Part shown: positions 1 through 64,000 of the stretch, in pieces | Position numbering within the stretch: position 1 is the stretch's first letter | How the letters are laid out: the number at the start of each line of letters is the position of its first letter | NCBI GenBank assembly: GCA_014193395.1 | Contig: BJHT01000001.1 | Location: 14,112-78,111 of the forward strand | DNA length: 64,000 nt | Direction of reading: 5' to 3' | Origin: Verrucomicrobiota bacterium | Lineage (GTDB): Bacteria; Verrucomicrobiota; Verrucomicrobiia; Limisphaerales; BJHT01 | Translations under genes and position numbers: made by a program | Notes under the pieces: model-generated | Database searches by the model: none | What the model was told of the DNA's origin: nothing | What the model saw: only the letters and a program-made list of their open reading frames with translations

Positions 1-45
1 GGCCGGGGCGGTAGGGCGGCGTGTTCAGTGAAGGGCTCATGGCGG

Positions 46-2901
46 CTACTTCTTCTGCTCGGCGTCGTAGGCTTTCCAAAATTCTTCCGGTGTGAGCCAG
101 CCTGCTTTACTCTGTTTAGTGATGCCCTTGTAGCTGAGGGCGCGCAGCTTCGGCAGGCGGCGCAGAACTTCCATGCCGGCGCAGCCGGGTGTCAGTGTCA
201 GTCCTTCCAAGTCGTGGCAGGTCGCGAGCGGGCTGAGGTCGGGTTGGCCGGTGTTGTAGATGTAGAGCTGACGTAATGGAAGGCGGGCGAGCGGGGTGAT
301 GTCCCTCAGCCGAGGGAGCGCGCCCGCATCAAGGTATTCAAGTGGCATGCCCACCAGCGCCGACAGGTTGGTTACGGAGGTGCGGGCGGTATCGAGCCAG
401 TGGAGCTTCAGCCCGCGCAAGGGTTCGAGGCTGCGGACGCCAGAGGAGTGGATGTCGAGTCTAAGAAGTGGCATCCCGACCAAGGGGGATAAATCCTTCA
501 CGCCCTTGCATCCGAATAGAACCAAGTTGGTTAGAGGCATCCGAGCCAGCGGTGACAAGTCCTTCACGTTCTGGCAGCCGGTCAAATCCAAGGTGGCCAG
601 TCGCATTCCCGCCAGTGGACTCAGGTCGTCCCCGCGCCAGGAGCTGAGGTCCAGAGAGACGAGCGGCATCCCCGCCAGCGAACGCAGGTCGCCTGCGAGA
701 CGGCACTCGCTCAGGTCGAGTTCGACTAGCGGCAAGCCCTTGAGCGCCTCGATGGAATCCAGCTTCGCACCGGTGATGCGAAGTCGTTCCAACGGCATCC
801 CCGCGAGCGGCGCAAGATCACGGATAGCTGCGGCATCACCAATGTGGAGGGTTCTAAGCGGCATCCCTTTAAGCACCTCGATGGCAGCCTCATTCTCACG
901 CAAGTGGGAAACGTGCAGGCCAAACGTAAGCCCTTGATAGACCTTCATCGTGGAGGTGCTGATTTTCGCTTCCTGTAATCGCGCAGTCCACGTCTCCACC
1001 AACTGCCGCTGCTCCGCGCCGAGGTAGCTGTCGAGATACTGCGCTTCGTCGAGGCGCTCTTGTTGGCGCAGGGTGGCGAGCAGATTGGTCAGCGTGTTAC
1101 CGCGCCATTCGCCGCGGCGCACCTGGGCGGCGAGGTGGTCGCAGAAGGCGAGGTTGGTCTGCGCGGCGGCGTTCGTCGGCGACACGCGCAGGGCGGCGGC
1201 GTAAGCGGCCCTGGCCTCGTCGAGGCGCATGAGGGTCTGGAGCACGTTGGCTTGCAGGAGGCGGAACTCGACTTCCTGCGGCATGAGGTCAATCGCGAAG
1301 CCGACTTTTTCCAGCGCGGGTTCCAGTTGCTGATCCTTCAGCAGCGCGAGGGCTTGCTCGTGGAAGGTCGGCGCGGTGTCGCGCAGGCGGGCAAGCGCGG
1401 CTTCGTCTTTTGCGCGGTCGGCGTTGGCGGCGGCTTCCTTCGCGAGCGCCTCCTGCTCGGCGGCCCGCGCGTGGCGTTCGCTGGCCATGACGCGGAGGAT
1501 GAAACCCGCGGTCAGCAGCACGATGAGCGCGGCGGTGCTGGCGAGGAGTTTGTGTCGCAGGATGAGAAGCTGAAGCTGCTTGAGCGCGCCGGCTTCCTCC
1601 GCGCTGGTGGCGAAGCCGTTTTGATACGCCGTGAGGTCGGCCTGCAAATACGCAACGCTCTGGTAGCGACGCGCGGGCTCCACTTGCATCGCCTTCATTG
1701 CCACGGCGGAGAGCGCCTCGGGCACGCGTCCGCCGGGGCATTGCGGGAGCGGGGCGGATTGACGCCGCGTCGGTGGGGTGATGCGGCCTGCGAGCACATT
1801 GCTCAAAACTTCGCTGACATCCTTGCCCGCCACCGGCTTCTCCAGAGTCAGGATCATGTAGAGCACGCCGCCGAGGGCGAAGACATCGGAGCGGGCGTCG
1901 ATTTCGTTCACGGCACCCCGGGCCTGCTCCGGGGCCATGAAATGTGGCGTGCCCATCACGGAGCCTTCCATCGTCACGGAACTGGTGTTGGTGGCGGAGA
2001 GTGGTGTCGGCGTGGCTGTGGCGTTGGAAACAAGCGTTGCCTCCTCGTCGGGTGTGGCTCCAGTTCCCGGAGCGCGGGCGTCCTCGCCCGCAGCAGCACC
2101 GGCCGCGCGAGGGAGCCTCGAACTATCCAACGCGTCCGCCGCCTCGTTGCTGCTGCGGCCCAGAGGGCCGCGCTCCGGGGCGGGACCGTCCGCCTCGTCA
2201 CCTCGCCGGCTACCGGGTGGAACCCACGTCACCGTTTCCGCTGACGGATCGACGGCCGGCGTGGGCCGCGCGGGCGCGACTGCCTCGGTCACGACCACGG
2301 CGCTGGAGGCCTGGCTGTCGGGTAGAATTTTTGCGAGGCCCCAGTCCATCACCAGCACCTCGCCGAATTCGCCGACCATGATGTTGTCGGGCTTCAGGTC
2401 GCGATGGATCACGCCGCGCGCGTGGGCGAAGGCCATGGCGTCGCAGATTTTTTGAAAAATGGTGAGCAGTTGGGCGAGCGGGTATTTCGCCACGGTCTCG
2501 CGGTCGCCGGCCTTCAGCGCATCCAGCACGGCGCGGAGCGTGACGCCCTTGACGAGCTTCATCGTGTAGAAGAGCCGTCCCTGCGCGTCCACGCCGAGGT
2601 CATGCACGGGCACGATGTTCGGATGTGCAAGCTGCCCGAGCACGCGGGCCTCCTGGAGAAAGCGACGGCGGCCTTCCTCGTTCGTGCCGCGCAACATCAC
2701 CTTCATGGCCACGGCGCGCTGGAATTTTTCGTCCTGCGTGTCGAGCACCGCGCCCATGCCGCCGCGGGCGATTTCGCGGCCGGGGCGGTAGTTGGCGTCC
2801 GCCGCCGCCGCCGCCGCGTGCGGCGCGCGCGTCGCCGGAGCGCCACCGGGCGCTGGTTGCGCGACATTTGGCGGAGACGGGTTGTCGGACGATTCGGCCA
2901 T
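46..2901 (-). CDS. Membrane-anchored Ser/Thr protein kinase with TPR-like and leucine-rich-repeat C-terminal domains
   Basis: ORF 46..3024. Hanks kinase motifs are present: AMK (VAIK-like), HRDLKPDN, DWG (DFG-like) and APE. One TM helix (LLASTAALIVLLTAGFIL) is followed by a coiled coil and TPR-like helices. At least 10 LRR units repeat the pattern L..L.GMPL..LDL. Start placed at MAESSDNP (2901) because the codons upstream lie in a dispersed repeat. Confidence 0.85.
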   Translation of the reverse strand: MAESSDNPSPPNVAQPAPGGAPATRAPHAAAAAADANYRPGREIARGGMGAVLDTQDEKFQRAVAMKVMLRGTNEEGRRRFLQEARVLGQLAHPNIVPVHDLGVDAQGRLFYTMKLVKGVTLRAVLDALKAGDRETVAKYPLAQLLTIFQKICDAMAFAHARGVIHRDLKPDNIMVGEFGEVLVMDWGLAKILPDSQASSAVVVTEAVAPARPTPAVDPSAETVTWVPPGSRRGDEADGPAPERGPLGRSSNEAADALDSSRLPRAAGAAAGEDARAPGTGATPDEEATLVSNATATPTPLSATNTSSVTMEGSVMGTPHFMAPEQARGAVNEIDARSDVFALGGVLYMILTLEKPVAGKDVSEVLSNVLAGRITPPTRRQSAPLPQCPGGRVPEALSAVAMKAMQVEPARRYQSVAYLQADLTAYQNGFATSAEEAGALKQLQLLILRHKLLASTAALIVLLTAGFILRVMASERHARAAEQEALAKEAAANADRAKDEAALARLRDTAPTFHEQALALLKDQQLEPALEKVGFAIDLMPQEVEFRLLQANVLQTLMRLDEARAAYAAALRVSPTNAAAQTNLAFCDHLAAQVRRGEWRGNTLTNLLATLRQQERLDEAQYLDSYLGAEQRQLVETWTARLQEAKISTSTMKVYQGLTFGLHVSHLRENEAAIEVLKGMPLRTLHIGDAAAIRDLAPLAGMPLERLRITGAKLDSIEALKGLPLVELDLSECRLAGDLRSLAGMPLVSLDLSSWRGDDLSPLAGMRLATLDLTGCQNVKDLSPLARMPLTNLVLFGCKGVKDLSPLVGMPLLRLDIHSSGVRSLEPLRGLKLHWLDTARTSVTNLSALVGMPLEYLDAGALPRLRDITPLARLPLRQLYIYNTGQPDLSPLATCHDLEGLTLTPGCAGMEVLRRLPKLRALSYKGITKQSKAGWLTPEEFWKAYDAEQKK

Positions 2902-2946
2902 GAGAGGGCCAAACCATCGCGAGCGGCGGAAAAGTAGGCGAGCCGA

Positions 2947-3030
2947 TTTTGGAGTGCGGTAACTCGTCACCGCTTTTGCGCAGGCGCTTGGTCGCCCGTC
3001 GATCCTCCTTGCGGCTCCGATCACGCGGCC
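2947..3030. repeat. Partial (half) copy of the ~190-bp 'GGAGTGCGGTGAC..GTCACCGC' inverted-repeat element family
   Basis: TTTTGGAGTGCGGTAACTCGTCACCGCTTTTGCGCAGGCGCTTGGTCGCCCGTCGA aligns with the left half of the full copies at 7424..7616 and 44664..44858. Confidence 0.8.
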
Positions 3031-3062
3031 GGAGAAACCAGCCGCCCCGGGATGCGCCGCGC

Positions 3063-4061
3063 CTACTGCGCCTTCACCGGCGCGTTGGTCGCCGCGGGCG
3101 GATTGGTGGAAATTCCGGTCGCCTTCACCGGCCCGTGGTCATGCCCGTGGTGGTCGTGTTCGCTGTGCGGTTTGGGCGCGTGATCGTGGCCCGTGGTTTC
3201 AAATTCCCCGATCACCTTGGCCACGATCAGACCCGCGACCAACGCCGCCGAGAGCTTGCCCCGGTCGTGCGAATGAAACTGCAGTTCCGGCAGCAAATCG
3301 CTCGCGGCGATGCACAGGAACGTCCCCGCCGCGAACGCGAGCGCCGCGCCAAGGAAGCCGTGCATTTCCTCCGAATACTGGCTCGCGCCCAAATGAAACA
3401 GCACCACGCCCAGCGGAATCGCCACGGCGAACAGCGCATTGACGATGTGCCGTGACGCCTTGGACCAGCCGCCCTTCGTCATCAACGTCGCGATCGCCAG
3501 CGCATCGAAGGGCTTGTGCAGGATCACCACCAGGAACGTCCCGAAGCCCAGCAGCAGGCCCTCGTGCCCGGCGTGCGCCTCCACCTGCACGCTCGCCGCC
3601 AGCGCGATGCCGTCGATCAGCGTGTGCAGCGTCAGCCCGAACGCCACGCCGCCCCACGACAAATTCTTCGCCGACTGCGTGGCCAGCGAATGCTCGTCGC
3701 TGTGCGCGTGATCGTGGTCGTGCGAATGATCGTGCAGCGTGCAGGCCGCCGCCGCGGCCGAGGCGTCGGGGTCGCCCTCGGGCACATCGTGATGATGAAA
3801 ATGGAAGAACCGCTGGACGAAGAACATCAGCAGGAACCCGCCCAGCAGCCAGTTGACCGTGCGATCCATCGAGCGCAGTTCGCTGAACGCGTGCGGCAGC
3901 AGATGGAGCACGCCGACCCCGAGCATCAGCCCCGACACAAAGCTCGTCGCCACCTGCATCCGCGTGTGCGTCAGCCGCACCACCATCGGAATCCAGCCGC
4001 CCGACAACGAGGCGACGAGAATCAGGGCGCAATAAACGATGAGTGTGACGATGGGTGACAT
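3063..4061 (-). CDS. ZIP family divalent-metal (zinc/iron) transporter
   Basis: Multi-TM protein with a His-rich cytoplasmic loop (HDHSHDHDHAHSDEH). ZIP-type helix motifs LHTLIDGIALA and ILHKPFDALAIA are present. The C-terminal tail is His-rich (HSEHDHHGHDHG). Confidence 0.85.
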   Translation of the reverse strand: MSPIVTLIVYCALILVASLSGGWIPMVVRLTHTRMQVATSFVSGLMLGVGVLHLLPHAFSELRSMDRTVNWLLGGFLLMFFVQRFFHFHHHDVPEGDPDASAAAAACTLHDHSHDHDHAHSDEHSLATQSAKNLSWGGVAFGLTLHTLIDGIALAASVQVEAHAGHEGLLLGFGTFLVVILHKPFDALAIATLMTKGGWSKASRHIVNALFAVAIPLGVVLFHLGASQYSEEMHGFLGAALAFAAGTFLCIAASDLLPELQFHSHDRGKLSAALVAGLIVAKVIGEFETTGHDHAPKPHSEHDHHGHDHGPVKATGISTNPPAATNAPVKAQ

Positions 4062-4103
4062 TTCAACGGGCTTCTGGAACCGCGGGTGACTGTACGAGGC
4101 GGC

Positions 4104-4295
4104 GGGGAGGGGGGGAAGTAATTAGTAATTAGTGATTAGTAATTAGTGATTAGTCGGGGAAGTCGCGGCCAGGGCCGTGTGTGCGTTTCAGTCAACGAGG
4201 AGCCGTGCATCAATTGATTCCGCGCGAGTAAAACCCGCCGCGCCCTCCCCCCACTAATTACTAATCACTAATTACTAATTACTTTCCCCTCCCCG
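4104..4295. repeat. Large inverted repeat with AT-rich TAATTAG/TGATTAG heptamer arms (~45 bp arms, ~100 bp loop)
   Basis: The left arm is CGGGGAGGGGGGGAAGTAATTAGTAATTAGTGATTAGTAATTAGTGATTAGT. The right arm at 4252..4295 is its reverse complement. The element lies between the stop of 4299..7049 and the start of the ZIP gene. Confidence 0.9.
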
Positions 4296-4298
4296 CCC

Positions 4299-7049
4299 TC
4301 AGACCATCCCCGCGCGCTTGCGCACGATCCACTCAAGCGTGAGCAGCAGCGCGATGGGGACGAACCACCAGTAGCTCTGCCACAGCACGGTTTCGGTCTC
4401 GATCACGCGGCCGTCGCTGAGCGGCTTCAGCAGGTCGGCGAGGGCCGCGGTTTCTTCTTCGCGAAAATAGGTGCCGCCGGAATGGAAGGCCATCTGGCGC
4501 AGCAATCGTTCGTCGCAGTTCAGCGCGCCGAGTTCGCCGCCGGTCTGCGCCGCCACGGTGAACTGCGTGCGCGCCTTCATCTCGGCCTCAAGCAACCCCT
4601 CGACCCTGACCCGGATTTCGTACTGGCCGGGCGTCAGCGGCATGGTGCGCACGCGGTAGGTGCCGCCGTTGCTGTCGTCCGCCGCCAGCGGCAGTTCGCC
4701 CATCTTCTGGCCGTCGCGGAAAATGAGTGCCACGGCCTTGGCTTGGAGCATGGATTTGCCCTCCTCGTCGCGCACACGGACGCGAATCTCGGCCGTCTCG
4801 CCGGGCTGATACGCGGGCGGGCCGGAGTCGAGCGAGACGAATTTGTCCTGCACGGGGAATGGCGCTTCCATCATCCACTTCGAGACCTGGTTCCAAAATC
4901 GCGTGTGGTACAGGTCGCCGACGTTGTAACGCCAGCGCCACGATTCATCGGAGCCGGCATACAACACGCGGCCCGCGCCGAAGCGGCGATACACCAGCGC
5001 CGGCACGCTGCGCTCGCCAAGCACCGCCTCGAGCAGCACCTCGGTCGCGGGCAATGCCAACGCGGGCGCGACGCGTTGCGGGCCGGGCAGCACGCCCCAG
5101 ATTTCGCTGTTCTGCTGCGCGCCGGCCACGAGCGACAGCGGTGCCTGCGCGGACCCGACGGCCTTGAAGCGCCACCGGACGGCGGTGCCCTCGAGCGGCT
5201 GGCCTTTCCAGGTCACCGGAAACAACGGCGCCAGCTCGCTCTCCGCGTAGCTCGAGAGCTGCTCCTGCCGGCCGTCGATAAAGATGATCCCGCCGCCGCG
5301 GCGCTCGACGAACTCGCGCATCCAGTCCAGCTCGGGGCCGCGAATCTGCCCCGGCGGCACGTCGCCGAACACGATCAGGTGATACGAAAAGAGCGCCTCG
5401 CGATTGTTGGGAAATTGTCCGGGCCGCGGGCCGCGCGACCACGGCCGCGCTTCGCCGCCCCCGCCGGCGAGCAGGGCGTTGACCTCCCAGCGTTCGTCGC
5501 GCTCGAAGAGGTTGCGCAGATAGCGGAACTCCCAGCGTGGCCGGCCGTCGAGCAGCAGCACCTTCGGCTTCTGCGTCATCGCGTTCAGGCGGAAAACGCG
5601 GGTGTTGTTGTTCGTGTTCTTTTCGCCCGGCAGCACGGGCACGGACACGTCGAGCGCGAGGCCGAGGCTGGCGTATTGCAGGTCGCGATCCTTCGCCTTC
5701 ATCTCGGCCTCCACGAACTCCTTGATGGAAAAATCAAACGGCACCGAGCGTTGCGAGCGCTGTTCGGTGGTGAGCGATTTTTCCCACAGCGTCTTGCCGC
5801 CCGCGGCGATGCGCAGGGTGAAAGGTTCGCCCGGCGGCATGTCGTCGCGCAGCATCACCTCGCCGCGCAACTGCGCGTCGGCGGGCACGGTGTCGGGCGC
5901 TTTCACGTCGAGCACGGCCAGGTCGCGCGGCGGCTGCGTCGCGCCCACGCCGACGGTGTGCAGCGGAATGCCGCGCTGGCCGAGCATCTTGGCCACCTCA
6001 AGCGGCGACGAACCCGTGTTGTGCTGGCCGTCGGAGAAGAGCACCACGGCGATGCGCTGCTTGGTGTTGCCCTGCTCGACGACCTCCGCGACCGGGCCGC
6101 CGAGATCGGTGGTGGCGTTGGTCGCGGCGTAATTCGGAAACGCCGTGAGGGCCTTGTTGCCGGCCGGGTCCGCCTTGCCACCGCCGGGCCACCAAAGCAT
6201 CTGGCTCTTGCTGCCGGTGAGCGCCTGCAGCTCGACGTTGTGCTGCGCTGCCAGCCGCCCGAGCAGCGGCTCCTTGCCCTGCAACAACAGCGTCTCCAGC
6301 CGCTGCCAGCGCCGCGATTTGTCGAACTTCTCGACCACGGTGACCATCTTGGCGTCCTCGGCGGGGAATGATTTTCCGAGCAGCGCAGTGAAGGCGGCGT
6401 TCACCTCGCGCTCCCATTCGGCGGCGAGGCGCGCGAGCGTGGCCAGTTCGGTCTGGGCTTTGCGCACGTTGGCGGCGCGCGTGGCGGCGAGGCGCGTCGC
6501 GGGCTGAAGCAGGTCGGTGCGGAAGGTCTCGAGCTTTTCCTTCGCCTCGGGCCACGTGGCGGCGGGGATTTTTTCCCACGCCACGAGGGTCTCGCGCAGG
6601 GCGTCGCGGAATTCATCCACCGCCGTCCGCGCGTCGCCGAGCTGCGCGGCGGTCGCGATGTTCTGCGCGCGCGCCAGGCCGGCGGCGACGGGCTTGAGCG
6701 AGACATCGAAATTGCCCGCGGGCAGCCAGCCGAGCGATTGGGCGCAGAGCATCTTGCGCGGCAGGTCCATTTGTTCGTCGGTGACATCCATGCTGCCCGA
6801 GCCGTCCACGAGCAGGATGATGCGCGCCAGTTCGCCGACGGTCTGGCGATGATGCAGCACCGGACCGGTGAGGGTCAGCACGACCACGAGCACGGTGAAC
6901 GCGCGCAGACCCGGCAGAAACCAGCGGAGAAAACCGCGGCGGTCGCGCAGCTCGCGCGAGTACAGGAGCCACGCGACGACCGCCAGCGCCAGCCCGAGCG
7001 CCAGCCCCGTCGCCAACTTCCAGTCACCGATGAAATGCAGTTCCGTCAA
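4299..7049 (-). CDS. Large membrane protein with vWA (MIDAS) domain and glutamine-amidotransferase-like/DUF4159-like C-terminal region (Bat-cluster associated)
   Basis: 916-aa ORF with two N-terminal TM helices. MIDAS-like LLVDGSGSMD and VLFSDGQHNTG..VGVG motifs are present. There is a C-terminal TM helix. It is on the same strand as the DUF58 and BatA genes upstream. Confidence 0.75.
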   Translation of the reverse strand: MTELHFIGDWKLATGLALGLALAVVAWLLYSRELRDRRGFLRWFLPGLRAFTVLVVVLTLTGPVLHHRQTVGELARIILLVDGSGSMDVTDEQMDLPRKMLCAQSLGWLPAGNFDVSLKPVAAGLARAQNIATAAQLGDARTAVDEFRDALRETLVAWEKIPAATWPEAKEKLETFRTDLLQPATRLAATRAANVRKAQTELATLARLAAEWEREVNAAFTALLGKSFPAEDAKMVTVVEKFDKSRRWQRLETLLLQGKEPLLGRLAAQHNVELQALTGSKSQMLWWPGGGKADPAGNKALTAFPNYAATNATTDLGGPVAEVVEQGNTKQRIAVVLFSDGQHNTGSSPLEVAKMLGQRGIPLHTVGVGATQPPRDLAVLDVKAPDTVPADAQLRGEVMLRDDMPPGEPFTLRIAAGGKTLWEKSLTTEQRSQRSVPFDFSIKEFVEAEMKAKDRDLQYASLGLALDVSVPVLPGEKNTNNNTRVFRLNAMTQKPKVLLLDGRPRWEFRYLRNLFERDERWEVNALLAGGGGEARPWSRGPRPGQFPNNREALFSYHLIVFGDVPPGQIRGPELDWMREFVERRGGGIIFIDGRQEQLSSYAESELAPLFPVTWKGQPLEGTAVRWRFKAVGSAQAPLSLVAGAQQNSEIWGVLPGPQRVAPALALPATEVLLEAVLGERSVPALVYRRFGAGRVLYAGSDESWRWRYNVGDLYHTRFWNQVSKWMMEAPFPVQDKFVSLDSGPPAYQPGETAEIRVRVRDEEGKSMLQAKAVALIFRDGQKMGELPLAADDSNGGTYRVRTMPLTPGQYEIRVRVEGLLEAEMKARTQFTVAAQTGGELGALNCDERLLRQMAFHSGGTYFREEETAALADLLKPLSDGRVIETETVLWQSYWWFVPIALLLTLEWIVRKRAGMV

Positions 7050-7151
7050 AACACGCGGACCCGCGTTGGCGCGTGAAGTGCCAGGGGCGGAATCCGCGGC
7101 GGAGCCTAGCGGGACACGCGCGCGAGTCGCAGTGTAAAATTTGCGGGGGCG

Positions 7152-7377
7152 GAATGGCCGCGAGAGAACGCAAAGAACGCAAAGAGGGGAGGGGGGGTAA
7201 TTTTGCGAGGGAGAAGTCTTGGTCTTTTTCTCTCTGCGTTTCTTCCGATCTCTGCGGTGTTTTCAGGAAACGCTCCGATCACGGGGGCGTGCAGTGGAAC
7301 ACCGCAGAGACCGGAAGGAACGCAAAGAGGCGAAGGCGTAGCGGAAGCGGAGCGCGACCGGTCCCCGGTCGCAGCGG
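7152..7377. repeat. Composite repeat of 'GGAATGGCCGC-(ACGCAAAGA)n' hairpin modules plus a GCGACCGGTCCCCGGTCGC palindrome
   Basis: There is an internal inverted repeat between 7238..7270 and 7298..7330. The segment 7318..7377 is homologous to 43290..43359. The segment 7152..7190 resembles 43265..43301. Confidence 0.8.
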
Positions 7378-7423
7378 CAATGTCGGAGCCGGGGCGCCGG
7401 GAGTTTCTGTCGCGGAGCGACGG

Positions 7424-7616
7424 TTTTGGAGTGCGGTGACTTGTCACCGCTTTTGCGCAGGCGACTTGTCGCCGTCGAACTTTCGTGTGGCACCGGTCAC
7501 GCGGGCGCGCCGGCGCTGGCGCGAGCCGTGAACGCCCCAACCAGTTTTCACGCGTCCCGCAATTCGACGGCGACAAGTCGCCTTGAAAAAGCGGTGACAA
7601 GTCCCCGCACTCCACA
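7424..7616. repeat. Full copy of the ~190-bp inverted-repeat (MITE-like) element family 'GGAGTGCGGTGACTTGTCACCGC'
   Basis: The terminal inverted repeats are TTTGGAGTGCGGTGACTTGTCACCGCTTTT and AAAAGCGGTGACAAGTCCCCGCACTCCA. The core aligns with the reverse complement of 44664..44858. Confidence 0.9.
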
Positions 7617-7855
7617 GTCGCGCTCCTTCGATTGCAGCCCTCGGGCAATGGCAACCGCGAGTTGAAGTCCACCGCAACCGGAACCCGTTGTGCGCCGGAA
7701 AATCGCCTTTTGGGTTTGGAAAGAAACAGACGCGCTCCAGTTTCCAAGCGGCGCAATCGTTCCCATTTTTGCGGCGCCTTGCGCTCTTTGCGGGAATTCC
7801 CCAGCGCGCCACTGAACGTGTGGAGCCGTAGCGGCGCGCTGGGGACAGACGCGCC

Positions 7856-10063
7856 CTACCCACTGCGGGTTTTCGTTTCCGCCGCCCGCTGCGCGGCACG
7901 TTTGGGACTTGCCGGCGGGCGGGTGATCCACTGTTGCAACAGCAGTTCGCCGAGCAGCAGCGCGAGGACGGTCCAGAGCAGCGGACGCCACAGCTCGGTG
8001 CCGAAGCGGCGCTGGCGGTCGAGTTTTTTCCAGTCCTGCCACGATTTCGCCAGCGCGGCGCCCATGTGTTTGGCGAGGGCCTGCTGCTCGGTTTCCTTGA
8101 GCTGTTCGAGGTCGGATTCGAGGCGTGAGGTGCTGACGACGAAGTGAATCGTGGTGCCGTCCGGCGGGTTCAGGGTGTAAAGGCCGGGGCGCTGGGTGCG
8201 GGTGAATTCGACCATGCTGCGCGAGCCTTTGGCGGTCACGGTCAGCTCGTGTTTCTGTCCGGCGGGATCGGTCAGGTAGGCCTTGCGCCCGGCGTCGAGG
8301 GCCGGGAGGAACGCCACCAGCGGCTTGCCGACCTCGACATTGCGCGGCGGGAAAACGGTCGAGGCCAGGTAGGTGACGACGCGCTGCATGAGCGGCAGGT
8401 AGGCCGAGCGCAGCGGGAGATTTCCCCAGTCGGCGTCGCACGCGGTGGCGCACTGGATCACGCGGCCTTCGCCGTGTTTTTTCTCGACCAGAAACGGGTC
8501 GCCGCTGGTGAGCTGCGCCAGCACGTTCACCGCGGCCTCGCGGCCCGGGCGCGTCTCCTTGAGCTTGAACCACTGCTTGATCTCGGCGTCGGCGAGCGAG
8601 CCGTTGCGCGGGTCGTTGAACATCTCCAGCGCGGCGTGGGTGTAGTGCTCGCCGACAATTTTCGCGCCGGGCACGGCGGGGTCGAGCGAGCCGGCCAGCG
8701 CGTTGATCGGCAATGGCAACAGGCCCGGCGCGGCGAGGGATTGATTGTACCAATCGGGCCGCACGCGGTCGCCGGCGAAGAGGAGCAGGCCGCCGCCGTC
8801 GCGCACGTATTCGTTCAACCAGTGAACCTGCTGGTCGGTGAGATGGCTCACGTTGGCGAGCACGACGACGCGCGTTTGCGCCAGCGACTCGGCGTTGAAC
8901 TGCGCCGGCAAAATCACGCGCGTCGTGATGAGGTCGGTGAGGTCGGCCTTGGTTTTGGCGTAGGGCTGGAGGGAAATTTCGAGGAAGTCCGTCTCGCTCC
9001 GCAGCACCTCGGGGCTGGGATCGCCGTTGAGAATGAGCACGGGAACGCGGTCCCAGACGGGCACGGAGGCCTGGAGATAATTGTCCGCCTGAAGCGCGTC
9101 GGCATCCACGCGGACTTCGAGGACGTGCGAGCCGGGGGACTCGAAGACGTGCGTGAACAGCACCTTCTGCTGCTCGCGGACGCCGAGATTGATCTGCGAC
9201 ACGGTGCGGTTGGTGCCATCGACACGGAATTCCACCCGCAGCTCGGGATAGGTGCGCTCGCCGTAATTCCGGATCGTCGCGTGCAGTTGCATGGTCTGCC
9301 CGACGCCGAACACGAGGCGCGAATAATCGAGTGACTCGACGGCGACGTTGTCGGTGCCCTCGGCGCCGGCGTGGATGAAAGTGAGGCGTGGCTCGGGTTT
9401 TTGGGCGTGCAGGAGTTTCGCGATGCGGGCGCGGGCGGGCGAATCATTCTCCGACCAGCTCACGCGCTGGAAATCGCTCACGACGATCAGCTCGCGGTAG
9501 GGGTTGTTCATTTTCGTGAGCAACGCCGCGGCGGTCTCGAGGGACTCGGGCACGTTGGCAGCGCCGTAGCCGGCATCGACGCCTTTGAGCAGCTTTTGCA
9601 GTTGGTCGAGGTCGGACGACGGCGCGGGCAGCAAGGGCGTGACGCCGCCCGCCATCAGCAGGACCGAGGCGTCGGACCCGCGGCCGATGCTGGCGAGGAT
9701 GTTGGTCGCATCGGCGCGGGCCTCGGTGAAATTGGCGGTGCCGCCGCCGCTGAAATCCATCGAGTAGCTGTTGTCCAGCAGCAGCACGAGCGAGCTTTTG
9801 GCCGCGCCGAAAAGCTGGCTCGCGCCCGTGAGCACGGGCCGAGCGAGGCTCAGCGCGAGCAGCGCCGGGATCAGGCAGCGGATGAGAAGGAGCAGCCAGT
9901 TTTCAATTTGCAGCCGGCGCTGGTGGACGACGAACGCCGTGTCGATCAGGTGCATCGCGCCCCATTTCACGATCTTGAAACGGTTGCGATTGAGCAGGTG
10001 GATGATGATCGGAATCGTCGCCGCGCCGATGCCGCCGAGCAGGATGAAATTGAGAAACGTCAT
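7856..10063 (-). CDS. BatA-N-terminal-domain membrane protein with vWA-like and GATase1-like domains
   Basis: The N-terminus [29 protein letters not shown] is the aerotolerance BatA N-terminal signature. [10 protein letters not shown] and VVSDFQ are vWA-like motifs. There is a C-terminal TM helix. The start overlaps the DUF58 stop by 4 bp. Confidence 0.8.
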
Positions 10064-10965
10064 GCGCGCGCGAACCGGCGGGTGAGGTATTGCGCCAGCG
10101 CGTCGGCGTAGGGCTGGTCGGTGAACATCGTCACCAGATCAATCCGGTGGCGGTGACAACCGGCGGTGAGTTCGTCCTGGAACTTGCGGAAATTCTCGAG
10201 ATACACGGCGCGGAATTGCGACGGGTCGATCATGCGATGGCGGTCGGCTTGTTCGAGCGACTCGAAGCGCGTCCATTGCTTGAAGGGAAACTCGGCCTCG
10301 TCGCGGTCGAGGATTTGAAACAGCAGAATCTCGTGGTGCGCCGAGCGGAAATGCGCGAGCGCGGAGACGAGTTCCTTCACGTCGCCGAAGCCGTCGGTGA
10401 GGATCACGAGCAGCCCGCGCCGCTGGATGCGCAGGACGAGGTCGTGAAAAACGCCGGCCAGGCCGGTCTCGCCGCCGGGCTGCGCTTTCTGGAGTTCGTC
10501 GAGAATGGTCTGCAAATGCGGCACGCTCGAGCGCGGCGGGATGTAGCGGCGCAGCTTCGTGTCAAACGTGACCAGGCCGACGCTGTCGCGCTGTTGCAGC
10601 ATGAGATAGGCGAGCGCGGCGGCGAGACGCGCGGCGTAGTGGGCCTTGGAGAGGCCCTTGCCCTTGCCGCCGGCGTAGGCCATCGAACCGCTCAGATCGA
10701 GCAGCAGCGTGGTGCGGAGATTGGTCTCCTCCTCGTATTCGCGGATGTAGTAGCGGTCGGTCTTGGCGAAGACCTTCCAGTCGAGCCGGCGGATTTCGTC
10801 GCCTTGCACGTATTGCCGGTGCTGCGCGAACTCGACGCTGAAGCCCTTGTGCGGCGACTTGTGCAACCCGGAGAAAAACCCCTCGACCACGAGCCGCGCG
10901 ACGACCTGCAGGTTCGAGATCTTTTGCAGTTCGGCGGGCGTGAGAAAGTCAGCGACGTGGGACAT
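10060..10965 (-). CDS. DUF58 domain protein (MoxR-system associated family)
   Basis: [40 protein letters not shown] and LLLDLSGSM are typical of the DUF58 family. Confidence 0.85.
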
Positions 10966-10970
10966 GGGGC

Positions 10971-11075
10971 GAGGAGGCAGGAGTCAGAATTCAGGAGTCA
11001 GGAGTCGGGGGACAGGGGGCAGGGGGCAGGAGACGGGGGACAGGGGACAGGAGACAGGAGGCACCGAAGCGGGGG
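10971..11075. repeat. Low-complexity CAGGAGTC / GGGGACAGG microsatellite-like block
   Basis: The sequence is reiterated AGGAGTCAGGAGTC and GGGGACAGGGG units. The same unit types occur inside the permease CDS at 47971..48072. Confidence 0.8.
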
Positions 11076-11320
11076 CGGGGAGCGCGGGGGTGGGATGGTC
11101 CCGCGGATTGATGCGGAGCGACGGTGATGATGTTTTGGAACGCCATAGCAGCGCGCGGACGCTAGCACGGTGATTGTGGGGTGGGGAAGGGTCAACGTGC
11201 GTGCAAAGCGTCCCTATCGCGGCGTGGTAGGGCGGCGATGTGCGCGGCCCGGCTGAGAAGACGGCTTCGCCAACCGTCGCTTGCGCTTGCCCAGCCTTTT
11301 CATCGCGCTAGGTTCGGGCC

Positions 11321-11518
11321 ATGAGCCTCGAGCAACTTAAGCGGGAAGTGTCGGAACTGACCGACCGTGAACAGGCGGAACTGATCGGCTTCACGCTCCA
11401 GTTGCGCCATGCGCACGACGCGAAGTATCGCCGCGAAGTCACCGACCGGCTCAACGACCAGGACAAGTCCCACTGGCTGACCCCCGAGGAGTTTGAGCGG
11501 CGGCTCGGCAACGCCTGA
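11321..11518 (+). CDS. Putative antitoxin (addiction-module component-like small helical protein)
   Basis: 65-aa ORF MSLEQLKREVSELTDREQAELIGF.. resembles 'putative addiction module component' antitoxins. A RelE/ParE-like ORF follows 6 nt downstream. Confidence 0.55.
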   Translation: MSLEQLKREVSELTDREQAELIGFTLQLRHAHDAKYRREVTDRLNDQDKSHWLTPEEFERRLGNA

Positions 11519-11524
11519 CCGCTC

Positions 11525-11698
11525 ATGCGGCCCTACGCCATCTACATCAATGAGGCGGTCTTGTCGTTTGCTCCCCAGTCCGGTGTGCCGCGCCAGCGGT
11601 TGCTGAATTTCATCCGTTCACTCGCCGACAATCCGAACACGCCCGGTGACTTTTCAGAAACTGACGTGCTGGTAGGGCCGCGTTGCGCGTGGCCCTGA
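11525..11698 (+). pseudogene. Truncated RelE/ParE-like toxin remnant (57 codons)
   Basis: Own translation: MRPYAIYINEAVLSFAPQSGVPRQRLLNFIRSLADNPNTPGDFSETDVLVGPRCAWP*. This resembles the N-terminal half of ParE/RelE-type toxins (..LA.NP..G..). The last codons run into a GGTAGGG-type repeat element and the C-terminal half of the fold is missing. Confidence 0.5.
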
Positions 11699-11803
11699 CT
11701 TTTTCCATGCCGGGCGCGCGGAGGGTTTCGATAGCGCTCGTTGGGTGCGGGCGCGATGGAAGGGGAAAGGTCACGGACGCGCGCAACGCGTCCCTACCGA
11801 GGA
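11671..11803. repeat. Inverted-repeat element 'GGTAGGGCCGCGTTGCGCG ... CGCGCAACGCGTCCCTACC'
   Basis: The terminal inverted repeats are visible. Related GGTAGGGCGGCG motifs occur at 10..22 and 11196..11245, and GGGCGCACGGCGCGCAC..TAGTAGG occurs at 22180..22215. Confidence 0.75.
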
Positions 11804-12925
11804 TTAGTAGATCGCCAGCGGATCGAGGGTGAACTCGGGGAACACTCGGGCGAGATCGGCGTCGGGGCTGTGTTTTTTCAACACGGCGGCCAGGACGTTG
11901 CGGTAGTTCGTGGTCACGGGGAGATCGCCGGGGCCTTCGAGAATCTCCGGTTTCAACGTCGGCCAGTCGCCGAGGACGCGTCCTCCTTTCACGCCGCCGC
12001 CCAGCACGAACATCACGCTGCCGCGTCCGTGGTCGGTCCCGAATGCTGAGTTCTCCGACACCCGCCGGCCAAACTCGGTCATCACCACCACCGTGGTCGA
12101 ATTCATCGCCGCGCCCAGGTCGCGATAGAACGCGGCCAGCCCGCGTCCGAGCCGCGCCATCAGCGGGTCGATGAGCGTCCCTTGGTTCAGATGTGAATCC
12201 CAGCCGCCGAGGTCAATCGACGCGGCCTCGAGACCAACGCGCGCCTTGATCAAGCGCGCCACCTGTTTCAAGCCCTGGCCAAAATCATCCTTTGCATACT
12301 CCGCCCCGGCCGCCGGCTGATACGGCGTGGCGCGCAGGCGTTCGATGCGCCGCAGCGCATCGAGGGTGTCGCGGCCCGCCGCACCGAGGAGACCGCCCTC
12401 GCGCTGGTAGAGGCGCTCGAGTTCGGATTGCATCGGCGCGGCCTTGGTGCCGAGGGTGAATTCATCCAGCGAGCGCAGCACCGTCGCGGCGGGCGCGCCG
12501 CGCAGGCACTCGGGAACCGCGCGTCCGAAGGCGATCGCTGACAACGCGCCCGCGGACAGATTCGGCCGGTAGCGGAGGAACCGCCCGAGCCAGCCGCCCG
12601 CGACCTCGCCGCCGTGCTCCATCAAATCCTGCGCCTCGAAATGCGAGCGCGTGCTGTCCTCCGAGCCGACCGCGTGAACAATCGCCAACGCCCCGTCCGT
12701 GTAGGCGGGCGCGAGGTCTTTGAGCAGCGGGTTCAGGCCGAAGAAACCGTCGAGCTTCACGGCTTCGTTCTTGCCCACCGCGATGCGCGGACGCGCCCGG
12801 TAGTAGCCATCGTCCTGCAACGGCGCGACGAGGCTCAGACCGTCGGCGCCGCCACGGAGGAAAATCACGACGAGCGAATGCGCACTGTCGCCATTGCCGG
12901 TGATGAGAGTTTTGGGCGCGCTCAT
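11804..12925 (-). CDS. DUF1501 domain protein (partner of DUF1800)
   Basis: The start is chosen at MSAPKTLI, 2 nt after the DUF1800 stop. The sulfatase-like DUF1501 motifs LVVIFLRGGADGLS, GGWDSH and TEFGRR..EN...GTDHG are present. Confidence 0.85.
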   Translation of the reverse strand: MSAPKTLITGNGDSAHSLVVIFLRGGADGLSLVAPLQDDGYYRARPRIAVGKNEAVKLDGFFGLNPLLKDLAPAYTDGALAIVHAVGSEDSTRSHFEAQDLMEHGGEVAGGWLGRFLRYRPNLSAGALSAIAFGRAVPECLRGAPAATVLRSLDEFTLGTKAAPMQSELERLYQREGGLLGAAGRDTLDALRRIERLRATPYQPAAGAEYAKDDFGQGLKQVARLIKARVGLEAASIDLGGWDSHLNQGTLIDPLMARLGRGLAAFYRDLGAAMNSTTVVVMTEFGRRVSENSAFGTDHGRGSVMFVLGGGVKGGRVLGDWPTLKPEILEGPGDLPVTTNYRNVLAAVLKKHSPDADLARVFPEFTLDPLAIY

Positions 12926-12927
12926 AA

Positions 12928-14442
12928 TCAGCACTTTTGAAATCCCGGTGACGCCAGCAGCAGCGGCACGAGCGCGCCGGAAGCCTGGCCGCCGTCGGTT
13001 TCTGCCGCCGTCGGTTTGCGCCCGAGAAAATGCGCGAACAACTCGTCGTCGCCGCGGAAACATTTTCGCAGCGCCGCGTTCTCAAACTTCACGCCGTTGA
13101 TTTTCCCGTCCGTCAGCGCGACCGCGAAATTCCAGCGCCACAGGAGCGTGCCCATCCACGGCGTCGCCTCCTCGGGATAGCCGTCGGGCGTCGGGTAATG
13201 AAACGGCGCGTGGCCCATGCGGACGAGGAAGTCCATCAACGCCGGCGGGGCGTCCGTCGCGGTGTCGGTAGCGCGCAGGGCGGACACGATGAAATGAAAC
13301 GGCCGCTTGAATTTGTTCGCGCGCGTGGTGCGAAACTCGGTCGTGGCGAACAGCGCGCGCAAGGTGCTGCCGATGTCGCCGCGGGTGCGCAGGAAGGCGT
13401 CGGCGACTTTTGTCACAGCGGCGGCCGGCGGCTCGTCGGCGATGAAGCGGCGGCAAAGTTTCGTGGCCAGATGTTTCGCCGTGGCGGGATGCAGGCCGAC
13501 GATTTCGAGCACTTGATCGAGTTCGTTGCGGCCGAGGATTTCCGCCTCCTCGCGTTTCACGCCGACCGGGATGGCCGGGATGATTTTGCCGAGGACTTCC
13601 TTCGCGTCCTTGTCGTGCTGGTCGGGATTGAACTCGACCTTGCCAAGGCTGTGCTTCGACTGGTTGGTGCCGCGCACGGTCCAGCCGGTGAGGCAGCGCG
13701 CGACTTCCATCACGTCCTTCTGCGAGTAGCCGCCGTGGACGCCGAGGGTGTGGAGTTCGAGCAGCTCGCGGCCGTAGTTTTCATTGGGCTTGTCCGCGGA
13801 TTTCGCGCGGCGGTTCACGCGGCCGTCGAGATACCAGAGCATCGCGGGACTGAGCGCCGAGGCGCGCAGCATTTCGGGAAAACGGCCGAGCGCATGGGCG
13901 CGGATCACGTCGCGGTCATCGGCGGTCTTGAGCCACTTACAGTCGCCCTTCGAGGGGTCGATGTTGAAGTGGTCGGACCAGAAATGGACCATCACCTCGT
14001 AGAGCTGGCGCTCGGACAACACCGCGCGGAGCAGCGTGCCGCGCGTGAGTTCGGCGAGCAGCAGCTTTTCCTGATACTCGAACAATTCGCCGGGCGGCTC
14101 GCCGAGGGTCTCGAAGCGGCGCAGGGCGTTCTCGGCCGCGGGATCATTGATTGCGGAGGGGTTCAACTGCTCGTCGAGAAAGGCGGCGAACGCGGCGTCT
14201 TCATCCGCGCCGAGCTTGCGCACGCGTTCGTAGTCGCCGGGCCGCGGGCCGAACGTGAGGCGGTTGAGCGCGTGCGAAACGAGGTCGGTGCTCTCGCCGG
14301 CGGGAACTTGAAACGGCCCTTCGCCACGCGCCGGCACGCGCCGTCCGATCAGCAGCGCCTCGGGGATGGAATCGCACGCCGTCGTCGCGGCGAGCGCGGT
14401 GACGCCGCCGGCGTGGAGAAATCGGCGACGCGTGAAGTTCAT
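12928..14442 (-). CDS. DUF1800 domain protein with Tat-type signal
   Basis: The start is at MNFTRRRFLHAGGVTALAA (twin-arginine). The hallmark GRELLELHTLGVHGGYSQKDVMEVARCLTGW is present. Confidence 0.85.
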   Translation of the reverse strand: MNFTRRRFLHAGGVTALAATTACDSIPEALLIGRRVPARGEGPFQVPAGESTDLVSHALNRLTFGPRPGDYERVRKLGADEDAAFAAFLDEQLNPSAINDPAAENALRRFETLGEPPGELFEYQEKLLLAELTRGTLLRAVLSERQLYEVMVHFWSDHFNIDPSKGDCKWLKTADDRDVIRAHALGRFPEMLRASALSPAMLWYLDGRVNRRAKSADKPNENYGRELLELHTLGVHGGYSQKDVMEVARCLTGWTVRGTNQSKHSLGKVEFNPDQHDKDAKEVLGKIIPAIPVGVKREEAEILGRNELDQVLEIVGLHPATAKHLATKLCRRFIADEPPAAAVTKVADAFLRTRGDIGSTLRALFATTEFRTTRANKFKRPFHFIVSALRATDTATDAPPALMDFLVRMGHAPFHYPTPDGYPEEATPWMGTLLWRWNFAVALTDGKINGVKFENAALRKCFRGDDELFAHFLGRKPTAAETDGGQASGALVPLLLASPGFQKC

Positions 14443-14993
14443 GACGTGATCGGGGGCAGACTTCCGGCCAACGGCGGCGGCGGTGACGACGGCGACGGCG
14501 GGGACATTTCGGCCTCGTGTCGTCCGCGAATCGCCAGCACCGCCGCGCCGACGCCGCTGACCAGCGTGCCGATGATCAGGCCGAACCAGCCGATGAACGG
14601 GAGCAGAAACGTGAGCGAGAGCACGATCCCGCCGCGCAACGTGCGCCGCCACGGCTGCTGCTCGTCGAGCGGCGACGGCATCCCCACGCCGATGCGCTGC
14701 GCCAGGCCGCTCGAGCCGAACAGACCCAGCAGGACCGGGATCGCGAGGCTGACCACGCCGACAATGTTTATGACCGGATTCCGCCCGTTTTTGAACAGCG
14801 CGAGCGCCAGCAAGACAAAGGGCACCGCGCACACCAAGCCCACGCCCAGCGCCCGCCAGGGGCGTCCGTAACCTTCACGCGCCCGCGCCACGAACCCCGG
14901 AAACAAGGCCTGCGCCGCCAGCCAGTAGGCGACGAACAACAGCAGCGCTCCGAGGATGAGCAGGAAAATCTTCAGGACATCGGCCATGATCAT
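14439..14993 (-). CDS. Small polytopic membrane protein (4-5 TM), first gene of the DUF1800/DUF1501 operon
   Basis: Hydrophobic segments run throughout. The stop overlaps the DUF1800 ATG (ATGA). The start is taken at MIMADVLKIF. Confidence 0.6.
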   Translation of the reverse strand: MIMADVLKIFLLILGALLLFVAYWLAAQALFPGFVARAREGYGRPWRALGVGLVCAVPFVLLALALFKNGRNPVINIVGVVSLAIPVLLGLFGSSGLAQRIGVGMPSPLDEQQPWRRTLRGGIVLSLTFLLPFIGWFGLIIGTLVSGVGAAVLAIRGRHEAEMSPPSPSSPPPPLAGSLPPITS

Positions 14994-15240
14994 AAGCGTG
15001 CGGGTAGAGATTTTTTGAACGACGGCAACCGTGCCACCAAGCGAAAGACTCCGCAAAGCCGGAACGGTTACAGGAAAATATCCAAACGCGAGGAGGGGCT
15101 GGTTGTCGCGGGGAATGCCGGTGGGAACGGTCACGACTTTACGGCACTGGCTTTCCGATCCCATCGGGGGGCGCTGCGTCTTCTCCCCTCACCGACTTCC
15201 CGCTTCCTCCGCCGCCATGATTCTGCAAAGTTCGCCGTGC

Positions 15241-16194
15241 ATGAAATTTCCTCCCTTCCCTCACCGGCGGCTCGCCCGCCTCGCCGTGTTCCTCGCGACC
15301 GCGGCGGCGCTCACGTTCACCGTCCGCGCCGCTGACAGCGCGGCGTCCACCATCAAGCACTCGTTCCTTGCCACCGGCGGCGAGACGCGCATCGTCGATG
15401 GCGACGGCAAGACGGTGTGGCGTTATCCGGGCAGCACGCGCGACGGCCAGGTGCTGCCGAACGGCAACATTTTGCTCGCCGTCTCGAAGGGCAAAGATTT
15501 CCCCGGCGGCGGCGTGGTCGAGATCACGCGCGACAACAAGGTGGTGTTTTCGTTCAAGGGCACGCAGTCCGAGGTGAATACCGCGCAGTTGCTGGACAAC
15601 GGCAACATCATGCTCACCGAGGCGGGCGCGAAGCCGCGCATCCTCGAGGTCAATCGCGAGGGCAAGATCGTGGTCGAGGTGGCGCTCCAGTGCCAGAACA
15701 CGAACCATCACATGGAGAGCCGCATGGCGCGCAAGCTGGCGAACGGCAACTACCTCGTGCCCCAGCTCTTCGACAAGGTTGTCCGCGAATACACGCCGAA
15801 AGGGGAGATCGTCTGGGAATTCAAGACGCCCAACGAGCCGAAGGATAGCTGGCCGTTCACCGCCATCCGCCTGCCGAACGGCAACACGCTCGTCAACTGC
15901 ACGCACGGCAATCTCGTCGTCGAGGTGGACCCGGCGGGTAAAATCGTGTGGCAGATTTCCAATGCCGACCTGCCCTCCAAGCTGCTCAACGATCCTTGCG
16001 GTGGACAGCGCCTGCCCAACGGCAACACGATGATTTGCAGCTACGCCATCGGTGCCGGCCGCACCAAGCTCGTCGAAGTGACGCCGGACAAAAAAGTGGT
16101 CTGGACCTTCACCGAGGAAAAAGGCCCCGGCATCCACGAGGTGCATATCCTCGACACCAACGGCAAGCCAATCGAGGGCAGGCCGCTGCGGTAG
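15241..16194 (+). CDS. Secreted beta-propeller protein with reiterated L(P/D/A)NGN blades
   Basis: Signal peptide MKFPPFPHRRLARLAVFLATAAALTFTVRA. Five units LPNGNILLA, LDNGNIMLT, LANGNYLVP, LPNGNTLVN and LPNGNTMIC each follow a ..IVWE/VVW strand. Confidence 0.7.
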   Translation: MKFPPFPHRRLARLAVFLATAAALTFTVRAADSAASTIKHSFLATGGETRIVDGDGKTVWRYPGSTRDGQVLPNGNILLAVSKGKDFPGGGVVEITRDNKVVFSFKGTQSEVNTAQLLDNGNIMLTEAGAKPRILEVNREGKIVVEVALQCQNTNHHMESRMARKLANGNYLVPQLFDKVVREYTPKGEIVWEFKTPNEPKDSWPFTAIRLPNGNTLVNCTHGNLVVEVDPAGKIVWQISNADLPSKLLNDPCGGQRLPNGNTMICSYAIGAGRTKLVEVTPDKKVVWTFTEEKGPGIHEVHILDTNGKPIEGRPLR

Positions 16195-16223
16195 GAGCTT
16201 GGTTGCGCCGCAGGCGCTCCTTA

Positions 16224-16284
16224 GTTCGGAGTTCCGGCTTTAGCCGGTTGGGCGTCCATGCCGGCTAAAGCCGCGACTCTGAAC
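16224..16284. repeat. Palindromic hairpin repeat GTTCGGAGTTCCGGCTTTAGCCGG...CCGGCTAAAGCCGCGACTCTGAAC
   Basis: The inverted repeat is visible. It is related to the hairpin at 23031..23090 (GGAGTTCCGC..GCGGAACTCC). Confidence 0.8.
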
Positions 16285-16398
16285 CAAGGCGCAATCACCT
16301 CGCAGCGCGGGGGCGCACGCAGAAACCACCACCGCTCAATCCCTCTGAATCCCCCGCAAATCGCCGCCCGTCTGAACCGCGTGCCAACATTCCTCGCC

Positions 16399-19300
16399 AT
16401 GCCCAACTCGCTTTTCCTCCGCCCCCGCCGCTGCCTTCGCGCCCGGCTCCTCGCGTCCGTGCTCGCCGCGGTCGCCGCGTATCCCAACGCACCGCTGCGT
16501 GCGGACGACGGCACCGAGTTCTTCGAGAAAAAGATCCGCCCCGTGCTCGTCGAGCGCTGCTACAAATGCCATAGCGCCACGAGCGAGAAACTGAAAGGTG
16601 GCCTGCATCTCGACTCGCGCGCGGGCCTGCTCAAAGGCGGCGACACCCGGCCCGCCATCGTCCCGGGAAGTCCCGAGAAGAGCCTGCTGCTCGAGGCACT
16701 CACCTACAAAAACCCCGACCTGCAAATGCCGCCCAAGGAACGGCTCTCCGAAGCGGTCGTCGCGGATTTTGCCGCCTGGATCAAACAAGGCGCGCCGTGG
16801 CCCGCCGAACCCGCCGGCAAATCACCGGTCGCCGCCACGTTCGATCTCTCGCTGCGCAAAGCCAATCACTGGGCCTGGCAGCCGCTCCGTGACACCGCGC
16901 CGCCCGCCACGAAAAACACCGCGTGGCCCAAGTCAGTTCCCGACCGTTTCATCCTCGCCGCGCTTGAGGCCAAGGGCGTCGCGCCCGCGCCGCCCGCCGC
17001 GCGCGCGACCCTGCTGCGCCGCGTTTATTTCGATCTCATCGGTCTCCCGCCCTCGCCGCAGGACGTGACCGCATTCAGCAGCGATCCATCGCCCGGCGCC
17101 TACGAGCGCGCGGTGGACCGCCTCCTCGCCTCCGAGCAATTCGGCGAGCGCTGGGCGCGGCACTGGCTCGATCTCGTGCGCTACGCCGAGACGCGCGGAC
17201 ACGAGTTCGAGCCGATCATTCCCAACGCCTGGCAATACCGCGACTACGTCATCCGCGCGCTGAACGCCGACGTGCCCTACGACAATTTTGTGCGCGAACA
17301 CCTCGCCGGCGACCTCCTCCCCAAGCCGCGCGTGAATCCCATGACCGGTGCGAACGAATCGGTCCTCGGCACCGGCTTCTGGTTTCTCGGCGAAGAAGTT
17401 CATTCGCCCGTGGACATCCGCGCCGACGAGTGCGACCGCATGGACAACCGCCTCGACGTGATGACCAAGACCTTCCTCGGCCTGACCGTCGCGTGCGCCC
17501 GCTGTCACGATCACAAGTTCGATGCCATCTCGCAGAAGGATTATTACGCGCTCACGGGCTTCCTCATCAGCGGCAGCTACCGGCAGGCGCGCTTCGAGAC
17601 GCTGGAGACGCACCGCCAGATTTCCGCCGAACTCGAATCGCTCCGCGCCGACACGGGGCGCGATCTCCTGCGCCGACTTGGCACCGCGGCTAAACCCGCG
17701 CTCACCGAAGTCGCCGCCTATCTCGCCGCCGCCGCGGAACTCACGCGCGCCGACGCGGGCGCACCCGCGCGCAAGGCCGATGAAATCGCCACCGAACGAC
17801 TGCTCGACCGCGCCCGCCTCGAACGCTGGGCCGCGGAACTGGCGAGAGCAAAAGCCGCGCCCGAACACCCGCTGCACGCGCTGACCAAAACCCCCGCGAC
17901 CGCGGCGAAATCGCGCGCCGACGGCAAATCGCTCCCCGCATTGTTAGAACAATGGAAGACCGCCCTCGCCGCGCCCGCCTCCGTCTCGGCGGCGGCCGAT
18001 GTGGTGATCGACTACACCGCCGGCACGACGGCGAGCTGGTTTCAAGACGGCTACTCTTTCGGCCCGCGTCCATTGCGCGTGGGCGAGCTGCGCTTCGGCG
18101 CGACACCGGAACAGCCGCTGGACGGCCTCGTCAGCGAGCCGGCGGCCTATCGCGATCCGGTCTGGAAAAATCTGCGCGCGCCGAAAAACGAGAAGGACCA
18201 CGGCAAGCTCGGCCAATGGGATCGCGCCGAACAAACCCTGCGCACGCCCGCCTTCACCATCGGCAGCGGGACCGTGTGGTATCTCGTGCGCGGAGCCGGG
18301 CGCGCCTACGCCGCCGTCAATTCGCACCTGATCGTCGCCGGCCCGCTCCACGGCGCGACCTTGATGGAATGGCGCGATGACAAGGACCGCTGGCACTGGG
18401 TTTCCCACAACCTCGGCGCTTACAAAGGCTCGCGCTGTCATGTCGAACTCAGCCCCGCCGGCGCGGGCGAATTCGCCGTCGCGATGGTCGTGCAGGGCGA
18501 GCGCCCGCCGCCGCAGTTCGACCGTCCGAACGCGCTGCTCGCCGGGGCGCTGACGACCGCGGCTGGCGCGGCCGACGCGGGCGTTCCGGCTTTCGCCAAG
18601 GCTTATCAGGAGCTGTTCACGCAGGCCGCCGCCGCTCTCGCTGAAGATCGTCTCGCCGCCGCGCCCAACGCCCGCGACCTCGCGCGGCTGGCCGATTTCA
18701 TGGTGCGCGAACGCGATTTGTTCCTCCCGGCCAAAGCGCCGGCGACCGCGGAATTCAACGCCGCGCTCCAGGCCTTCAGCACGCGTCAGGCCGCGTTGAC
18801 GGCGCGGATCAAGCCGGAGTCCCGCACCGCCCCGGCGATGTTCGAGGGCAGCGGCACGGATGAATTTCTCCTCGTCCGCGGCTCGTCCCGCGCGCCGCGC
18901 GAACCGGTGCCGCGCCGTTTTCTCGAAGCCCTCAGCGGCCCGTCCGCCAAGCCCTACGGCCCCGGCAGCGGACGGCTCGCGCTCGCCGACGAGATTCTCG
19001 ATCCCGCCAATCCCTTCGCGTCGCGCGTCATGGTGAACCGCGTCTGGCATCATCTCTTCGGACGCGGGCTGGTGCCGACGGTCGATAATTTCGGCGTGCT
19101 CGGCCAAGCGCCGTCGCATCGCGAACTGCTCGATCACCTCGCGCTCACCTTCATGCGCGAGCAGCGCTGGTCGGTGAAGAAACTCATCCGCGCGCTCGTG
19201 CTCTCCGAGACCTATCAGATGTCGAGCCAGCCCGCCGATGCCGCTGCGGAACTGGCCGATCCCGAGAACATTCTTCTCCATCGCGCCAACGTGCGCCGCC

Positions 19301-19854
19301 TCGAGGGCGAGGCCATCCGCGACGCGCTGCTCGCGGTCTCGGGCCGCCTCCAGCCGGCGACGGGTGGCCCCAGCGTGCCCGTGTATCTCACGTCGTTCAT
19401 GGAAGGCCGCGGGCGTCCCGGTTCCGGCCCGCTGGATGGCGACGGCCGCCGCAGCATCTACATCGCGGTGCGCCGCAATTTTCTTTCGCCGATGATGCTG
19501 GCCTTCGACACGCCGATTCCGTTCACGTCGATGGGCCGCCGCAATGTCTCGAACGTCCCCGCGCAGGCGCTGATCCTGATGAATGATCCCTTCGTGCTCC
19601 AGCAGGCGAAAATCTGGGCGCAACGCCTGCTCGCCGCGCCCGCCACCACGCCCGAACAACGCATCACGCAGATGTACCTCACCGCGTTCGGCCGCCCGCC
19701 CAGCGCAGCGGAAAAAGCCGACGCCCTCCGCTTCACCACCGACCAAACCGCCGCCTACGGCACCGAGCTCGCGGGCGCAAAACGTGAGGAACAAGTCTGG
19801 GCCGACCTCGGCCATGTGCTCTTCAACGTGAAGGAGTTCATCTACGTGAATTGA
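16399..19854 (+). CDS. PSCyt1 (planctomycete cytochrome c) / DUF1549 / DUF1553 protein
   Basis: A signal peptide is followed by the heme-binding CYKCHS within FFEKKIRPVLVERCYKCHS. The DUF1549 motif is LLRRVYFDLIGLPPSP..ERWARHWLDLVRYAE. CARCHDHKFD is present. The DUF1553 motif is NRVWHHLFGRGLV.T.DNFG. The C-terminus is FNVKEFIYVN. Confidence 0.9.
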   Translation: MPNSLFLRPRRCLRARLLASVLAAVAAYPNAPLRADDGTEFFEKKIRPVLVERCYKCHSATSEKLKGGLHLDSRAGLLKGGDTRPAIVPGSPEKSLLLEALTYKNPDLQMPPKERLSEAVVADFAAWIKQGAPWPAEPAGKSPVAATFDLSLRKANHWAWQPLRDTAPPATKNTAWPKSVPDRFILAALEAKGVAPAPPAARATLLRRVYFDLIGLPPSPQDVTAFSSDPSPGAYERAVDRLLASEQFGERWARHWLDLVRYAETRGHEFEPIIPNAWQYRDYVIRALNADVPYDNFVREHLAGDLLPKPRVNPMTGANESVLGTGFWFLGEEVHSPVDIRADECDRMDNRLDVMTKTFLGLTVACARCHDHKFDAISQKDYYALTGFLISGSYRQARFETLETHRQISAELESLRADTGRDLLRRLGTAAKPALTEVAAYLAAAAELTRADAGAPARKADEIATERLLDRARLERWAAELARAKAAPEHPLHALTKTPATAAKSRADGKSLPALLEQWKTALAAPASVSAAADVVIDYTAGTTASWFQDGYSFGPRPLRVGELRFGATPEQPLDGLVSEPAAYRDPVWKNLRAPKNEKDHGKLGQWDRAEQTLRTPAFTIGSGTVWYLVRGAGRAYAAVNSHLIVAGPLHGATLMEWRDDKDRWHWVSHNLGAYKGSRCHVELSPAGAGEFAVAMVVQGERPPPQFDRPNALLAGALTTAAGAADAGVPAFAKAYQELFTQAAAALAEDRLAAAPNARDLARLADFMVRERDLFLPAKAPATAEFNAALQAFSTRQAALTARIKPESRTAPAMFEGSGTDEFLLVRGSSRAPREPVPRRFLEALSGPSAKPYGPGSGRLALADEILDPANPFASRVMVNRVWHHLFGRGLVPTVDNFGVLGQAPSHRELLDHLALTFMREQRWSVKKLIRALVLSETYQMSSQPADAAAELADPENILLHRANVRRLEGEAIRDALLAVSGRLQPATGGPSVPVYLTSFMEGRGRPGSGPLDGDGRRSIYIAVRRNFLSPMMLAFDTPIPFTSMGRRNVSNVPAQALILMNDPFVLQQAKIWAQRLLAAPATTPEQRITQMYLTAFGRPPSAAEKADALRFTTDQTAAYGTELAGAKREEQVWADLGHVLFNVKEFIYVN

Positions 19855-19966
19855 CCCCACGGGGCGGCGACAGCTTGTCGCCGCCTTCTTGATCCACTCC
19901 GCTCGCACCGGACGTCACCCGCCAAGGCACATCTCAGTTTCTTGCCACGATGGGTGCGCGTTGCCG

Positions 19967-20170
19967 CAGTCCCGCAGGGACGACCGAAAATAGCCCAGCA
20001 CTTCAGTGCTGGGTTGGTGGCCGGAGAAGCGGAAAGTCCCGACAGGGACGAAAGAAATATCCGCACGCACGCCTCTGTCGTCCCTGCCGGGACTCGGTTC
20101 GCCATCGACGCGGACCCAGCACTGAAGTGCTGGGCTATTTTCTTTCGCCCGCTGGGCTGAGGTGGGGAAT
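19967..20170. repeat. ~200-bp MITE-like element (family 'AAAATAGCCCAGCACTTCAGTGCTGGG'), copy 1
   Basis: The terminal inverted repeats each form a hairpin. There is an internal inverted repeat GGAAAGTCCCGACAGGGACGA / TCGTCCCTGCCGGGACT. The element is roughly 85% identical, by eye, to 54971..55173 in the same orientation. Confidence 0.9.
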
Positions 20171-20264
20171 CCGATGGCGTGCTGGAAACTGAAAAACGTT
20201 GCGTCGAGCCATCCGCTCCGCTCCCACGCTTGTCTCCGCCCGCGCGCCCCGTAGCATCCGGCCC

Positions 20265-21971
20265 ATGAAGCTGGGGTTGATCCTGTGGCTGTGGCTGCCG
20301 CTGCTGGCGCTGGCGGACGGCAAGATTTTTCCGTCCACGGCCTTTCCCGAGCAGGTCCGCATCCCAGAGCAGGAGGCGCTGATTCACTGGTCCAACGGCG
20401 TCGAGCGCCTCGTCATCGAAACCCGCTTCGATGCCAAGGGCACCAACTTCGCGTGGGTCATCCCCCTGCCCGCGCGGCCCAAGATCGAGGCGGCCACGCC
20501 CGGGGTGTTCCCGACGCTGCGCAGTTATTTTGCGCCGGAGGTGAAGCACGAGATTTTCCGGTTGTACCTTTTGGTTCTCTGGTTCGGGTGCTTCATCGGT
20601 CTCCTGAGCAGCCTGAGTTCATCCGCCGATTTTCGGCTACGGGATCCGCTGCTCGCCACAGGGATTGCCCTCACGCAGGGAATCGGATTTTCCGGGAACC
20701 ATCTCACGGAGTTCGTGATTATATTTGCCGCAGTGTTTTTGAGCGTCTTGGCCGCACGCAGTGCCGGCGGAGAAAGTTCAAGCAGGCGCGTCCGTTTTTG
20801 CGCCCTCCTGTTGGCGGTGGAGACTCTTTTCTCGGGCATGCTTGTTCCCTCTCTCGGCACGGCGGGAAGCGCGACCGCAAGCGAAGGCACAGAGGCGGGC
20901 GTCTTCGTCGAGCGGAGGCGCGTGGGCAGCTACGAAACGGCCATCATCGAGGCCAAGGATGCGAACGCGCTGCGGGCCTGGTTTCAGACGAACGGCTACG
21001 CGATGCCGCCGTCCGCAGATTCCGTGGTCGCCGATTACGTGCGCGACGGCTGGGTCTTTGCGGCGGCGAAACTCCGCCGCGACGCGGGCAGCGGCGAGCT
21101 GAGTTCAGTCCATCCGCTCTCGTTCCAGTTCGCCACGACGCAGCCGGTCTTCCCGATGCGCCTGACCGGTGTCGAAAGCGGGCCGGTGCAGGTGGCTCTG
21201 TATCTGTTCGGTGAGGAGCGCGCGACGGCGGACGGCTTTCGCGTCGCGCACTGCGAGCAACCGGAGTTTTCCATTCCATCCACCGAGAAATACCGCGTCC
21301 CGCCGGCGCAACGGCTGAAGATGGACATCCAGCATTCGCTCATCCGCGAATGGGTGCTCGGGTCAAAGACCGCCACCAAGCTGGTCGCCACGCTCAGTCC
21401 CGATGCGATGAAGCGCGATGTGGCGATCCACTGGGTGCCGTTTGAAGCAAAGCGGACGATTCTTTTCAGCCCGCGCGCCGCGATCACCGTTGCCCTCAAT
21501 GTCGCCGCGGTGCTCGCCGCGGTCGGATTGCTGGTCGCGGCGCGGCGCTTTCGGTTTGATGCGTTGCCGACTCGAATGCGCCGCTGGTGCCTGCGACTGG
21601 CGGTCGTCTCGCTGCTCGTGTGCGTCGCCATCTACGTCGCACTGCCAGTGGTCCCGGCGCGCGTCGTCCGCGGGCCGGGCTACCGGGCGTTTGTGGCCGC
21701 ACGGAGCTTGCGCTCGTACGTCAGCAGCGAGTTGTCCGACGACGCGGTCCCCCAAATCGCACGCGCGCGTGCAGCGGCGGAAAAGTCGCTGCGCGAGGAC
21801 GCCGACAAGTTTCAAAATCCCCTGCAGGGCCGCATCATCCGCGAGGAGGATTCGCCGGGAAATTATCTGTTCCGCCAGACCACCAACGGCGTCGAGATGA
21901 TCTTCATCGACATCAATGGCGGCGAATTTCCACTCGACCCGATCCCGGACAGCGGCCCGCGCCGACGCTGA
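20265..21971 (+). CDS. DUF2330-like secreted/membrane protein with internal TM block
   Basis: Signal peptide MKLGLILWLWLPLLALA. The N-terminal part (ALIHWSNGVERLVIETRF..FAWVIPLPARP..FPTLRSYFAPE) and the later part (YETAIIEAKDANALRAWFQTNGYAMP..YVRDGWVFAAAKL) resemble DUF2330. Several TM helices lie between the two parts and more follow at the C-terminus. Confidence 0.6.
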   Translation: MKLGLILWLWLPLLALADGKIFPSTAFPEQVRIPEQEALIHWSNGVERLVIETRFDAKGTNFAWVIPLPARPKIEAATPGVFPTLRSYFAPEVKHEIFRLYLLVLWFGCFIGLLSSLSSSADFRLRDPLLATGIALTQGIGFSGNHLTEFVIIFAAVFLSVLAARSAGGESSSRRVRFCALLLAVETLFSGMLVPSLGTAGSATASEGTEAGVFVERRRVGSYETAIIEAKDANALRAWFQTNGYAMPPSADSVVADYVRDGWVFAAAKLRRDAGSGELSSVHPLSFQFATTQPVFPMRLTGVESGPVQVALYLFGEERATADGFRVAHCEQPEFSIPSTEKYRVPPAQRLKMDIQHSLIREWVLGSKTATKLVATLSPDAMKRDVAIHWVPFEAKRTILFSPRAAITVALNVAAVLAAVGLLVAARRFRFDALPTRMRRWCLRLAVVSLLVCVAIYVALPVVPARVVRGPGYRAFVAARSLRSYVSSELSDDAVPQIARARAAAEKSLREDADKFQNPLQGRIIREEDSPGNYLFRQTTNGVEMIFIDINGGEFPLDPIPDSGPRRR

Positions 21972-22295
21972 AATTCGGGTGCCGGAGGGCCGCTGAACGG
22001 CGAAAGCTCGGTTGCATCTTCGCGTGGCAATGGCGGTGCGCTCGCACTCAGTGCGGAGGGCGGGGAGGGTTGGCTCGCGTCCACATGCTCTGCAACCGGA
22101 AGGAGGTCAGCTACGTGAACTGAGCCGCCGCCGTCATCGCAGGTGACGCGGCGCGGAAATGTTGGCTCGGATATTTTGCGGTCCTACTACAAGTGCGCGC
22201 CGTGCGCCCTACCATTCGCTCGCCCCCTAAATTGATGATGACTGCAGCTGCGTTGGAGCACCGTCCGCTCGGGGGCAGCCGGCCACTGTTTCCAC

Positions 22296-22592
22296 TCAAT
22301 CGCCAAAGAGTTTCTTCATCTGCTCGCGGGCGGAGGATTCGCGGGGATTGGTGTTCTTGGGAGGTTGATACACGCGCCGGATGAAATCGAAGTACTCGCA
22401 GAAGTTTCCCTTGTCCTTCTCAAGGACCGGGTCGGCGCGCCGCTCGCGACACTGATCGGCGACGGCGCGGTCGTAGCTCACGCAGTTGAGACAGACACGG
22501 AGATCGGCGCGGCACGCGTCACAGCTTTCACCGCGTCCGGGGTTGCCGTTGATGGTCCATTCGGCACCGCATTTCCAGCAATGTCGGTTCAT
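22296..22592 (-). CDS. Small zinc-ribbon / Cys-rich protein
   Basis: 98 aa with the Cys pairs CWKC, CDAC, CLNC and C..C. Confidence 0.6.
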   Translation of the reverse strand: MNRHCWKCGAEWTINGNPGRGESCDACRADLRVCLNCVSYDRAVADQCRERRADPVLEKDKGNFCEYFDFIRRVYQPPKNTNPRESSAREQMKKLFGD

Positions 22593-23030
22593 GTCTCACT
22601 CTGTCGGGGTCATGCGCGTTCTGTAAATCGTGGATTTCCCATCCTACCAACGGCGACAGGGCAACCAAGGATTGGTACGGATGCACTGGAGCAACTCAGA
22701 GGATAAGTCACATTTGGTGCCGTCAAAAGTCAGTGAGCGGCGCGGACCAATTGCCATCCGGGAGGTTTACGGCAGTAACTGCGGGCTGCGGGTGGGGATG
22801 CCTATTCTCACTGGCGGTGTTGGATATGAGCGCTTGTGAACGGTGGGGGTTGGCAGGGAAATTTGGGGCAGGCGAATGGGACGGGATGAGTTGGAGGTGT
22901 GCCGCATGTGACACGGTGGAATTCTTGCGTCATCTGAGGCTTTTGCTGGCGTGACTTAGGCTCAGCGTGAACGGGCATCACCCCCTTTTTAATAAGTTCC
23001 ATGAGCCGCGAGTGATTGCGTCTGGAGTTC

Positions 23031-23090
23031 CGCTTTTACGCGGCCCGCTGGTTGCACACCGCCGGAACCGCGTAAACGCGGAACTCCAAA
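23031..23090. repeat. Palindromic hairpin GGAGTTCCGCTTTTACGCGG...CCGCGTAAACGCGGAACTCC just downstream of the pfkB-family gene
   Basis: The arms are perfect over about 20 nt and the hairpin lies 15 nt after the stop of 23105..24004. It may act as a terminator, but no U-tract follows. Confidence 0.75.
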
Positions 23091-23104
23091 CCAGGGTTTT
23101 TGAG

Positions 23105-24004
23105 TTAGAAGTGAGTAAGTTTCTTGATGTGACTGGCGCGGTCTTCGATGGCGGCGCGGGTGGCCTTGGTGGTGCGGTCGAGACCGAAGCCTTCGCAGCA
23201 GAAGGAGGCGACGACGCTGCCGTAAATGATGGCTTTGCGGAGGTTCTGGTCCACGGAGCCGCGGTGGCCGGCGAGGTAGCCGATAAGTCCGCCGACAAAG
23301 GAGTCGCCCGCGCCGGTAGGATCGACGACTTTTTCCAGTGGGAAGGCCGGGGCGATGAAATGACCGCCGGGAGCGGATAGGATCGCGCCGTGTTCGCCTT
23401 TCTTGACGATGACATAGGCGGGGCCGAGGCGATGGATTTTCTTGATGGCGAGGTGAAGGTTGTCTTCGCCGGTAAGGTGCCGGGCTTCGCTGTCGTTGAC
23501 GACGATGGCATCGACATGACGGAGTAACTTGAGGAGGTCCGGGAGTGCGACATTGATCCAGAGGTCCATGGTGTCGGCGATGACGAATTTAGGCTTGGCC
23601 ATCTGGTGCAGGACATGGAGCTGAAGTCCGGGGGAGATATTGGCCAGCAGGACATAGGGAATATGTCGGTAGTGTGCGGGCAGGTCGGGGGTGAAATTCT
23701 CTATCACACCGAGTTCGGTGAAGAGGGTGCGGCGGTTGTTCATGTTGACCTCGTATTCGCCGCCCCAGTGAAAGGTTTTGCCGGTGGCGCGATGGAGGCC
23801 GTCGAGGTTGATGCCGTGTTTGCGGTAGAGCTTGACGTATTTCTGGGGAAAGTCGTCGCCCACGACGCCGACCAGATGGACGGGGGCGAAGAAGCTGGCG
23901 GCGACGGCGGCGTGACTGGCCGAGCCGCCGAGCAGGCGGGGATTTTCGGCATAGGGAGTCTTGATGGAGTCAAGGGCGGTGGTTCCGACGACTAGGACGC
24001 TCAT
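23105..24004 (-). CDS. PfkB family carbohydrate/nucleoside kinase
   Basis: N-terminal VVGTTALD, and the C-terminal PfkB signature DPTGAGDSFVGGLIGYLA. Confidence 0.85.
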   Translation of the reverse strand: MSVLVVGTTALDSIKTPYAENPRLLGGSASHAAVAASFFAPVHLVGVVGDDFPQKYVKLYRKHGINLDGLHRATGKTFHWGGEYEVNMNNRRTLFTELGVIENFTPDLPAHYRHIPYVLLANISPGLQLHVLHQMAKPKFVIADTMDLWINVALPDLLKLLRHVDAIVVNDSEARHLTGEDNLHLAIKKIHRLGPAYVIVKKGEHGAILSAPGGHFIAPAFPLEKVVDPTGAGDSFVGGLIGYLAGHRGSVDQNLRKAIIYGSVVASFCCEGFGLDRTTKATRAAIEDRASHIKKLTHF

Positions 24005-24055
24005 GGGTAGGTGGGTAGGTTGGGACGGTTCGACTAAGTTAGGAAACGGAAATTA

Positions 24056-24170
24056 AACCACGGATGGACACGGATAGACACGGATAGGGAAGGCGTGAAT
24101 TTGCAAAGTCAGGGTTCATCCGGGGAACGGAGTGGAAAAACTGGGTGCTTATCGGTCTGGATCGGTGGTT
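24056..24170. repeat. Inverted-repeat element AACCACGGATGGACACGGATAG ... CTTATCGGTCTGGATCGGTGGTT
   Basis: An imperfect inverted repeat flanks an ~55-nt loop. The reiterated CACGGATAG units are typical of PVC dispersed repeats. Confidence 0.7.
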
Positions 24171-24261
24171 ATTCGGAGTCAGCCGGTTCCGGCCGTATTT
24201 ATAGGATAGGTTGCTAGCGGTTTAATGAGTTATTGGATTAACGGGCTAATTGGCTGACAGG

Positions 24262-24912
24262 CTAAAGCGGGACGGAGGCTAGGCGGGCTTGGAATTGCTG
24301 ACAAGCCTTGGCGAGGTTCGGGGCGTTGAGGATGGCGGAGACGACGCAGATTCTACGCGCGCCGGCGTCGAGGACGGCGTCGAGATTGTCCAGCGTAATG
24401 CCGCCGATGGCGAACCACGGGAGGCGGAGATGCGCGGCTGCCCAGCGGACGTACTCGAGGGTGACGGCGGGGCGTCCGGGCTTGGTGGGCGTGGGATAGA
24501 TCGGGCCGATGGCGAGGTAGTCGGGGCTGGCTCGGAGGGCGCGCAGGGCTTGCTCGGGGGCGTGGGTGCTGAGGCCGAGGAGCATTTGCTTGGGACAGCC
24601 GGTGACTTGGGCGGCGACGGTGTAGCCGGCTTCAAAAAAATCCTCCTGGCCCAGGTGGCAGATGGGTGCGCCGACGCGAAGGGCAATCTTGGGATGATCG
24701 TTGATGACGAGGGCGATGCCGGCGCGTTCGGTGATGGGTAGCAGGGTTTCGGCGAGGCGCTGGATTTCGTCGGGGGAGGCGTTTTTCGCCCGCAACTGGA
24801 TCAAGTCCGAGCCGCCGTCGCAGAGTTGCTGCGCCATCTCGGCGGGGGAGCGGCCGTTGAGATAGGCCGCATCGACAAAGGTGTAGAGGCGGCAGGCGGC
24901 GAGGGGCTTCAT
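24262..24912 (-). CDS. thiE: Thiamine-phosphate synthase
   Basis: 216 aa with the TMP-TENI pattern: LYTFVD, DLIQLRAK, VINDHPKIALRVGA, HLGQED, IGPIYPTPTK and FAIGGI. Confidence 0.85.
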   Translation of the reverse strand: MKPLAACRLYTFVDAAYLNGRSPAEMAQQLCDGGSDLIQLRAKNASPDEIQRLAETLLPITERAGIALVINDHPKIALRVGAPICHLGQEDFFEAGYTVAAQVTGCPKQMLLGLSTHAPEQALRALRASPDYLAIGPIYPTPTKPGRPAVTLEYVRWAAAHLRLPWFAIGGITLDNLDAVLDAGARRICVVSAILNAPNLAKACQQFQARLASVPL

Positions 24913-24951
24913 CAGCGGGGGAGGACTGACCGGACCGCGCCGTCCGGTGGC

Positions 24952-26334
24952 TCAGGCCTTTTCTTCGATCAACTCGCGCCGGCCGCCGGTCAGGAGTTCT
25001 TCGATGAAGTTGGTCGAGTAAACGCCGCGGCGGAAGTTGGGGTCCTGGAGGATGGCCTGCTCGAAGGCAATGGTGCTCTTGACGCCGGTGATCATGTATT
25101 CGCCGAGGGCGCGGCTCATTATCTCCATGGCTTCGCGGCGGTCTTTGCCATAGGTGATGAGCTTGCCGATCATCGAGTCGTAGTAAGGTGGGATCGTGTA
25201 GCCGGCGTAGGCGTGGCTGTCCACCCGGACGCCGCGGCCGCCGGGGGCGTAGTACATTTCGATCCGGCCGGGGCTGGGGCGGAAGTCATCGAAGGGGTCT
25301 TCGGCATTGATGCGGCATTCGATGGCGTGGCCGCGGAAGTGAACGTCGTTCTGCGAGATGCGGAGCGGTTCGCCCATCGCGATGAGAATCTGCTGTTTCA
25401 CGAGGTCGATCCCGGTGACTTCTTCGGTGATGGGGTGTTCGACCTGGATGCGTTTGTTGACCTCGAGGAAGTAGAAATTGCCCTGGTCATCGACGACAAA
25501 CTCGACGGTGCCGGCGTTGCTGTAGTTGGCGAGTTCGGCAATGCGGACGGCGGCCTTGCCCATTTTCTTCCGCAGATCCTTGAACTTGCCTTCAAACATC
25601 GGGGACGGGGTCTCCTCGATGACTTTCTGGTGCCGCCTCTGGATGGAGCAATCGCGTTCGCCGAGATGGATGATGTTGCCGCGGTTGTCGCCGAGAATCT
25701 GAAACTCAATGTGGTGGGGATTCTCGATGTACTTTTCGATATAGACCCCGGAGTTGCTGAAGGACTTCTCGGCTTCGGTGCGCGAGGTGTGGTAGCCCTT
25801 GATCATCGAAATGTCATTGTGGGCGATACGCATGCCGCGCCCGCCGCCGCCAGCGACAGCCTTTATCATTACCGGATACCCGATTTTCTTGGCGACTACG
25901 AGTGCTTCCTGCTCGTTCTCGACCAATCCATCGGAACCCGGAGGAGTAGGAACGCCCGCTTTCTTGGCCAACGTCCGGCTGACCTGTTTGTCTTCGAGCG
26001 CCTTCATCGCCCGCGAGCTGGGGCCAATGAAGCGAATGTTGCAGCTTTCGCAGACATCTGCGAAATGGGCGTTCTCGGAGAGGAATCCGTAGCCTGGATG
26101 GATGGCGTCCACATCCGCGATTTCCGCCGCGCTGATGAGGCGGTCGATGCGCAGATAGCTCTCGGAGCTTTGTCCTTTACCGATGCAAATGGCCTCGTCG
26201 GCCAGTTGAACGTGCATGGAATTAGCATCCGCCTCGGAATAGACCGCGACCGTGCGGACGTTCAGTTCCTTGCAGGCGCGGATGATGCGAATCGCAATCT
26301 CGCCCCGGTTGGCGACCAAGATCTTTTCAAACAT
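24952..26334 (-). CDS. accC: Acetyl-CoA carboxylase, biotin carboxylase subunit
   Basis: [25 protein letters not shown].., the ATP-grasp motif GGGGRGMR, and [14 protein letters not shown]. Confidence 0.95.
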
Positions 26335-26426
26335 GATGGATTGCTCCGGTGCCCGACCGCACGGCGCACAAGTTGGTGAGCCAACGGGGAACCGGACACT
26401 TGGGATTCGTTATCGTTAAGTAGAGG

Positions 26427-26897
26427 TCACGTGGGCCGGATGCGGAAGAGCGGCTGGCCGAATTCCACGGGCTTGGTGTTCTCGGCCACGACCTGGGTGA
26501 TGACGCCTTTGACCTCCGCTTTGATTTCGTTCATCACCTTCATGGCTTCGATGATGCACACGACGGTGTCGGGTCCGACTTCCGTGCCGACGGCGACATA
26601 GGGTGCCGACTCCGGAGAAGGGGAGAGATAGAACGTCCCGATCATCGGCGATTTGATCTCGGCGTCGCCCGTGCTCTTGGGAGCCGGGGCCATCAAGGCC
26701 GGGGCTGCCGGTGCGGGAGCCGCCTGAATCATGGGAACACCCGCCGGTTGCGGGGCGTCTTCGAGGGCGGCACCACCGCCGCCGCCTTGCAGTCCGCGTT
26801 TGAGGCGGACTTTGAAACCTTCCTTTTCCAACTCGAACTCCGAGATGGAGTTTTTCCGCATCAGATCAATGATCGCTTTGATGTCTTTCAGGTCCAC
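26427..26897 (-). CDS. accB: Acetyl-CoA carboxylase biotin carboxyl carrier protein
   Basis: Biotinylation motif EAMKVMNEI with an Ala/Pro-rich linker. The likely start is GTG (V)DLKDIKAIIDLM at 26897. The alternative ATG at 26948 would add 17 codons. Confidence 0.9.
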   Translation of the reverse strand: MDLKDIKAIIDLMRKNSISEFELEKEGFKVRLKRGLQGGGGGAALEDAPQPAGVPMIQAAPAPAAPALMAPAPKSTGDAEIKSPMIGTFYLSPSPESAPYVAVGTEVGPDTVVCIIEAMKVMNEIKAEVKGVITQVVAENTKPVEFGQPLFRIRPT

Positions 26898-27107
26898 AAA
26901 TGCTCTCCCATGGGTTGGAATTGATCGGGCCGATAAATCGGCAAGCACTGAAATTGCGAGTTACAAAACGCCGACGGTTTGCTGAGGTTGGCCACGGTTT
27001 GATCGCACATTTCAAATACGACGGCACGCTAGGGAGGACGCAGAAATGCGTCAAGAGAAGTTTCCCGCGCTCTGACGAGGATAAGCCCGCGAAGGCGGCT
27101 TGCAGGC

Positions 27108-27548
27108 TTAAATCGCCGTTTTTATTAGCGATAAAGCCCCATCCAATCCGAGCAGATAAGAGTGCGGACCAAATCCGCAAATCTGCCCGCGGCACACGGC
27201 GGCGATCATCGAATGATGCCGGAATTCCTCGCGGGCGTGGATGTTCGAGAGATGGATTTCCACGGTGGGAATTCCCGTCGCCGAGATGGCATCGCGAAGG
27301 GCGATGCTCGTGTGGGTGTAGGCTCCGGCGTTGATCACGACTGCGGCAAACTCACCCACTGCCTGCTGAATCCAAGTGACCAATTCGCCTTCGGAATTGC
27401 TCTGCCGAAAATCCACGGCGACTCCGAGTTCGGCGGCCCGCTTTTGCACCATCACCTCGATTTGGGCCAAGGTGGTCTTTCCGTAAATCCCCGGCTCGCG
27501 CTTGCCGAGCAGGTTGAGATTCGGGCCGTTCAAGAACAAGAGTTTCAT
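27108..27548 (-). CDS. aroQ: Type II 3-dehydroquinate dehydratase
   Basis: [23 protein letters not shown].., [16 protein letters not shown] and [17 protein letters not shown]. Confidence 0.95.
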
Positions 27549-27561
27549 GGCGGCAAAGTTT

Positions 27562-28944
27562 CTAACGGGCGGCGGCCGGGGTGTCGATTTGATTTCCTCG
27601 CGCCGAGTTCCCCCACAACCAGCCGAGGAGCGCAAATCCCGGCCAGGCAATGGCGGGTACATACAGGCCAAACTCGATGAAGCTCTGCAAACCCCAGCCG
27701 GCCAGGCCGAGCCAGACTAGAAAGGCAAACGAGGAGTTTCGGACATGGCTGTTGCGATACAGGAGGAAAACGGAGCCGAAGAAAAACGCCGCAAACGCCA
27801 GTGCGCCGACGGTCCCGGAATCGGAAGCCTGCTGAAGAAAATCATTATGCGCCAGCCGGGCCATCTCGGCTTCCGGCGGTTTGATCTTCTGATAGGCCGC
27901 CAAGAAAGTCCCCGGTCCGCTACCCAGAACCGGATTGGCCACGAAGGTCTTGCCCGCCGCCCGCCAGTAGTCAAAGCGCGCGCCGACGCTCGTCGCACCT
28001 TTGGCAAAGTAACCTTGAAAGCGCAGGCCAAAGCCGAGCAACCCCAGCACCGCCACCGCCAGCGCGACACCGAGTTTCATTCGGCGCGGCACCGGCGTCC
28101 GCCCCAGCGCCACCAGCAACATGACCACCGCGATCAACCAACCGCCCTTCGAGCCGGTCCAGAACAGGCACCCAAGGCCGCCCCCCGCCAAGCCCGCCGC
28201 GAGTCCGACGCGCACCGGCGGCGGCAGTTCCCGCCCGCCAAACCACGCCGCCCCGACCACCGCCGGCAGCAGGAGAATGAGCACGCCGGCCAGTGCATTG
28301 GGATAAACCAGAGTCGAAAAAATCCGGTTGCTCTGAATCTTCTTTAGGAACTCCGGCGACATCGGTTTGTCTGCCATCTGTTCCATGATGTACTTCCGCG
28401 TCTCCTCCAAACCGCCGAAATGTTGCTGCCATCCCTGCACCAAGACCACCGCCAGGCAGCCGCCGAGGAAAAACCAAAACAGCCGCAACCGCTCGACCTT
28501 CGCCAGCGCGAACACCCCGAGATAAAAGCACGCCAGACACGCGCCGAAATGCAGCAGGGTCGCCCGCGTCAGGTCTGGCCGGATGCTTTGCGCCCCGGCC
28601 AGGAGCTGCCAGCCGAACCACACCGCGGGGAGCGCCACGATCCAAGCTGGGGCCGTCGTCTGGAATCTCCCCACCCGCAGACCCAGGCCGACCAGACCCG
28701 CCAGCAGGACATACCCCCATTCCACCGGCCACGCTTGAATGATGAACTCGATGCGATTTTGCGGCGCGACGACAGCATCGTTCAACACGATGGGATTCCC
28801 GAACTTGAGCAGACTCAGTCCCAACACCAGGCCGAATCCCGCCACGAATAAAACCTCCCACACCGATTCCGGATGGGGCGATTTCAACGACGGCGGCGAC
28901 ATGCCCGCGCACCGTACCGAAACCGCACGCGACAATCCAGACAT
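27562..28944 (-). CDS. O-antigen ligase/polymerase-like (Wzy_C) polytopic membrane protein
   Basis: At least 10 TM segments. The loop motif is [20 protein letters not shown]. The start may instead be at 28902. Confidence 0.7.
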
Positions 28945-28989
28945 ACGGCGCCCGCCCGTGCTCCGCCCAACCCGGATATTTCACACCGA

Positions 28990-29118
28990 CTTTGTAGCGC
29001 AGGCTCCCAAGCTTGCTGTATCGCGGGTTTCTAAACCCGCGGCGCGTCCGGCGAGGCCGACACCCTGCCGACTTGGAAAGTCGGCGACATAGCAGGTTTG
29101 GAAACCTGCGCTACAAGG
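28990..29118. repeat. Multi-hairpin dispersed repeat bounded by TTGTAGCGCAGG / CCTGCGCTACAAGG
   Basis: There is a terminal inverted repeat. Three internal hairpins are present: GCGGGTTTCTAAACCCGC, GCCGACTTGGAAAGTCGGC and GCAGGTTTGGAAACCTGC. Confidence 0.8.
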
Positions 29119-29320
29119 GCGGGCGGGCGGTGGCTGCGACGGAACAATGAAATATCCCGCCCAACTCGTCGGCCGTGCGGTCCCCCCGGCGACTCCGACC
29201 GCTTGCTGCTTGGTGCTTCCTTTGAGTCTTTGAGCTTTAAGCTTTGAGCTTTGACTCCGGTTTTTCCCCGACACGTTCCGTCCTTGAGCACGCGCCGAAG
29301 TACGCTACTCTCCGGCGACC

Positions 29321-30007
29321 ATGAAACCGTTTTTCACCCCGCTGTTGTGCCGCGTTTACGTGGCATTCGCGCTGATCTCGGTCGTTCACTTAGCGTGGCC
29401 CTTGGTCATGTCGTCGTCGTGGAACCGGCAGCGCCTCCTGCACGTCCTGGTCACGACGGACGACGCCCCCGTCCGCGAGCGCACCGCCGCCAAGCTGGCG
29501 GACTATGGCGGCGAGGAACAACTCATGGCGGCGCTGCGCGAGTCGTCCGCCGCCGTACAGGACGTTGCCACCGGTGCGCTCCTACAGCTTTGGTTCAGCC
29601 GCGGCGGTGCCGACGAAGTGGCGTTGCTCGCCCGCGCGCAGCAATTCGCCGAGAAAAATGATCTGCGCCGCGCCTTGGTCGTCCTCAATTACCTGACCCG
29701 CCTGCACCCCTTTTACGCTCCCGGCTGGGACTGCCGCGCGACGGTTCACTGGAAACTCGGCCATTTGCGAAAGGCCGAGAGTGCCTGCCGCAAAGTCGTC
29801 TTGCTGAATCCCAATCATTTCGCCGCCTGGCGCAGCCTCGGTGTCTGCCAGCTCAGCCAGGGCCGCGTGGCTGAAGCCAGCGAGTCGCTGCGCCGCGCGC
29901 TGATCATCGCGCCGGAAGACCGTGTTTCGCGCTCCTATTTCCGCCGCTGCGGCGAATTGAAGGGGCGCATCCGCCAGCGTCCCGGCGTCGGTCTCCTCGA
30001 GATTTGA
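29321..30007 (+). CDS. HEAT/TPR repeat protein with N-terminal membrane anchor
   Basis: An N-terminal hydrophobic helix is present. TPR-like units include A..VL..L..L.P....GW and AWRSLGVCQLSQGRVAEASESLRRALIIAPED. Confidence 0.6.
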   Translation: MKPFFTPLLCRVYVAFALISVVHLAWPLVMSSSWNRQRLLHVLVTTDDAPVRERTAAKLADYGGEEQLMAALRESSAAVQDVATGALLQLWFSRGGADEVALLARAQQFAEKNDLRRALVVLNYLTRLHPFYAPGWDCRATVHWKLGHLRKAESACRKVVLLNPNHFAAWRSLGVCQLSQGRVAEASESLRRALIIAPEDRVSRSYFRRCGELKGRIRQRPGVGLLEI

Positions 30008-30070
30008 GCGCGTGGCGTCGGTGACGTGTCTACAACCAAACTCCGCCCCGGCCTCCCGCCGCGCCTGCCC

Positions 30071-31174
30071 ATGACCATCGGCGTCCCCAAAGAAATCAAA
30101 GCCCAGGAATTCCGCGTCGGCCTTCTGCCCTCGGCCGCTTACCAACTGATACGCCGCGGCCACACCGTCGTCGTCGAGCGCGGCGCGGGCGTCGGCGCGG
30201 GCTATCCCGACCGCGATTACGAGCACGCCGGCGCGCACCTCGTGGACACCCATGAAGCCGTCTTTGCGCAGGCCGGCCTCATTGTGAAAGTCAAGGAACC
30301 CCTCCCTGCCGAGCTCCCCCTCCTGCGCCCCGGCCAGCTTCTCTTCACCTACCTCCATCTCGCCGCGAGCAAGCCGCTCACCGAAGCGTTGCTGCAATCC
30401 GGCGTCACCGCGCTCGCCTACGAAACCGTCGAGGTCAACCGCCACCTCCCATTGCTCGAACCCATGAGCGAAATCGCCGGACGCATGGCCGTCTTCGTCG
30501 GCGGCTATTTTCTCGCGAAACATTTCGGCGGCAGCGGCGTGTTGCTCGGCGGCGTGCCCGGCGTGCTCCCCGGCAAGGTCGTCGTCCTCGGCGGCGGCGT
30601 CTCCGGCATCAACGCGGCACGCGTCGCCACCGGCGTGGGCGCGGACGTCACCATCCTCGAGGTCGATGTCGAGCGGATGCGCTTCCTCGACATCACGCTC
30701 CACACCGCGCACACGCTCTATTCGAGCGAGGCGCATCTGCTCGAATTGCTCCCCACCGTGGACCTCCTCATCGGCGCCGTGCTCGTCCCCGGCGCGAAGG
30801 CTCCGAAACTGATCAATCGTGAAATGCTCCGCCGCATGCGCCCCGGCAGCGTGCTCGTGGACATCGCCATCGACCAGGGCGGCTGCGCGGAAACCTCGCG
30901 TCCCACCACGCATCACGACCCGGTGTTCGTCGAAGAAGGCGTCACCCACTATTGCGTCGCCAACATGCCCGCCGCCTACGCCCGCACTGCGACCCAGGCC
31001 CTCACCAACGTCACCTACCGTTACCTCGAAACCCTCGCCGATCTCGGCCTCGCCGAAGCCTGCCAGCGCCAGCCCGCCCTCCGCCACGGCATCAATCTTC
31101 ACGCCGGCCGCCTCACCAACCGCGCCGTCGCCGACGCCCACGGCCTGCCCTTCACTCCGCTCGACGGCGTGTGA
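30071..31174 (+). CDS. ald: Alanine dehydrogenase
   Basis: [21 protein letters not shown].., the NAD-binding motif [17 protein letters not shown], and the C-terminal HYCVANMP. Confidence 0.9.
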
Positions 31175-31333
31175 TGCGGGAGAAAAAGTCGGACCCGATC
31201 TCTAGGGCTTCCGTCAGGCTGATCCCGAAGCGAAGCGATACACCTCAAAGGGCGAAGCCCCATCCGAAGCGGCGCGCAATCGCCCCGCCTTCGCACCGGC
31301 AACAGCGCAGCGGCTGCCTTGCTCGGCGTGGGA

Positions 31334-31369
31334 AATAAAAAGGGGCTGGCAACGTGCGTTGCCAGCCCC
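31334..31369 (-). terminator. Rho-independent terminator of the DUF11 lipoprotein gene
   Basis: On the minus strand GGGGCTGGCAAC-GCAC-GTTGCCAGCCCC is followed by TTTTTATTT. It lies 20 nt after the stop at 31389. Confidence 0.8.
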
Positions 31370-31388
31370 GTGAAGCCGTGATGACAGC

Positions 31389-33032
31389 TTAGTAAACGTG
31401 CGTGCTCTCTTCCTTCGAGACGGCCGGCTTGATCAGGTCGGACGTGTAGTAGCACTTGGTGCGGGCGTCACCGGCCGCGACACCCTTGGCGCGAATCGTC
31501 CAGCGAATCGCCTGTTTCGGGGCGAGGCGCGGATACGGGGCGAACGTGACGGTCTGGCCGTCCACGCGGCCGGCGGAATCGCCGGACGCCGCAAGCGGCT
31601 TCACTTCCGCCGGGAACTGCATCACGGTGGTAATGTTCGTGTCGTCCGCCGTGCCTTGGTTGGTGATGGTGATCACGTAGTCGGTCTCTTCACCGATTTG
31701 GATCGGGTCCACGGTGTCGATCATCTCGAGCAGCAGGCCCGCGTAGCCCTTCCAGACGGTGCAGGCGGTGGTCGAGCCGTTCAAGCCCTCGGCCGTCACC
31801 ACGGTCGCGCTGTTGCAATGTTCGCCCGCCAGCGAAGAAGTGAGGGTGACATTGAACGTCTTGCGTTCACCCGCTTCCATGCTGGGAATCTGCCACACGG
31901 CCTGGTTGCCGGAGACTGAGGCACCGGGCGCGGTGACAATCGACGTGTTGGCCGGGGCCGTGTCGGTCACGGTCACGTTGGTGATGGGCACATCGCCGGT
32001 GTTGGCCACCACGATGCTGTACTCGGCCTTCTTGTTCGTGTACTGCTCCTTGAGGCCGGACTTCTGGATTTCGATGCGCGGCTCGGTGACGACGGTGCAG
32101 GCTTCGGATTGCACGCGGCCGGCATTGGTCGAGGTGGCGACGGCGGTGTTGCAAATCCGGCCGCGTTGCTTGGCCGTAAACGTCACGGCCTGGGTCTTCG
32201 ATTCACCCGGCGCGAGGTCGCCAAACGGGAAGGAGAGCGTCGGCTGGCCGCTGCTGTGCGTCATGCCATTCGGCACGGTATCCGTGACCACGATGCCGCG
32301 GGCGACGGTGGAGCCGGTGTTGCGGACCACAATGTTGTAGGTCACCTCCGAGCCAAGCCGGGCGGTCGCCGGACCGCTCTTGACGATCTCGATGACCGGA
32401 CGCCCGACCACGACGGTCGCACAACCGCGCGGGTCCGCGCTCACGGTGAAGCAGGAGCAGAACTCACCTTCCTGCTGGGCGCGAAGCGTGATGCGAATGG
32501 TCTGGGACTGGCCCTTGCGAATCTCCAAAAAGCGCCACGCAATCTGCTCGCCGGCCACGGCGGCGTTCGGCTCGCTGCGGACGTACACCGCGCCCTTGGG
32601 CAACGTGTCGGTCACGATCACATTGCCGATTTCCTCCAACGCCGTGACGACAATTTCATAGGAAAACTCTTCTCCGAGCGTTACCTCGGCGGGCATGCGT
32701 TTGACGGCCTGAAGCAGGGACGTGCGAATCTCCGACGGTCCGCAGTCGCCCCGGGCGGCCGGCGGCAGAATGTCGCGCGACGGCGGCTGTTTGCCCGGCG
32801 GGCAGCAATCGGGATCGGCAGCTTTGGGCTGGCCCACCGCCCCCGTGTCCACCATCGCCGCTCCTCCCGGTGGAGTTTGCCCTGAAATGTTGCGCCCCCA
32901 TGTGTCGCGTGGTTGGTTGACATCGCGGTCCTGCGTGGCGGCTGAACGATTGCGACCGGCGCACCCGACCAGCAAAACCGCCAGCACGCAGCTGGCGGCC
33001 ATCTGCCAAAGGAATTTTTGTTTCGTGTTCAT
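31389..33032 (-). CDS. Lipoprotein with DUF11 (conserved repeat domain) repeats
   Basis: Lipobox LLVGCAG. There are four units of the DUF11 type (VIVTDTLPKGAVYV, IVVTDTVPNGMTH, VTVTDTAPANTSI, ITITNQGTADDTN). Confidence 0.8.
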   Translation of the reverse strand: MNTKQKFLWQMAASCVLAVLLVGCAGRNRSAATQDRDVNQPRDTWGRNISGQTPPGGAAMVDTGAVGQPKAADPDCCPPGKQPPSRDILPPAARGDCGPSEIRTSLLQAVKRMPAEVTLGEEFSYEIVVTALEEIGNVIVTDTLPKGAVYVRSEPNAAVAGEQIAWRFLEIRKGQSQTIRITLRAQQEGEFCSCFTVSADPRGCATVVVGRPVIEIVKSGPATARLGSEVTYNIVVRNTGSTVARGIVVTDTVPNGMTHSSGQPTLSFPFGDLAPGESKTQAVTFTAKQRGRICNTAVATSTNAGRVQSEACTVVTEPRIEIQKSGLKEQYTNKKAEYSIVVANTGDVPITNVTVTDTAPANTSIVTAPGASVSGNQAVWQIPSMEAGERKTFNVTLTSSLAGEHCNSATVVTAEGLNGSTTACTVWKGYAGLLLEMIDTVDPIQIGEETDYVITITNQGTADDTNITTVMQFPAEVKPLAASGDSAGRVDGQTVTFAPYPRLAPKQAIRWTIRAKGVAAGDARTKCYYTSDLIKPAVSKEESTHVY

Positions 33033-33279
33033 AAAGATTTTCCAATTTCCAACTCGTCCACCACGGCTCCACCCGATTCGGCCACCGCCCCATGCCCGCG
33101 GCACCCATCAATGTTTTCGCGGCCATCGGCCGCCCCACGCGCGCAGAATTCGACCCGACCGGGGAGCAATTCAAAAAGCGCGCTGTTGCGTTACCACGCC
33201 GGGAAACAGGTGGCAAACCCGTTTTTGGATTGCCGTCCGCCATTTCGCCATCTCGCCGCTATTCACCCGCCGTCACGGA

Positions 33280-34314
33280 TTACAGGAAATGTCCGCGCTG
33301 CTTCTCGCTGATGGGCACGGCGAGTTTCGCCATCACCTGCAGCATGTCTTCCCACACCTTCCGTTTTTCGCGGTTGTCCGGTTTGTGCAGCAGATACGAA
33401 GGGTGATAGGTCGGCATCACCGGAATGCCGCGGAAGGTCTGCCAGTTGCCGCGCAGGCGCGTGATGCTCTCCGTCAAGCCCAGCAGCCCCGTCGTGGCGC
33501 TCGCGCCCAGCGCCACCAGCACGCGGGGGCGGACCAGTTCGATCTGCGTGAGTAAATACGGCCGGCACGTCGCCATTTCTTCCGGCGTGGGCCGGCGATT
33601 GCCGAACGACTGCCCCGGCGTGTCCGGCCGGCACTTGAGAATGTTCGCGATGTAAACCGTCTCCCGCGAGAACCCCATCGCCTTGATGATCTTCGTCAGC
33701 AACTCCCCCGCCGCTCCGACAAATGGCTCGCCCAGCCGGTCTTCGTCTGCCCCCGGCGCCTCGCCCACGAACATCAGCGTCGCCTCTGGATCGCCCACGC
33801 CAAACACCACCTGCTGCCGCGTGGCCACGAGGTGCGGGCATTTCTCGCAGGCCAGCGCACGGGCACGCAACTCGGCCAGCGCCTGCAACTTTTCTGCGGG
33901 CGGCAAAACCGGGGAATTGAAAACATCGCCGCGCGGTGAGGACGTAACCTTCGCCGCCGCGGTGGTCGCACTGGGTGGCACCGGCGCGGGCGTGGAAAAA
34001 ATCGGCTTCGGTGCCGGGGCAGAAACCGGCGGTGCAGGCGGCGCAGGCGCTCGGGGCGCGGGCGGCGGTGGCGACGGCGGCGACGGCGGCGGCGGCGTTG
34101 GTGCCACGCGGGCCGCTGCGGGCGCGACCGCAGTTCGGGCCGTCGCGTTGAGTGGAGCCGCTGCCGGCGCGGCGGTCGTCAGCGTCCTCGGCACCGGCGC
34201 GGCCAGCGCCGCCAGCACCTCCGGCCCCACGCTCACGAACTTGCTGCCGTCCGCCTTCAACTCCTCCAGGTGGGCGATCACCGCATCCAGCAAGCTCGTG
34301 TAGGAATCTGACAT
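33280..34314 (-). CDS. Family 4 uracil-DNA glycosylase with long Pro/Ala-rich N-terminal extension
   Basis: The UDG-4 motifs are [29 protein letters not shown] and HPSYLL. The start is placed at MSDSYTSLL (34314). The rest of ORF 33280..35178 overlaps a better plus-strand gene. Confidence 0.85.
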
Positions 34315-34612
34315 CGCCCGCAATACAAGCCATCGTCCGCCCGCGACGCGACAAGATTTTCCAAATCGAGGAATGAGTCCGGCGCAGCCGCGCATCGTCG
34401 CCCCCCGGAGCGCGAGCCGTCCCGGCTCGCAGCGGCTGCACCTGCACCGAGGTCGTGGCATTTCAAGCCCTTCCATCCCCGCGTCGCCGCTGCGGACGGG
34501 GACCGTCCGCGCGCCGAGGCAGTGACCGAACGCCCCCGGAAAAAAGTTGCACCACCCCGCGCGCTGGCTGACAAATTCGCCGCTCAATTCATCGTCTGCA
34601 CACCCACTCATC

Positions 34613-35230
34613 ATGAAAAAATTCGCCCCGCTCCTCGCCCTCCTCCTCACCGCCACGCTGTCGCCCGCCCAGGAAGGCGGCCCGCAGCTCGTCCCGCGTG
34701 CCGACGCGCAAAAATACGCGCAAATCCTCGCCGATTCTTCCAAGGACCTCGCCGATCTCCCGCTCGTCTGCGAACTCGAGCTCACCAAACCCGCCGCCAT
34801 CCGCGCGGGCGAAGCCGGCGCCCTCGTCATCCCCGACAAACGCGTCACCGCCGACAAGCTCGCCAAGGCCGGCAAGGACGCCGTGCCGCTCGGGCATCTC
34901 TGGCTGCGCAACGTCGCTCCGTGGAAAAACGGCAGCCCGCTGCCCAACGCCGACCAGCGCACCGTGCGCGTCCGCTCCGGCGAATCCACCGCCGACGCCC
35001 AGCTCTTCGTGCTCGCCGTCCGCCGCAACGCCGCCGACAAGCTTGAACTCCTCGTCCTCGGCAAAACCAAGGAACCTGTCGTCACCCTGCCGCTGGAAAA
35101 ATCCACCGCCTCCGGCGACGCCCCGCTGCAAATCCAAGGCCGCAAAACCGGCGAGGACTCCGGCGTCCTCACGCTCATCTTCTTCGGTCAGCACCAGGCC
35201 GAACTCACGCTCGGCAAACCAGCCGAGTAA
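34613..35230 (+). CDS. Secreted hypothetical protein
   Basis: Signal peptide MKKFAPLLALLLTATLSPAQE. The ORF is 205 aa with no recognised domain. Confidence 0.55.
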   Translation: MKKFAPLLALLLTATLSPAQEGGPQLVPRADAQKYAQILADSSKDLADLPLVCELELTKPAAIRAGEAGALVIPDKRVTADKLAKAGKDAVPLGHLWLRNVAPWKNGSPLPNADQRTVRVRSGESTADAQLFVLAVRRNAADKLELLVLGKTKEPVVTLPLEKSTASGDAPLQIQGRKTGEDSGVLTLIFFGQHQAELTLGKPAE

Positions 35231-35300
35231 TTCCACCCTCACCACCTCGCGCCGCCTCGCATCGCCTCACACCCGCGCCCGCCAGCACCACCATTCCACC

Positions 35301-36542
35301 ATGAAAACTTCCGCCCTCCGCCAGATCGTCGCGTTCTCCCCGCTCGCGCTGCTGCTCGCCACGCGCCTCATCTCCGCCACCGCGAGCGCTGCCGATCCCG
35401 CCTCCGTCGGCATCGACGCCGCCAAGCTCCCGGCCATCCCCGCGAAGATGCAGTCGTTCGTCAGCAACCACGTCGTGTCCGGTGCGGTCACGCTCGTCGC
35501 GCGCAAAGGCGAGGTCGTGAGCCTCGCGGCGGTGGGCTACGCCGACCTCGAAAAACGCGAGCCGATGCGCGCCGATCATCTCTTCTGGATTGCCTCGATG
35601 ACCAAGCCCATCACCGCCACCGCGGTCCTCATGCTCCAAGACGAAGGCAAACTCTCCGTCGAAGACCCGGTCGAAAAATATCTGCCCGAGTTCAAGGACC
35701 AATGGCTCGTCACCGAAAAATCCAAGGACCGCATCGTCGTCCAGCGCCCCGCGCGCAAGATCACGTTGCGCGACCTCCTCACCCACACCTCCGGCCTCAC
35801 CAGCAGCGCCCCCGAAGCGGGGCGCGACCTCTCGCTCGCCGAGCTCACGCTCACCTACGCGTTGCAACCGCTCCAGTTCGAGCCGGGCAGCAAATGGTCC
35901 TACTGCAACCCCGGCATCAACACGCTCGGCCGCATCATCGAAGTCGTCTCCGGCGAAAAATTCTCCGACTTCCTCGACCGCCGCCTCTTCGTCCCCCTCG
36001 GCATGAAAGACACCACCTTCTGGCCTACTGAAGAACAGGCCCGCCGTGTCGCCAAAGCCTACGGGCCCGCGCCCGACGGCCAGGGCCTCGCCGAAACGCC
36101 CGTGTTCATTCTCAAAGGCCCGCTCACCTCCCGCGCCCGCACGCCGATCCCCGCGGGCGGCCTTTATTCCACCGCCGCCGACCTCGCGCGCCTCTACCAG
36201 ATGGTCCTCAACGGTGGCACGCTCGACGGCCGCCGCTACGTCAGCGCCGCCAGCGTGAAGCTCATGACCAGCCCGCAAACCGGCGACCTGAAAGCCGGCT
36301 TCACCGAAGGCATGAGTCTGGGTCTCGGCTGGCAGGTCGTGCGCCAGCCCGTCGGCGTCACCGCCATGCTCGCGCCCGGCACCCACGGACACGGCGGCGC
36401 GTTCGGGACTCAGGGCTGGATCGATCCCGCCAAGGAAATGGTTTTCGTGCTGATGATCCAGCGCGCCAAGCTCCCCAACTCCGACGGTGCTGAAATCCGC
36501 CGCGCCTTTCAGGAAGCCGCCGTCGCCGCGCTGAAAAACTGA
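35301..36542 (+). CDS. Serine hydrolase, beta-lactamase/PBP4*-like (class C fold)
   Basis: A signal peptide is present. The motifs are S-x-x-K (ASMTK), Y-x-N (YCN) and HGGAFG. Confidence 0.85.
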   Translation: MKTSALRQIVAFSPLALLLATRLISATASAADPASVGIDAAKLPAIPAKMQSFVSNHVVSGAVTLVARKGEVVSLAAVGYADLEKREPMRADHLFWIASMTKPITATAVLMLQDEGKLSVEDPVEKYLPEFKDQWLVTEKSKDRIVVQRPARKITLRDLLTHTSGLTSSAPEAGRDLSLAELTLTYALQPLQFEPGSKWSYCNPGINTLGRIIEVVSGEKFSDFLDRRLFVPLGMKDTTFWPTEEQARRVAKAYGPAPDGQGLAETPVFILKGPLTSRARTPIPAGGLYSTAADLARLYQMVLNGGTLDGRRYVSAASVKLMTSPQTGDLKAGFTEGMSLGLGWQVVRQPVGVTAMLAPGTHGHGGAFGTQGWIDPAKEMVFVLMIQRAKLPNSDGAEIRRAFQEAAVAALKN

Positions 36543-36705
36543 ACGAGGCAGGAGCCCGGGCGGCCCGCCCGCGTCGCCGCCGACCTGCGGAAAAACCGCG
36601 GGAAAAAAACGCGACATGGAGCCATCGTCCTCGCCAAGCGGCGTGAGGGACACGGGCAGCGAACGGCGCGTCGCCGCCGACCGCACCGCAGCAGATCAGC
36701 GAAAT

Positions 36706-36788
36706 TTTTGGCAAAGGAATCGAGGCAAAGGAATGGGGCCGCGGGAACTTTTTGTCTTCATTCCTTTGCCTCCATCCCTTTGCCAAAT
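36706..36788. repeat. Hairpin repeat built from GGCAAAGGAAT units
   Basis: TTGGCAAAGGAATCGAGGCAAAGGAATGG pairs with CATTCCTTTGCCTCCATCCCTTTGCCAAA. Related GGCAGGGGAAT units lie at 36915..36960 on the opposite strand. Confidence 0.8.
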
Positions 36789-37044
36789 CCGTTTCCGGGA
36801 TTCGGATTCACGTTGGCCACGGCGCAGCGTGGAACCATCGCCTCCGAAAAGTTGAAGACGGTCCGTTGGTAACCGGATCGCCGTCGTCCCGCCACCCTCC
36901 ACCACTTAATCTTCCAATCGCCCTGCCCCAAATTCCCCTGCCAACATTCCCCTGCATCGCCTCCCCCACGCTCATCCCCCTTCCGCGCTTCCCCGTTTGC
37001 AAGGTGGACAAACCGCCAAACTTTCCCCATTAAATGCGCCACCT

Positions 37045-38379
37045 ATGAATCCTAACACCCCTGCGGCCAGCGCCGCTTCCCGCCGGACTTTCCTCAAATC
37101 CTCCACCACCGCCGCCGTCCTCGCCGGCGGCGCACTCGGCAGCCCCCTCGCCTTCCCGAGCCTGTCGCGCGCGGCCAACGCCAGCGACAAACTCAAGATC
37201 GGTTTCGTCGGCTGCGGCGGCCGCGGCACCGGCGCGGCCAACCAGGCCCTCAGCGGCGACAGCAACGTCGTCCTCTGGTCCATGGGCGAAGTCTTCCGCG
37301 ACAAAATCGATTCCAGCCTCGATTCCCTCAAAACCGTTTTCAAAGACCAGCCCAACAAAATTGATGTCGCCGAAGAGCGGAAATTTGTCGGCCTCGACGC
37401 CTACCAGAAGGTCATCGACAGCGGCGTGGACGTGGTGATTCTCACCACCTCGCCCGGCTTCCGTCCGATGCACATCAAGGCCGCCATCGACGCCGGCAAG
37501 CATGTCTTCTGCGAAAAGCCCATGGCCGTCGATGGCCCCGGCCTGCGCTCGGTGATGGAAAGCGTGAAAAAGGCGAAGGAGAAAAAACTCGCGCTCGTGG
37601 ACGGCTTCGTCTGGCGCTGGACCTACGCCAACCGCGAGTCCTATGAAAAAATCCACAACGGCGCGATCGGCGACATCATGGCCGTCTATGCCTCCTATTA
37701 CACCGGCTCGGTGGACCGCTATCCCAAGTGGAACCGCACCAACACCAAGACCGACCTCGAGTGGATGCTCCGCCGTTGGTACTATTTCACCTGGCTCAGC
37801 GGCGATCACATCGTCGAGCAGTCCGTTCACAGCGTGGACAAGCTCCTGTGGGCCATGAAGGACGAGCCGCCCGTGAGTTGCATCGGCACCGGCGGCCGCC
37901 AGCTCAAAACCTCCGAGGAATACGGCCACATCTACGACCACTTCTGCGTTGAGTATAAGTGGGAGAGCGGCGTCAAGGGCTACCTCTTCGCGCGCCAGTT
38001 CGACAAGTGCTACAACGCCAACACCGACACCGTGTTCGGCACCAAGGGCGTCTATGAAGGCGAGAGCGGCAGCAAACGCCACGTCATCCGCGGCGCGGAC
38101 GCGTGGCGCTGGAAAGGCACCGTCAACAACGGCTACCAGACCGAGCACGACGAAATGTATGCCTCCATCCGCGCCGGCAATCCCCTCAACACCGGCGACC
38201 GTTTTTGCAAGACCACCCTCGCCGCCATCATGGGTCGCATGGCCGCCTACACCGGCAAGGAAATCACCTGGGACATGGCCCTCAACTCGCAGGAAGACAC
38301 CTTCCCCAAAAACCTTACCTGGGACTCGAAGATTCCCATGCCGCCCGTGGCCATGCCCGGCGTCACGATGTTCTCCTGA
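37045..38379 (+). CDS. Gfo/Idh/MocA family oxidoreductase with Tat signal
   Basis: SRRTFLKSSTTAAVLAGG is a twin-arginine signal. The Rossmann motif is KIGFVGCGGRGTG, and the FCEKPMA motif is present. Confidence 0.85.
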   Translation: MNPNTPAASAASRRTFLKSSTTAAVLAGGALGSPLAFPSLSRAANASDKLKIGFVGCGGRGTGAANQALSGDSNVVLWSMGEVFRDKIDSSLDSLKTVFKDQPNKIDVAEERKFVGLDAYQKVIDSGVDVVILTTSPGFRPMHIKAAIDAGKHVFCEKPMAVDGPGLRSVMESVKKAKEKKLALVDGFVWRWTYANRESYEKIHNGAIGDIMAVYASYYTGSVDRYPKWNRTNTKTDLEWMLRRWYYFTWLSGDHIVEQSVHSVDKLLWAMKDEPPVSCIGTGGRQLKTSEEYGHIYDHFCVEYKWESGVKGYLFARQFDKCYNANTDTVFGTKGVYEGESGSKRHVIRGADAWRWKGTVNNGYQTEHDEMYASIRAGNPLNTGDRFCKTTLAAIMGRMAAYTGKEITWDMALNSQEDTFPKNLTWDSKIPMPPVAMPGVTMFS

Positions 38380-38400
38380 GGCAGCGTCCCGCGCGGACGG

Positions 38401-38644
38401 CCGCGGAGTGCGGCCGTCCCCGGCCGCAGCGACGTCCGCACGCACGGAGGTTTTGGAATTGGCCGGCACCTCACCGCGCTCCACCTCGCTGCGCCCGGGG
38501 ACGGGCGCACTCCGGCGTCGCGCGCCGCCGCCGCGGAGTGCGGCCGTCCCCGGCCGCAGCGACATCCGCACGCCCGAGGGTTTTGGAATTGGCCGGCACC
38601 TCACCGCGCGCCACCTCGCTGCGCCCGGGGACGGGCGCACTCCG
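38401..38644. repeat. Tandem duplication (2 x ~115 bp, period 129 bp) of a hairpin element CGGAGTGCGGCCGTCCCCGG...CCGGGGACGGGCGCACTCCG
   Basis: Unit 1 is 38401..38514 and unit 2 is 38530..38644, and they are near-identical. The repeat lies between convergent genes. Confidence 0.9.
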
Positions 38645-38656
38645 CAGGCCCGCCCG

Positions 38657-40093
38657 TCACGCGAAAATTTCCCTCACCGCCCGCGCCTCCTCAACGCCGG
38701 TGAGGCGCTGGTCGAGGCCTTGGAACGGAAAGATCAGCCGCTCGTGATCAAAGCCCAGCGCGTAAAGCAGCGTGGCGTGGAAATCATGCACGCTCACTTT
38801 ATCCACCGCGGCCTTGAAGCCGATGTCATCGGTCGCGCCGTAGTGAATGCCGCCTTTTACGCCGCCACCCGCCAGCCAGTACGTGAACGCGTGCGGGTTG
38901 TGATCGCGCCCGGGCTTGTTCGATTTCTGTGCGATCGGCAGGCGGCCGAACTCGCCGCCGCAGACGACGAGCGTGTCCTCCAGCAGCCCGCGCTGCGCGA
39001 GGTCGATGAGCAGTCCGGCGAAGGGCTGATCCGTCTCGCGCGCGAAGCCGCCGTGGTTGCCGACGATGTCGTTGTGCCCGTCCCACGAGAGCTGGTTGTC
39101 CATGCCGCCGCTGTAAATCTGAATGAACCGCGTGCCCCGCTCGATCAACCGCCGCGCCATCACGCATTGCGCCGCCATGTGCGCGCAATGCGGCTGATCG
39201 AGGCCGTAGAGCTTGCGGATGTGCTCCGGCTCGTGCGTGAGATCGAACGCCTCCGGCGCCGCGGTCTGCATCCGATACGCCAGCTCGAAGCTCTCGATGC
39301 GCGCGTTGAGTTCAGCTTCGGCGCCAGAGTTCCCGAGCTGCATCCGGTTCAAACGCGCGAGCAGATCAAGCTGCGCGCGCTGGCGGTCAGCGGTGAGATC
39401 GGCGGGGCGCGCGAGATTTTCCATCGGCGCGCCTTTGGGCTTGAGCCAGGTCCCTTGAAAAACGCCGGGCAGAAAACCCGCGGTCCAGTTGCTCGCGTGG
39501 CCCTTGGGCAGGCCGCGGTCCTTGGGATCGCTCATCACGATGAATGCCGGCAGATCGTCGCTCACCGAGCCGAGGCCGTAGGTCACCCACGAGCCGGCGC
39601 TCGGATGCCCCATGCGCGTGGTGCCGGTGTTCATCATGAACAGCGCGGGCGAATGGTTGTTCGACTCCGTGTGCAGCGAGTGGATGAACGCCATCCGGTC
39701 CACTTGCTGCGCGAGATTCGGGAACAGCGAGCTGACCCACGAGCCGCTCCGCCCGTGTTGCGCCCAGTCGAACGGCGACTTCATCAACGGCCCGACCGCG
39801 CCGGGAAAAAAGCCGGTCTTCGGGTCAAAGTCCGGCAGCGGCTGGCCGTCGCGCTTCTGCAATTCCGGTTTGTAATCCCACGTGTCCACCTGGCTCTGGC
39901 CGCCGTTCATGAACAGCCAGATCACGGCCTTGGCGCGCGGTGGCGCGTGCGGCGCCTTGCGTGCGAGCGGATTGCTCGCGGACGCCGCGAGGCCGCTGCG
40001 CGCGAGCAGACTCTGCAGCGCGACCACGCCGAAGCCCGCGCCCGCGCGCTGGAAAAAGTGACGACGATTGAGCGGGGTGGAGAAATTTTTCAT
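38657..40093 (-). CDS. DUF1501 domain protein (sulfatase-like), Tat signal
   Basis: MKNFSTPLNRRHFFQRAGAGFG.., WDGHND, GEFGRLP and GRDHNP. Confidence 0.9.
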   Translation of the reverse strand: MKNFSTPLNRRHFFQRAGAGFGVVALQSLLARSGLAASASNPLARKAPHAPPRAKAVIWLFMNGGQSQVDTWDYKPELQKRDGQPLPDFDPKTGFFPGAVGPLMKSPFDWAQHGRSGSWVSSLFPNLAQQVDRMAFIHSLHTESNNHSPALFMMNTGTTRMGHPSAGSWVTYGLGSVSDDLPAFIVMSDPKDRGLPKGHASNWTAGFLPGVFQGTWLKPKGAPMENLARPADLTADRQRAQLDLLARLNRMQLGNSGAEAELNARIESFELAYRMQTAAPEAFDLTHEPEHIRKLYGLDQPHCAHMAAQCVMARRLIERGTRFIQIYSGGMDNQLSWDGHNDIVGNHGGFARETDQPFAGLLIDLAQRGLLEDTLVVCGGEFGRLPIAQKSNKPGRDHNPHAFTYWLAGGGVKGGIHYGATDDIGFKAAVDKVSVHDFHATLLYALGFDHERLIFPFQGLDQRLTGVEEARAVREIFA

Positions 40094-40128
40094 GAGCGGG
40101 TGTGATCAAACGAGACGGTTGGGAGCTT

Positions 40129-40197
40129 GTAGCCGCCGACGTGAGGAGGCGGAGGGCTTGTCTGCGGTACGATCCGCCTCCTCACGGCGGCGGCTAC
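40129..40197. repeat. Palindromic element GTAGCCGCCGACGTGAGGAGGCGGA-loop-TCCGCCTCCTCACGGCGGCGGCTAC, copy A
   Basis: The arms are ~25 nt, near-perfect, with an ~20-nt variable loop. Other copies lie at 47374..47443 and 56512..56581. Confidence 0.95.
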
Positions 40198-40207
40198 GGG
40201 TGGCGGT

Positions 40208-43200
40208 TCAATTGACATAAACAAACTCATTCAACGCCAGCAGCGTCTGGCAAAAATCCGTCAGCGCCAGCGTGCGCGCCCCGGCTTTTCCCGACGGCCC
40301 GGCGGCCTCCAAACCGGCGGTGATGAACGCCGTGGTCGCCTGCAATTCGGCGAGCTGCGGCGGGCGGGCAAGGGCGAGCGTGTAGCCGTAAGTGATGAGC
40401 TTGGTGAGATCATCCGTTGCGGCCTCGGTTTCGACGCGGCGGGCGAAGGCGTTGGCCCATTGGCGCGCCTGCGGGCTGTTCATCAGCAGCAACGCCTGCG
40501 GTGCGACGATGGTCGTCGGGCGCAGGCCCTGGCTGGTCAGCGGCTCCGGCGCATCGAAGACGACCATCGAGTTCACGAGGCGGCTGCGTTTCACCGTGAA
40601 GTAAATGCTCCGGCGCGTGCTGGTTTCGTTGAGCGTGCCGGGTCCGAACATCGCGGGATCGAGCACGCCGCTCACCGCGAGAATGCTGTCGCGCACAGCC
40701 TCGCTCTCGAGACGTTGCGGGACGTGACGCAGGAAGAGCGCGTTGTCGGGATCGGCGGCGGCCTTGGCGGCATCGTGCGCGCTGCTCTGCTGATAGGCGG
40801 CGCTGGTGAGGACGAGGCGATGCAGGGTTTTCAGTTTCCAACCGCTGCGGATGAACTCACCCGCGAGCCAGTCGAGCAGCGCGGGATTCGAGGGCGCGAC
40901 GCCGGTCTTGCCGAAGTCGTTCGGCGTCGGCACGAGGCCGCGGCCGAAATGATGCTGCCACACGCGATTCACCGCCACGCGGGCCATCAATGCGCCCGCG
41001 CCGTGCTCGACATCGGTAAGCCAGTTCGCGAGCGAACGGCGGCGGCCGGAATATTTCGCGCCGGGTGGCGGCGACCATTGCCAGCGCGTTTCGTCCGCGT
41101 CGCGCATGAGCACCTGGAGGAAGCCCTGCGCCGCGAGGGCCTGCTTTTGATTCGTGTCGCCGCGCTTGAGAATGTGGGTTTCTTTGAGGAATGGGGGGCC
41201 TTGCGAGTGCATCACGATGGGCGTGTGACCCTCGGCGCAGATCATCGCTTGCGTCGCGTTGCGCGGCTCCTTGGCGGCGTGCTCGGCGACTTTCGCCTGC
41301 GCGGCGAGCCACGTCGGCTGCCGTTTTTTCCAGTGTTCGAACAGCGTCTTGGACTGCGCCTCGGTGGGCTTGCCGCCCGTGCGCAACACCTGCAGCGCGG
41401 CTGCGAGATCCGCGGCCACCGTGCCGCCGGGCAGCGCCGGCTCGGCCGCGTCGGTCACGGAGAAACGCGGCCGCCCGATGATGTGCTGCTTGTTGACGGT
41501 GAACTGCATTTCCAAAACGAGCTTCTCCTCGGCCGCGAGCGCGAGCGGTTGCGCGAGCACGAAAACGGCGGCGTGATCCTTGCCAATGCCGCCGAGGTCC
41601 ACGGCCCAGCCGGTGCTCGGGTTGTCATCGAGCGACGACGCGATGCTCAGCGAGTTTTTGTTCTGCTCGTAATCGGCGAACGCACGCGCGAGCGGAATGA
41701 CGCGCGCCGCGCCGTTCGCGGGCTGCACGCGCAGCACGAATTTGCCGAGGGCGAAATTGCCGTTGCCCGCGCGGCCCGGGCCGCCGCTCTTCATGCTCGG
41801 ATGCGCGAGCGTTTCCAGCCGCACCGCCGTGATGCGGCGCAGCGCCGCGGGTGCGGTGATCGTGTGGATGGCGTTCGCAGGCGCCGTGCCTTCGACGAGA
41901 TACGAGCCGTCGCCGAGCGGCTTGAAGGTCTCGGTCGTGTTGTTCGCCTTCAACGAATCGGGCACGAGCAGGGTCCACGCGTTCGTCTCCGGCTCGGCCT
42001 TGGCGCTGGCGAGCCACGTCGCGAAGGCGGGGCGCAGGGCGTCCTCGGTGGTTTGCAGCGCCGCCGTGAGTTCGGTGCGCTGGGTTTGCCACGCGGTTTT
42101 TTGCGCGCGGTTTTTTTCCTGATCCAAGTCCAGCTCGACGTTGCTGCGCACGGTCGTCGTGAAGGTCGTCAGCAGCCGGTAATAATCCTGCGTCGGGATG
42201 GGATCGAACTTGTGATCGTGACAGCGCGCGCAGCCGACGGTGAGGCCGAGGAAGGCGCTGGCCGTGGTCGAGAGCATGTCGTCCATCGCGTCGTAGCGCG
42301 TGCGCTCGACTTCGTTGGCGGTGATCTGCGTGGGGAAAACGCCCGCGCCGAGAAAACCCGTGGCCGTCATCGCGAACGCATCGCCGGGGGCAAACTCGTC
42401 ACCCGCGAGCTGCCAGCGCGCGAACTGATCGAAAGGCAGGTCGGCGTTCAGCGCCTTGATGACAAAGTCGCGGTAATGAAACGCGTGCGGCCGGTCGTAG
42501 TCGTGCTCGAAGCCGCTGCTCTCGGCGAAGCGCGCCACGTCCAGCCAGTGCCGCGCCCAGCGTTCGCCGTAGGCCGGCGAGTCGAGCAATTGGTCGATCA
42601 GCGCGGCGAAGGCTTTGGGCGATGGGATCGATGAACCGGACTGTTGCGCGACAAACGCCGCCACATCCTTCGGCGCCGGCGGCAGGCCGGTGAGGCCGAG
42701 AAACGCGCGTCGCAGCAGCGTGCGCGGATCGGCGGGGGGATTGAACGCGAGGCCCTTGGTCTTCGCTGCCGCGAGCAGGAACGCGTCCACCGGATGCGCC
42801 GCGCCCGCGGGCGGCGTCACCTTGGCGAGCGGCTGAAAGGCCCACCACTGACGGTCAGTGGCGCTCACGACCGAGCGGTCGCGCGCCGGAGTTTTGCCCG
42901 CGATGAGCGGCGCGTCGTAAGGCGCGCCGAGGTCGATCCACGCGGTGAGCTTCGCGATGGCGGCGGCGGGGAGTTGCGGTTGTTTCTCGGGCATTCCGGG
43001 TTTCAGCTCGTGACGGACGAGCTTGAGCAAACGGCTCGCGGACGCGTTGAACGGCGTGACGGCCGAACCCTCGGTGCCGCCGCGCAGGAGTCCCTCGCGC
43101 GTGGTGAGGTCGAAGTCATTGCGCGTCTTCTCGCCGCCGTGGCACTTCACGCAATGCTCGCGCAGGAGCGGCGCAATGTCGGTGCGGAACAGCTCGAGGC

Positions 43201-43324
43201 CGCGAGTCATCCGGGCAGCGTGGTCCGGGGGAAGCGCGGCGGGGGCGGCGGCTGGGGCGGCGAAGGAATGGCCGCAAAGAACGCCAAGAGACGCAAAGAG
43301 GAACAAGGCGTGGCGGAGCCGCAC
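40208..43324 (-). CDS. PSCyt1 / DUF1549 / DUF1553 protein
   Basis: CVKCHGG heme motif; DUF1549 (LLRRAFLGLTGLPPAP, ERWARHWLDVARFAES); CARCHDHKFDP; DUF1553 (NRVWQHHFGRGLV); C-terminus LNEFVYVN. The start is tentatively GTG at 43324 (VRLRHALFLFASLGVLCGHSFA signal peptide). The ORF is open up to the ATG at 43519. Confidence 0.85.
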   Translation of the reverse strand: MRLRHALFLFASLGVLCGHSFAAPAAAPAALPPDHAARMTRGLELFRTDIAPLLREHCVKCHGGEKTRNDFDLTTREGLLRGGTEGSAVTPFNASASRLLKLVRHELKPGMPEKQPQLPAAAIAKLTAWIDLGAPYDAPLIAGKTPARDRSVVSATDRQWWAFQPLAKVTPPAGAAHPVDAFLLAAAKTKGLAFNPPADPRTLLRRAFLGLTGLPPAPKDVAAFVAQQSGSSIPSPKAFAALIDQLLDSPAYGERWARHWLDVARFAESSGFEHDYDRPHAFHYRDFVIKALNADLPFDQFARWQLAGDEFAPGDAFAMTATGFLGAGVFPTQITANEVERTRYDAMDDMLSTTASAFLGLTVGCARCHDHKFDPIPTQDYYRLLTTFTTTVRSNVELDLDQEKNRAQKTAWQTQRTELTAALQTTEDALRPAFATWLASAKAEPETNAWTLLVPDSLKANNTTETFKPLGDGSYLVEGTAPANAIHTITAPAALRRITAVRLETLAHPSMKSGGPGRAGNGNFALGKFVLRVQPANGAARVIPLARAFADYEQNKNSLSIASSLDDNPSTGWAVDLGGIGKDHAAVFVLAQPLALAAEEKLVLEMQFTVNKQHIIGRPRFSVTDAAEPALPGGTVAADLAAALQVLRTGGKPTEAQSKTLFEHWKKRQPTWLAAQAKVAEHAAKEPRNATQAMICAEGHTPIVMHSQGPPFLKETHILKRGDTNQKQALAAQGFLQVLMRDADETRWQWSPPPGAKYSGRRRSLANWLTDVEHGAGALMARVAVNRVWQHHFGRGLVPTPNDFGKTGVAPSNPALLDWLAGEFIRSGWKLKTLHRLVLTSAAYQQSSAHDAAKAAADPDNALFLRHVPQRLESEAVRDSILAVSGVLDPAMFGPGTLNETSTRRSIYFTVKRSRLVNSMVVFDAPEPLTSQGLRPTTIVAPQALLLMNSPQARQWANAFARRVETEAATDDLTKLITYGYTLALARPPQLAELQATTAFITAGLEAAGPSGKAGARTLALTDFCQTLLALNEFVYVN

Positions 43325-43359
43325 CGCGACTGGAGCGCGACCGGTCCCCGGTCGCAGCG
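43265..43359. repeat. Copy of the 'GGAATGGCCGC-(ACGCAAAGA)n ... GCGACCGGTCCCCGGTCGCAGCG' composite repeat
   Basis: It aligns with 7152..7190 and 7318..7377. It overlaps the 5' end of the PSCyt gene. Confidence 0.8.
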
Positions 43360-43515
43360 CGTGATCCGCGAGGGGTGCGTTGGAGAGCGCGGCACCGGTT
43401 CGCCATGCGGAGCCGCTGCGGGCGGGGACCGCCCGCGCGCCGAACGCGTCGCTGCCCGCGACCGTTCCGAAAGCTGGCAGCGCAAAAGACACAGCGAGAT
43501 TGGGAGAGTTCAGCT

Positions 43516-44529
43516 TCATAATTTGCGCGGGGCTTTGAGTTTCGCGATGAGGAAGTCATCGATCTTCGGATGCTTCACGTCGGGCGCGCCGGGATAGACG
43601 AACTCGCATTCGACACCGGCGGCTTTGCATTTTTCCTGAAACTTCACGCCGTAGTTCGAGGTGTGCGTCGGGTCTTTCTGTTCCTGCCCCATCGCGGGCG
43701 GCGCGGAGTAGAGCAGGTAGAGCGGCGGATCGCCGGCGGAGACGTGTTCCATTGGCGAGTATTCCTTGATCCACGGCAGCACGGATTCGCGCGCGGCGAG
43801 GAAGGCGGCGAACTGCGTGTCGCGCGTTTTGTTGTCCTTCGGGTCGGGCATGAAGCCGAACGCGTGGCCGCCGTAACGGCTGTTCGGCGTCCACTCCTTG
43901 AGCTGCTGCGGGTCGAGCGAGGTCTGCGCGCCGTTCACGGCGGCGCACCAGAGGCGCGTGGATTCGCGCGCGACGGGGTCGGCGCTTTTCGGATCGGCGA
44001 GGTCGTCGTGCAGCGCGAGCCACAGGCTCGAGCACGCGCCCGCGGAGCCGCCGGTCGCGCCGATGCGCTGCTTGTCGAGGTTCCACGCGGCGGCCTGGCT
44101 GCGGACGAACTGGAGGGCGCGCGCGGCGTCGTGGAGCGGCCAGGAGACGGGCGGCTTCACGCCCGCGAGCTGCGCCTGCGTGGTGTAGCGGTAATTGATC
44201 GAGACGACCGAGATGCCCGCCGCGAGATACTTGTCGAGGCTCCCGACGCCTTTCTTGTCGCCCGCGACCCAGCCGCCGCCGTGGATGTGGAAAACGACGG
44301 GCGTGGGCGTGTCGGACTTGGCCTGATAGAAATCGAGCACCTGCCGCTCGTGCGTGCCGTACGGGACATCGGCGTGCGTGGGCGCGACTTGCGGCGCAGA
44401 GGGTTTCGCGGCGCGCGTGGGCGCAGGCGTGGGCGTAGGCTTGGCCGCGGGCTTTGCGGGCGCGTCCGCGGCGAAGGCGGGCGTGTTAAAGGCGCAAAGT
44501 GTGGCGAGGAGCAGGCCGATTTTTTTCAT
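43516..44529 (-). CDS. Secreted alpha/beta hydrolase (esterase/lipase, HGGG type)
   Basis: A signal peptide is present. The oxyanion motif is HIHGGGWVAGDK and the nucleophile elbow is GGSAGA. Confidence 0.85.
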   Translation of the reverse strand: MKKIGLLLATLCAFNTPAFAADAPAKPAAKPTPTPAPTRAAKPSAPQVAPTHADVPYGTHERQVLDFYQAKSDTPTPVVFHIHGGGWVAGDKKGVGSLDKYLAAGISVVSINYRYTTQAQLAGVKPPVSWPLHDAARALQFVRSQAAAWNLDKQRIGATGGSAGACSSLWLALHDDLADPKSADPVARESTRLWCAAVNGAQTSLDPQQLKEWTPNSRYGGHAFGFMPDPKDNKTRDTQFAAFLAARESVLPWIKEYSPMEHVSAGDPPLYLLYSAPPAMGQEQKDPTHTSNYGVKFQEKCKAAGVECEFVYPGAPDVKHPKIDDFLIAKLKAPRKL

Positions 44530-44663
44530 AGCGGTGCGATGTTCTAATGCGTCGCGGCGGGAAAACGAAGGGGGAAGTGCGGGAGCTGCGCGAATGTGCA
44601 GTGGAAACGCGTACGGAGAGCAACCAACCCCGCGCGGTTGCAGCCGCGACTGGCGGGGCGCGG

Positions 44664-44858
44664 CTTTGGAGTGCGGTGATTTGTCACCGCTTTCTCAAGG
44701 CGACTTGTCGCCGTCGAACTGTAAGTGGCGTGAAGATGAAATGGGGCATTCACGGCTCGCGCCAGCGCCGACGTGCCCGCGTGACCGGAGCCGCACGGAG
44801 GCTCGACGGCGACGAGTCGCCTGCGCAAAAGCGGTGACAAGTCACCGCACTCCAAAGG
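44664..44858. repeat. Full copy (inverted orientation) of the ~190-bp 'GGAGTGCGGTGAC..GTCACCGC' element family
   Basis: Its reverse complement aligns along its whole length with 7424..7616. Confidence 0.9.
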
Positions 44859-44892
44859 CTCCCGGTCCCTGACCGCCGTCGGATTGACAGCC

Positions 44893-45252
44893 TCACCCCT
44901 TCAACAACCGCGGGGGTTCAACGGGCGGTTCCATCTGCGGCGGCACCGGCGGGGCCGCGGCGTTTTGCTTGTTCTTGCGGAGGGTGATGACGAGGGCGGT
45001 GCAGCCGAACCAAGTCGGCAGCATGTCCACCATGGGGAACAGTTCGAGGATGAAGGTCGGCAGCAGCAGCGGGTGAAAGCCGAGCAGCCGCCACTGCACG
45101 ATCATCAGGACCACGTCGATGACCTGGTCGGGCCACACCCAGCCGAGCGGCCCGAGCGCGAGCTGGAGCGCGTCACCGACGGCCGCGACGATGTAGGCGC
45201 TGCGGATGCGCGCCGGGGTCAACGGCGGCGGGATGAAGAGGTTGGCGAACAT
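44893..45252 (-). CDS. Small membrane protein (2-3 TM), hypothetical
   Basis: 119-aa ORF with hydrophobic segments and a Pro-rich tail. It is the last gene of the ABC cluster on the same strand. Confidence 0.5.
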   Translation of the reverse strand: MFANLFIPPPLTPARIRSAYIVAAVGDALQLALGPLGWVWPDQVIDVVLMIVQWRLLGFHPLLLPTFILELFPMVDMLPTWFGCTALVITLRKNKQNAAAPPVPPQMEPPVEPPRLLKG

Positions 45253-45275
45253 GACCCGGCGTGTCCGCCCGCGGC

Positions 45276-45920
45276 TTACTTGGCGACCGGCGTCACGACG
45301 AGGTCGTCGAAACGGATGGGCGTGCCGGAAAACGGATTGCCCCAGATGGACGGCCGGCCCGCGGGCGTCTCGGCGGTTTCATCGAACGTGATCGTCCATG
45401 CCGCGGGTTCCTTGGCGGACTCGGGCCAGACTTTGCCTTCCACCTTCCACTCGCCGTCTTTCACCTTGCGGAGTTGCAGTTTCAGCTTGGCCCAGACGCC
45501 CGTCTGCCACTCGAACGGCGCGGTGAGTTTCACGTCATCGCCCTTGTAGAGTTCGACGAGTTTTTTCGCGGGGGAAACGAGCAGGCGGAATCCGCCCACG
45601 CCATTCAGCCCGACGCCGAACGACGGGAAGCGCCGGCCCTTGAGCGTTCCGAAAATGCGCGCGCTCACGGCGAGGCTGTCCTTCTCGGTCGGGCCGAAGA
45701 GCACGCCGAACGTGTCGAGCGGCGCGCCGGGGAGTTCGAGGAATTTGTTGCCGCCGTCGGCCTTCACCTCGAACGCGCCGTCGAGCACGAGGAAGTCGGC
45801 GGGGACCTTGTCCAGCTCGGCTTTCTCGAAATTGTTTTCGTACACCGGCTTGGCGTCCTGCGCGGCGAGCGGCAGGGAAAGAGCGCCGAGGAGGGTCAGG
45901 AGCGGGGCGAGTTTTTTCAT
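45276..45920 (-). CDS. Secreted hypothetical protein, probable concanavalin/LamG-like beta-sandwich
   Basis: Signal peptide MKKLAPLLTLLGALSLPLAAQ. The composition is beta-rich. The fold assignment is only an impression. Confidence 0.5.
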   Translation of the reverse strand: MKKLAPLLTLLGALSLPLAAQDAKPVYENNFEKAELDKVPADFLVLDGAFEVKADGGNKFLELPGAPLDTFGVLFGPTEKDSLAVSARIFGTLKGRRFPSFGVGLNGVGGFRLLVSPAKKLVELYKGDDVKLTAPFEWQTGVWAKLKLQLRKVKDGEWKVEGKVWPESAKEPAAWTITFDETAETPAGRPSIWGNPFSGTPIRFDDLVVTPVAK

Positions 45921-45974
45921 AAAATGCTTCGGTTGCTGACTGTTTGTCGCAGCAGACCAGACGTTTGTCGCGGG

Positions 45975-48900
45975 TCAATTGTTACGCAGGGCATCCAACA
46001 GGTTGCCGCGCAATGCCAGCGCGGTGGCGGCGAGGGTCCAGAGCGCGCCGTTTAAAAGCACGCCGCCGAGGGTCAGGCTCAGGGTCGCGATCGGGAGCGG
46101 CGTGTTCGGGGTCATGAGCGCGGGCAGGACGGCGACGACCGCCGCGGCCACGCCGCCGCCGAGGCCGATGAGCAGCAGCGCGCCGTGTTCGCTGACGAGC
46201 AGCCACTTGAGCGAGCGCGGGCGGAAGCCGACGGCGAGCAGCAGCGCCAGTTCGCCGCGGCGCTCGAGAACGTTGCGCAACACGACCACGCCGAGGCCGA
46301 CGCTGCCGAGCAGCAGACCGAGGCCGCCGAGGACTTGGAAGGTGCCGAGGTAGGTGTTTTGCACGGCGTTGAATTGCGCGAGACGACGCGTGGCGGGCGT
46401 GAGCTCGAGGCCGCTGTCGCGCAGGGCGCGCGTGAGCTGTGCACCTGCGTCGGATGCGCGCTCGGGCGGGGAATCCACGAGGAAGAAACGGTAGCCGCTC
46501 TCGCCGGGGAAACGCGCGGTGAACGCTTCTTCGGCGATGATGATGTTGCCTTGGAGAACCGAGTTCGCGAGCGCGGCAACGAGGCGGACGCGGAAGGTCT
46601 GGCCGCGCTCGTCGGTGAAATCGAGCGTGTCGCCGAGCTTTTTTCCCAGCGCCCACAGGATCGAGGCTTCGTCGGCGATGCCGGGGATTTCGTTGCTCGC
46701 GTCCCCAGTGCCCGCGTTGGAACCGGTTGCAGGCGACAACAGCAGCCACGGATTTTCTTTCGACAATCCCTTGGCGACGCTGGCGAAACTGAACGCGCCA
46801 CGCCCGGCGAGCAGCTCGGGTTTCACGCCGAGCAGACGGGGCTTTTGCGCGCGGTTGAGATTCAGGCAGCTCGCGTCATCGCCGTCGCGGACGCGGAAGG
46901 GAACGACGCTGACGTTGGTGAGCGCGGTGGCGGGGAGGCCGAGGGATTCGCGGCCGCGCGCGGTGTTGAGATCGGCGGTGACGGGCAACGTGCTCTCGCC
47001 GAGGAACGCGAAGCCGCCGGTGCCGGAGGAGCGCTTCGTCGAGTTCACGTTTTCATCGAGGCGGAACGCGCCGATGCTCACGATCAAAAAGCTCCCGCAC
47101 GCGAGCATCGCGACCGTGGCGAGACTGCGGCGACGCCTACGCGTGGCGCTGCGCAGGCCCATGCCCGCGAGCGTGAGGCGGGCGGCGGTCGCCGAGGATT
47201 CGAGACGCGAAAGCAGCACCGAGGTGAATGCGAGCGCGGCGATCAACAGCAGCGCGCCCGCACCGAAGAAGAGGCCGGCGGCGGAAGTTTGCGCCGTGGC
47301 GAGCGCGTAGCCGACGAGGCCGAGGCCGCTGAGGAGGCTGGCGAGACCGACGAGCGCGGCGCGCGTGCCGCTTGTAGCCGCCGACGTGAGGAGGCGGACG
47401 GCCCCGGACGTTCCACGATCCGCCTCCTCACGTCGGCGGCTACCGTCAGACTCTTCGCTGCCGCCGGCGAGGAGTTCGCGGGCGGGGCGCTGGACTTGTT
47501 TGCGCAGCGCGAGCCAAAGCGTGAAGACCGCGACGAGCACGCTGCCGATGATGCCGCCGAAGAGCGTCGCCGGCTCGGCGTGGAAGTGCAGGTCGCTCGT
47601 GCCCACGGCGTCGCGCCACACGGTCGAGAGCGCGTGCAGCATGGCGCGCGCATACCAGACCGCGCCCGCCGCACCAAGCAGCGCGCCGAGCAGCGCCAGC
47701 CCCGCGCCTTCGCCGAGCAGGAGGCGTCGCACCTGTGGCGGCGTGAAGCCAAGCGCGAGCAGCGTGCCGATTTCCTGCGCGCGTTGTTCGATGCCGAACT
47801 GGAACAGCAGCGCCACCAGCACGCACGCCGCGATGATCAGGAAAAAGCTGAACCCGATGAACAGCCCGCCGAAGTCCTGTCCCTGCGAACTCGCTGCGAG
47901 CGCCTGCGCCCGCACGGGCTGGAACGTCAGGCCGAAGTCCGCGGGCTTGAGCTGCGCGAGCAGAGCGGCCTCCAATTTGAGATTTGAAATTTCAGATTTC
48001 AGATTCCGGTCCCCGCCGCCTGACGGCTGGCTCCCGGCTCCTGCCTCCTGACTCCTGTCCCCTGTCCCCTGCGCGAACCGCACCGCCGTCGTGTCGCCGA
48101 ACCGATTTGCCCACATTTTCCGCCCCGCGTTCAGCGTCACGAAGGCCTTCGGGGTGCCGCGCCATTTGGCCCAGTAATCGTCGTCCTCCTTGCGAATCTT
48201 GTGCGCAAGCGGGAAGCCGGCGTCCCAGTCGCCCGCGCGCTCGGCCTGGGCGATGCCGGGGAAGTCGGGCATGAGCGTGCGGTCGGCCCACGGCAGTTCC
48301 AGCGGGACGACGGAGCGGACGCGGAAACGGTTGGTCGCCTCGAGCAATCGCGCGCCGGAATCGGGGAGGAAATAGGTGAGCGCCACCTCCGCGCCGGGGC
48401 CGATCTTCAGGTCGTCCGCGAGCCATTGGCTGATAACGATTTCGTCGTCGCGCAAATCGGCGGGCACGAGCGGCGCGGTGGCGGCGGTGACCATCGAGTA
48501 GGGCGTGGTGCGTTCGCCGGCGCGCAGGAGATTGACGAGGAACGTGAGCACAGGCCGGGCGTTGGTGTCCACTGCGAGCGCGGCGCGGACGGCGGGCGGA
48601 TCGAGGAAGATGCGCGGGGTGCGGAGTTCGATCGCGGCGGTGTTGGTGAGCGGGCGGAGTTCGAGCTGGGTGTCGGCGAGCTTCCAGATTTGCGGCAATG
48701 CGTAATTGGAATCTTCGGAGGTCTTTGGAGCGGATGAAGATTCTCCGCGTAGCATCAGGTTTGCGCGGCCCGTGGCACCGACGCGTTCCTGAAGCAAAGC
48801 GAAATTCACGAAGGCGTTGAACGGCGCAATCTGATTGGCTTGGAGGCTGAAGTTGCCGAGAAACCGGGCGGGCTGAATCGCCGTGACGCGGAGGCGCAGG

Positions 48901-49505
48901 GCGACGGTCTGCCCGTCGCGCGGCGTGAGGGAAACTTCCTGCGAGAGCGCGGAGGTTTTGGTAACGCGGAGCAGGACTTCATCGCCGACTTTGGTGGCAA
49001 GCTGGTCGGCGAGGGCTTGGTTGAGAACGACGCCGTTGGTCGGGACGGCTGCGGTGGCTGTGGTTGATTGTGCCAGTTTCCAGAAGTGTTCCTCGACGCC
49101 GTAAACATGGACGCGATTGGCGCGGTGCGTGCCGTCGGCCGAGTTCGCGGTGCCGGGCAGCGCGAGGACGGGCGCGGTCGCAAGGCGCAGATCAGAGGCA
49201 AGTTCGGAGCGGACGAGGCGGTCGCCGCCGGGTTGAGGCGACAAGCTGTCGCCTCCCCTGGAAAGATCAGTGGCGAGTTCGGCGCGGAAGAGGCGGTCGC
49301 CAGAGGTGAGCGCTGTGTTGATGGGGCCGAGGCGTTTGAGCGCCATGGCGCGCAGGCTGCCACGGACGGAATCGCCGACGAGCAGCGCACCAATGAGCAC
49401 GGCGCTGCCAACGGTCGCACCGAGCAGCACGCCGAAATGCGCCCGCGCGTGGTGGCGGAGGCTGCGGAGGATGAGGGTCCAAAGCGACATGGGGGAAAAG
49501 CTCAA
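45975..49505 (-). CDS. ABC transporter permease, double FtsX/MacB-type (YbbP-like), expanded by repeat insertions
   Basis: 1176-aa uninterrupted ORF. The N-terminus LILRSLRHHARAHFGVLLGATVGSAVLIGALLVGDS is typical of FtsX-family permeases. There are two 4-TM FtsX blocks with large extracytoplasmic domains. Confidence 0.85.
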   Translation of the reverse strand: MSFSPMSLWTLILRSLRHHARAHFGVLLGATVGSAVLIGALLVGDSVRGSLRAMALKRLGPINTALTSGDRLFRAELATDLSRGGDSLSPQPGGDRLVRSELASDLRLATAPVLALPGTANSADGTHRANRVHVYGVEEHFWKLAQSTTATAAVPTNGVVLNQALADQLATKVGDEVLLRVTKTSALSQEVSLTPRDGQTVALRLRVTAIQPARFLGNFSLQANQIAPFNAFVNFALLQERVGATGRANLMLRGESSSAPKTSEDSNYALPQIWKLADTQLELRPLTNTAAIELRTPRIFLDPPAVRAALAVDTNARPVLTFLVNLLRAGERTTPYSMVTAATAPLVPADLRDDEIVISQWLADDLKIGPGAEVALTYFLPDSGARLLEATNRFRVRSVVPLELPWADRTLMPDFPGIAQAERAGDWDAGFPLAHKIRKEDDDYWAKWRGTPKAFVTLNAGRKMWANRFGDTTAVRFAQGTGDRSQEAGAGSQPSGGGDRNLKSEISNLKLEAALLAQLKPADFGLTFQPVRAQALAASSQGQDFGGLFIGFSFFLIIAACVLVALLFQFGIEQRAQEIGTLLALGFTPPQVRRLLLGEGAGLALLGALLGAAGAVWYARAMLHALSTVWRDAVGTSDLHFHAEPATLFGGIIGSVLVAVFTLWLALRKQVQRPARELLAGGSEESDGSRRREEADRGTSGAVRLLTSAATSGTRAALVGLASLLSGLGLVGYALATAQTSAAGLFFGAGALLLIAALAFTSVLLSRLESSATAARLTLAGMGLRSATRRRRRSLATVAMLACGSFLIVSIGAFRLDENVNSTKRSSGTGGFAFLGESTLPVTADLNTARGRESLGLPATALTNVSVVPFRVRDGDDASCLNLNRAQKPRLLGVKPELLAGRGAFSFASVAKGLSKENPWLLLSPATGSNAGTGDASNEIPGIADEASILWALGKKLGDTLDFTDERGQTFRVRLVAALANSVLQGNIIIAEEAFTARFPGESGYRFFLVDSPPERASDAGAQLTRALRDSGLELTPATRRLAQFNAVQNTYLGTFQVLGGLGLLLGSVGLGVVVLRNVLERRGELALLLAVGFRPRSLKWLLVSEHGALLLIGLGGGVAAAVVAVLPALMTPNTPLPIATLSLTLGGVLLNGALWTLAATALALRGNLLDALRNN
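47374..47443. repeat. Palindromic element GTAGCCGCCGACGTGAGGAGGCGGA...TCCGCCTCCTCACGTCGGCGGCTAC, copy B, inside the permease CDS
   Basis: It is translated in frame as ..SRRREEADRGTSGAVRLLTSAATSG.. within the inter-domain linker. Confidence 0.95.
47971..48072. repeat. Microsatellite-like module (GATTTGAAATTTCAGATTTCAGATT + CCTGACTCCTGTCCCCTGTCCCC) inside the permease CDS
   Basis: It is translated as GTGDRSQEAGAGSQPSGGGDRNLKSEISNLKLE. The unit types are shared with the intergenic block at 10971..11075. Confidence 0.75.
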
Positions 49506-49644
49506 AGGTTAAAGCTCAAAGCTCAAGGGAAGGGCCAAGACGACTCGCGTCGAATGGATAAGTGAGAGGCAGGAAAATTCGGCCGACGCCGAACTGCTTT
49601 TGTCGTCCCTAGAGTTTTTGATCTCTGATCCTTCATCGGGGTTT

Positions 49645-50961
49645 TCAGCGGACGCTCGGAGCTTCCGGGGGTTTAACAACGAATTCCGCATGCCGCCATC
49701 GCTGTACTGAGAACGTTAAGTTTAGAGTTTGGGCATTGGTGGGAAAACTTACTTCAAAGGTGCGCCATTCCTCACCGTGCCGCCGGCTACCGCCGGCGAT
49801 GGGCCTGCCTTCGTTGTCCTCGAATACCCGTCGTTCGATTCGGATGTCTGGATTTGGGGGTGTCACCTGCACGTGCATGTTGCCATAATCCCCAAGCGAT
49901 GCAGGGAATCCGGGAAGCCGCCCCTGTTTCCCATGGAGTCCCACGAGTTCAATTCGGTGACCGTGAATGAAGGTGGACGTCCTCACCATTGTCGCCCCGT
50001 CTGGAGCGGGGATGGCAACTCCCCGAATCTTCCACATCTCCTCGGGGCGTGGCCGCCCACCGCGAAACCCGGCACTTACCCGCCATGCGGGTTCGTCCAG
50101 CCCTAGCGCAGGCACGAATGCAATCACTTCCTCCCCGGCCTTGCTGAAGGAGTGAAATGCATTGCCATGGAGAATATTGCCGGTGGCGTCAGCAAGGCCA
50201 ATGCCTGCCACCGACCAGCCCGGACTGGGTTTGCCTCCTTCCGTGACGCGAAAAAAGGCCTGCATGTGCTGCACCGCCCGCGAGCCGTCGTGTGAAGCCA
50301 CGACCAGTTTGGTAAGCGTGAACTCAATTTCCCCGTCACGGCGCGTCACGGGAAGCGGTTCGGGAGACCATTCCTTGAACGGACCCCGCACCGGATTGCG
50401 AATGGTGAATTCTCCGACGTGGCGATCCGGACCGGCATCGTCCGCCTCCCGAACGCGCACCGTAATATTCGTCGCCCGCCGAGGAAACACCTCGAACGCG
50501 CGCACCACCAATTCCTTCTCCGGGCCGATTGGATAGGTGCGATCGTACCGACCGGAAGACTCATACTCGAAGTCCAGTGAAGCCTGAACTCGGGTTTTCA
50601 AATCCCGGTTAAAAAAACCATCTCCCAAAACTTTCGACCGTTCGAACCAGCAAACCAACGAAGGCGTCTTGGTTTCGCGACCGTGCGACCTCCCTTCTAG
50701 GAGAATCCTGTGATCCGTCCCGAAGGTTGCTTTGTAAAACGTGAGAACAGAACCGTCCTTGAGTGTCAGTGAATTCGTAGCGCTCGCACTGATGCCGGCC
50801 TCCGTTGTTTTCTGAGCTTCGCCACCGCCAACACGTGCTGCTGCTCCCACGCGAAAGCCGCTGAAAAGCAATGCCCCACTTATGCTCACCGCGAGCACCG
50901 CGGCGAAATGCTTTGCTGCGCGATGTCGGAAGGATTGGAAAAGGAGAGGCGGGAATTTCAT
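49645..50961 (-). CDS. Membrane-anchored hypothetical protein (orphan, lower G+C) between the ABC ATPase and permease genes
   Basis: The start is at MKFPPLLFQSF, followed by one TM helix (FAAVLAVSISGALLF). The remaining ~400 aa are beta-rich with no recognised motif. Hand-counted 60-nt samples give 45-48% G+C in places. Confidence 0.6.
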   Translation of the reverse strand: MKFPPLLFQSFRHRAAKHFAAVLAVSISGALLFSGFRVGAAARVGGGEAQKTTEAGISASATNSLTLKDGSVLTFYKATFGTDHRILLEGRSHGRETKTPSLVCWFERSKVLGDGFFNRDLKTRVQASLDFEYESSGRYDRTYPIGPEKELVVRAFEVFPRRATNITVRVREADDAGPDRHVGEFTIRNPVRGPFKEWSPEPLPVTRRDGEIEFTLTKLVVASHDGSRAVQHMQAFFRVTEGGKPSPGWSVAGIGLADATGNILHGNAFHSFSKAGEEVIAFVPALGLDEPAWRVSAGFRGGRPRPEEMWKIRGVAIPAPDGATMVRTSTFIHGHRIELVGLHGKQGRLPGFPASLGDYGNMHVQVTPPNPDIRIERRVFEDNEGRPIAGGSRRHGEEWRTFEVSFPTNAQTLNLTFSVQRWRHAEFVVKPPEAPSVR

Positions 50962-51016
50962 GCTGGTTTGATCGAGGTGGATTAGGCTGACGAGCGGCCG
51001 AAAAAGTCGGCGTGGT

Positions 51017-51724
51017 TTATTGCGCCGCCAACTGCCCGTCGCGGAGTTCCAGGACGCGGTCCATTTTGCGGGCGAGGTCGGGGGCGTGGGTGACGACGAT
51101 GAGGGTGATGTTTTGCTCGCGGTTGAGGTCGAGGAGGAGGGTGGCGAGGGCGTCGGCGTTGTGGCGGTCGAGGGCGCCGGTGGGTTCGTCGGCGAGGAGG
51201 AGTTTGGGGCCGTTGATGAGGGCGCGGACGACGGCGACGCGCTGGCGTTCGCCGCCGGAGAGCTGGCCGGGGCGATGGTGGAGGCGGTCGGCGAGACCGA
51301 CGCGGGCGAGGAGCGGCTGGGCGCGTTCACCGGCGGCGCGGCGGCGGCTGGCGTCGGGGTCGGCGAGGGTGGGGACGAGGACGTTTTCCAGCACGGTGCA
51401 TTGCGGCAGGAGATGGTGGGATTGAAAGACGAAGCCGACCTGCTGGTTGCGGACGCGCGCGAGCTGGAGGTCGTCGAGGCGGGAGAGGTCTTCGCCGTCG
51501 AGGAGGAGCTGGCCAGAGGTGGCGCGGTCGAGTGTGCCGATGATGTTGAGGAGCGTGCTTTTGCCGCAGCCGGACGGACCGACGATGGCGACGCGCTCGC
51601 CGCGGGCGAGGTCGAGCGAGACTCCGAGAAGCACGCTGACGCGCTCGGCGCCGGCGGCCGAGGCGTACTGTTTGGTGACGTCCTTGAGCTGCAGGAGCGG
51701 CGCGGACGTGGGTGGCGATGACAT
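51017..51724 (-). CDS. ABC transporter ATP-binding protein (MacB/LolD-type)
   Basis: Walker A GPSGCGKST, signature LSGGERQRVAVVRAL and Walker B LLLADEPTGALD. Confidence 0.95.
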   Translation of the reverse strand: MSSPPTSAPLLQLKDVTKQYASAAGAERVSVLLGVSLDLARGERVAIVGPSGCGKSTLLNIIGTLDRATSGQLLLDGEDLSRLDDLQLARVRNQQVGFVFQSHHLLPQCTVLENVLVPTLADPDASRRRAAGERAQPLLARVGLADRLHHRPGQLSGGERQRVAVVRALINGPKLLLADEPTGALDRHNADALATLLLDLNREQNITLIVVTHAPDLARKMDRVLELRDGQLAAQ

Positions 51725-51960
51725 GCGCGGAGGATAGCGGGAGGGGCGGAGATAAAAACGAAATTCCAGAGCGCGGCCGGCGACCGCCCAGAGTGGGTGT
51801 CAAAAGCAAGGACTGATCCCGTCGGTCATTTCCTAGTTCAGCGGCGGGGACGGCGCAGTGTCGGCACTCGGGCCAAGGCGGCGCCGAGTGTCGATCAGCG
51901 CCAGCATAGCCCCGAAAACACCATTGCCCCCGCCGCCGGCAATGGCCTAGCGTCGGTGCC

Positions 51961-54180
51961 TTGCATCCTCGACCAGACCTTTGCGCGACGTGCGCGACGG
52001 CGGCGACGCCTGAATTAGAAACCATCGTGATTTCCATCTGCACCAATTCCGACGGGCACCGTCCCGAAGCTGATTTCCCACCGGCCTTTCTCCGAAGCCG
52101 GCGGTCCTGTCTCGGCGTGGCCCTGCTGTTCGCCGTTCTTTCCCTGCCGGGATTGGCATGCGCTGCGGACGCGCCGGCCCCTACCGTCGTGGTGGTCGCA
52201 CCGACGGGCAACGACAAGGCTCCCGGCACCGAACCGATGCCACTCGCCACGCTCGCTGGTGCGCGGGACGCCGTCCGCCGGCTGCGCCAGCAGGGTGTGA
52301 CCGGCCCGGTGGAAGTGCTCGTCAAGCCCGGTATTTATCACTTCGCCGAACCCTTGGTGCTGGGACCGGAAGATTCAGGCACGGCCACGGGACCGACCAG
52401 CTATCGCGCCGCAGCCGGCGGTCCAGTCACCTTGAGCGGCGGCTTCCCGATCACGGGCTGGAAACAGCGTGCCGGCGGGATGTGGGCGGCGCCCGTGCCC
52501 GCGGGTGCGGACTTCCGCCTGTTGCGCGTCGGCGACCGTTTGGCCACGCGGGCGCGACACCCGAATTTCGACGCGCAGAACCCCTTGATGGGCGGCTGGC
52601 TTTTCGCGGATGCCGTGACGCCTGCGCCGCGGCCGGGCGCTCCGACCACGTTCATGCGTTATCGCGGGGATCTGCCGGCCTTTGCCGACACGAGCGGGGC
52701 CGAGGTGCATGTCTTCATCGCCTGGGGCTGGGTGAATGCGATCGTGCCAATCGGGCGGATTGACCGGGGGCAGAAGCGCATTGATTTCGCCGGCAAAGGC
52801 GCGAGCCAGGACGTTCGCGCGGGCAACCGTTACTTCATCGAGAATGTGCGCGAAGCCTTGGATGCCCCGGGCGAGTGGTTCCTCGACCGGGCGAAAAACG
52901 AAGTGCTTTACCTCTCGGCCGGCCCGGTCCAGACGGCGGTCGCGCCCCGGCTCAACCATCTGATTCGGTGCGCCGGTGACGCCGGGAGCGGGCGATTTGT
53001 CGAGCATGTGCGGTTCGCCGGCTTCCGCTTCGCCGACACGAGCCACACGATCTTCGAGGAGTATTACAGTCCGGACGACGCGTGCATCCAGTTGGCGGGA
53101 GCCCGGAACTGCGTGGTGAGCAACTGCGAGTTTGCCTGGTGTGGCGGCTACGCGCTGCGGCTCAGCGATCGCTCGGAGCGCTGCGTGTTTTCGGAGAACC
53201 GCCTGCACCACATGGGACAGGGGGGCGTGATCATGGTCGGCGGCACGAAGGATCAAGCGCACCACTGCGCGGTGACCGCCAATTCCATGGCGCACCTGGG
53301 CCAGATCTACAAACACGTCGCGGGCGTTTACATCACGTCCGGCAGCGACCACTACGTCGCCCACAACAGCATCACCGACGTGCCCCGCTACGGGATTTCC
53401 TTCAAGAGCCAGGGGGAGGAACGGCTCTCGCACCGAAATGTGATCGAGTACAACGACATCCGGCGCGCCAATCTCGAGACGAGCGACACCGGCGCCATCG
53501 AGAGCCTCGGCTACGAGAAACGCGACAGCGGGAACGTCGTCCGCCACAACCAAATCCTGGACGTCGTGGGCATGGACACCACCGCGGACGGGAAGTTCCG
53601 CACGCCGCACTTCAGTTGGGGCATTTACCTGGACGACTTCAGCAGCGGCACCCTGATCTACGGCAACATCGTCGCCCGCACGGTGACGGGCGGAATCTGC
53701 CTCCACGCCGGCAAAAACAACGTTGTCGAAAACAACATCTTGGTCGATGGCCGCGACCGGCAGGTGCATCTCCACCCCGAGGGGCCGGACATGACCGGCA
53801 ACCGGTTCGTCCGCAACATCGTCGCCTATTCCCGGCCGCAGGCGGAGTTGTTCTACCTGTTCCAGTCATGGAAACGGAACCAGCCCGGAAGATTCGCCGA
53901 GTGCGACAAGAACCTCTACTGGGTCGCGGGCGCGGATCTCCGGACGCTCCCGACGAAAAACACGCCCAACGGCCCCTTCAGCGCGTGGCGGGCCGCCGGG
54001 TTCGACAAAAATTCCGTGGTTGCGGCTCCCAAGTTCGTAAACGCGGCGAAGGACGATTACCGCCTCGCACCCGATTCGCCCGCGTTTGCGCTGGGATTCA
54101 AACCCATCCCCGTCGAGCTGATCGGCCCCGACGGCTGGCAAAAACGCGGCAAGCCCCTGCGGAGCGAAACCGCCAAATGA
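51961..54180 (+). CDS. Secreted right-handed parallel beta-helix repeat protein
   Basis: Signal-like segment CLGVALLFAVLSLPGLACA. There are many repeated turns: NCVVSNCEF, GVYITSGSDHYVAHNSI, GICLHAGKNNVVENNI. The start is uncertain (ATG 51961 or GTG 52027). Confidence 0.8.
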   Translation: MHPRPDLCATCATAATPELETIVISICTNSDGHRPEADFPPAFLRSRRSCLGVALLFAVLSLPGLACAADAPAPTVVVVAPTGNDKAPGTEPMPLATLAGARDAVRRLRQQGVTGPVEVLVKPGIYHFAEPLVLGPEDSGTATGPTSYRAAAGGPVTLSGGFPITGWKQRAGGMWAAPVPAGADFRLLRVGDRLATRARHPNFDAQNPLMGGWLFADAVTPAPRPGAPTTFMRYRGDLPAFADTSGAEVHVFIAWGWVNAIVPIGRIDRGQKRIDFAGKGASQDVRAGNRYFIENVREALDAPGEWFLDRAKNEVLYLSAGPVQTAVAPRLNHLIRCAGDAGSGRFVEHVRFAGFRFADTSHTIFEEYYSPDDACIQLAGARNCVVSNCEFAWCGGYALRLSDRSERCVFSENRLHHMGQGGVIMVGGTKDQAHHCAVTANSMAHLGQIYKHVAGVYITSGSDHYVAHNSITDVPRYGISFKSQGEERLSHRNVIEYNDIRRANLETSDTGAIESLGYEKRDSGNVVRHNQILDVVGMDTTADGKFRTPHFSWGIYLDDFSSGTLIYGNIVARTVTGGICLHAGKNNVVENNILVDGRDRQVHLHPEGPDMTGNRFVRNIVAYSRPQAELFYLFQSWKRNQPGRFAECDKNLYWVAGADLRTLPTKNTPNGPFSAWRAAGFDKNSVVAAPKFVNAAKDDYRLAPDSPAFALGFKPIPVELIGPDGWQKRGKPLRSETAK

Positions 54181-54366
54181 CTGGCTGAACCCAGCCCAAA
54201 CTCGCAGCGCCGTGACATTTCACCACACGCCACCCGAGCGACGCCTGAGCTTCGTCCCGCGTGGCCGAGCGGATTGCCGGTCACGGATGCCGCGACGAAT
54301 CGGGTGTTCACCCATCCGGACCGCGCCGTTGCGTTCTGAAGTCCGCCCGCGTCAGCTTGCCTGACC

Positions 54367-54837
54367 ATGCGCTCGCCCGATCTTTGGTTTTCCGCCGGCT
54401 GTTTTCTCCTGGTCCTGGCCGGCTGCGCCACGGGCAAGAAACTTGTCACCACCACCGGCAAGGTCGTGGGCGTGACCGCGACAACCGCCATCACCACCGG
54501 CGGAAAGATCGCCAGTGCGACGATCGCCGGGGGCGTGAGCGTGGCGAAGACTGTGGTGACCACCACCGGTTCCGTCGCCGGCTCCCTGGCCAAAACCGCC
54601 GTCGTCACCGTCGTGGACTGCGCGACCGGGGTGACGCAGCAAATCCCCTGGACTGAGGGCATGAAACTCTATGCCGCCACCAAAACCACCGAGGCCGACG
54701 CGGCTCTCAAGGCGTTCGAAATCCTGCGTGGCTCCCAAGTCATCCCCGCCGCCAATCCCGACAAGCCCACGACGAACGCACCGGAACCGCTCCTGCAGCC
54801 CGGCGACGTCATCAATGTCAGTCCGCTCGAACCATGA
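54367..54837 (+). CDS. Lipoprotein with Thr/Gly/Val-rich low-complexity region
   Basis: Lipobox LVLAGCA. The low-complexity region is TTTGKVVGVTATTAITTGGKIASATIAGGVSVAKTVVTTTGSVAGSLAKTAVVTVV. Confidence 0.65.
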   Translation: MRSPDLWFSAGCFLLVLAGCATGKKLVTTTGKVVGVTATTAITTGGKIASATIAGGVSVAKTVVTTTGSVAGSLAKTAVVTVVDCATGVTQQIPWTEGMKLYAATKTTEADAALKAFEILRGSQVIPAANPDKPTTNAPEPLLQPGDVINVSPLEP

Positions 54838-54970
54838 GGCGCCCGGCGAATCAACCGCCCTCGCGCGGCACGGGGACGGCCGGCGGCAGATGGCACGAGG
54901 GGCGGGGACCATGACGGAATTCCAAAGGGCTCGCGGCTTGCGGTTTCCTGCACGATCGGTGCGCGTTCGA

Positions 54971-55173
54971 GCAGTCCGGCAGGACGACCGAAAATAGCCC
55001 AGCACTTGAGTGCTGGGTTGGTGGCGGGGAAGCGGAAAGTCCCGGCAGGGACGAAAGAGGCCGGACGACGCGCGTTTTCTGTCGTCCCTGACGGGACTTG
55101 GTTCGCTACCGCCGCAGACCCAGCACTGAAGTGCTGGGCTATTGTCTTTCGCCCGCTGGGCTGGGGATGGGAA
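54971..55173. repeat. ~200-bp MITE-like element (family 'AAAATAGCCCAGCACTTGAGTGCTGGG'), copy 2
   Basis: It aligns end to end with 19967..20170. Confidence 0.9.
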
Positions 55174-55254
55174 CCCGAGGGCGTGCAATAAACTGCGAGG
55201 TGCCCGCAACCTGGTGGCGCGCTGCGGCTGGTCTCCGCGACACAGCCGCGCTCC

Positions 55255-56448
55255 TCAGGCCGGAATCTCGAACAGATACACCGGCGACGTGTTGCCCGGA
55301 TAGGAGCCGTCGGCGGTTTTCGGACGACCGTTGCCGGCGCTGGCCTTGTTCATCGAGACGACGGCAAAGCGTTTGGCGTCGGGGTGTAGGGTGACGGAGT
55401 GGCAGTTGGCCAGCGCCGTGTGGGTGAAGAACGGCTCCTTCTCGCCGAGGCGCAGGAACATGACCTTGCCGTTGCCGGGCTGGCCGCTGGTGACGAGGAT
55501 CAGGTAGCCGCCGGGATGCGCGGCGACATCGAGGACGAAGCCGTCTTTGGCCGCGCCGAAACGCCAGTCGGACTGCGGTTTGCCGGTCGCGACGTCGAAG
55601 CGCAGGAGCGCGGGCGCGCCTTCGAGGAAGCCGCCGCCCGCGGGTTCACAGCCGCCGACGAGCAGGGATTTGCCACCGTCAATGAACGCGAGCATTCGCA
55701 GTCCGGCCACGTCCTGCAGGCGCGAGAGTTTGTGAAAAACGGAGGCATCGAATTCGCGCACGGGTTTTTGCGTGGCGAAATCCCAGAGCGTGACGCGGCC
55801 TTTCAAGTCGGCGAATGCAACGAGCTTGCCCTCGGGCGCAAAGGTCACGGCGAAGACGTCCTCGGGCGCGCGGTGCTCGGTGACGAGTTTGCCGGCGGTG
55901 GTCCAGATGCGGACGAACTGGTCGCGGCCGCAGGTCGCGAGGTGCTGGCCGTCGGGGGAGACGGCGAGGCGGCGAATCCAGCCGTCGTGCGCGGCGGCGT
56001 TTTCCCACAGGGGCTTGGGCGCGTCGCCTTCGTAGGGGGTGGCGAGGAGCCTGCCCCAGGTGTCGGCGACGTAGAGGACTTTTTCCTTGGGATGGAACGC
56101 GAGGTTTTGCACCCAGCCGTTGCAGCCGGTGAGATGCGGCAGGGGCACGAGTTCGACGGGGGAGTCTTCGGCGGGCGGCTTCGCGGCTTTGGCGGGCTTG
56201 GTGTTTTTGGGCGCGGCTTTTTTCGGGGCGTCGTCGAGGAGGTCGATGTCCGCTGCGGCTGCGGCGGCGGGCGCGGGCGGGGCCTTCTTTTTCTCGACGA
56301 CGCTCCAGCGGCGCACGGTGCCCTCGAACGCGCCGGCGGCGAGGAAATTGCCGCACGGGCTGAAGCGCGCGATGGCGAGCTGGCGGTCGCAGGGGAACAT
56401 CTTGAGTTCCTTGGGCGGGACAAAACTGGCGGCGGGTTGGTCGGGCAT
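55255..56448 (-). CDS. WD40/beta-propeller repeat protein
   Basis: WD-like strand endings are present (VRRWS, VRIWT, VTLWD). A Lys/Ala/Pro-rich insert lies after the first blade. The gene follows a DUF1501 gene. Confidence 0.75.
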   Translation of the reverse strand: MPDQPAASFVPPKELKMFPCDRQLAIARFSPCGNFLAAGAFEGTVRRWSVVEKKKAPPAPAAAAAADIDLLDDAPKKAAPKNTKPAKAAKPPAEDSPVELVPLPHLTGCNGWVQNLAFHPKEKVLYVADTWGRLLATPYEGDAPKPLWENAAAHDGWIRRLAVSPDGQHLATCGRDQFVRIWTTAGKLVTEHRAPEDVFAVTFAPEGKLVAFADLKGRVTLWDFATQKPVREFDASVFHKLSRLQDVAGLRMLAFIDGGKSLLVGGCEPAGGGFLEGAPALLRFDVATGKPQSDWRFGAAKDGFVLDVAAHPGGYLILVTSGQPGNGKVMFLRLGEKEPFFTHTALANCHSVTLHPDAKRFAVVSMNKASAGNGRPKTADGSYPGNTSPVYLFEIPA

Positions 56449-56511
56449 GGCGGGAGCGGGTTGGGGGGTTAAAGCGTTGGAAGAAGGCGGGGCTGCGGTG
56501 TGTGGCGAGTC

Positions 56512-56581
56512 GTAGCCGCCGACGTGAGGAGGCGGATCGGGCGCTGGGCGGGGGACTCCGCCTCCTCACGTCGGCGGCTAC
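56512..56581. repeat. Palindromic element GTAGCCGCCGACGTGAGGAGGCGGA...TCCGCCTCCTCACGTCGGCGGCTAC, copy C
   Basis: The arms are a perfect 25 nt. It lies in the intergenic gap between the DUF1501 stop and the WD40 start. Confidence 0.95.
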
Positions 56582-56602
56582 AGGGTGTGTGAACCCAAGT
56601 CC

Positions 56603-57883
56603 TCACGCGAGCGCCTCCTTGATCGGGGCCATCTCGTCGTGGGCGAGCGGCAGGGGCTGGCTGTTGTTGTTGTATTCCACTTTTTTGGAGTCGATGCCGA
56701 GGGCGTTGAACCAGGTGTGGAAGACCGCGCCGATGTCGTGGCCCGCGTCCTTCACGTCGGTGCCCTGGTCGTTCGTCGCACCAACGACCGCGCCGGCTTT
56801 CAGGCCGCAGCCGGCCATCGCGATGCTCCACGCCTCGGGCCAGTGGTCGCGGCCGACGTGGCCGTTGATGCGCGGGGTACGGCCAAACTCGCTCATCGCA
56901 ATGACGAGCGTCTGCTCAAGCAGGCCGGTCGCGGCGAGGTCCTCGACGATGGCGGCGAAGGCGCGGTCGAACTTTGGCACGAGCGAGGCGTGGGCGTTGA
57001 AATTATCGCCGTGGGTGTCCCAGCCGTAGCTGTTGACCTTCACGAAGCGCACGCCGGCCTCGATCATGTTGCGCGCGATGAGCATGTGCTGGCCGATCTC
57101 GGTGCGGCCGTAGCGGTCGAGTTCCTTCGCAGCCATTTTGCTCGTGTCGAAAATCTCGGCGCGTTTCATCAGCTCGCGCGCGGTGTCGAAGACGTAGCTG
57201 CTGGCTTCGGTGAACGCGGGGCGGCGTTGCGCGGCGTAGCGTTTGTTCAGCAGTTCCCGCAGCTCGTTGCGCTCGTCGTCCTCGTCGGCGGTGAGCGCGG
57301 CGGGGCGGAGTAAATCCTCGGGCGGCTTGCCGTCACCGAACGCGAGCGAGCCGTATTTCGGCCCGAGAAAACCGGCGTCCTCGGTCTTGAATCCGCCGCT
57401 GCCGGGCTTCACCCAGACGTAGGGCGGAAGCTTCGAGGCGGTCGGTCCCATGAGCTTGGCGATGGCGGAGCCGAAGTAGGGATAGGCGACGCCGCGGTTC
57501 TTCGGATCACCGCGCTGGATGCGGGCGACGCCGGACGAGTGGGCGTTGTCCTTGGTGCAGAGATTGCGAACGATGCAGAGGCGATGGGCCTGCTTGGCGG
57601 ACTGCGGCATGAGTTCGGAAAAGTGCGTGCCGGGCACGCTGGTCTTGATGGTGCGGAACGGCCCGCCGAACTCGGTGTTCGGCTTCGGATCCCAGCTCTC
57701 CAACTGGCTGATGCCACCATCAAGCCAGACGAAGAGGACCTGCTTCTCCTTTTTGCGCAGGGCCTCGGCGGCTTGGGGTGAGACGAGTCCGCCGAGCGCG
57801 CCGAGCGCGAGCGCGCCGGCGGACGCGCCGAGGAACTGGCGGCGCGAGGTGGTGTGTTCCCAGGGTTTGCAAAGGGGGTTCAT
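56603..57883 (-). CDS. DUF1501 domain protein, Tat signal
   Basis: TSRRQFLGASAGALALGA, WDTHGDN, SEFGRTP and GRDHWP. Confidence 0.9.
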   Translation of the reverse strand: MNPLCKPWEHTTSRRQFLGASAGALALGALGGLVSPQAAEALRKKEKQVLFVWLDGGISQLESWDPKPNTEFGGPFRTIKTSVPGTHFSELMPQSAKQAHRLCIVRNLCTKDNAHSSGVARIQRGDPKNRGVAYPYFGSAIAKLMGPTASKLPPYVWVKPGSGGFKTEDAGFLGPKYGSLAFGDGKPPEDLLRPAALTADEDDERNELRELLNKRYAAQRRPAFTEASSYVFDTARELMKRAEIFDTSKMAAKELDRYGRTEIGQHMLIARNMIEAGVRFVKVNSYGWDTHGDNFNAHASLVPKFDRAFAAIVEDLAATGLLEQTLVIAMSEFGRTPRINGHVGRDHWPEAWSIAMAGCGLKAGAVVGATNDQGTDVKDAGHDIGAVFHTWFNALGIDSKKVEYNNNSQPLPLAHDEMAPIKEALA

Positions 57884-58230
57884 ATTGTTGATTGGCTCTT
57901 AAACCGGTTTTTGATCCTTAGCGCTGACTCTTCTAGGTGGAGAATCTTCGTAACTCGCCCGTGAGCCACAACCTTCTGTCCCTCTCGAACCTGAAACTCC
58001 ATTTCGGGATGGACACGATTAAGATGAGCGTCGGGACTAAGAAACCGAAGCAACACTCGGGCGGTTTGGCCCGGATATACCCACTCAACGTCGGGATATT
58101 CGTGATGGGCATCCCAATCGTGGCCATCGTAGTAGAATTGCGATCGGTAACCCGATCGAGCCGGTGTCTTTCGTCCGCCTTGTGCCGAGGACACAAACGT
58201 GATTTCAGCCTCAATGTCTGGAGGATACAT
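57880..58230 (-). CDS. Stand-alone EF-Tu domain III-like protein
   Basis: The 116-aa ORF aligns by eye with EF-Tu domain III through GGRKTPARSGYRSQFYY, YPGQ and FQVREGQKVVAHGRVTKIL. It lies in a low-G+C segment. Its stop overlaps the DUF1501 ATG. Confidence 0.7.
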   Translation of the reverse strand: MYPPDIEAEITFVSSAQGGRKTPARSGYRSQFYYDGHDWDAHHEYPDVEWVYPGQTARVLLRFLSPDAHLNRVHPEMEFQVREGQKVVAHGRVTKILHLEESALRIKNRFKSQSTI

Positions 58231-58306
58231 AGATAGTGCTAACTTGGATCCAAGCTAGACGCCTGACCAGAAACTGGAGAGGCAATGGCATGGGGGCTAG
58301 GACTCA

Positions 58307-59998
58307 TCAGTGATTCGTAAAAAACTCCATGCTCGACAACATCGCCCACGCGAAATGCCCGAGCGCCTTCTCGCGGTCGGCGGAGTGTTTGGCCAGATAC
58401 TTGGAGAGCGCGGCGGTCTCCTCGGGCGCGGGCGGGCGGGCGAGGATGCTGTGGAAGAGTTCGTCGGCGATGGGCGCGGGTTCCTTCAGTGCGGCGACGC
58501 GGGCGAGGAGATTGCCGGGACGCGGCTGGAGCGACCAGAGCACGAGGTCGTTGTTCCGCAGGAAGAGCGCGGCGCGGAGGGTCGGGTTGACACTGAGTTC
58601 GGGTTCCTTGGCAGCGTTGGCGAAGGCGTTGAGAAAGGCTTTCTCGAAATCTTTCTGCGTGTGCTTTTTGCCTTCGATGCCTTCCCAGCCTTTGCCGGCG
58701 ACGACGCGTTCGTGCTCGCCGATGGCGGCGATGAAGGCGCGGGCGAGCTGCTCGGCGGAGAGCGGGCGTTCCTTCGCGACGGTGAAAAGTTCCTCGGGCG
58801 GATTCTTCGCGTCCGCGGGGAGCAGGCTCGTGCGCTGATAGGTCTGCGTGAGCGCGAGTTCGCGGATGAGCCAGCGGAGGTCGAATTTGTGCGCGGTGAT
58901 TTCCTTCGCGAGCAGGTCGAGGAGTTCGGGATGCGATGCGGGATTGTCGCTGTGCAGGAGGTCGAGCGGCTCGACGAGGCCGCGGCCCATGACCTGCCAC
59001 CAGACGCGGTTGGCGAGGTTGCGGGCGAAGAGCGGATTTTCCGGCGAGGCGATTTCCTGCGCGAGCGCCTTGAGCGGACTGAACTTCGGGACTCCAGGGG
59101 CGCGTGTTTTTTTATCTGGCGGCACGGTCCAAAGTTCGTCCTTCGCCGGGTCGGGCAGCGGCACCTCGACACCGAGCGGCACGCGCGGGCCGGTCGCGCC
59201 TTTCGCGCTGCTGAGGACGGAGATGAACTCGTATTTGTTGGTCAGCAGGCCCTCCTGCAACCACGCGGTTTTGTACTCGCCGCCGGCGGCCTGGAGCTTC
59301 GTGTTTTGGAACGCGACGAAGAGGCCGTTGAAATCCACCTGCTTGTAATCTTTCACCGTGAGGTGCTTGTGGCACTGGCAGCATTGCAGGTCCACGCCCA
59401 TGAACAGGCGGCCCGCGTCGCGCGTGACGCCGGGATAGTCGGTGTCCTGCTGGCCGACCTTTTCGAGGCGGCGCGTGATGAAGTAGCCCGCGCCGCGCAG
59501 TTTTTCGTTCTTGAAATCCGGACCGAGAATCTCGCGCGCCATCTGGTCCCACGGCTTGTTCGCGCGGAAGGAATCGGTGAGGTAACGCCGCCACTCGGCA
59601 TTGTCGCCGTTGCGCTCCATGAGCTGGATGTGGAACGCCTCGGCCATCTGCTCCGCAAAGCGCGGCGCGGCGATGAGCTGCTCGATGAGCTTGGCGCGTT
59701 TGTCCGGGGATTGGTCGGCGCGAAATTTCCGCGTTTCTTCGGCGCTGGGAATGGTGCCGCTGAAATCCAACGAGACGCGGCGGAGAAATTCGGCATCGTC
59801 CGCGGGCGGCGCGAGCGGTTGTTTGGCGGCCGCAGCCTTGGCGTTGATGAGCTGGTCGATGCGCGCCGCGATCGATTCGGCGGCGGCGGCATCGGCACCG
59901 GCACCGGCGCGGCCGAAGACCCCGAACGCCACGAGCAGAAAAACAAGCCCGCTGAGGGAGCGGGCGCGCGGGTGGCGGGTGGGTGCCGGGATGTGCAT
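58307..59998 (-). CDS. DUF1549 (PSCyt2) / DUF1553 (PSD1) protein
   Basis: The start is at MHIPAPTRHP with a signal peptide. The motifs are FLRRVSLDFSGTIPS, CCQCHKH and NRVWWQVMGRGLVEPLD. The C-terminus is MEFFTNH. Confidence 0.85.
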   Translation of the reverse strand: MHIPAPTRHPRARSLSGLVFLLVAFGVFGRAGAGADAAAAESIAARIDQLINAKAAAAKQPLAPPADDAEFLRRVSLDFSGTIPSAEETRKFRADQSPDKRAKLIEQLIAAPRFAEQMAEAFHIQLMERNGDNAEWRRYLTDSFRANKPWDQMAREILGPDFKNEKLRGAGYFITRRLEKVGQQDTDYPGVTRDAGRLFMGVDLQCCQCHKHLTVKDYKQVDFNGLFVAFQNTKLQAAGGEYKTAWLQEGLLTNKYEFISVLSSAKGATGPRVPLGVEVPLPDPAKDELWTVPPDKKTRAPGVPKFSPLKALAQEIASPENPLFARNLANRVWWQVMGRGLVEPLDLLHSDNPASHPELLDLLAKEITAHKFDLRWLIRELALTQTYQRTSLLPADAKNPPEELFTVAKERPLSAEQLARAFIAAIGEHERVVAGKGWEGIEGKKHTQKDFEKAFLNAFANAAKEPELSVNPTLRAALFLRNNDLVLWSLQPRPGNLLARVAALKEPAPIADELFHSILARPPAPEETAALSKYLAKHSADREKALGHFAWAMLSSMEFFTNH

Positions 59999-60085
59999 GA
60001 CGCGTAGCCGGACGGGCGGCGCGGGGGAACTATTGAAGCACAAGCGGGGAGCGTGCGTGCGCGGCGCGCGGTCCGACCTTGCCCC

Positions 60086-60193
60086 GGTACCGCAGGCGTC
60101 CTCGCCTGCGAGTTCGGGCGGCGTCTCGCCGCCCGGACCGATTGCCGGGGCGAGGACGCCCCGCAACTCGCAGCCGGGGACGGCTGCGGTACC
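60086..60193. repeat. GC-rich inverted repeat GGTACCGCAGGCGTCCTCGCC ... GGCGAGGACGCC..CTGCGGTACC
   Basis: The inverted repeat has a split right arm. It lies in the divergent gap between 59998 and 60268. Confidence 0.7.
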
Positions 60194-60267
60194 GCGTTGC
60201 GCTCGCCGCGCTCGCCGCCGAAACCATTCGTTGGCAGCCGCAGGGCCGGTCGGTAGGTTCCGCGCCC

Positions 60268-60837
60268 ATGTCTGCTGCGACCCATTCCCCCATGCCTGTC
60301 CGGCGCTCTCCGGCGCTCCAGTCGCTCAACCGGCTCATCTTCTTGAGCCGCTGGTTGCAGGCCCCGCTCTATCTCGGCCTCATCGTCGCGCAGGGCGTGT
60401 ATGTCTATCGGTTCATGGTCGAGCTGTGGCACCTCATCACCAAGACCACCTCGATTCAGGAGGCGGAAATCATGCTCATGGTCCTCGGGCTGATCGACGT
60501 GGTGATGATTGCCAACCTGCTCGTCATGGTGATCGTCGGCGGCTACGAAACCTTTGTGTCGCGGCTCAACCTCGAGGGGCATCCCGACCAGCCCGAGTGG
60601 CTCTCGCACGTAAACGCCGGCGTGCTCAAGGTGAAGCTGGCGATGGCGCTCATCGGCATTTCCTCGATCCATCTGCTCAAGACTTTCATCAACGCCCAGT
60701 CCCTCTATGAAAAGTCCGGGGCCATTGCGGACAAGGTCATCCTGTGGCAGGTGCTCATTCACCTCACGTTTGTCGTGTCAGCGCTCATGCTGGCGTGGAT
60801 CGACCGGCTGATCGCGCCGCCGAAACCGGAGCATTGA
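60268..60837 (+). CDS. yqhA: UPF0114 family inner-membrane protein
   Basis: It is collinear with E. coli YqhA as recalled from memory: SRWL.AP.YLGL, GGYE.FVS.L and SSIHLLK.F....HLTFV.SA....DRL. Confidence 0.85.
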
Positions 60838-60944
60838 ATGGAAGGATGAAGCGACCGGCTTTCCCGGTCACGGGCGCTGCCCGCCGCGGCAGCGCAAACC
60901 CGCAGTTGCCGCCACGCGACTCCTTGACCAAGCTCTCCTCCGTC

Positions 60945-61343
60945 ATGCCCGAAGCGCCACGCATCCTCTACTGCCACTGCCAATACGCCCAAGTCGTCCC
61001 GCCCGAGGTGAAGGCCGCGGTGTTGAAAAAACTGTGCGACTCCGGCGTGGCCTTCGACGCCGTGGCCGATCTCTGCGAACTCAGCGCCCGCCAGGATCCT
61101 TCGCTCCAGCGCCTCGCCGACGGCAGTCCGGTCAAGATCGCCGCCTGTTTCCCGCGCGCCGTGAAATGGCTCTTCCACACCGCGAAAGCCGACCTCCCGC
61201 TCGATGCCGCCGAGGTGCTGAACATGCGCGTGCAGAGCGCCGAGGAAGTCTGCGCCGCGCTGTTCAACGGCACGGTGACGGCGAATCTGCCGAAGGGAAA
61301 AGTCACCGGCAGCGACGCGCCAAAAGCCGCGCCCGCCTCCTGA
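60945..61343 (+). CDS. Small Cys-rich protein (putative redox/Fe-S), translationally coupled to the DUF1592-family gene
   Basis: ILYCHCQYAQVVPPEVKAAVLKKLCDSG..DLCEL..IAACFPRAVKWLF. The start is ambiguous (ATG 60945 or ATG 60846). The stop lies 1 nt before the next ATG. Confidence 0.55.
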   Translation: MPEAPRILYCHCQYAQVVPPEVKAAVLKKLCDSGVAFDAVADLCELSARQDPSLQRLADGSPVKIAACFPRAVKWLFHTAKADLPLDAAEVLNMRVQSAEEVCAALFNGTVTANLPKGKVTGSDAPKAAPAS

Positions 61344-61344
61344 C

Positions 61345-63906
61345 ATGAGCGTGGTCCATCGGATTCTACCCGTTTCGTGGTTGTTGGCCGCGCCCCTGGC
61401 CTTTGCGGCGGAGCCGGCACTTTCACCGGACACGGCGGGGTTCGCGAAGGTCGCCCAGCCCTTCCTGCGCGAGCACTGCCTCCGCTGCCACGGGCCGGAA
61501 AAACAAAAGGGCAACCTCCGTGTGGACACGATGCTGCCAGCGGATTTCTCCTCGGCGGCCACGCGCGAGAAGTGGGCGGAGGTCGTGAATGTGCTCAACA
61601 GCCACGAGATGCCGCCGAAGAAGGAGCCGCAGCCCAAGCCCGCCGACACCGCGCGCGTCGTGGATTGGGCCACGGCGGAACTCGCGCGGGCCGAGCTGGC
61701 CCGCCGCGCGAACACCGTCGTGCTCCGCCGCATGAACCGCGCGGAATACAACAACACCATCCGCGACCTGTTCGGTTTCGCGGGAGTGCCGTTTCTGCCG
61801 GCAAGCAAGTTCCCCGAAGACCCGCCCGCCGGGGGCTTCGACAACATCGGAGCCGCGCTGACGCTCTCGCCGATGCAGACCGAGCTGTATTATCAGGCCG
61901 CGCGGCAGATTCTCGACCGCGCGCTGGTCGAGGGGCCGCAGCCGGCGGCGATTTCGTGGCGCTTTGGGCCGGAGGAAAACACGCTGGGCATGGACCGCGT
62001 CCGGGTGAGGCGCGACGGCAACAACATTCTCATCAACAGCGGCAAGAACCCGGTTACGAACGGCTTCATCGTGGTGCATCACAACTCGTGGGACAAAGGC
62101 ATCGGCTTCCGCGATTTCAAGTTGATGGCCGAAGGCGATTACCTCATCCGCATCCGCGCCGCCGGCCGCGTGCCGAAGCGCGAGCAGGTCGTCGCCAGCG
62201 CGGAGAAGATTCTCGCCGACCGCCGTGACAAGCAGGACGCGAAGAATCCCGCCGGAAAGAAGTTCACCCAGCAGCAGATGGACAACGACCTCGCGCACTT
62301 CCAGAAGCACCGGATGTATGACTACGGCCCGCCCCGCTTGAAGATTTCCGTCACGCTCGGCGGCCAGCCGCAGGTCATCGCCGAGCTGGACGTGGACGCG
62401 CCGGAGTCCGCGCCGAAGGTCTATGAAATCCCCGCGCGCTTCACGAAGGAGACCGCTGGTGTAGGCCTCGAATACGCCTATGACATCCCCAGCGTGCTGG
62501 AGAATTTCTGGATGCAGAGTGCCGACGCCTTCGCGCGGCCGGAGCTGCTCGTGGACTGGATTGAACTCGTCGGCCCCATCCATCCCGTGTGGCCGCCTGC
62601 GAGCCATCGTCGCGCGCTGGGCGAGCAAATCATCGGCAAGGTGAATGAAGCCGCGCAAGCGCGCGATGTCCTCACGCAGTTCATGCGTCGCGCGTTCCGT
62701 CGCCCGGTGACGACGGAGGAAGTCGCGGCCAAGGTCGCGCTCTTCGAGAAGACCCGCGCGGGCAAGCCATCGTTCACCGAGGCCATCAAGTCTCCGCTCG
62801 CCGCCGTGCTCGCCTCGCCGCACTTTCTTTTCCTCGTCGAGCCAGCACCCGCCGCCGCGCCGCGCCCGCTCAACGCCCACGAGCTGGCCTCACGCCTGTC
62901 CTATTTCCTTTGGTCCTCGATGCCCGACGACGAGCTGTTCGGCCTCGCGGACAAGGGTGATTTAACCCAACCCGCCGTGCTTCGCGCGCAGGTGAACCGG
63001 ATGCTGAAGGACGCCCGCAGCGAGGCCTTCGTGCAGAACTTTACCGGCCAATGGCTCGGCACGCGCAAGGTCGGCGCGAACCCGCCGTCGAAGACGCTTT
63101 ACCCGGACTACGACCGGCACCTCGAAGTCAGCATGGTGCGCGAGACGGAAAGTTTCTTCGCCGAAATCCTCCGGCACGACCTCGACGCGCGGCAGCTTAT
63201 CCGCAGCGATTTCGTCGTCATCAACGAGCGGCTGGCGCGCTTCTACGGCATCCCCGGCGTGCGCGGCGATGCGTTCCGCCGCGTGCCCGCGCCACCGGAG
63301 AGTCATCGCGGCGGCCTTGTCACGCAGGCGAGCATCCACGCCATCACGAGCAACGGCACGCGCACCTCGCCCGTCACGCGCGGCGTCTGGGTGCTGCGCA
63401 CGCTGCTCGGCACGGACCCCGGATTGCCGGTGGCAAACGCAGGCGAAATCGCACCGAAGGTCCCCGGCATCGGCAAGGCCACCGTGCGCCAGCGGCTGCA
63501 AATTCATCGCGAACTCCCGCTGTGCGCGCGCTGCCACGACAAGATTGACCCGCTCGGCTTCGCGCTCGAAAACTTCAACGCCACCGGCGAATGGCGCGAG
63601 CAGGAGGGCCACGGCTACAACGGCCGCATTGACCGCAACGACCCGAAGATTGACGCGCGCGCGACGATGCCGGACGGCACGGAGTTCGTGGGCGTGGAGG
63701 GTTTGCAGGCGGAGCTGCTGAAGAAGGAGGATCTGTTCCTCACCGCGCTGGCGAAGCAGCTCCACACCTACGCGCTGGGCCGCGAGCTGGGCTTCGCCGA
63801 CCAGCCGATGCTCCGCGCCGCCGTCGCCGGGATGAAGCAGGAGCAATACACACTGCGCAGTCTGACACAGGCGGTGGTGGCGTCGGAGGCGTTTCGGATG
63901 AAGTGA
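61345..63906 (+). CDS. PSCyt3 / DUF1587-DUF1592-DUF1595-DUF1588-DUF1585 family protein
   Basis: A signal peptide is present. The motifs are CLRCHGPEKQKGNLRVD, NRAEYNNTIRDLFG, LASRLSYFLWSSMPDDELF, FTGQWLG, SPVTRGVWVLRTLLG and CARCHDKIDPLGFALENF. Confidence 0.9.
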   Translation: MSVVHRILPVSWLLAAPLAFAAEPALSPDTAGFAKVAQPFLREHCLRCHGPEKQKGNLRVDTMLPADFSSAATREKWAEVVNVLNSHEMPPKKEPQPKPADTARVVDWATAELARAELARRANTVVLRRMNRAEYNNTIRDLFGFAGVPFLPASKFPEDPPAGGFDNIGAALTLSPMQTELYYQAARQILDRALVEGPQPAAISWRFGPEENTLGMDRVRVRRDGNNILINSGKNPVTNGFIVVHHNSWDKGIGFRDFKLMAEGDYLIRIRAAGRVPKREQVVASAEKILADRRDKQDAKNPAGKKFTQQQMDNDLAHFQKHRMYDYGPPRLKISVTLGGQPQVIAELDVDAPESAPKVYEIPARFTKETAGVGLEYAYDIPSVLENFWMQSADAFARPELLVDWIELVGPIHPVWPPASHRRALGEQIIGKVNEAAQARDVLTQFMRRAFRRPVTTEEVAAKVALFEKTRAGKPSFTEAIKSPLAAVLASPHFLFLVEPAPAAAPRPLNAHELASRLSYFLWSSMPDDELFGLADKGDLTQPAVLRAQVNRMLKDARSEAFVQNFTGQWLGTRKVGANPPSKTLYPDYDRHLEVSMVRETESFFAEILRHDLDARQLIRSDFVVINERLARFYGIPGVRGDAFRRVPAPPESHRGGLVTQASIHAITSNGTRTSPVTRGVWVLRTLLGTDPGLPVANAGEIAPKVPGIGKATVRQRLQIHRELPLCARCHDKIDPLGFALENFNATGEWREQEGHGYNGRIDRNDPKIDARATMPDGTEFVGVEGLQAELLKKEDLFLTALAKQLHTYALGRELGFADQPMLRAAVAGMKQEQYTLRSLTQAVVASEAFRMK

Positions 63907-63909
63907 CGC

Positions 63910-64000
63910 ATGAGCAGCGCCGAAACAACCGCGATGGAGTGCGCGTGTTCCCCGAAGGAACAAGCAATCGAACAGCACGGATTTGCCGTGGTGCCGGGCG
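63910..64000 (+). CDS. 5' end of an unidentified CDS (runs off the window)
   Basis: The ATG lies 4 nt after the preceding stop. Own translation: MSSAETTAMECACSPKEQAIEQHGFAVVPG.. There is too little sequence to name it. Confidence 0.35.
   Translation, partial: MSSAETTAMECACSPKEQAIEQHGFAVVPG

Follow-up and report, generated by a model that had tools for sequence, protein, structure and literature searches.

A GTAG-headed REP dimer lying in frame within an FtsX-type permease gene of a Verrucomicrobiota bacterium

What is a perfect-armed palindrome doing inside an apparently intact gene for an ABC permease, and how long has it been there? The element occupies positions 47374-47443 of the window (the whole 64-kb stretch of DNA analyzed here) and consists of GTAGCCGCCGACGTGAGGAGGCGGA, 20 nt of other sequence, and TCCGCCTCCTCACGTCGGCGGCTAC, both 25-nt arms being perfect. 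The features of the window that bear on the question are:

45975..49505, minus strand: fused double-FtsX (MacB-like) ABC permease gene, 1176 codons from a TTG (from the ORF and Pfam)
51017..51724, minus strand: ABC ATPase gene (ABC_tran), part of the same string of genes and upstream of the permease
47374..47398, plus strand: REP unit 1 (arm 1), with GTAG head, CCGCC, the 10-nt loop GACGTGAGGA, GGCGG and a last A
47399..47418, 20 nt: variable spacer between the two REP tails, its minus-strand residues roughly ..DRGTSGAV..
47419..47443, minus strand: REP unit 2 (arm 2), exact reverse complement of unit 1
40129..40197, intergenic: second REP dimer; spacer of 19 nt, second arm with a single mismatch
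56512..56581, intergenic: third REP dimer, with perfect arms and a 20-nt spacer
2189..2213, minus strand: lone REP unit of the B-type variant GTAGCCGGCGAGGTGACGAGGCGGA, with 3 differences from the main arm

The original prediction described a palindrome repeated three times, and three inverted pairs of the arm are indeed present where none would be expected by chance: seven arms were found in the window, against 0.00 expected from 100 dinucleotide shuffles. Every copy begins with GTAG, and the spacers of the three dimers are unrelated to one another in sequence. In the permease copy the GTAG head of unit 2 points outward, so that the pair is a tail-to-tail dimer. Both intergenic dimers lie between co-directional genes, the one at 40129 between a PSD1/PSCyt gene (40208..43519, minus strand) and a DUF1501 gene (38657..40093, minus strand), the one at 56512 between a second DUF1501 gene (56603..57883, minus strand) and a WD40 gene (55255..56448, minus strand). 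Each thus adjoins a DUF1501 gene, as had been noted from the sequence; the association is probably incidental, since these copies just sit between unidirectional genes, as is typical of REPs. The degenerate single arm at 2189-2213 was absent from the earlier list, and no recognizable partner was found for it.

Assembled contigs from four independent lake and river metagenomes cover both flanks of the permease element, and in two of the four a 68-nt contig bridges the spacer with zero differences; the element is therefore not an assembly artifact. In all four, contigs of the arm have 50-100 times the depth of the flanks, a figure to which other species may add. No joints of empty-site or flipped-spacer variants were found in these metagenomes, whose short-k contigs break at the repeated arms. 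In Rfam no match over the element reached the gathering score; below threshold there were generic hairpin resemblances to miRNA models.

The permease ORF is stop-free across the element, and its translation (...ELLAGGSEESDGSRRREEADRGTSGAVRLLTSAATSGTRAAL...) is the peptide originally given for an in-frame copy; the peptide that the element contributes, GSRRREEADRGTSGAVRLLTSAAT, is about 24 residues long and follows the first FtsX domain. Pfam recognizes MacB_PCD and two FtsX stretches in the protein, and the first of these domains extends to residue 671, immediately ahead of the insert, which agrees with its predicted placement in the linker between the FtsX halves. The catalogued permease product (P0001) is 1171 aa long, which makes the ATG at 49490 the probable start. 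Because 70 bp is not a multiple of three, either the edges of the palindrome are not the exact limits of the insert or a compensating indel has happened; the linker is too variable among orthologues to settle those limits. An AlphaFold2 model of the permease, of low confidence overall (mean pLDDT 59, pTM 0.40), places the insert in coil between two long helices at pLDDT below 50, and both insert sites are in such coil. The FtsX-FtsX linker would be cytoplasmic. The ATPase encoded at 51017..51724 is the likely partner of the permease, and the same ATPase-permease arrangement is found in L113, one of the genomes compared below.

How widespread is the arm? A scan gave at least 110 loci from many Verrucomicrobiota species, none of those compared by blastn coming from the window's own genome. 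The loci listed and the window together contain 94 inverted pairs and 48 unpaired arms; the spacers of the pairs measure 7-47 nt and are unrelated among copies. Over these 236 arms the head is conserved at about 98% (G1 in 232, T2 in 230, A3 in 232, G4 in 235), most of the variation falling at loop positions 12, 15 and 17. Each arm is a mini-hairpin of its own, CCGCC-N10-GGCGG, and seven other stems of full complementarity have this loop in common. When stems were sought with the loop motif as the sole anchor, the pairs CCGCC/GGCGG, GAGAC/GTCTC, GAGCC/GGCTC, GAGTC/GACTC, CCACC/GGTGG, CCCCC/GGGGG and GAAAC/GTTTC emerged; 88.5% of stem cells were paired, vs 66% in shuffles and 38-56% in slid controls, with double-sided changes at all five stem pairs and a score reached by 0 of 500 shuffles. 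Far from being an anonymous palindrome, the element is made of two 25-nt GTAG-headed REPs joined tail to tail, and represents a new REP family of already documented behavior. Two other identities were considered and rejected: the direct arrays in L017 and L073 resemble CRISPR arrays, but their units are inverted dimers in tandem, and integron attC sites are set apart by a GTTRRRY core, absent here, and by imperfect arms, those here being identical.

A transposase linked to the family was found in a phmmer search with E. coli RayT, which matched an ORF of locus L038 (E = 2e-10). Its 189-aa product matches NCBIfam NF047646, “REP-associated tyrosine transposase” (E = 1.3e-17, positions 3-145 of 146), with a score of 64 bits, under the 80-bit equivalog cut-off; a Pfam scan of the same protein gave nothing at E <= 0.01. 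It retains the HxH motif and the Y..NP tyrosine motif, and H59, H61, Y115, N119 and P120 (E. coli RayT numbering) are invariant in an eight-sequence alignment. Dimers of the family flank the gene at 3094-3184 and 4027-4123. The linkage extends to related genes: arms (up to 3 mismatches) lie within about 250 bp of 32 of its 34 closest metagenomic homologues (59-81% identity, all but one at least 64%), and in every case with two flanks available they lie on both. Of the 45 remaining homologues (55-62% identity) none has such arms nearby, and other GTAG REPs are there instead. Within the window, the E. coli RayT search found no RAYT gene. Logan contigs of the four metagenomes that hold the window gave nothing usable against the L038 gene at 80% or more nucleotide likeness, probably because of too great a nucleotide divergence, and clustering of ORFs of at least 90 aa from the 110 listed arm loci produced no recurrent small transposase cluster. 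It seems reasonable to suppose that the RAYT drives mobilization of the family; to our knowledge, RAYT-mediated transposition of REPs has never been directly shown in any organism.

The permease itself offers a record of one insertion. Its polarity is apparent from orthologues without the insert, the existence of which the original prediction had anticipated: at 54-68% identity, the linker is about 12 residues long and has no insert. Four other genomes, about 0.79 identical at 4-fold sites, have a GTAG-REP insert in the same linker, and three of the four inserts are clearly the same event as that in the window. The same-site insert is found in L111, L113 and L114, with 4-fold-site identities to the window of 0.76-0.81. 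The insertion is old, not recent, because it is common to genomes so far diverged at 4-fold sites. On both sides of the insert amino-acid identity is 0.88-0.95, vs 0.73-0.82 at 4-fold sites: both halves of the permease are under purifying selection, and the gene would appear to be translated through the element into a transporter that still functions.

The arms have not fared alike in these genomes. Against a 4-fold divergence of about 20%, the copies in L111 and L113 differ from that of the window at only 1/50 and 2/50 arm positions (binomial P = 1e-4 and 2e-3), and the copy in L114 at 11/50 (P = 0.46). Of the suggestion that such undegraded arms point to a recent or selectively maintained insertion, the first half falls with the age of the shared site; maintenance is the better reading, in some lineages only. 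The decayed L114 copy has an intact GAGCC-type arm near it, and in L116 the permease site is occupied by a GAGCC-type unit. In other lineages this position of the linker is taken by unrelated repeats. The 20-nt spacer is flipped between the window and L113, with about 7 residues recoded.

That a REP dimer from a RAYT-cognate family became fixed in the permease and is read through in frame is very probable, and its history can be pictured as follows. The 70-bp element is a REPIN/BIME-like tail-to-tail dimer of REPs, which are non-autonomous and have a RAYT, an HUH/Y1 tyrosine transposase, as cognate enzyme. Its functional unit is probably the single arm, made up of the GTAG head, 5-bp stem and 10-nt loop, whose hairpin the RAYT, by analogy with characterized RAYTs, would recognize in single-stranded DNA; two inverted units together also form a long hairpin, the spacer between them being free to vary. 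One such dimer was probably fixed in the ancestor of a small freshwater Verrucomicrobiota clade, in a linker of low conservation that follows the first FtsX domain, and read-through in a stop-free frame would have added about 24 residues to a protein still under purifying selection. The linker is probably a permissive site at which different lineages gather different repeat families.

Could the element instead be a transposon of another kind, or no insertion at all? A MITE, a miniature element with terminal inverted repeats of 25 bp that depends on a DDE transposase and is unrelated to RAYTs, would likewise show perfect inverted ends, a length near 70 bp and numerous dispersed copies, but this is highly improbable. 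Each supposed terminal repeat forms a covarying hairpin of its own, headed by GTAG, the arms within one element are frequently different loop variants, single arms and head-to-tail arrays also occur, and the genes flanked are those of RAYTs, not DDE transposases. Among 92 copies, identical flanks of 2, 3, 4 and 5 nt were seen 6, 1, 0 and 0 times, vs 5.8, 1.4, 0.4 and 0.09 by chance; the lack of target-site duplication is as expected of HUH/Y1 elements. Linker length is highly variable among orthologues, and an ancestral linker might be palindromic by chance, or the ORF might be two genes with the element between them; identical 25-nt arms at more than 100 unrelated loci, together with the absence of the segment from the orthologues at 54-68% identity, make an ancestral linker scarcely credible, and division into two genes is no more so. 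The single intact permease gene of the original prediction has no stop codon across the element, its best 120 homologues are all single proteins (1041-1340 aa), and the coding GC3 pattern runs on both sides of the element.

A different possibility is that this copy has been domesticated, kept by selection either as a very stable mRNA or single-stranded DNA hairpin (one that makes translation pause between the permease halves, for instance, or stabilizes the transcript) or for its charged peptide. The near-identity of the arms with the orthologous copies in L111 and L113 is consistent with this, as are the predicted RNA hairpin of the window dimer (-67.8 kcal/mol, z = -8.2) and the 6/8 altered pairs of the L114 copy that still pair on the sense strand through G.U wobble or compensatory change. 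Arm conservation could equally result from gene conversion with other copies or RAYT-linked maintenance, however, and in the L114/P0005/P0007/P0008 lineage the arms decay at the neutral rate while the protein is conserved. Distant orthologues work without any insert, other lineages have their unrelated repeats in its place, and the presence of the same element in many unrelated proteins argues against a gene-specific role; domestication is regarded as improbable.

For a REP dimer fixed in the permease, passive hitch-hiking alone does not explain near-perfect arms after about 20% neutral divergence. One tentative idea, possible but on balance doubtful, is that intragenic arms are actively held identical to the “master” REP of the genome for as long as the matching RAYT specificity persists, and otherwise decay or are replaced. 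It is based on the near-perfect CCGCC-type arms of the window, L111 and L113 vs the decay in L114 and the GAGCC-type unit in L116. If true, the permease would offer, at one orthologous site, a natural record of how REP and RAYT co-evolve, and a homogenizing activity (gene conversion or RAYT-dependent) would be operating in situ even within coding sequence; spacer flips would sometimes recode the inserted peptide as well.

The family has much in common with the GTAG REPs and RAYTs of other bacteria (E. coli REP/BIME, Pseudomonas REPINs): the GTAG head, the short stem-loop, inverted dimers able to fold as one larger hairpin, and no target duplication. A high copy number and a location mostly between unidirectional or convergent genes are probably shared as well. 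As in a “REPtron,” a cognate HUH/Y1 transposase gene is flanked by the repeats. REP/RAYT features shared with the element are described in two earlier accounts (PMC3116915, PMC3337134), and the rule that tail-to-tail REP dimers have variable spacers (PMC3733652) is followed here. Unlike the E. coli and Pseudomonas REPs, this is a different sequence family from Verrucomicrobiota of the Pedosphaera/Limisphaerales type, the same 25-mer being found in more than 100 species-level genomes while the RAYTs have diverged to about 64% identity, and about a quarter of its copies are intragenic. The 5-bp stem is at the short end of the reported REP range.

The closest precedent is also verrucomicrobial. 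Intragenic GTAG REP dimers were catalogued by Di Nocera et al. (2013; PMC3733652), who found them most abundant in Opitutus terrae, where in-frame dimers of the GTAG-17 to GTAG-20 families contribute 20-30 residues to otherwise normal proteins, sometimes twice per protein. Phylum, GTAG class and in-frame dimers are shared with the present family; repeat sequences and host order differ, as do the peptides (VGPALAAG... in O. terrae, SRRREEA...RLLTSAAT here), and neither SRRREEA nor GTAGCCGCC occurs in the supplementary tables of that survey (PMC3733652). A single insertion was not traced across orthologues there (PMC3733652).

The comparison originally drawn with Rickettsia palindromic elements (RPEs) is apt as a likeness of behavior, not membership: in-frame colonization here matches the description of RPEs as palindromic repeats in frame in still-functional coding genes, adding peptide at permissive sites. 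RPE-1 type elements are longer, about 100-150 bp, and we know of no RAYT linkage shown for RPEs. A relationship in sequence is not expected, the hosts belong to different phyla, and the head here is GTAG as against a CGTC tag; the short intragenic repeats RPE-4 and RPE-6 of R. conorii are CGTC-type, not GTAG-type (PMC3733652).

MITEs such as Correia/NEMIS, RUP, ERIC and Nezha are likewise small, non-coding, multicopy elements with inverted termini, often co-transcribed and sometimes intragenic, but they originate from DDE-type IS elements and have target duplications, whereas the self-folding REP termini here are tied to a Y1 transposase. Intragenic invertons (10.1101/2023.03.11.532203) also have a short coding segment between inverted repeats that is found in both orientations; here, in contrast, the flip is a fixed between-species difference (window vs L113), with no within-population joints and no invertase implicated.

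Current understanding is not overturned by any of this. The REP/RAYT system is extended to a large assemblage of freshwater and soil Verrucomicrobiota, most of it uncultured, and a defined 25-nt REP is now paired with its RAYT clade. For annotation, repeat-derived peptides (SRRREEA.., ..PPPHVGGY, ..RLLTSAAT, VAADVRRR..) will create spurious matches among proteins that are unrelated and exaggerate protein lengths. The permease linker amounts to a natural experiment, on a small scale, in which protein sites tolerate insertions of about 25 residues, and kept vs decayed arms at one orthologous site provide a handle on how REP populations persist.

The permease is one of a number of genes with in-frame copies, which reach housekeeping enzymes too. 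Among the loci listed and the window, 19 of the 94 copies by a strict count, or about 27 by a relaxed one, are in long ORFs with coding-type GC3, an in-frame share of some 20-29%; the other 70-80% or so are outside long coding ORFs. Ten intragenic copies were checked against Pfam. In two (a PSD1 protein and a GDE_N protein) a domain lies downstream only; in the other eight, domains lie on both sides of the insert or span it, the proteins being ValRS, a NuoF-like protein, a molybdopterin oxidoreductase, GH38, an SDR, an ABC ATPase, a DUF7133/GSDH/HEAT protein and an NB-ARC/TPR protein.

The palindrome at 47374-47443 consists of GTAGCCGCCGACGTGAGGAGGCGGA, 20 nt, and the exact reverse complement of GTAGCCGCCGACGTGAGGAGGCGGA. 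This arm, a short GTAG-headed repeat (REP) unit, occurs seven times in the window at up to three mismatches, against 0.00 expected from shuffles, and six of the seven pair up as three inverted dimers:

40129-40197, REP dimer: inverted pair, one mismatch
47374-47443, REP dimer: inverted pair, perfect arms
56512-56581, REP dimer: inverted pair, perfect arms
2189-2213 (-), lone diverged REP unit: the seventh arm

The spacers of the three dimers show no sequence kinship with one another. Flanks of the 47374-47443 copy were recovered in contigs of four independent lake/river metagenomes, in two of which a contig of 68 nt crosses the spacer and matches the window throughout. The permease ORF, 45975..49505(-), is stop-free through this copy and reads ..GGSEESDGSRRREEADRGTSGAVRLLTSAATSGT... 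Arm search, ORF and metagenome contigs bear out the original prediction of a perfect-armed palindrome with three window copies, one of them in frame in the permease.

When one genome per bacterial species was scanned, the arm turned up in at least 110 loci; among the matches listed, most arm-bearing records are Verrucomicrobiota (Pedosphaera, Limisphaerales, Verrucomicrobiia), and about 12 titled otherwise (Bifidobacterium, Klebsiella, Akkermansia, Kapaibacterium) are taken to be mislabelled bins. Labels look wrong on several MAGs that carry the Verrucomicrobiota repeat under the names Akkermansia muciniphila, Bifidobacterium sp. or Klebsiella, and the permease orthologue locus L111, with ~88% nucleotide identity to the window across the permease region, comes from a bin titled “Akkermansia muciniphila.” The loci listed and the window together hold 94 inverted arm pairs, with spacers of 7-47 nt that differ almost everywhere, and 48 unpaired arms. 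Most of the arm's variation falls at positions 12, 15 and 17; its GTAG head and the CCGCC and GGCGG blocks on the flanks hardly vary. Paired arms of one element often have different loop variants (GACGTGAGGA versus GAGGTAACGA or GAGGTGACGA), so what is conserved is not the pairing of one arm with the other. Each single arm is laid out as a hairpin (GTAG, CCGCC, 10-nt loop, GGCGG). A survey of all GT[AG]G-N5-loop-N6 strings from all loci, with N5 stems unconstrained, recovered the stems CCGCC/GGCGG, GAGAC/GTCTC, GAGCC/GGCTC, GAGTC/GACTC, CCACC/GGTGG, CCCCC/GGGGG and GAAAC/GTTTC; in this set 88.5% of stem cells were paired (66% in shuffles, 38-56% with slid partners), double-sided changes occurred in all five of five stem pairs, and the observed covariation score was reached by 0 of 500 shuffles. 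An arm so built is a GTAG-type REP, and two of them joined tail to tail make up the 70-bp element. Head-to-tail tandem arrays of family dimers occur at L017:1599-1903 and L073:6711-6985 (period ~82-101 nt); their spacers are near-identical, so dimer and spacer can amplify locally as a unit.

GTAG- and CGTC-tagged REP super-families were defined by Di Nocera, De Gregorio and Rocco (BMC Genomics 2013; PMC3733652), who tied GTAG REPs to REP-associated tyrosine transposases (RAYTs) and remarked on variable spacers in tail-to-tail dimers. The present element shares both features, but neither its arm nor its peptide is in the tables of that paper; an Rfam search returned no family for it. Because the class is already described, this is a new repeat family within an established kind. 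The comparison originally drawn with Rickettsia palindromic elements is apt for behaviour but not for membership. Among the loci listed, 19 of the 94 dimers under strict criteria (~27 under relaxed ones) lie within long ORFs whose GC content by codon position is of the coding type. Ten intragenic copies were examined by Pfam, and in eight of them domains lie on both sides of the insert or span it (valyl-tRNA synthetase, NuoF-like protein, molybdopterin oxidoreductase, GH38 mannosidase, short-chain dehydrogenase, double ABC ATPase, DUF7133/GSDH/HEAT protein, NB-ARC/TPR protein); in the other two, a PSD1 and a GDE_N protein, a domain lies downstream only.

Clustering of ORFs around the arm-bearing loci gave nothing recurrent. 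A phmmer query with E. coli RayT found no RAYT in the 64-kb window and one matching ORF, in an arm-bearing locus (E = 2e-10):

L038:3255-3821, RAYT of 189 aa, matching NCBIfam NF047646

The match to NF047646, “REP-associated tyrosine transposase,” covers nearly the full model length (E = 1.3e-17, 64 bits; curated cut-off 80); a Pfam search of the protein gave no match. Its HxH and Y..NP tyrosine motifs are retained, and family dimers flank it, one 70 bp upstream and the other 200 bp downstream. When metagenomes were scanned with this protein, 80 loci were recovered. Family arms (up to three mismatches, within ~250 bp) stand at 32 of the 34 closest homologues (59-81% identity, all but one at least 64%; some RAYT loci duplicate one another, and independent cases are nearer 25), on both sides wherever both flanks are present, and by the same criteria beside none of the 45 remaining ones, all at 55-62% identity. 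The latter (L153-L198) are flanked instead by other GTAG REP families: GTAGGAGACGACGTGAGGAGTC, with the same loop and a swapped compensatory stem, at 12 loci, and GTAGCGGCGTCTCGGCAGAGCG at 16. The REP stem thus changes with the RAYT clade, as expected of a cognate pair. In two loci a REP dimer of the RAYT's own family, ..VAAEVTRRTGETPEDSASSRRRL.., is inserted in frame into the RAYT gene itself (L141:2501-3133, L142:169-801), after the catalytic-tyrosine motif.

Pfam matches on the permease are MacB_PCD and two FtsX stretches, the first FtsX domain ending at residue 671, immediately upstream of the insert; upstream of the permease, in the same orientation, is a gene for an ABC ATPase. Both permease halves are under purifying selection (amino-acid identity 0.88-0.95 versus 4-fold identity 0.73-0.82). 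In an AlphaFold2 model of low confidence (mean pLDDT 59), the insert is in coil (pLDDT <50) between two long helices. Going by MacB topology, the insert-bearing loop is presumably cytoplasmic, a placement that should suit the RRR-rich inserted peptide. The length of 70 bp is not divisible by three, and the lengths of intragenic copies at other loci fall into all three classes modulo 3: therefore either the palindrome ends are not the exact insert limits or small indels restored the frame, and the linker is too variable to choose between them. Stops are confined to one of the three REP-unit frames (the TAG of the head, plus a TGA), leaving two frames in three open.

In a 30-sequence permease alignment, P0009, P0011, P0014 and P0041 to P0115 (54-68% identity) have a ~12-residue linker without insert, spanning ..PARELLAGG.. 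to the next helix, and P0002 to P0008 (83-90%) have a REP-derived segment at the same place. The distant orthologues lack the segment, as the proposed comparison had anticipated, and absence is therefore ancestral, contrary to the alternative of an ancestral linker. Other lineages have quite different repeat-derived peptides here (SNQFSVISGQ.., ..GDKSPHSKG), and the linker is therefore a site of repeated landing or retention. A second site in the ORF, at 47974-48005, is an AT-rich palindrome, AATTTGAGATTTGAAATTTCAGATTTCAGATT, within the GC-rich gene, encoding NLKSEISNLKLE. Distant orthologues are without it, nucleotide alignments of the window to all relatives are interrupted at 47963-48076, and other lineages have the repeat-derived peptides NSQFAIRNSQ and ADVRRLTS...TPHVVSYK at this site, the latter of which looks like a GTAG-REP sub-family product. 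With repeat peptides at both places, two distinct loops of the permease have thus collected repeats.

Four permease orthologue loci were compared with the window at the DNA level:

L111, same element and spacer: 18/20 spacer positions shared, 1/50 arm differences
L113:4994-5063, dimer: 2/50 arm differences, spacer the reverse complement of the window's
L114, decayed copy: 11/50 arm differences
L116:3387-3411, unit of the GAGCC sub-family at the permease site: position shifted 6 nt

The L113 spacer matches the window's at 13/20 positions inverted and 4/20 direct, equalled by 430 of 100,000 shuffles; the flip, known as a between-species difference only, recodes RGTSGAV to GPDHAGN. At 4-fold degenerate sites these orthologues are 0.76-0.81 identical to the window, and neutrality predicts ~10/50 arm differences: the one and two in L111 and L113 have binomial P of 1e-4 and 2e-3, and the 11 in L114 fit neutrality (P = 0.46). 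Common to diverged relatives at the same site, the insertion is thus old, before several species-level splits, rather than recent as had been proposed. Arm maintenance is limited to some of the lineages, so that selective maintenance, also proposed, agrees with the near-intact L111 and L113 copies but not with L114. Long vertical persistence of REPIN-RAYT populations is described in the REPIN-RAYT literature. L114 has an intact GAGCC-type unit a short way upstream of its permease gene (L114:2858-2882); together with its decayed copy and the GAGCC unit at the site in L116, this suggests REP sub-family turnover between close relatives.

Very probably, then, the insert is a RAYT-spread GTAG REP dimer lying in frame in a permissive linker and translated. 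A RAYT-dependent single-strand process would have spread the dimer; one copy would have landed in, or survived only in, the permease linker, where its translation would add ~24 residues. Possible reasons for arms staying perfect in some lineages are gene conversion from many other copies, RAYT-linked maintenance or hairpin selection, and a handful of loci (L114, L116) hints that maintenance may follow resident REP-RAYT specificity. That the permease copy has a locus-specific function is unlikely. A DDE-type MITE is a highly improbable identity for the element, since no target-site duplication was found around family dimers. Hardly any credence attaches to there having been no insertion, or to the ORF being two genes: against these stand the insert-free orthologues at 54-68% identity, the uninterrupted ORF, and the best 120 permease homologues, every one a single protein of 1041-1340 aa.

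The window is crowded with further palindromic or tandem repeat families (7459-7583, 44698-44822, 38393-38645, 43318-43455, 34403-34519, 4106-4294). Among these are pairs of the GCGGAGTGCGGCCGTCCCCGGCCGCAGCGA type, repeats of the GTAATTAGT type and AGGCGACTTGTCGCCGTCGAA pairs; read on the reverse strand, the last would encode GDKSP, a peptide found in other permease orthologues. Acido-Lenti-1 (RF01687), an orphan Rfam motif, has four window matches (44-60 bits versus a gathering score of 37), which form two inverted pairs ~100 nt apart, at 19968-20158 and 54973-55162, and coincide with two inverted repeats (I3, I5) from the window's inverted-repeat survey: this layout resembles a further dispersed palindromic element rather than an sRNA gene standing alone.

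What the first reader, a model, noticed from the sequence alone, without database searches (positions are those of the whole stretch)
57880..58306. Low-G+C islet encoding a stand-alone EF-Tu domain-III mimic inside a DUF1553-DUF1501 operon
A 116-codon ORF sits between a DUF1549/DUF1553 gene (58307..59998) and its DUF1501 partner (56603..57883). At the other such locus in this window (38657..43324) the two genes are adjacent.

- **Similarity:** The product aligns by eye over its whole length with EF-Tu domain III. E. coli EF-Tu, from memory, reads ..[51 protein letters not shown]. This ORF reads ..SSAQGGRKTPARSGYRSQFYYDGHDWDA..YPGQ..FQVREGQKVVAHGRVTKIL. There is no GTPase domain and no domain II.
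- **Composition:** Hand counts of 60-nt samples inside 57901..58260 give 45-57% G+C. The adjacent 57781..57840 gives about 75%. The ~0.43-kb segment therefore looks foreign.
- **Context:** Its stop codon overlaps the DUF1501 ATG (ATGA, 57880..57883), so it is wired into the operon.

Inference: it could be an EF-Tu decoy or adaptor, for example against EF-Tu-targeting toxins or phage factors, or a tRNA/EF-Ts-binding module. I know of no described role for such a gene in PSD/DUF1501 loci.
Basis: partly seen in the sequence, partly recalled or inferred. Interest (0 to 1): 0.7.

Follow-up and report, generated by a model that had tools for sequence, protein, structure and literature searches.

The report
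Stray integron cassette encoding EF-Tu mimic
A small foreign gene wedged between two operon genes encodes a free-standing copy of domain III of translation factor EF-Tu; its relatives travel between bacterial phyla as integron gene cassettes, their function has not been studied, and this copy has lost its recombination site.

Summary
ORF 57880..58230 (-) encodes 116 aa that match only EF-Tu domain III: Pfam PF03143 scores 38 bits (cut-off 27), and an AF2 model (pLDDT 94) superposes on EF-Tu D3 at 1.1 Å RMSD, plus one extra C-terminal helix. The 423-bp insert (57884..58306) is the lowest-GC stretch of its size in the window (0.52 vs 0.65). Its GC3 is 0.50, against 0.84-0.88 in the neighbouring genes.

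Orthologous DUF1553-DUF1501 loci (81-97% identical) lack the gene. Their junction is empty, holds palindromic repeats, or holds an unrelated ORF.

The protein belongs to an undescribed family of at least 158 clusters across several phyla. About half of the 52 examined loci, including all close relatives, are single-ORF cassettes bounded by attC sites in integron-type arrays. The window copy keeps the cassette leader and an L'-R' attC remnant upstream. It has no attC of its own and no integrase nearby, so it is a fossil cassette, probably expressed by operon read-through.

No link to DUF1553/DUF1501 function was found. The biochemical role (EF-Tu surface mimic, decoy or immunity module) remains inference. 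Some family members are fused to diverse unknown domains.

The parts
57884..58306 (-). Whole foreign insert (423 bp), lying between the DUF1553 stop codon and the DUF1501 start codon
   Evidence: Homology to the orthologous loci L014, L015, L016, L018 and L073 stops at the TGA and resumes at the ATG. GC is 0.518, the lowest 0.1% of 423-bp windows. No terminal inverted repeats or target-site duplication at the ends.
57880..58230 (-). 116-aa stand-alone EF-Tu domain-III-like protein: a beta-barrel (residues ~5-97) plus a family-specific C-terminal helix (99-114)
   Evidence: PF03143 at 38 bits. PDB EF-Tu D3 matches at E 1e-10. AF2 model pLDDT 94.3. Foldseek RMSD 1.1-1.2 Å over 98-99 columns to EF-Tu D3. 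158 homologues of 105-130 aa. All 14 family-invariant residues are present. GC3 is 0.50.
58231..58243 (-). R'-like core GTTAGCA (58243..58237) and a 6-nt cassette leader before the ATG
   Evidence: Same arrangement as in the homologue cassettes: GTTAGACcact-ATG in L005 and GTTAGGCcact-ATG in L031.
58244..58257 (-). L'-like remnant of an attC site (TAGCTTGGATCcaa) directly upstream of the R' core
   Evidence: The motif GCTTGGNTC-N0-4-GTTAG occurs once in 64 kb and in 0 of 100 shuffles. The best local alignment is to the attC upstream of the L001 homologue, score 23, reached by 0 of 300 shuffles.
58258..58306 (-). Rest of the 76-nt spacer; it does not form or match an attC
   Evidence: CM R1 scores 4 bits and CM R2 1.5 bits here. 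The fold is not better than shuffles. No Rfam hit.
57887..57896 (-). Weak R''-like remnant GCCAATCAAC inside the 7-codon C-terminal extension of the ORF; the cassette's own attC is missing beyond this point
   Evidence: Relatives carry GCCTAAC/GTCTAAC 4-8 nt after their stop codon. The window ORF runs past the family's usual end (..RVKSKR*) to the ATGA. There is no attC downstream. By eye only; weak.
58307..59998 (-). Host DUF1549/DUF1553 (PSCyt2/PSD1) gene, upstream operon member
   Evidence: Pfam. Syntenic in L015, L016, L018 and L073.
56603..57883 (-). Host DUF1501 gene; its start codon overlaps the D3 stop codon
   Evidence: Pfam at 297 bits. Orthologues are 81-97% identical.
55255..56448 (-). 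Host WD40 gene, third syntenic member of the locus
   Evidence: Present downstream of DUF1501 in every orthologous locus.

Best explanation
The islet is a horizontally acquired, promoterless gene cassette of the integron type that now lies outside any integron. It sits exactly in the 3-36-nt gap that separates the DUF1553 and DUF1501 genes in relatives.

Shown:
- It is foreign and specific to this lineage.
- Its protein is a free-standing EF-Tu domain III with an added C-terminal helix.
- Its closest relatives are single-ORF cassettes bounded by attC sites in cassette arrays of several phyla.
- The window copy keeps the cassette's 5' boundary (L'-R' remnant and leader).
- It has no attC of its own, and no integrase was detected in the window.

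Inferred:
- The 3' attC was deleted. This fused the ORF tail to the DUF1501 start codon (ATGA).
- The gene is therefore immobilised ('domesticated'), transcribed by read-through from the operon promoter, and translationally coupled to DUF1501.
- The integration route itself is unresolved. Candidates are attC x attG, attC x a former resident attC, or illegitimate capture of an array fragment.

Inferred with low confidence (about 0.3):
- The protein works alone as a binding module that presents the EF-Tu domain III surface. It would titrate a factor that normally docks on EF-Tu, such as a toxin, a phage protein, EF-Ts or the tRNA T-arm.
- It has nothing to do with DUF1553/DUF1501 biochemistry.
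For: Foreignness:
- GC3 is 0.50 against 0.84-0.88, and the insert is the lowest-GC 423-bp window of the 64 kb.
- The junction is empty in L016/L017 (cacTGAaccATG) and in L018/L019 (36-nt spacer). It holds non-coding palindromic repeats in the two closest relatives, L073 (97%) and L014 (96%). It holds an unrelated ORF in L015.
- tblastn finds no D3 copy in any of these loci.

Protein:
-.

Cassette family:
- Textbook attC sites (GCCTAAC ... GTTAGGC, ~93-125 nt) flank the homologue in L001, L005 and L009.
- CM R1 gave 49 of 50 hits on the D3 strand.
- CM R2 gave 157 hits at E<=0.01 in 241 kb of D3 loci, against 0 hits at E<=1 in 102 kb of the window plus orthologous loci.
- By my tally 25 of 52 loci have an attC abutting the D3 ORF, including all eight loci that are at least 66% identical to the window protein.
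- The family occurs in Verrucomicrobiales, Acidobacteriota, Ramlibacter, Collimonas, Steroidobacteraceae and Chitinophagales.

Cassette boundary in the window:
-.

No internal signals:
- No promoter-like site and no excess of terminator-like sites.

Literature framework:
- Integrases insert cassettes at genomic attG sites. Such cassettes are expressed from resident promoters, and attC sites are easily lost by replication slippage, giving domestication (Loot et al., bioRxiv 10.1101/2022.09.11.507474).

Acts alone:
- The cassettes hold one ORF each.
- In other members the D3 module is fused to many different partner domains at either end.
Against: - No attC is detectable in the window with either model, even with filters off.
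- Joining the insert ends does not rebuild an attC hairpin: -5.6 kcal/mol against -17 to -29 for real sites.
- The L'-R' remnant is only ~17 nt. It belongs to an upstream attC, which a cleanly excised cassette should not carry to an attG site.
- No GWT-consistent junction could be identified.
- No tyrosine recombinase was found in the 64 kb, using two query integrases only.
- About half of the family loci show no attC with my models. The models came from a subset of attC types, so that figure is a lower bound for cassette carriage.
- Transcription and translation were not measured.
- There is no direct evidence for function. PADLOC and PHROGs are silent, and no paper was found.
- The contig comes from a metagenome-assembled genome. 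Misassembly was not checked against reads.
Confidence: 0.65

Rival explanations
1. The islet is a fragment of a foreign cassette array that was captured by illegitimate or microhomology recombination, for example after transformation. It was not inserted by an integron integrase. Its cassette-like features are inherited from the donor array.
For: - The insert carries an L' remnant of the upstream attC, which lies outside the unit an integrase excises.
- It lacks its own attC.
- No integrase was found in the window.
- No GWT-type junction was recognised.
Against: - The insertion lies exactly between a stop codon and a start codon, at a junction that holds other inserts in relatives. That pattern suggests a preferred site or strong selection.
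- Loss of attC by replication slippage is expected after integrase-mediated insertion.
- The two routes cannot be told apart from one decayed copy.
Confidence: 0.3
2. The gene is an ancestral member of the DUF1553-DUF1501 operon and works with those proteins. Relatives have lost it.
For: - The ATGA overlap with DUF1501.
- The ORF is intact and keeps all family-invariant residues.
Against: - GC3 is 0.50 against 0.84-0.88.
- The gene is absent from all seven orthologous loci at 81-97% identity, which show four different junction states.
- None of about 60 homologue loci has a DUF1553 or DUF1501 neighbour.
- The second DUF1553-DUF1501 locus in the window lacks it.
Confidence: 0.03
3. The ORF is a decaying remnant of a duplicated tuf gene, that is, a truncated EF-Tu pseudogene, and not a dedicated stand-alone protein.
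For: Databases name the homologues 'elongation factor Tu'. The match covers only the last ~90 residues of EF-Tu.
Against: - Identity to any EF-Tu is only 31-34%.
- At least 158 clusters share the same ~110-125 aa length, start position, family-specific motifs (DWDA, EYPD) and an added C-terminal helix.
- There is no trace of domains I or II upstream, where the 76-nt spacer directly follows the DUF1553 stop.
- The EF-Tu equivalog model scores 38 bits against a cut-off of 522.
Confidence: 0.02
4. Functional rival: the protein does not mimic EF-Tu. It merely reuses the barrel as a scaffold, for example as an immunity protein against a toxin unrelated to translation. Alternatively, it is a neutral passenger with no role in this host.
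For: - It sits in arrays alongside SUKH/SMI1_KNR4, toxin-antitoxin and unknown cassettes.
- Fusions to DUF5071, CPCC and many unknown domains at either end resemble multi-domain immunity proteins.
- T338, a tRNA T-stem contact in EF-Tu (assignment from memory), is replaced by a near-invariant Asp.
Against: - The EF-Tu motifs GGR.TP, GYRPQFY and REG are kept almost unchanged across phyla. That is more than fold maintenance usually needs.
- The intact ORF, with all invariant residues, argues against pure decay in this host.
Confidence: 0.35

Closest known systems
EF-Tu domain III (Pfam PF03143, GTP_EFTU_D3)
   Same: The six-stranded beta-barrel superposes at 1.1-1.2 Å. The motifs GGR.TP, GYR(P/S)QFY, PG and REG are kept.
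   Different: - There is no GTPase domain and no domain II.
- Identity is 31-34%.
- It has an added C-terminal amphipathic helix (99-114).
- It has the family-specific DWDA and EYPD motifs.
- It is mobile and non-essential.
- It scores far below the EF-Tu equivalog cut-off.
Integron gene cassettes, and isolated cassettes (SALINs) inserted at genomic attG sites (Loot et al., bioRxiv 10.1101/2022.09.11.507474)
   Same: - One short promoterless ORF starting ~10 nt after a GTTRRRY core.
- Homologues lie in attC-bounded arrays.
- The insert lies outside an integron, downstream of a resident promoter.
- The paper predicts domestication through attC loss.
   Different: - The window copy has no attC at all, so it would not even be scored as a SALIN.
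- It retains a piece of an upstream attC instead.
- No integrase was found, and no GWT junction could be defined.
Polymorphic-toxin immunity proteins such as SUKH/SMI1_KNR4 (Zhang et al. 2011, PMC3113570)
   Same: - Small single-domain proteins.
- They occur in arrays of small genes next to SUKH genes (L001, L009).
- They are found fused to varied other domains.
   Different: - No toxin gene is adjacent here or in the loci examined.
- There is no match to any Imm/SUKH model.
- An immunity function is pure inference.

Membership tests
Pfam PF03143 GTP_EFTU_D3 (domain superfamily) | HMM score above the gathering threshold | tested here: met
   38 bits against 27, E 2.2e-9, profile positions 7-105 of 106.
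Pfam PF03143 GTP_EFTU_D3 (domain superfamily) | Beta-barrel fold superposable on EF-Tu domain III | tested here: met
   AF2 model pLDDT 94.3. Foldseek top 50 hits are all EF-Tu D3, RMSD 1.1-1.7 Å, probability 1.00.
Elongation factor Tu (TIGR00485 equivalog) | Full three-domain translational GTPase scoring above the equivalog cut-off | tested here: not met
   37.8 bits against a cut-off of 522.4. Only residues 305-393 of the model match, and domains I and II are absent.
Integron gene cassette | Single promoterless ORF that starts a few nucleotides after a GTTRRRY (R') core site | tested here: met
   GTTAGCA + 6 nt + ATG. Same layout in L005, L031 and L032. No promoter-like site.
Integron gene cassette | attC recombination site (R''-L''...L'-R' hairpin) at the 3' end of the ORF | tested here: not met
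   No hit with CM R1 or R2, filters on or off. The ORF abuts the DUF1501 ATG. Only a weak R''-like decamer remains.
Integron gene cassette | Homologues occur as attC-bounded units in cassette arrays | tested here: met
   25 of 52 loci have an abutting attC, including all loci at least 66% identical to the window protein. 157 CM hits in D3 loci against 0 in controls. At every site the best-scoring hit lies on the D3 strand.
Integron (complete) / CALIN / SALIN | Integron integrase (IntI) and attI nearby, or at least one attC | tested here: not met
   No tyrosine recombinase in the 64 kb by tblastn or phmmer with two integrase queries, which is a limited-sensitivity test. No attC. The rest of the genome is not available.
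attG-type genomic insertion (Loot et al.) | Junctions of the form genome-G|TT-cassette ... attC-G|WT-genome | tested here: inconclusive
   G|TTAGCA is present, but it is preceded by attC-like rather than host-like sequence. The right junction has lost its attC. The ancestral spacer of this lineage is unknown.
Polymorphic-toxin immunity protein | Encoded next to a cognate toxin domain, or matches a known Imm/SUKH family | tested here: not met
   No toxin neighbour in the window or in the loci examined. Pfam and NCBIfam give only EF-Tu D3. Co-occurrence with SUKH cassettes in arrays is circumstantial.
Toxin-antitoxin module | Two-gene unit with a partner toxin in the same cassette or operon | tested here: not met
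   D3 cassettes contain one ORF between consecutive attC sites. The ~180-aa neighbours in L001 and L003 are unrelated to each other.
Known anti-phage defence systems (PADLOC) / phage protein families (PHROGs) | Match to a curated model | tested here: not met
   0 families in each library at E<=10.

The most novel reading that the evidence does not exclude
Stand-alone EF-Tu domain III proteins are a widespread, horizontally mobile class of molecular mimics of EF-Tu. They spread as integron cassettes and are also built into multi-domain proteins. They protect cells by titrating toxins or phage factors that must dock on EF-Tu domain III. Under this reading, the DUF1553|DUF1501 junction in this verrucomicrobial clade is a recurrent landing pad where such promoterless cassettes are captured and fixed under a host promoter.
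Probability: 0.25. Interest if true: 0.8.

Novelty: new variant of a known kind. Interest (0 to 1): 0.5.

Why it matters
- It removes a false lead. The gene is not part of DUF1553/DUF1501 biology.
- It turns a single odd ORF into a defined protein family that I could not find described in the literature. The family is a free-standing EF-Tu domain III with an added helix. It is conserved at 50-78% identity across at least five phyla, is carried on integron cassettes, and is fused to many unknown domains. Databases currently name its members 'elongation factor Tu', which is wrong.
- It gives a natural example of a step so far proposed mainly from experiments: a cassette stranded outside an integron, stripped of its attC, and plugged into a host operon.
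- If the protein really mimics EF-Tu, it would be a compact tool and a new type of defence or immunity module aimed at the many toxins and phages that exploit EF-Tu.

Tried and rejected
1. Intact attC in or beside the islet. Rejected. Methods were a strict pattern plus pairing search, my own structure-aware finder, and covariance models R1 and R2 with and without filters.
2. Circularly permuted cassette, in which the split attC is rebuilt by joining the insert ends. Rejected. The constrained hairpin is -5.6 kcal/mol and no better than shuffles.
3. The whole 76-nt spacer as a short degenerate attC. Rejected. Only the last ~17 nt resemble an attC.
4. Transposon or MITE insertion. Rejected. No terminal inverted repeats or target-site duplication.
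5. A conserved partner gene next to the homologues. None found. The neighbours are unrelated to each other.
6. Integrase near the locus. None in the window. The L005 recombinase next to the array is not clearly an IntI.
7. Defence or phage libraries. No hits.
8. Function from fusion partners. Only DUF5071 and Cys_rich_CPCC are nameable. NCBIfam and PDB add nothing, and no papers were found.
9. The L015 alternative insert as a cassette gene. No homologue in the arrays I held. Its wider family was not searched.
10. Other low-GC patches in the window as similar islets. They are ordinary.
11. Known RNA in the spacer. None.
Full report
OBSERVATION.
- The ORF is at 57880..58230 on the minus strand and encodes 116 aa. 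Its TGA overlaps the ATG of the DUF1501 gene (56603..57883) as ATGA. A 76-nt spacer separates it from the stop codon of the DUF1549/DUF1553 gene (58307..59998).
- GC falls to 0.48-0.57 across 57880-58360, against 0.65-0.75 on either side.
- The 423-bp insert (57884..58306) has GC 0.518. The flanking genes have 0.652 and 0.660, and the whole window has 0.653. The insert is in the lowest 0.1% of all 423-bp windows.
- Third-position GC is 0.50 for the ORF and 0.84-0.88 for the DUF1553, DUF1501 and WD40 genes.
- The second DUF1553-DUF1501 pair (40208..43519 and 38657..40093) has no gene between its members, only a 114-nt gap.

WHAT THE PROTEIN IS.
- Pfam PF03143 (EF-Tu C-terminal domain) matches residues 5-96 at 38 bits, above the cut-off of 27.
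- NCBIfam EF-Tu models match only their last ~90 positions and score far below their cut-offs.
- PDB EF-Tu chains match at E about 1e-10, over residues ~305-393 only.
- An AlphaFold2 model built on a 32-sequence family alignment has mean pLDDT 94.3. It shows six strands plus a C-terminal helix at residues 99-114.
- In Foldseek against the PDB, all 50 best hits are EF-Tu domain III. The best have RMSD 1.1-1.2 Å over 98-99 columns, with 29-34% identity across the 50 hits.
- The fold call therefore holds. The protein is not an EF-Tu, because it has no GTPase domain and no domain II.

THE FAMILY.
- A database search returned 158 clusters, nearly all 105-130 aa and 55-78% identical to the window protein. 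Sources name them 'elongation factor Tu' or 'EF-Tu-like GTPase', which is a mis-annotation.
- The exact window protein is recorded as a hypothetical protein of a Verrucomicrobiota MAG.
- Named genomes carrying a member include Verrucomicrobiales, Acidobacteriota, Bryobacterales, Ramlibacter, Collimonas, Steroidobacteraceae and Chitinophagales.
- A profile search of 1.84 billion representatives found 56 clusters at E<=1e-30. Many of the best hits are 190-310 aa proteins in which the D3 module sits at the N- or the C-terminus of another domain.
- The nameable partners are DUF5071 (two representatives) and Cys_rich_CPCC. The others match nothing in Pfam, NCBIfam or the PDB.
- The family keeps the EF-Tu motifs GGR.TP, GYR(P/S)QFY, PG and REG. 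It adds its own near-invariant DWDA and EYPD motifs and the helix motif L..ESA.
- I mapped positions onto E. coli EF-Tu using my own numbering from memory, anchored on Thr382.
  - The T-stem contacts Gln329 and Glu378 are kept (Q31, E83).
  - Thr338 is replaced by Asp (D40).
  - The Doc phosphorylation site Thr382 is Val or Ile in most members and Thr in a few.
  - The residue mapping comes from the alignment. The functional assignments are from memory and were not tested here.

GENOMIC CONTEXT OF THE FAMILY.
- The homologues are never next to DUF1553 or DUF1501 genes.
- They sit in long runs of small co-directional genes with regular ~100-nt spacers. The runs include BrnT/BrnA, PemK and PIN toxin-antitoxin genes, SUKH/SMI1_KNR4 genes, GrpB, and DUF4160/DUF2442 pairs. 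Some runs have recombinases or transposases at one end.
- The spacers are textbook attC sites: GCCTAAC ... GTTAGGC, 93-125 nt, with the next ORF starting 10-20 nt after the GTTRRRY core.
- Covariance model R1, built from 20 such sites, found 50 more sites in other D3 loci, 49 of them on the D3 strand.
- A second-generation model R2 found 157 hits (E<=0.01) in 241 kb of D3 loci. It found none (E<=1) in 102 kb comprising the window and the orthologous DUF1501 loci.
- By my tally 25 of 52 loci have an attC directly abutting the D3 ORF. These include every locus at least 66% identical to the window protein: L020 and L028-L034.
- This is a lower bound. The models miss some attC types that I could see by eye, for example in L002 and L011.
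- Each such cassette holds only the D3 ORF.

THE WINDOW COPY AS A CASSETTE.
- On the coding strand, the 19 nt before the leader read TAGCTTGGATCcaaGTTAG. The attC upstream of the L001 homologue reads TAGCTTGGATC---GTTAG.
- The motif is unique in the window and absent from 100 shuffles.
- The leader, TTAG-CACT..ATG, resembles those of L005 and L031 (TTAGRCCACT ATG).
- Beyond that, the spacer is not an attC.
- At the 3' end the ORF runs seven codons past the family's usual stop, through a weak R''-like GCCAATCAAC, into the ATGA of DUF1501. There is no room for an attC and no trace of one.
- Joining the two ends of the insert does not rebuild an attC.
- There are no transposon-like ends, no promoter-like site, no Rfam match, and no tyrosine recombinase in the window by a limited search.

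EMPTY-SITE TEST. The DUF1501 protein has many close orthologues. The table lists the state of the DUF1553|DUF1501 junction in the loci I retrieved.

| Locus | DUF1501 identity | Junction between the DUF1553 stop and the DUF1501 ATG |
|---|---|---|
| L016/L017 | 85% | cacTGAaccATG, empty |
| L018/L019 | 81% | 36-nt spacer |
| L015 | 88% | unrelated 135-154 aa ORF, GC 0.56, no Pfam match |
| L014 | 96% | ~325 bp of non-coding palindromic repeats |
| L073 | 97% | 519 bp of non-coding palindromic repeats |

- All these loci keep the order DUF1553-DUF1501-WD40.
- Homology to the window stops at the TGA and resumes at the ATG.
- None of these loci contains a D3 gene.
- The D3 gene is therefore a recent acquisition specific to this lineage. 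The junction is a hot spot that tolerates or attracts insertions.

MECHANISM.
- Shown: foreign origin, cassette ancestry of the family, retention of the cassette 5' boundary, absence of attC and of an integrase, and physical coupling to DUF1501.
- Inferred: the cassette reached the junction and then lost its attC. This agrees with Loot et al. They showed that integrases insert cassettes at genomic 5'-GWT-3' 'attG' sites, and that such cassettes are expressed when they lie near resident promoters. They also proposed that attC sites are readily deleted by replication slippage, which would domesticate the gene.
- The upstream L' remnant does not fit a clean attC x attG event. Two alternatives remain open: insertion into a former resident attC, or illegitimate capture of an array fragment.
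- Expression by read-through and translational coupling is inferred from the absence of promoter or terminator signals and from the ATGA overlap.
- Protein function is the weakest step. The available clues are single-gene cassettes, cross-phylum mobility, strong conservation of EF-Tu-like motifs, and promiscuous fusions. Together they fit a self-sufficient binding module that presents the EF-Tu domain III surface, acting as a decoy or immunity factor. A scaffold role unrelated to EF-Tu is about as likely.

COMPARISON AND NOVELTY.
- The element is a variant of a known kind, an integron cassette outside an integron.
- It is unusual in having lost every functional recombination feature and in being embedded in a host operon.
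- I found no description of the protein family in the searchable literature. It matches no defence or phage family.
The suggested link to PSD/DUF1501 loci is not supported. The decoy idea remains open.

CAVEATS.
- The contig comes from a metagenome-assembled genome.
- The attC models were built from a subset of attC types.
- The functional residue assignments are from memory.
- No expression or binding data exist.

Noticed in passing
window 56511-56582: A near-perfect hairpin with a ~25-bp stem, in the 154-nt gap between the DUF1501 stop and the WD40 start. CM R1 picked it up only because it is a long palindrome; it has no attC core sites. It may be a terminator, an attenuator or a REP-like element.
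   Followed up: no
L014 43-369 and L073 2600-3118: In the two closest relatives, the same DUF1553|DUF1501 junction holds 325 and 519 bp of non-coding mirror-image repeats (gtagcgcaggtttccaaacctgctgtgtcgccgatttccaaaccggcggcg and its complement). These look like MITE/REP-type elements. L073 has an extra ~270-bp palindromic block.
   Followed up: partly
L015 3035-3499: A third state of the junction: an unrelated 135-154 aa ORF with GC 0.56 against 0.64 in the flanks. It has no Pfam match, and its stop lies 1 nt before the DUF1501 ATG. It is probably another captured foreign gene. Its family was not searched.
   Followed up: partly
P0245-P0358 (representative proteins): The D3 module occurs fused, at the N- or C-terminus, to DUF5071 (P0308, P0358), Cys_rich_CPCC (P0269) and at least eight unrelated, unannotated domains of 90-200 aa.
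   Followed up: partly
L011 1185-1700 (also L012, L013, L038): A D3 cassette sits directly after a 6-phosphogluconate dehydrogenase gene. Upstream is AT-rich sequence that is not an attC. Downstream there is, by eye, one attC. It is an isolated cassette in a different genome and a natural parallel to the window.
   Followed up: partly
L005 1445-2521 and L015 6695-7993: Tyrosine recombinases lie next to a D3 cassette array (L005) and ~2 kb downstream of the WD40 gene in an orthologous locus (L015, Phage_integrase + SAM_5). Neither matched an integron-integrase model, and no counterpart is present in the window.
   Followed up: partly
window 26700-27330: This is the second-lowest GC patch of the window (0.515). 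It lies over the start of a biotin-carboxyl-carrier-like gene and the gap before a type II dehydroquinase-like gene (both identified by eye from the translations). It is an ordinary intergenic region, not an islet.
   Followed up: partly
window 58307-60166: The mechanical ORF for the DUF1553 gene starts at a TTG 56 codons upstream of the likely ATG at 59998. The orthologues (536-559 aa) support the shorter form.
   Followed up: partly
window 37396-37484: A weak attC-model hit (R1, 17 bits, E 0.05) just outside the second DUF1501 locus. The broader model R2 did not reproduce it, so it is probably chance.
   Followed up: yes
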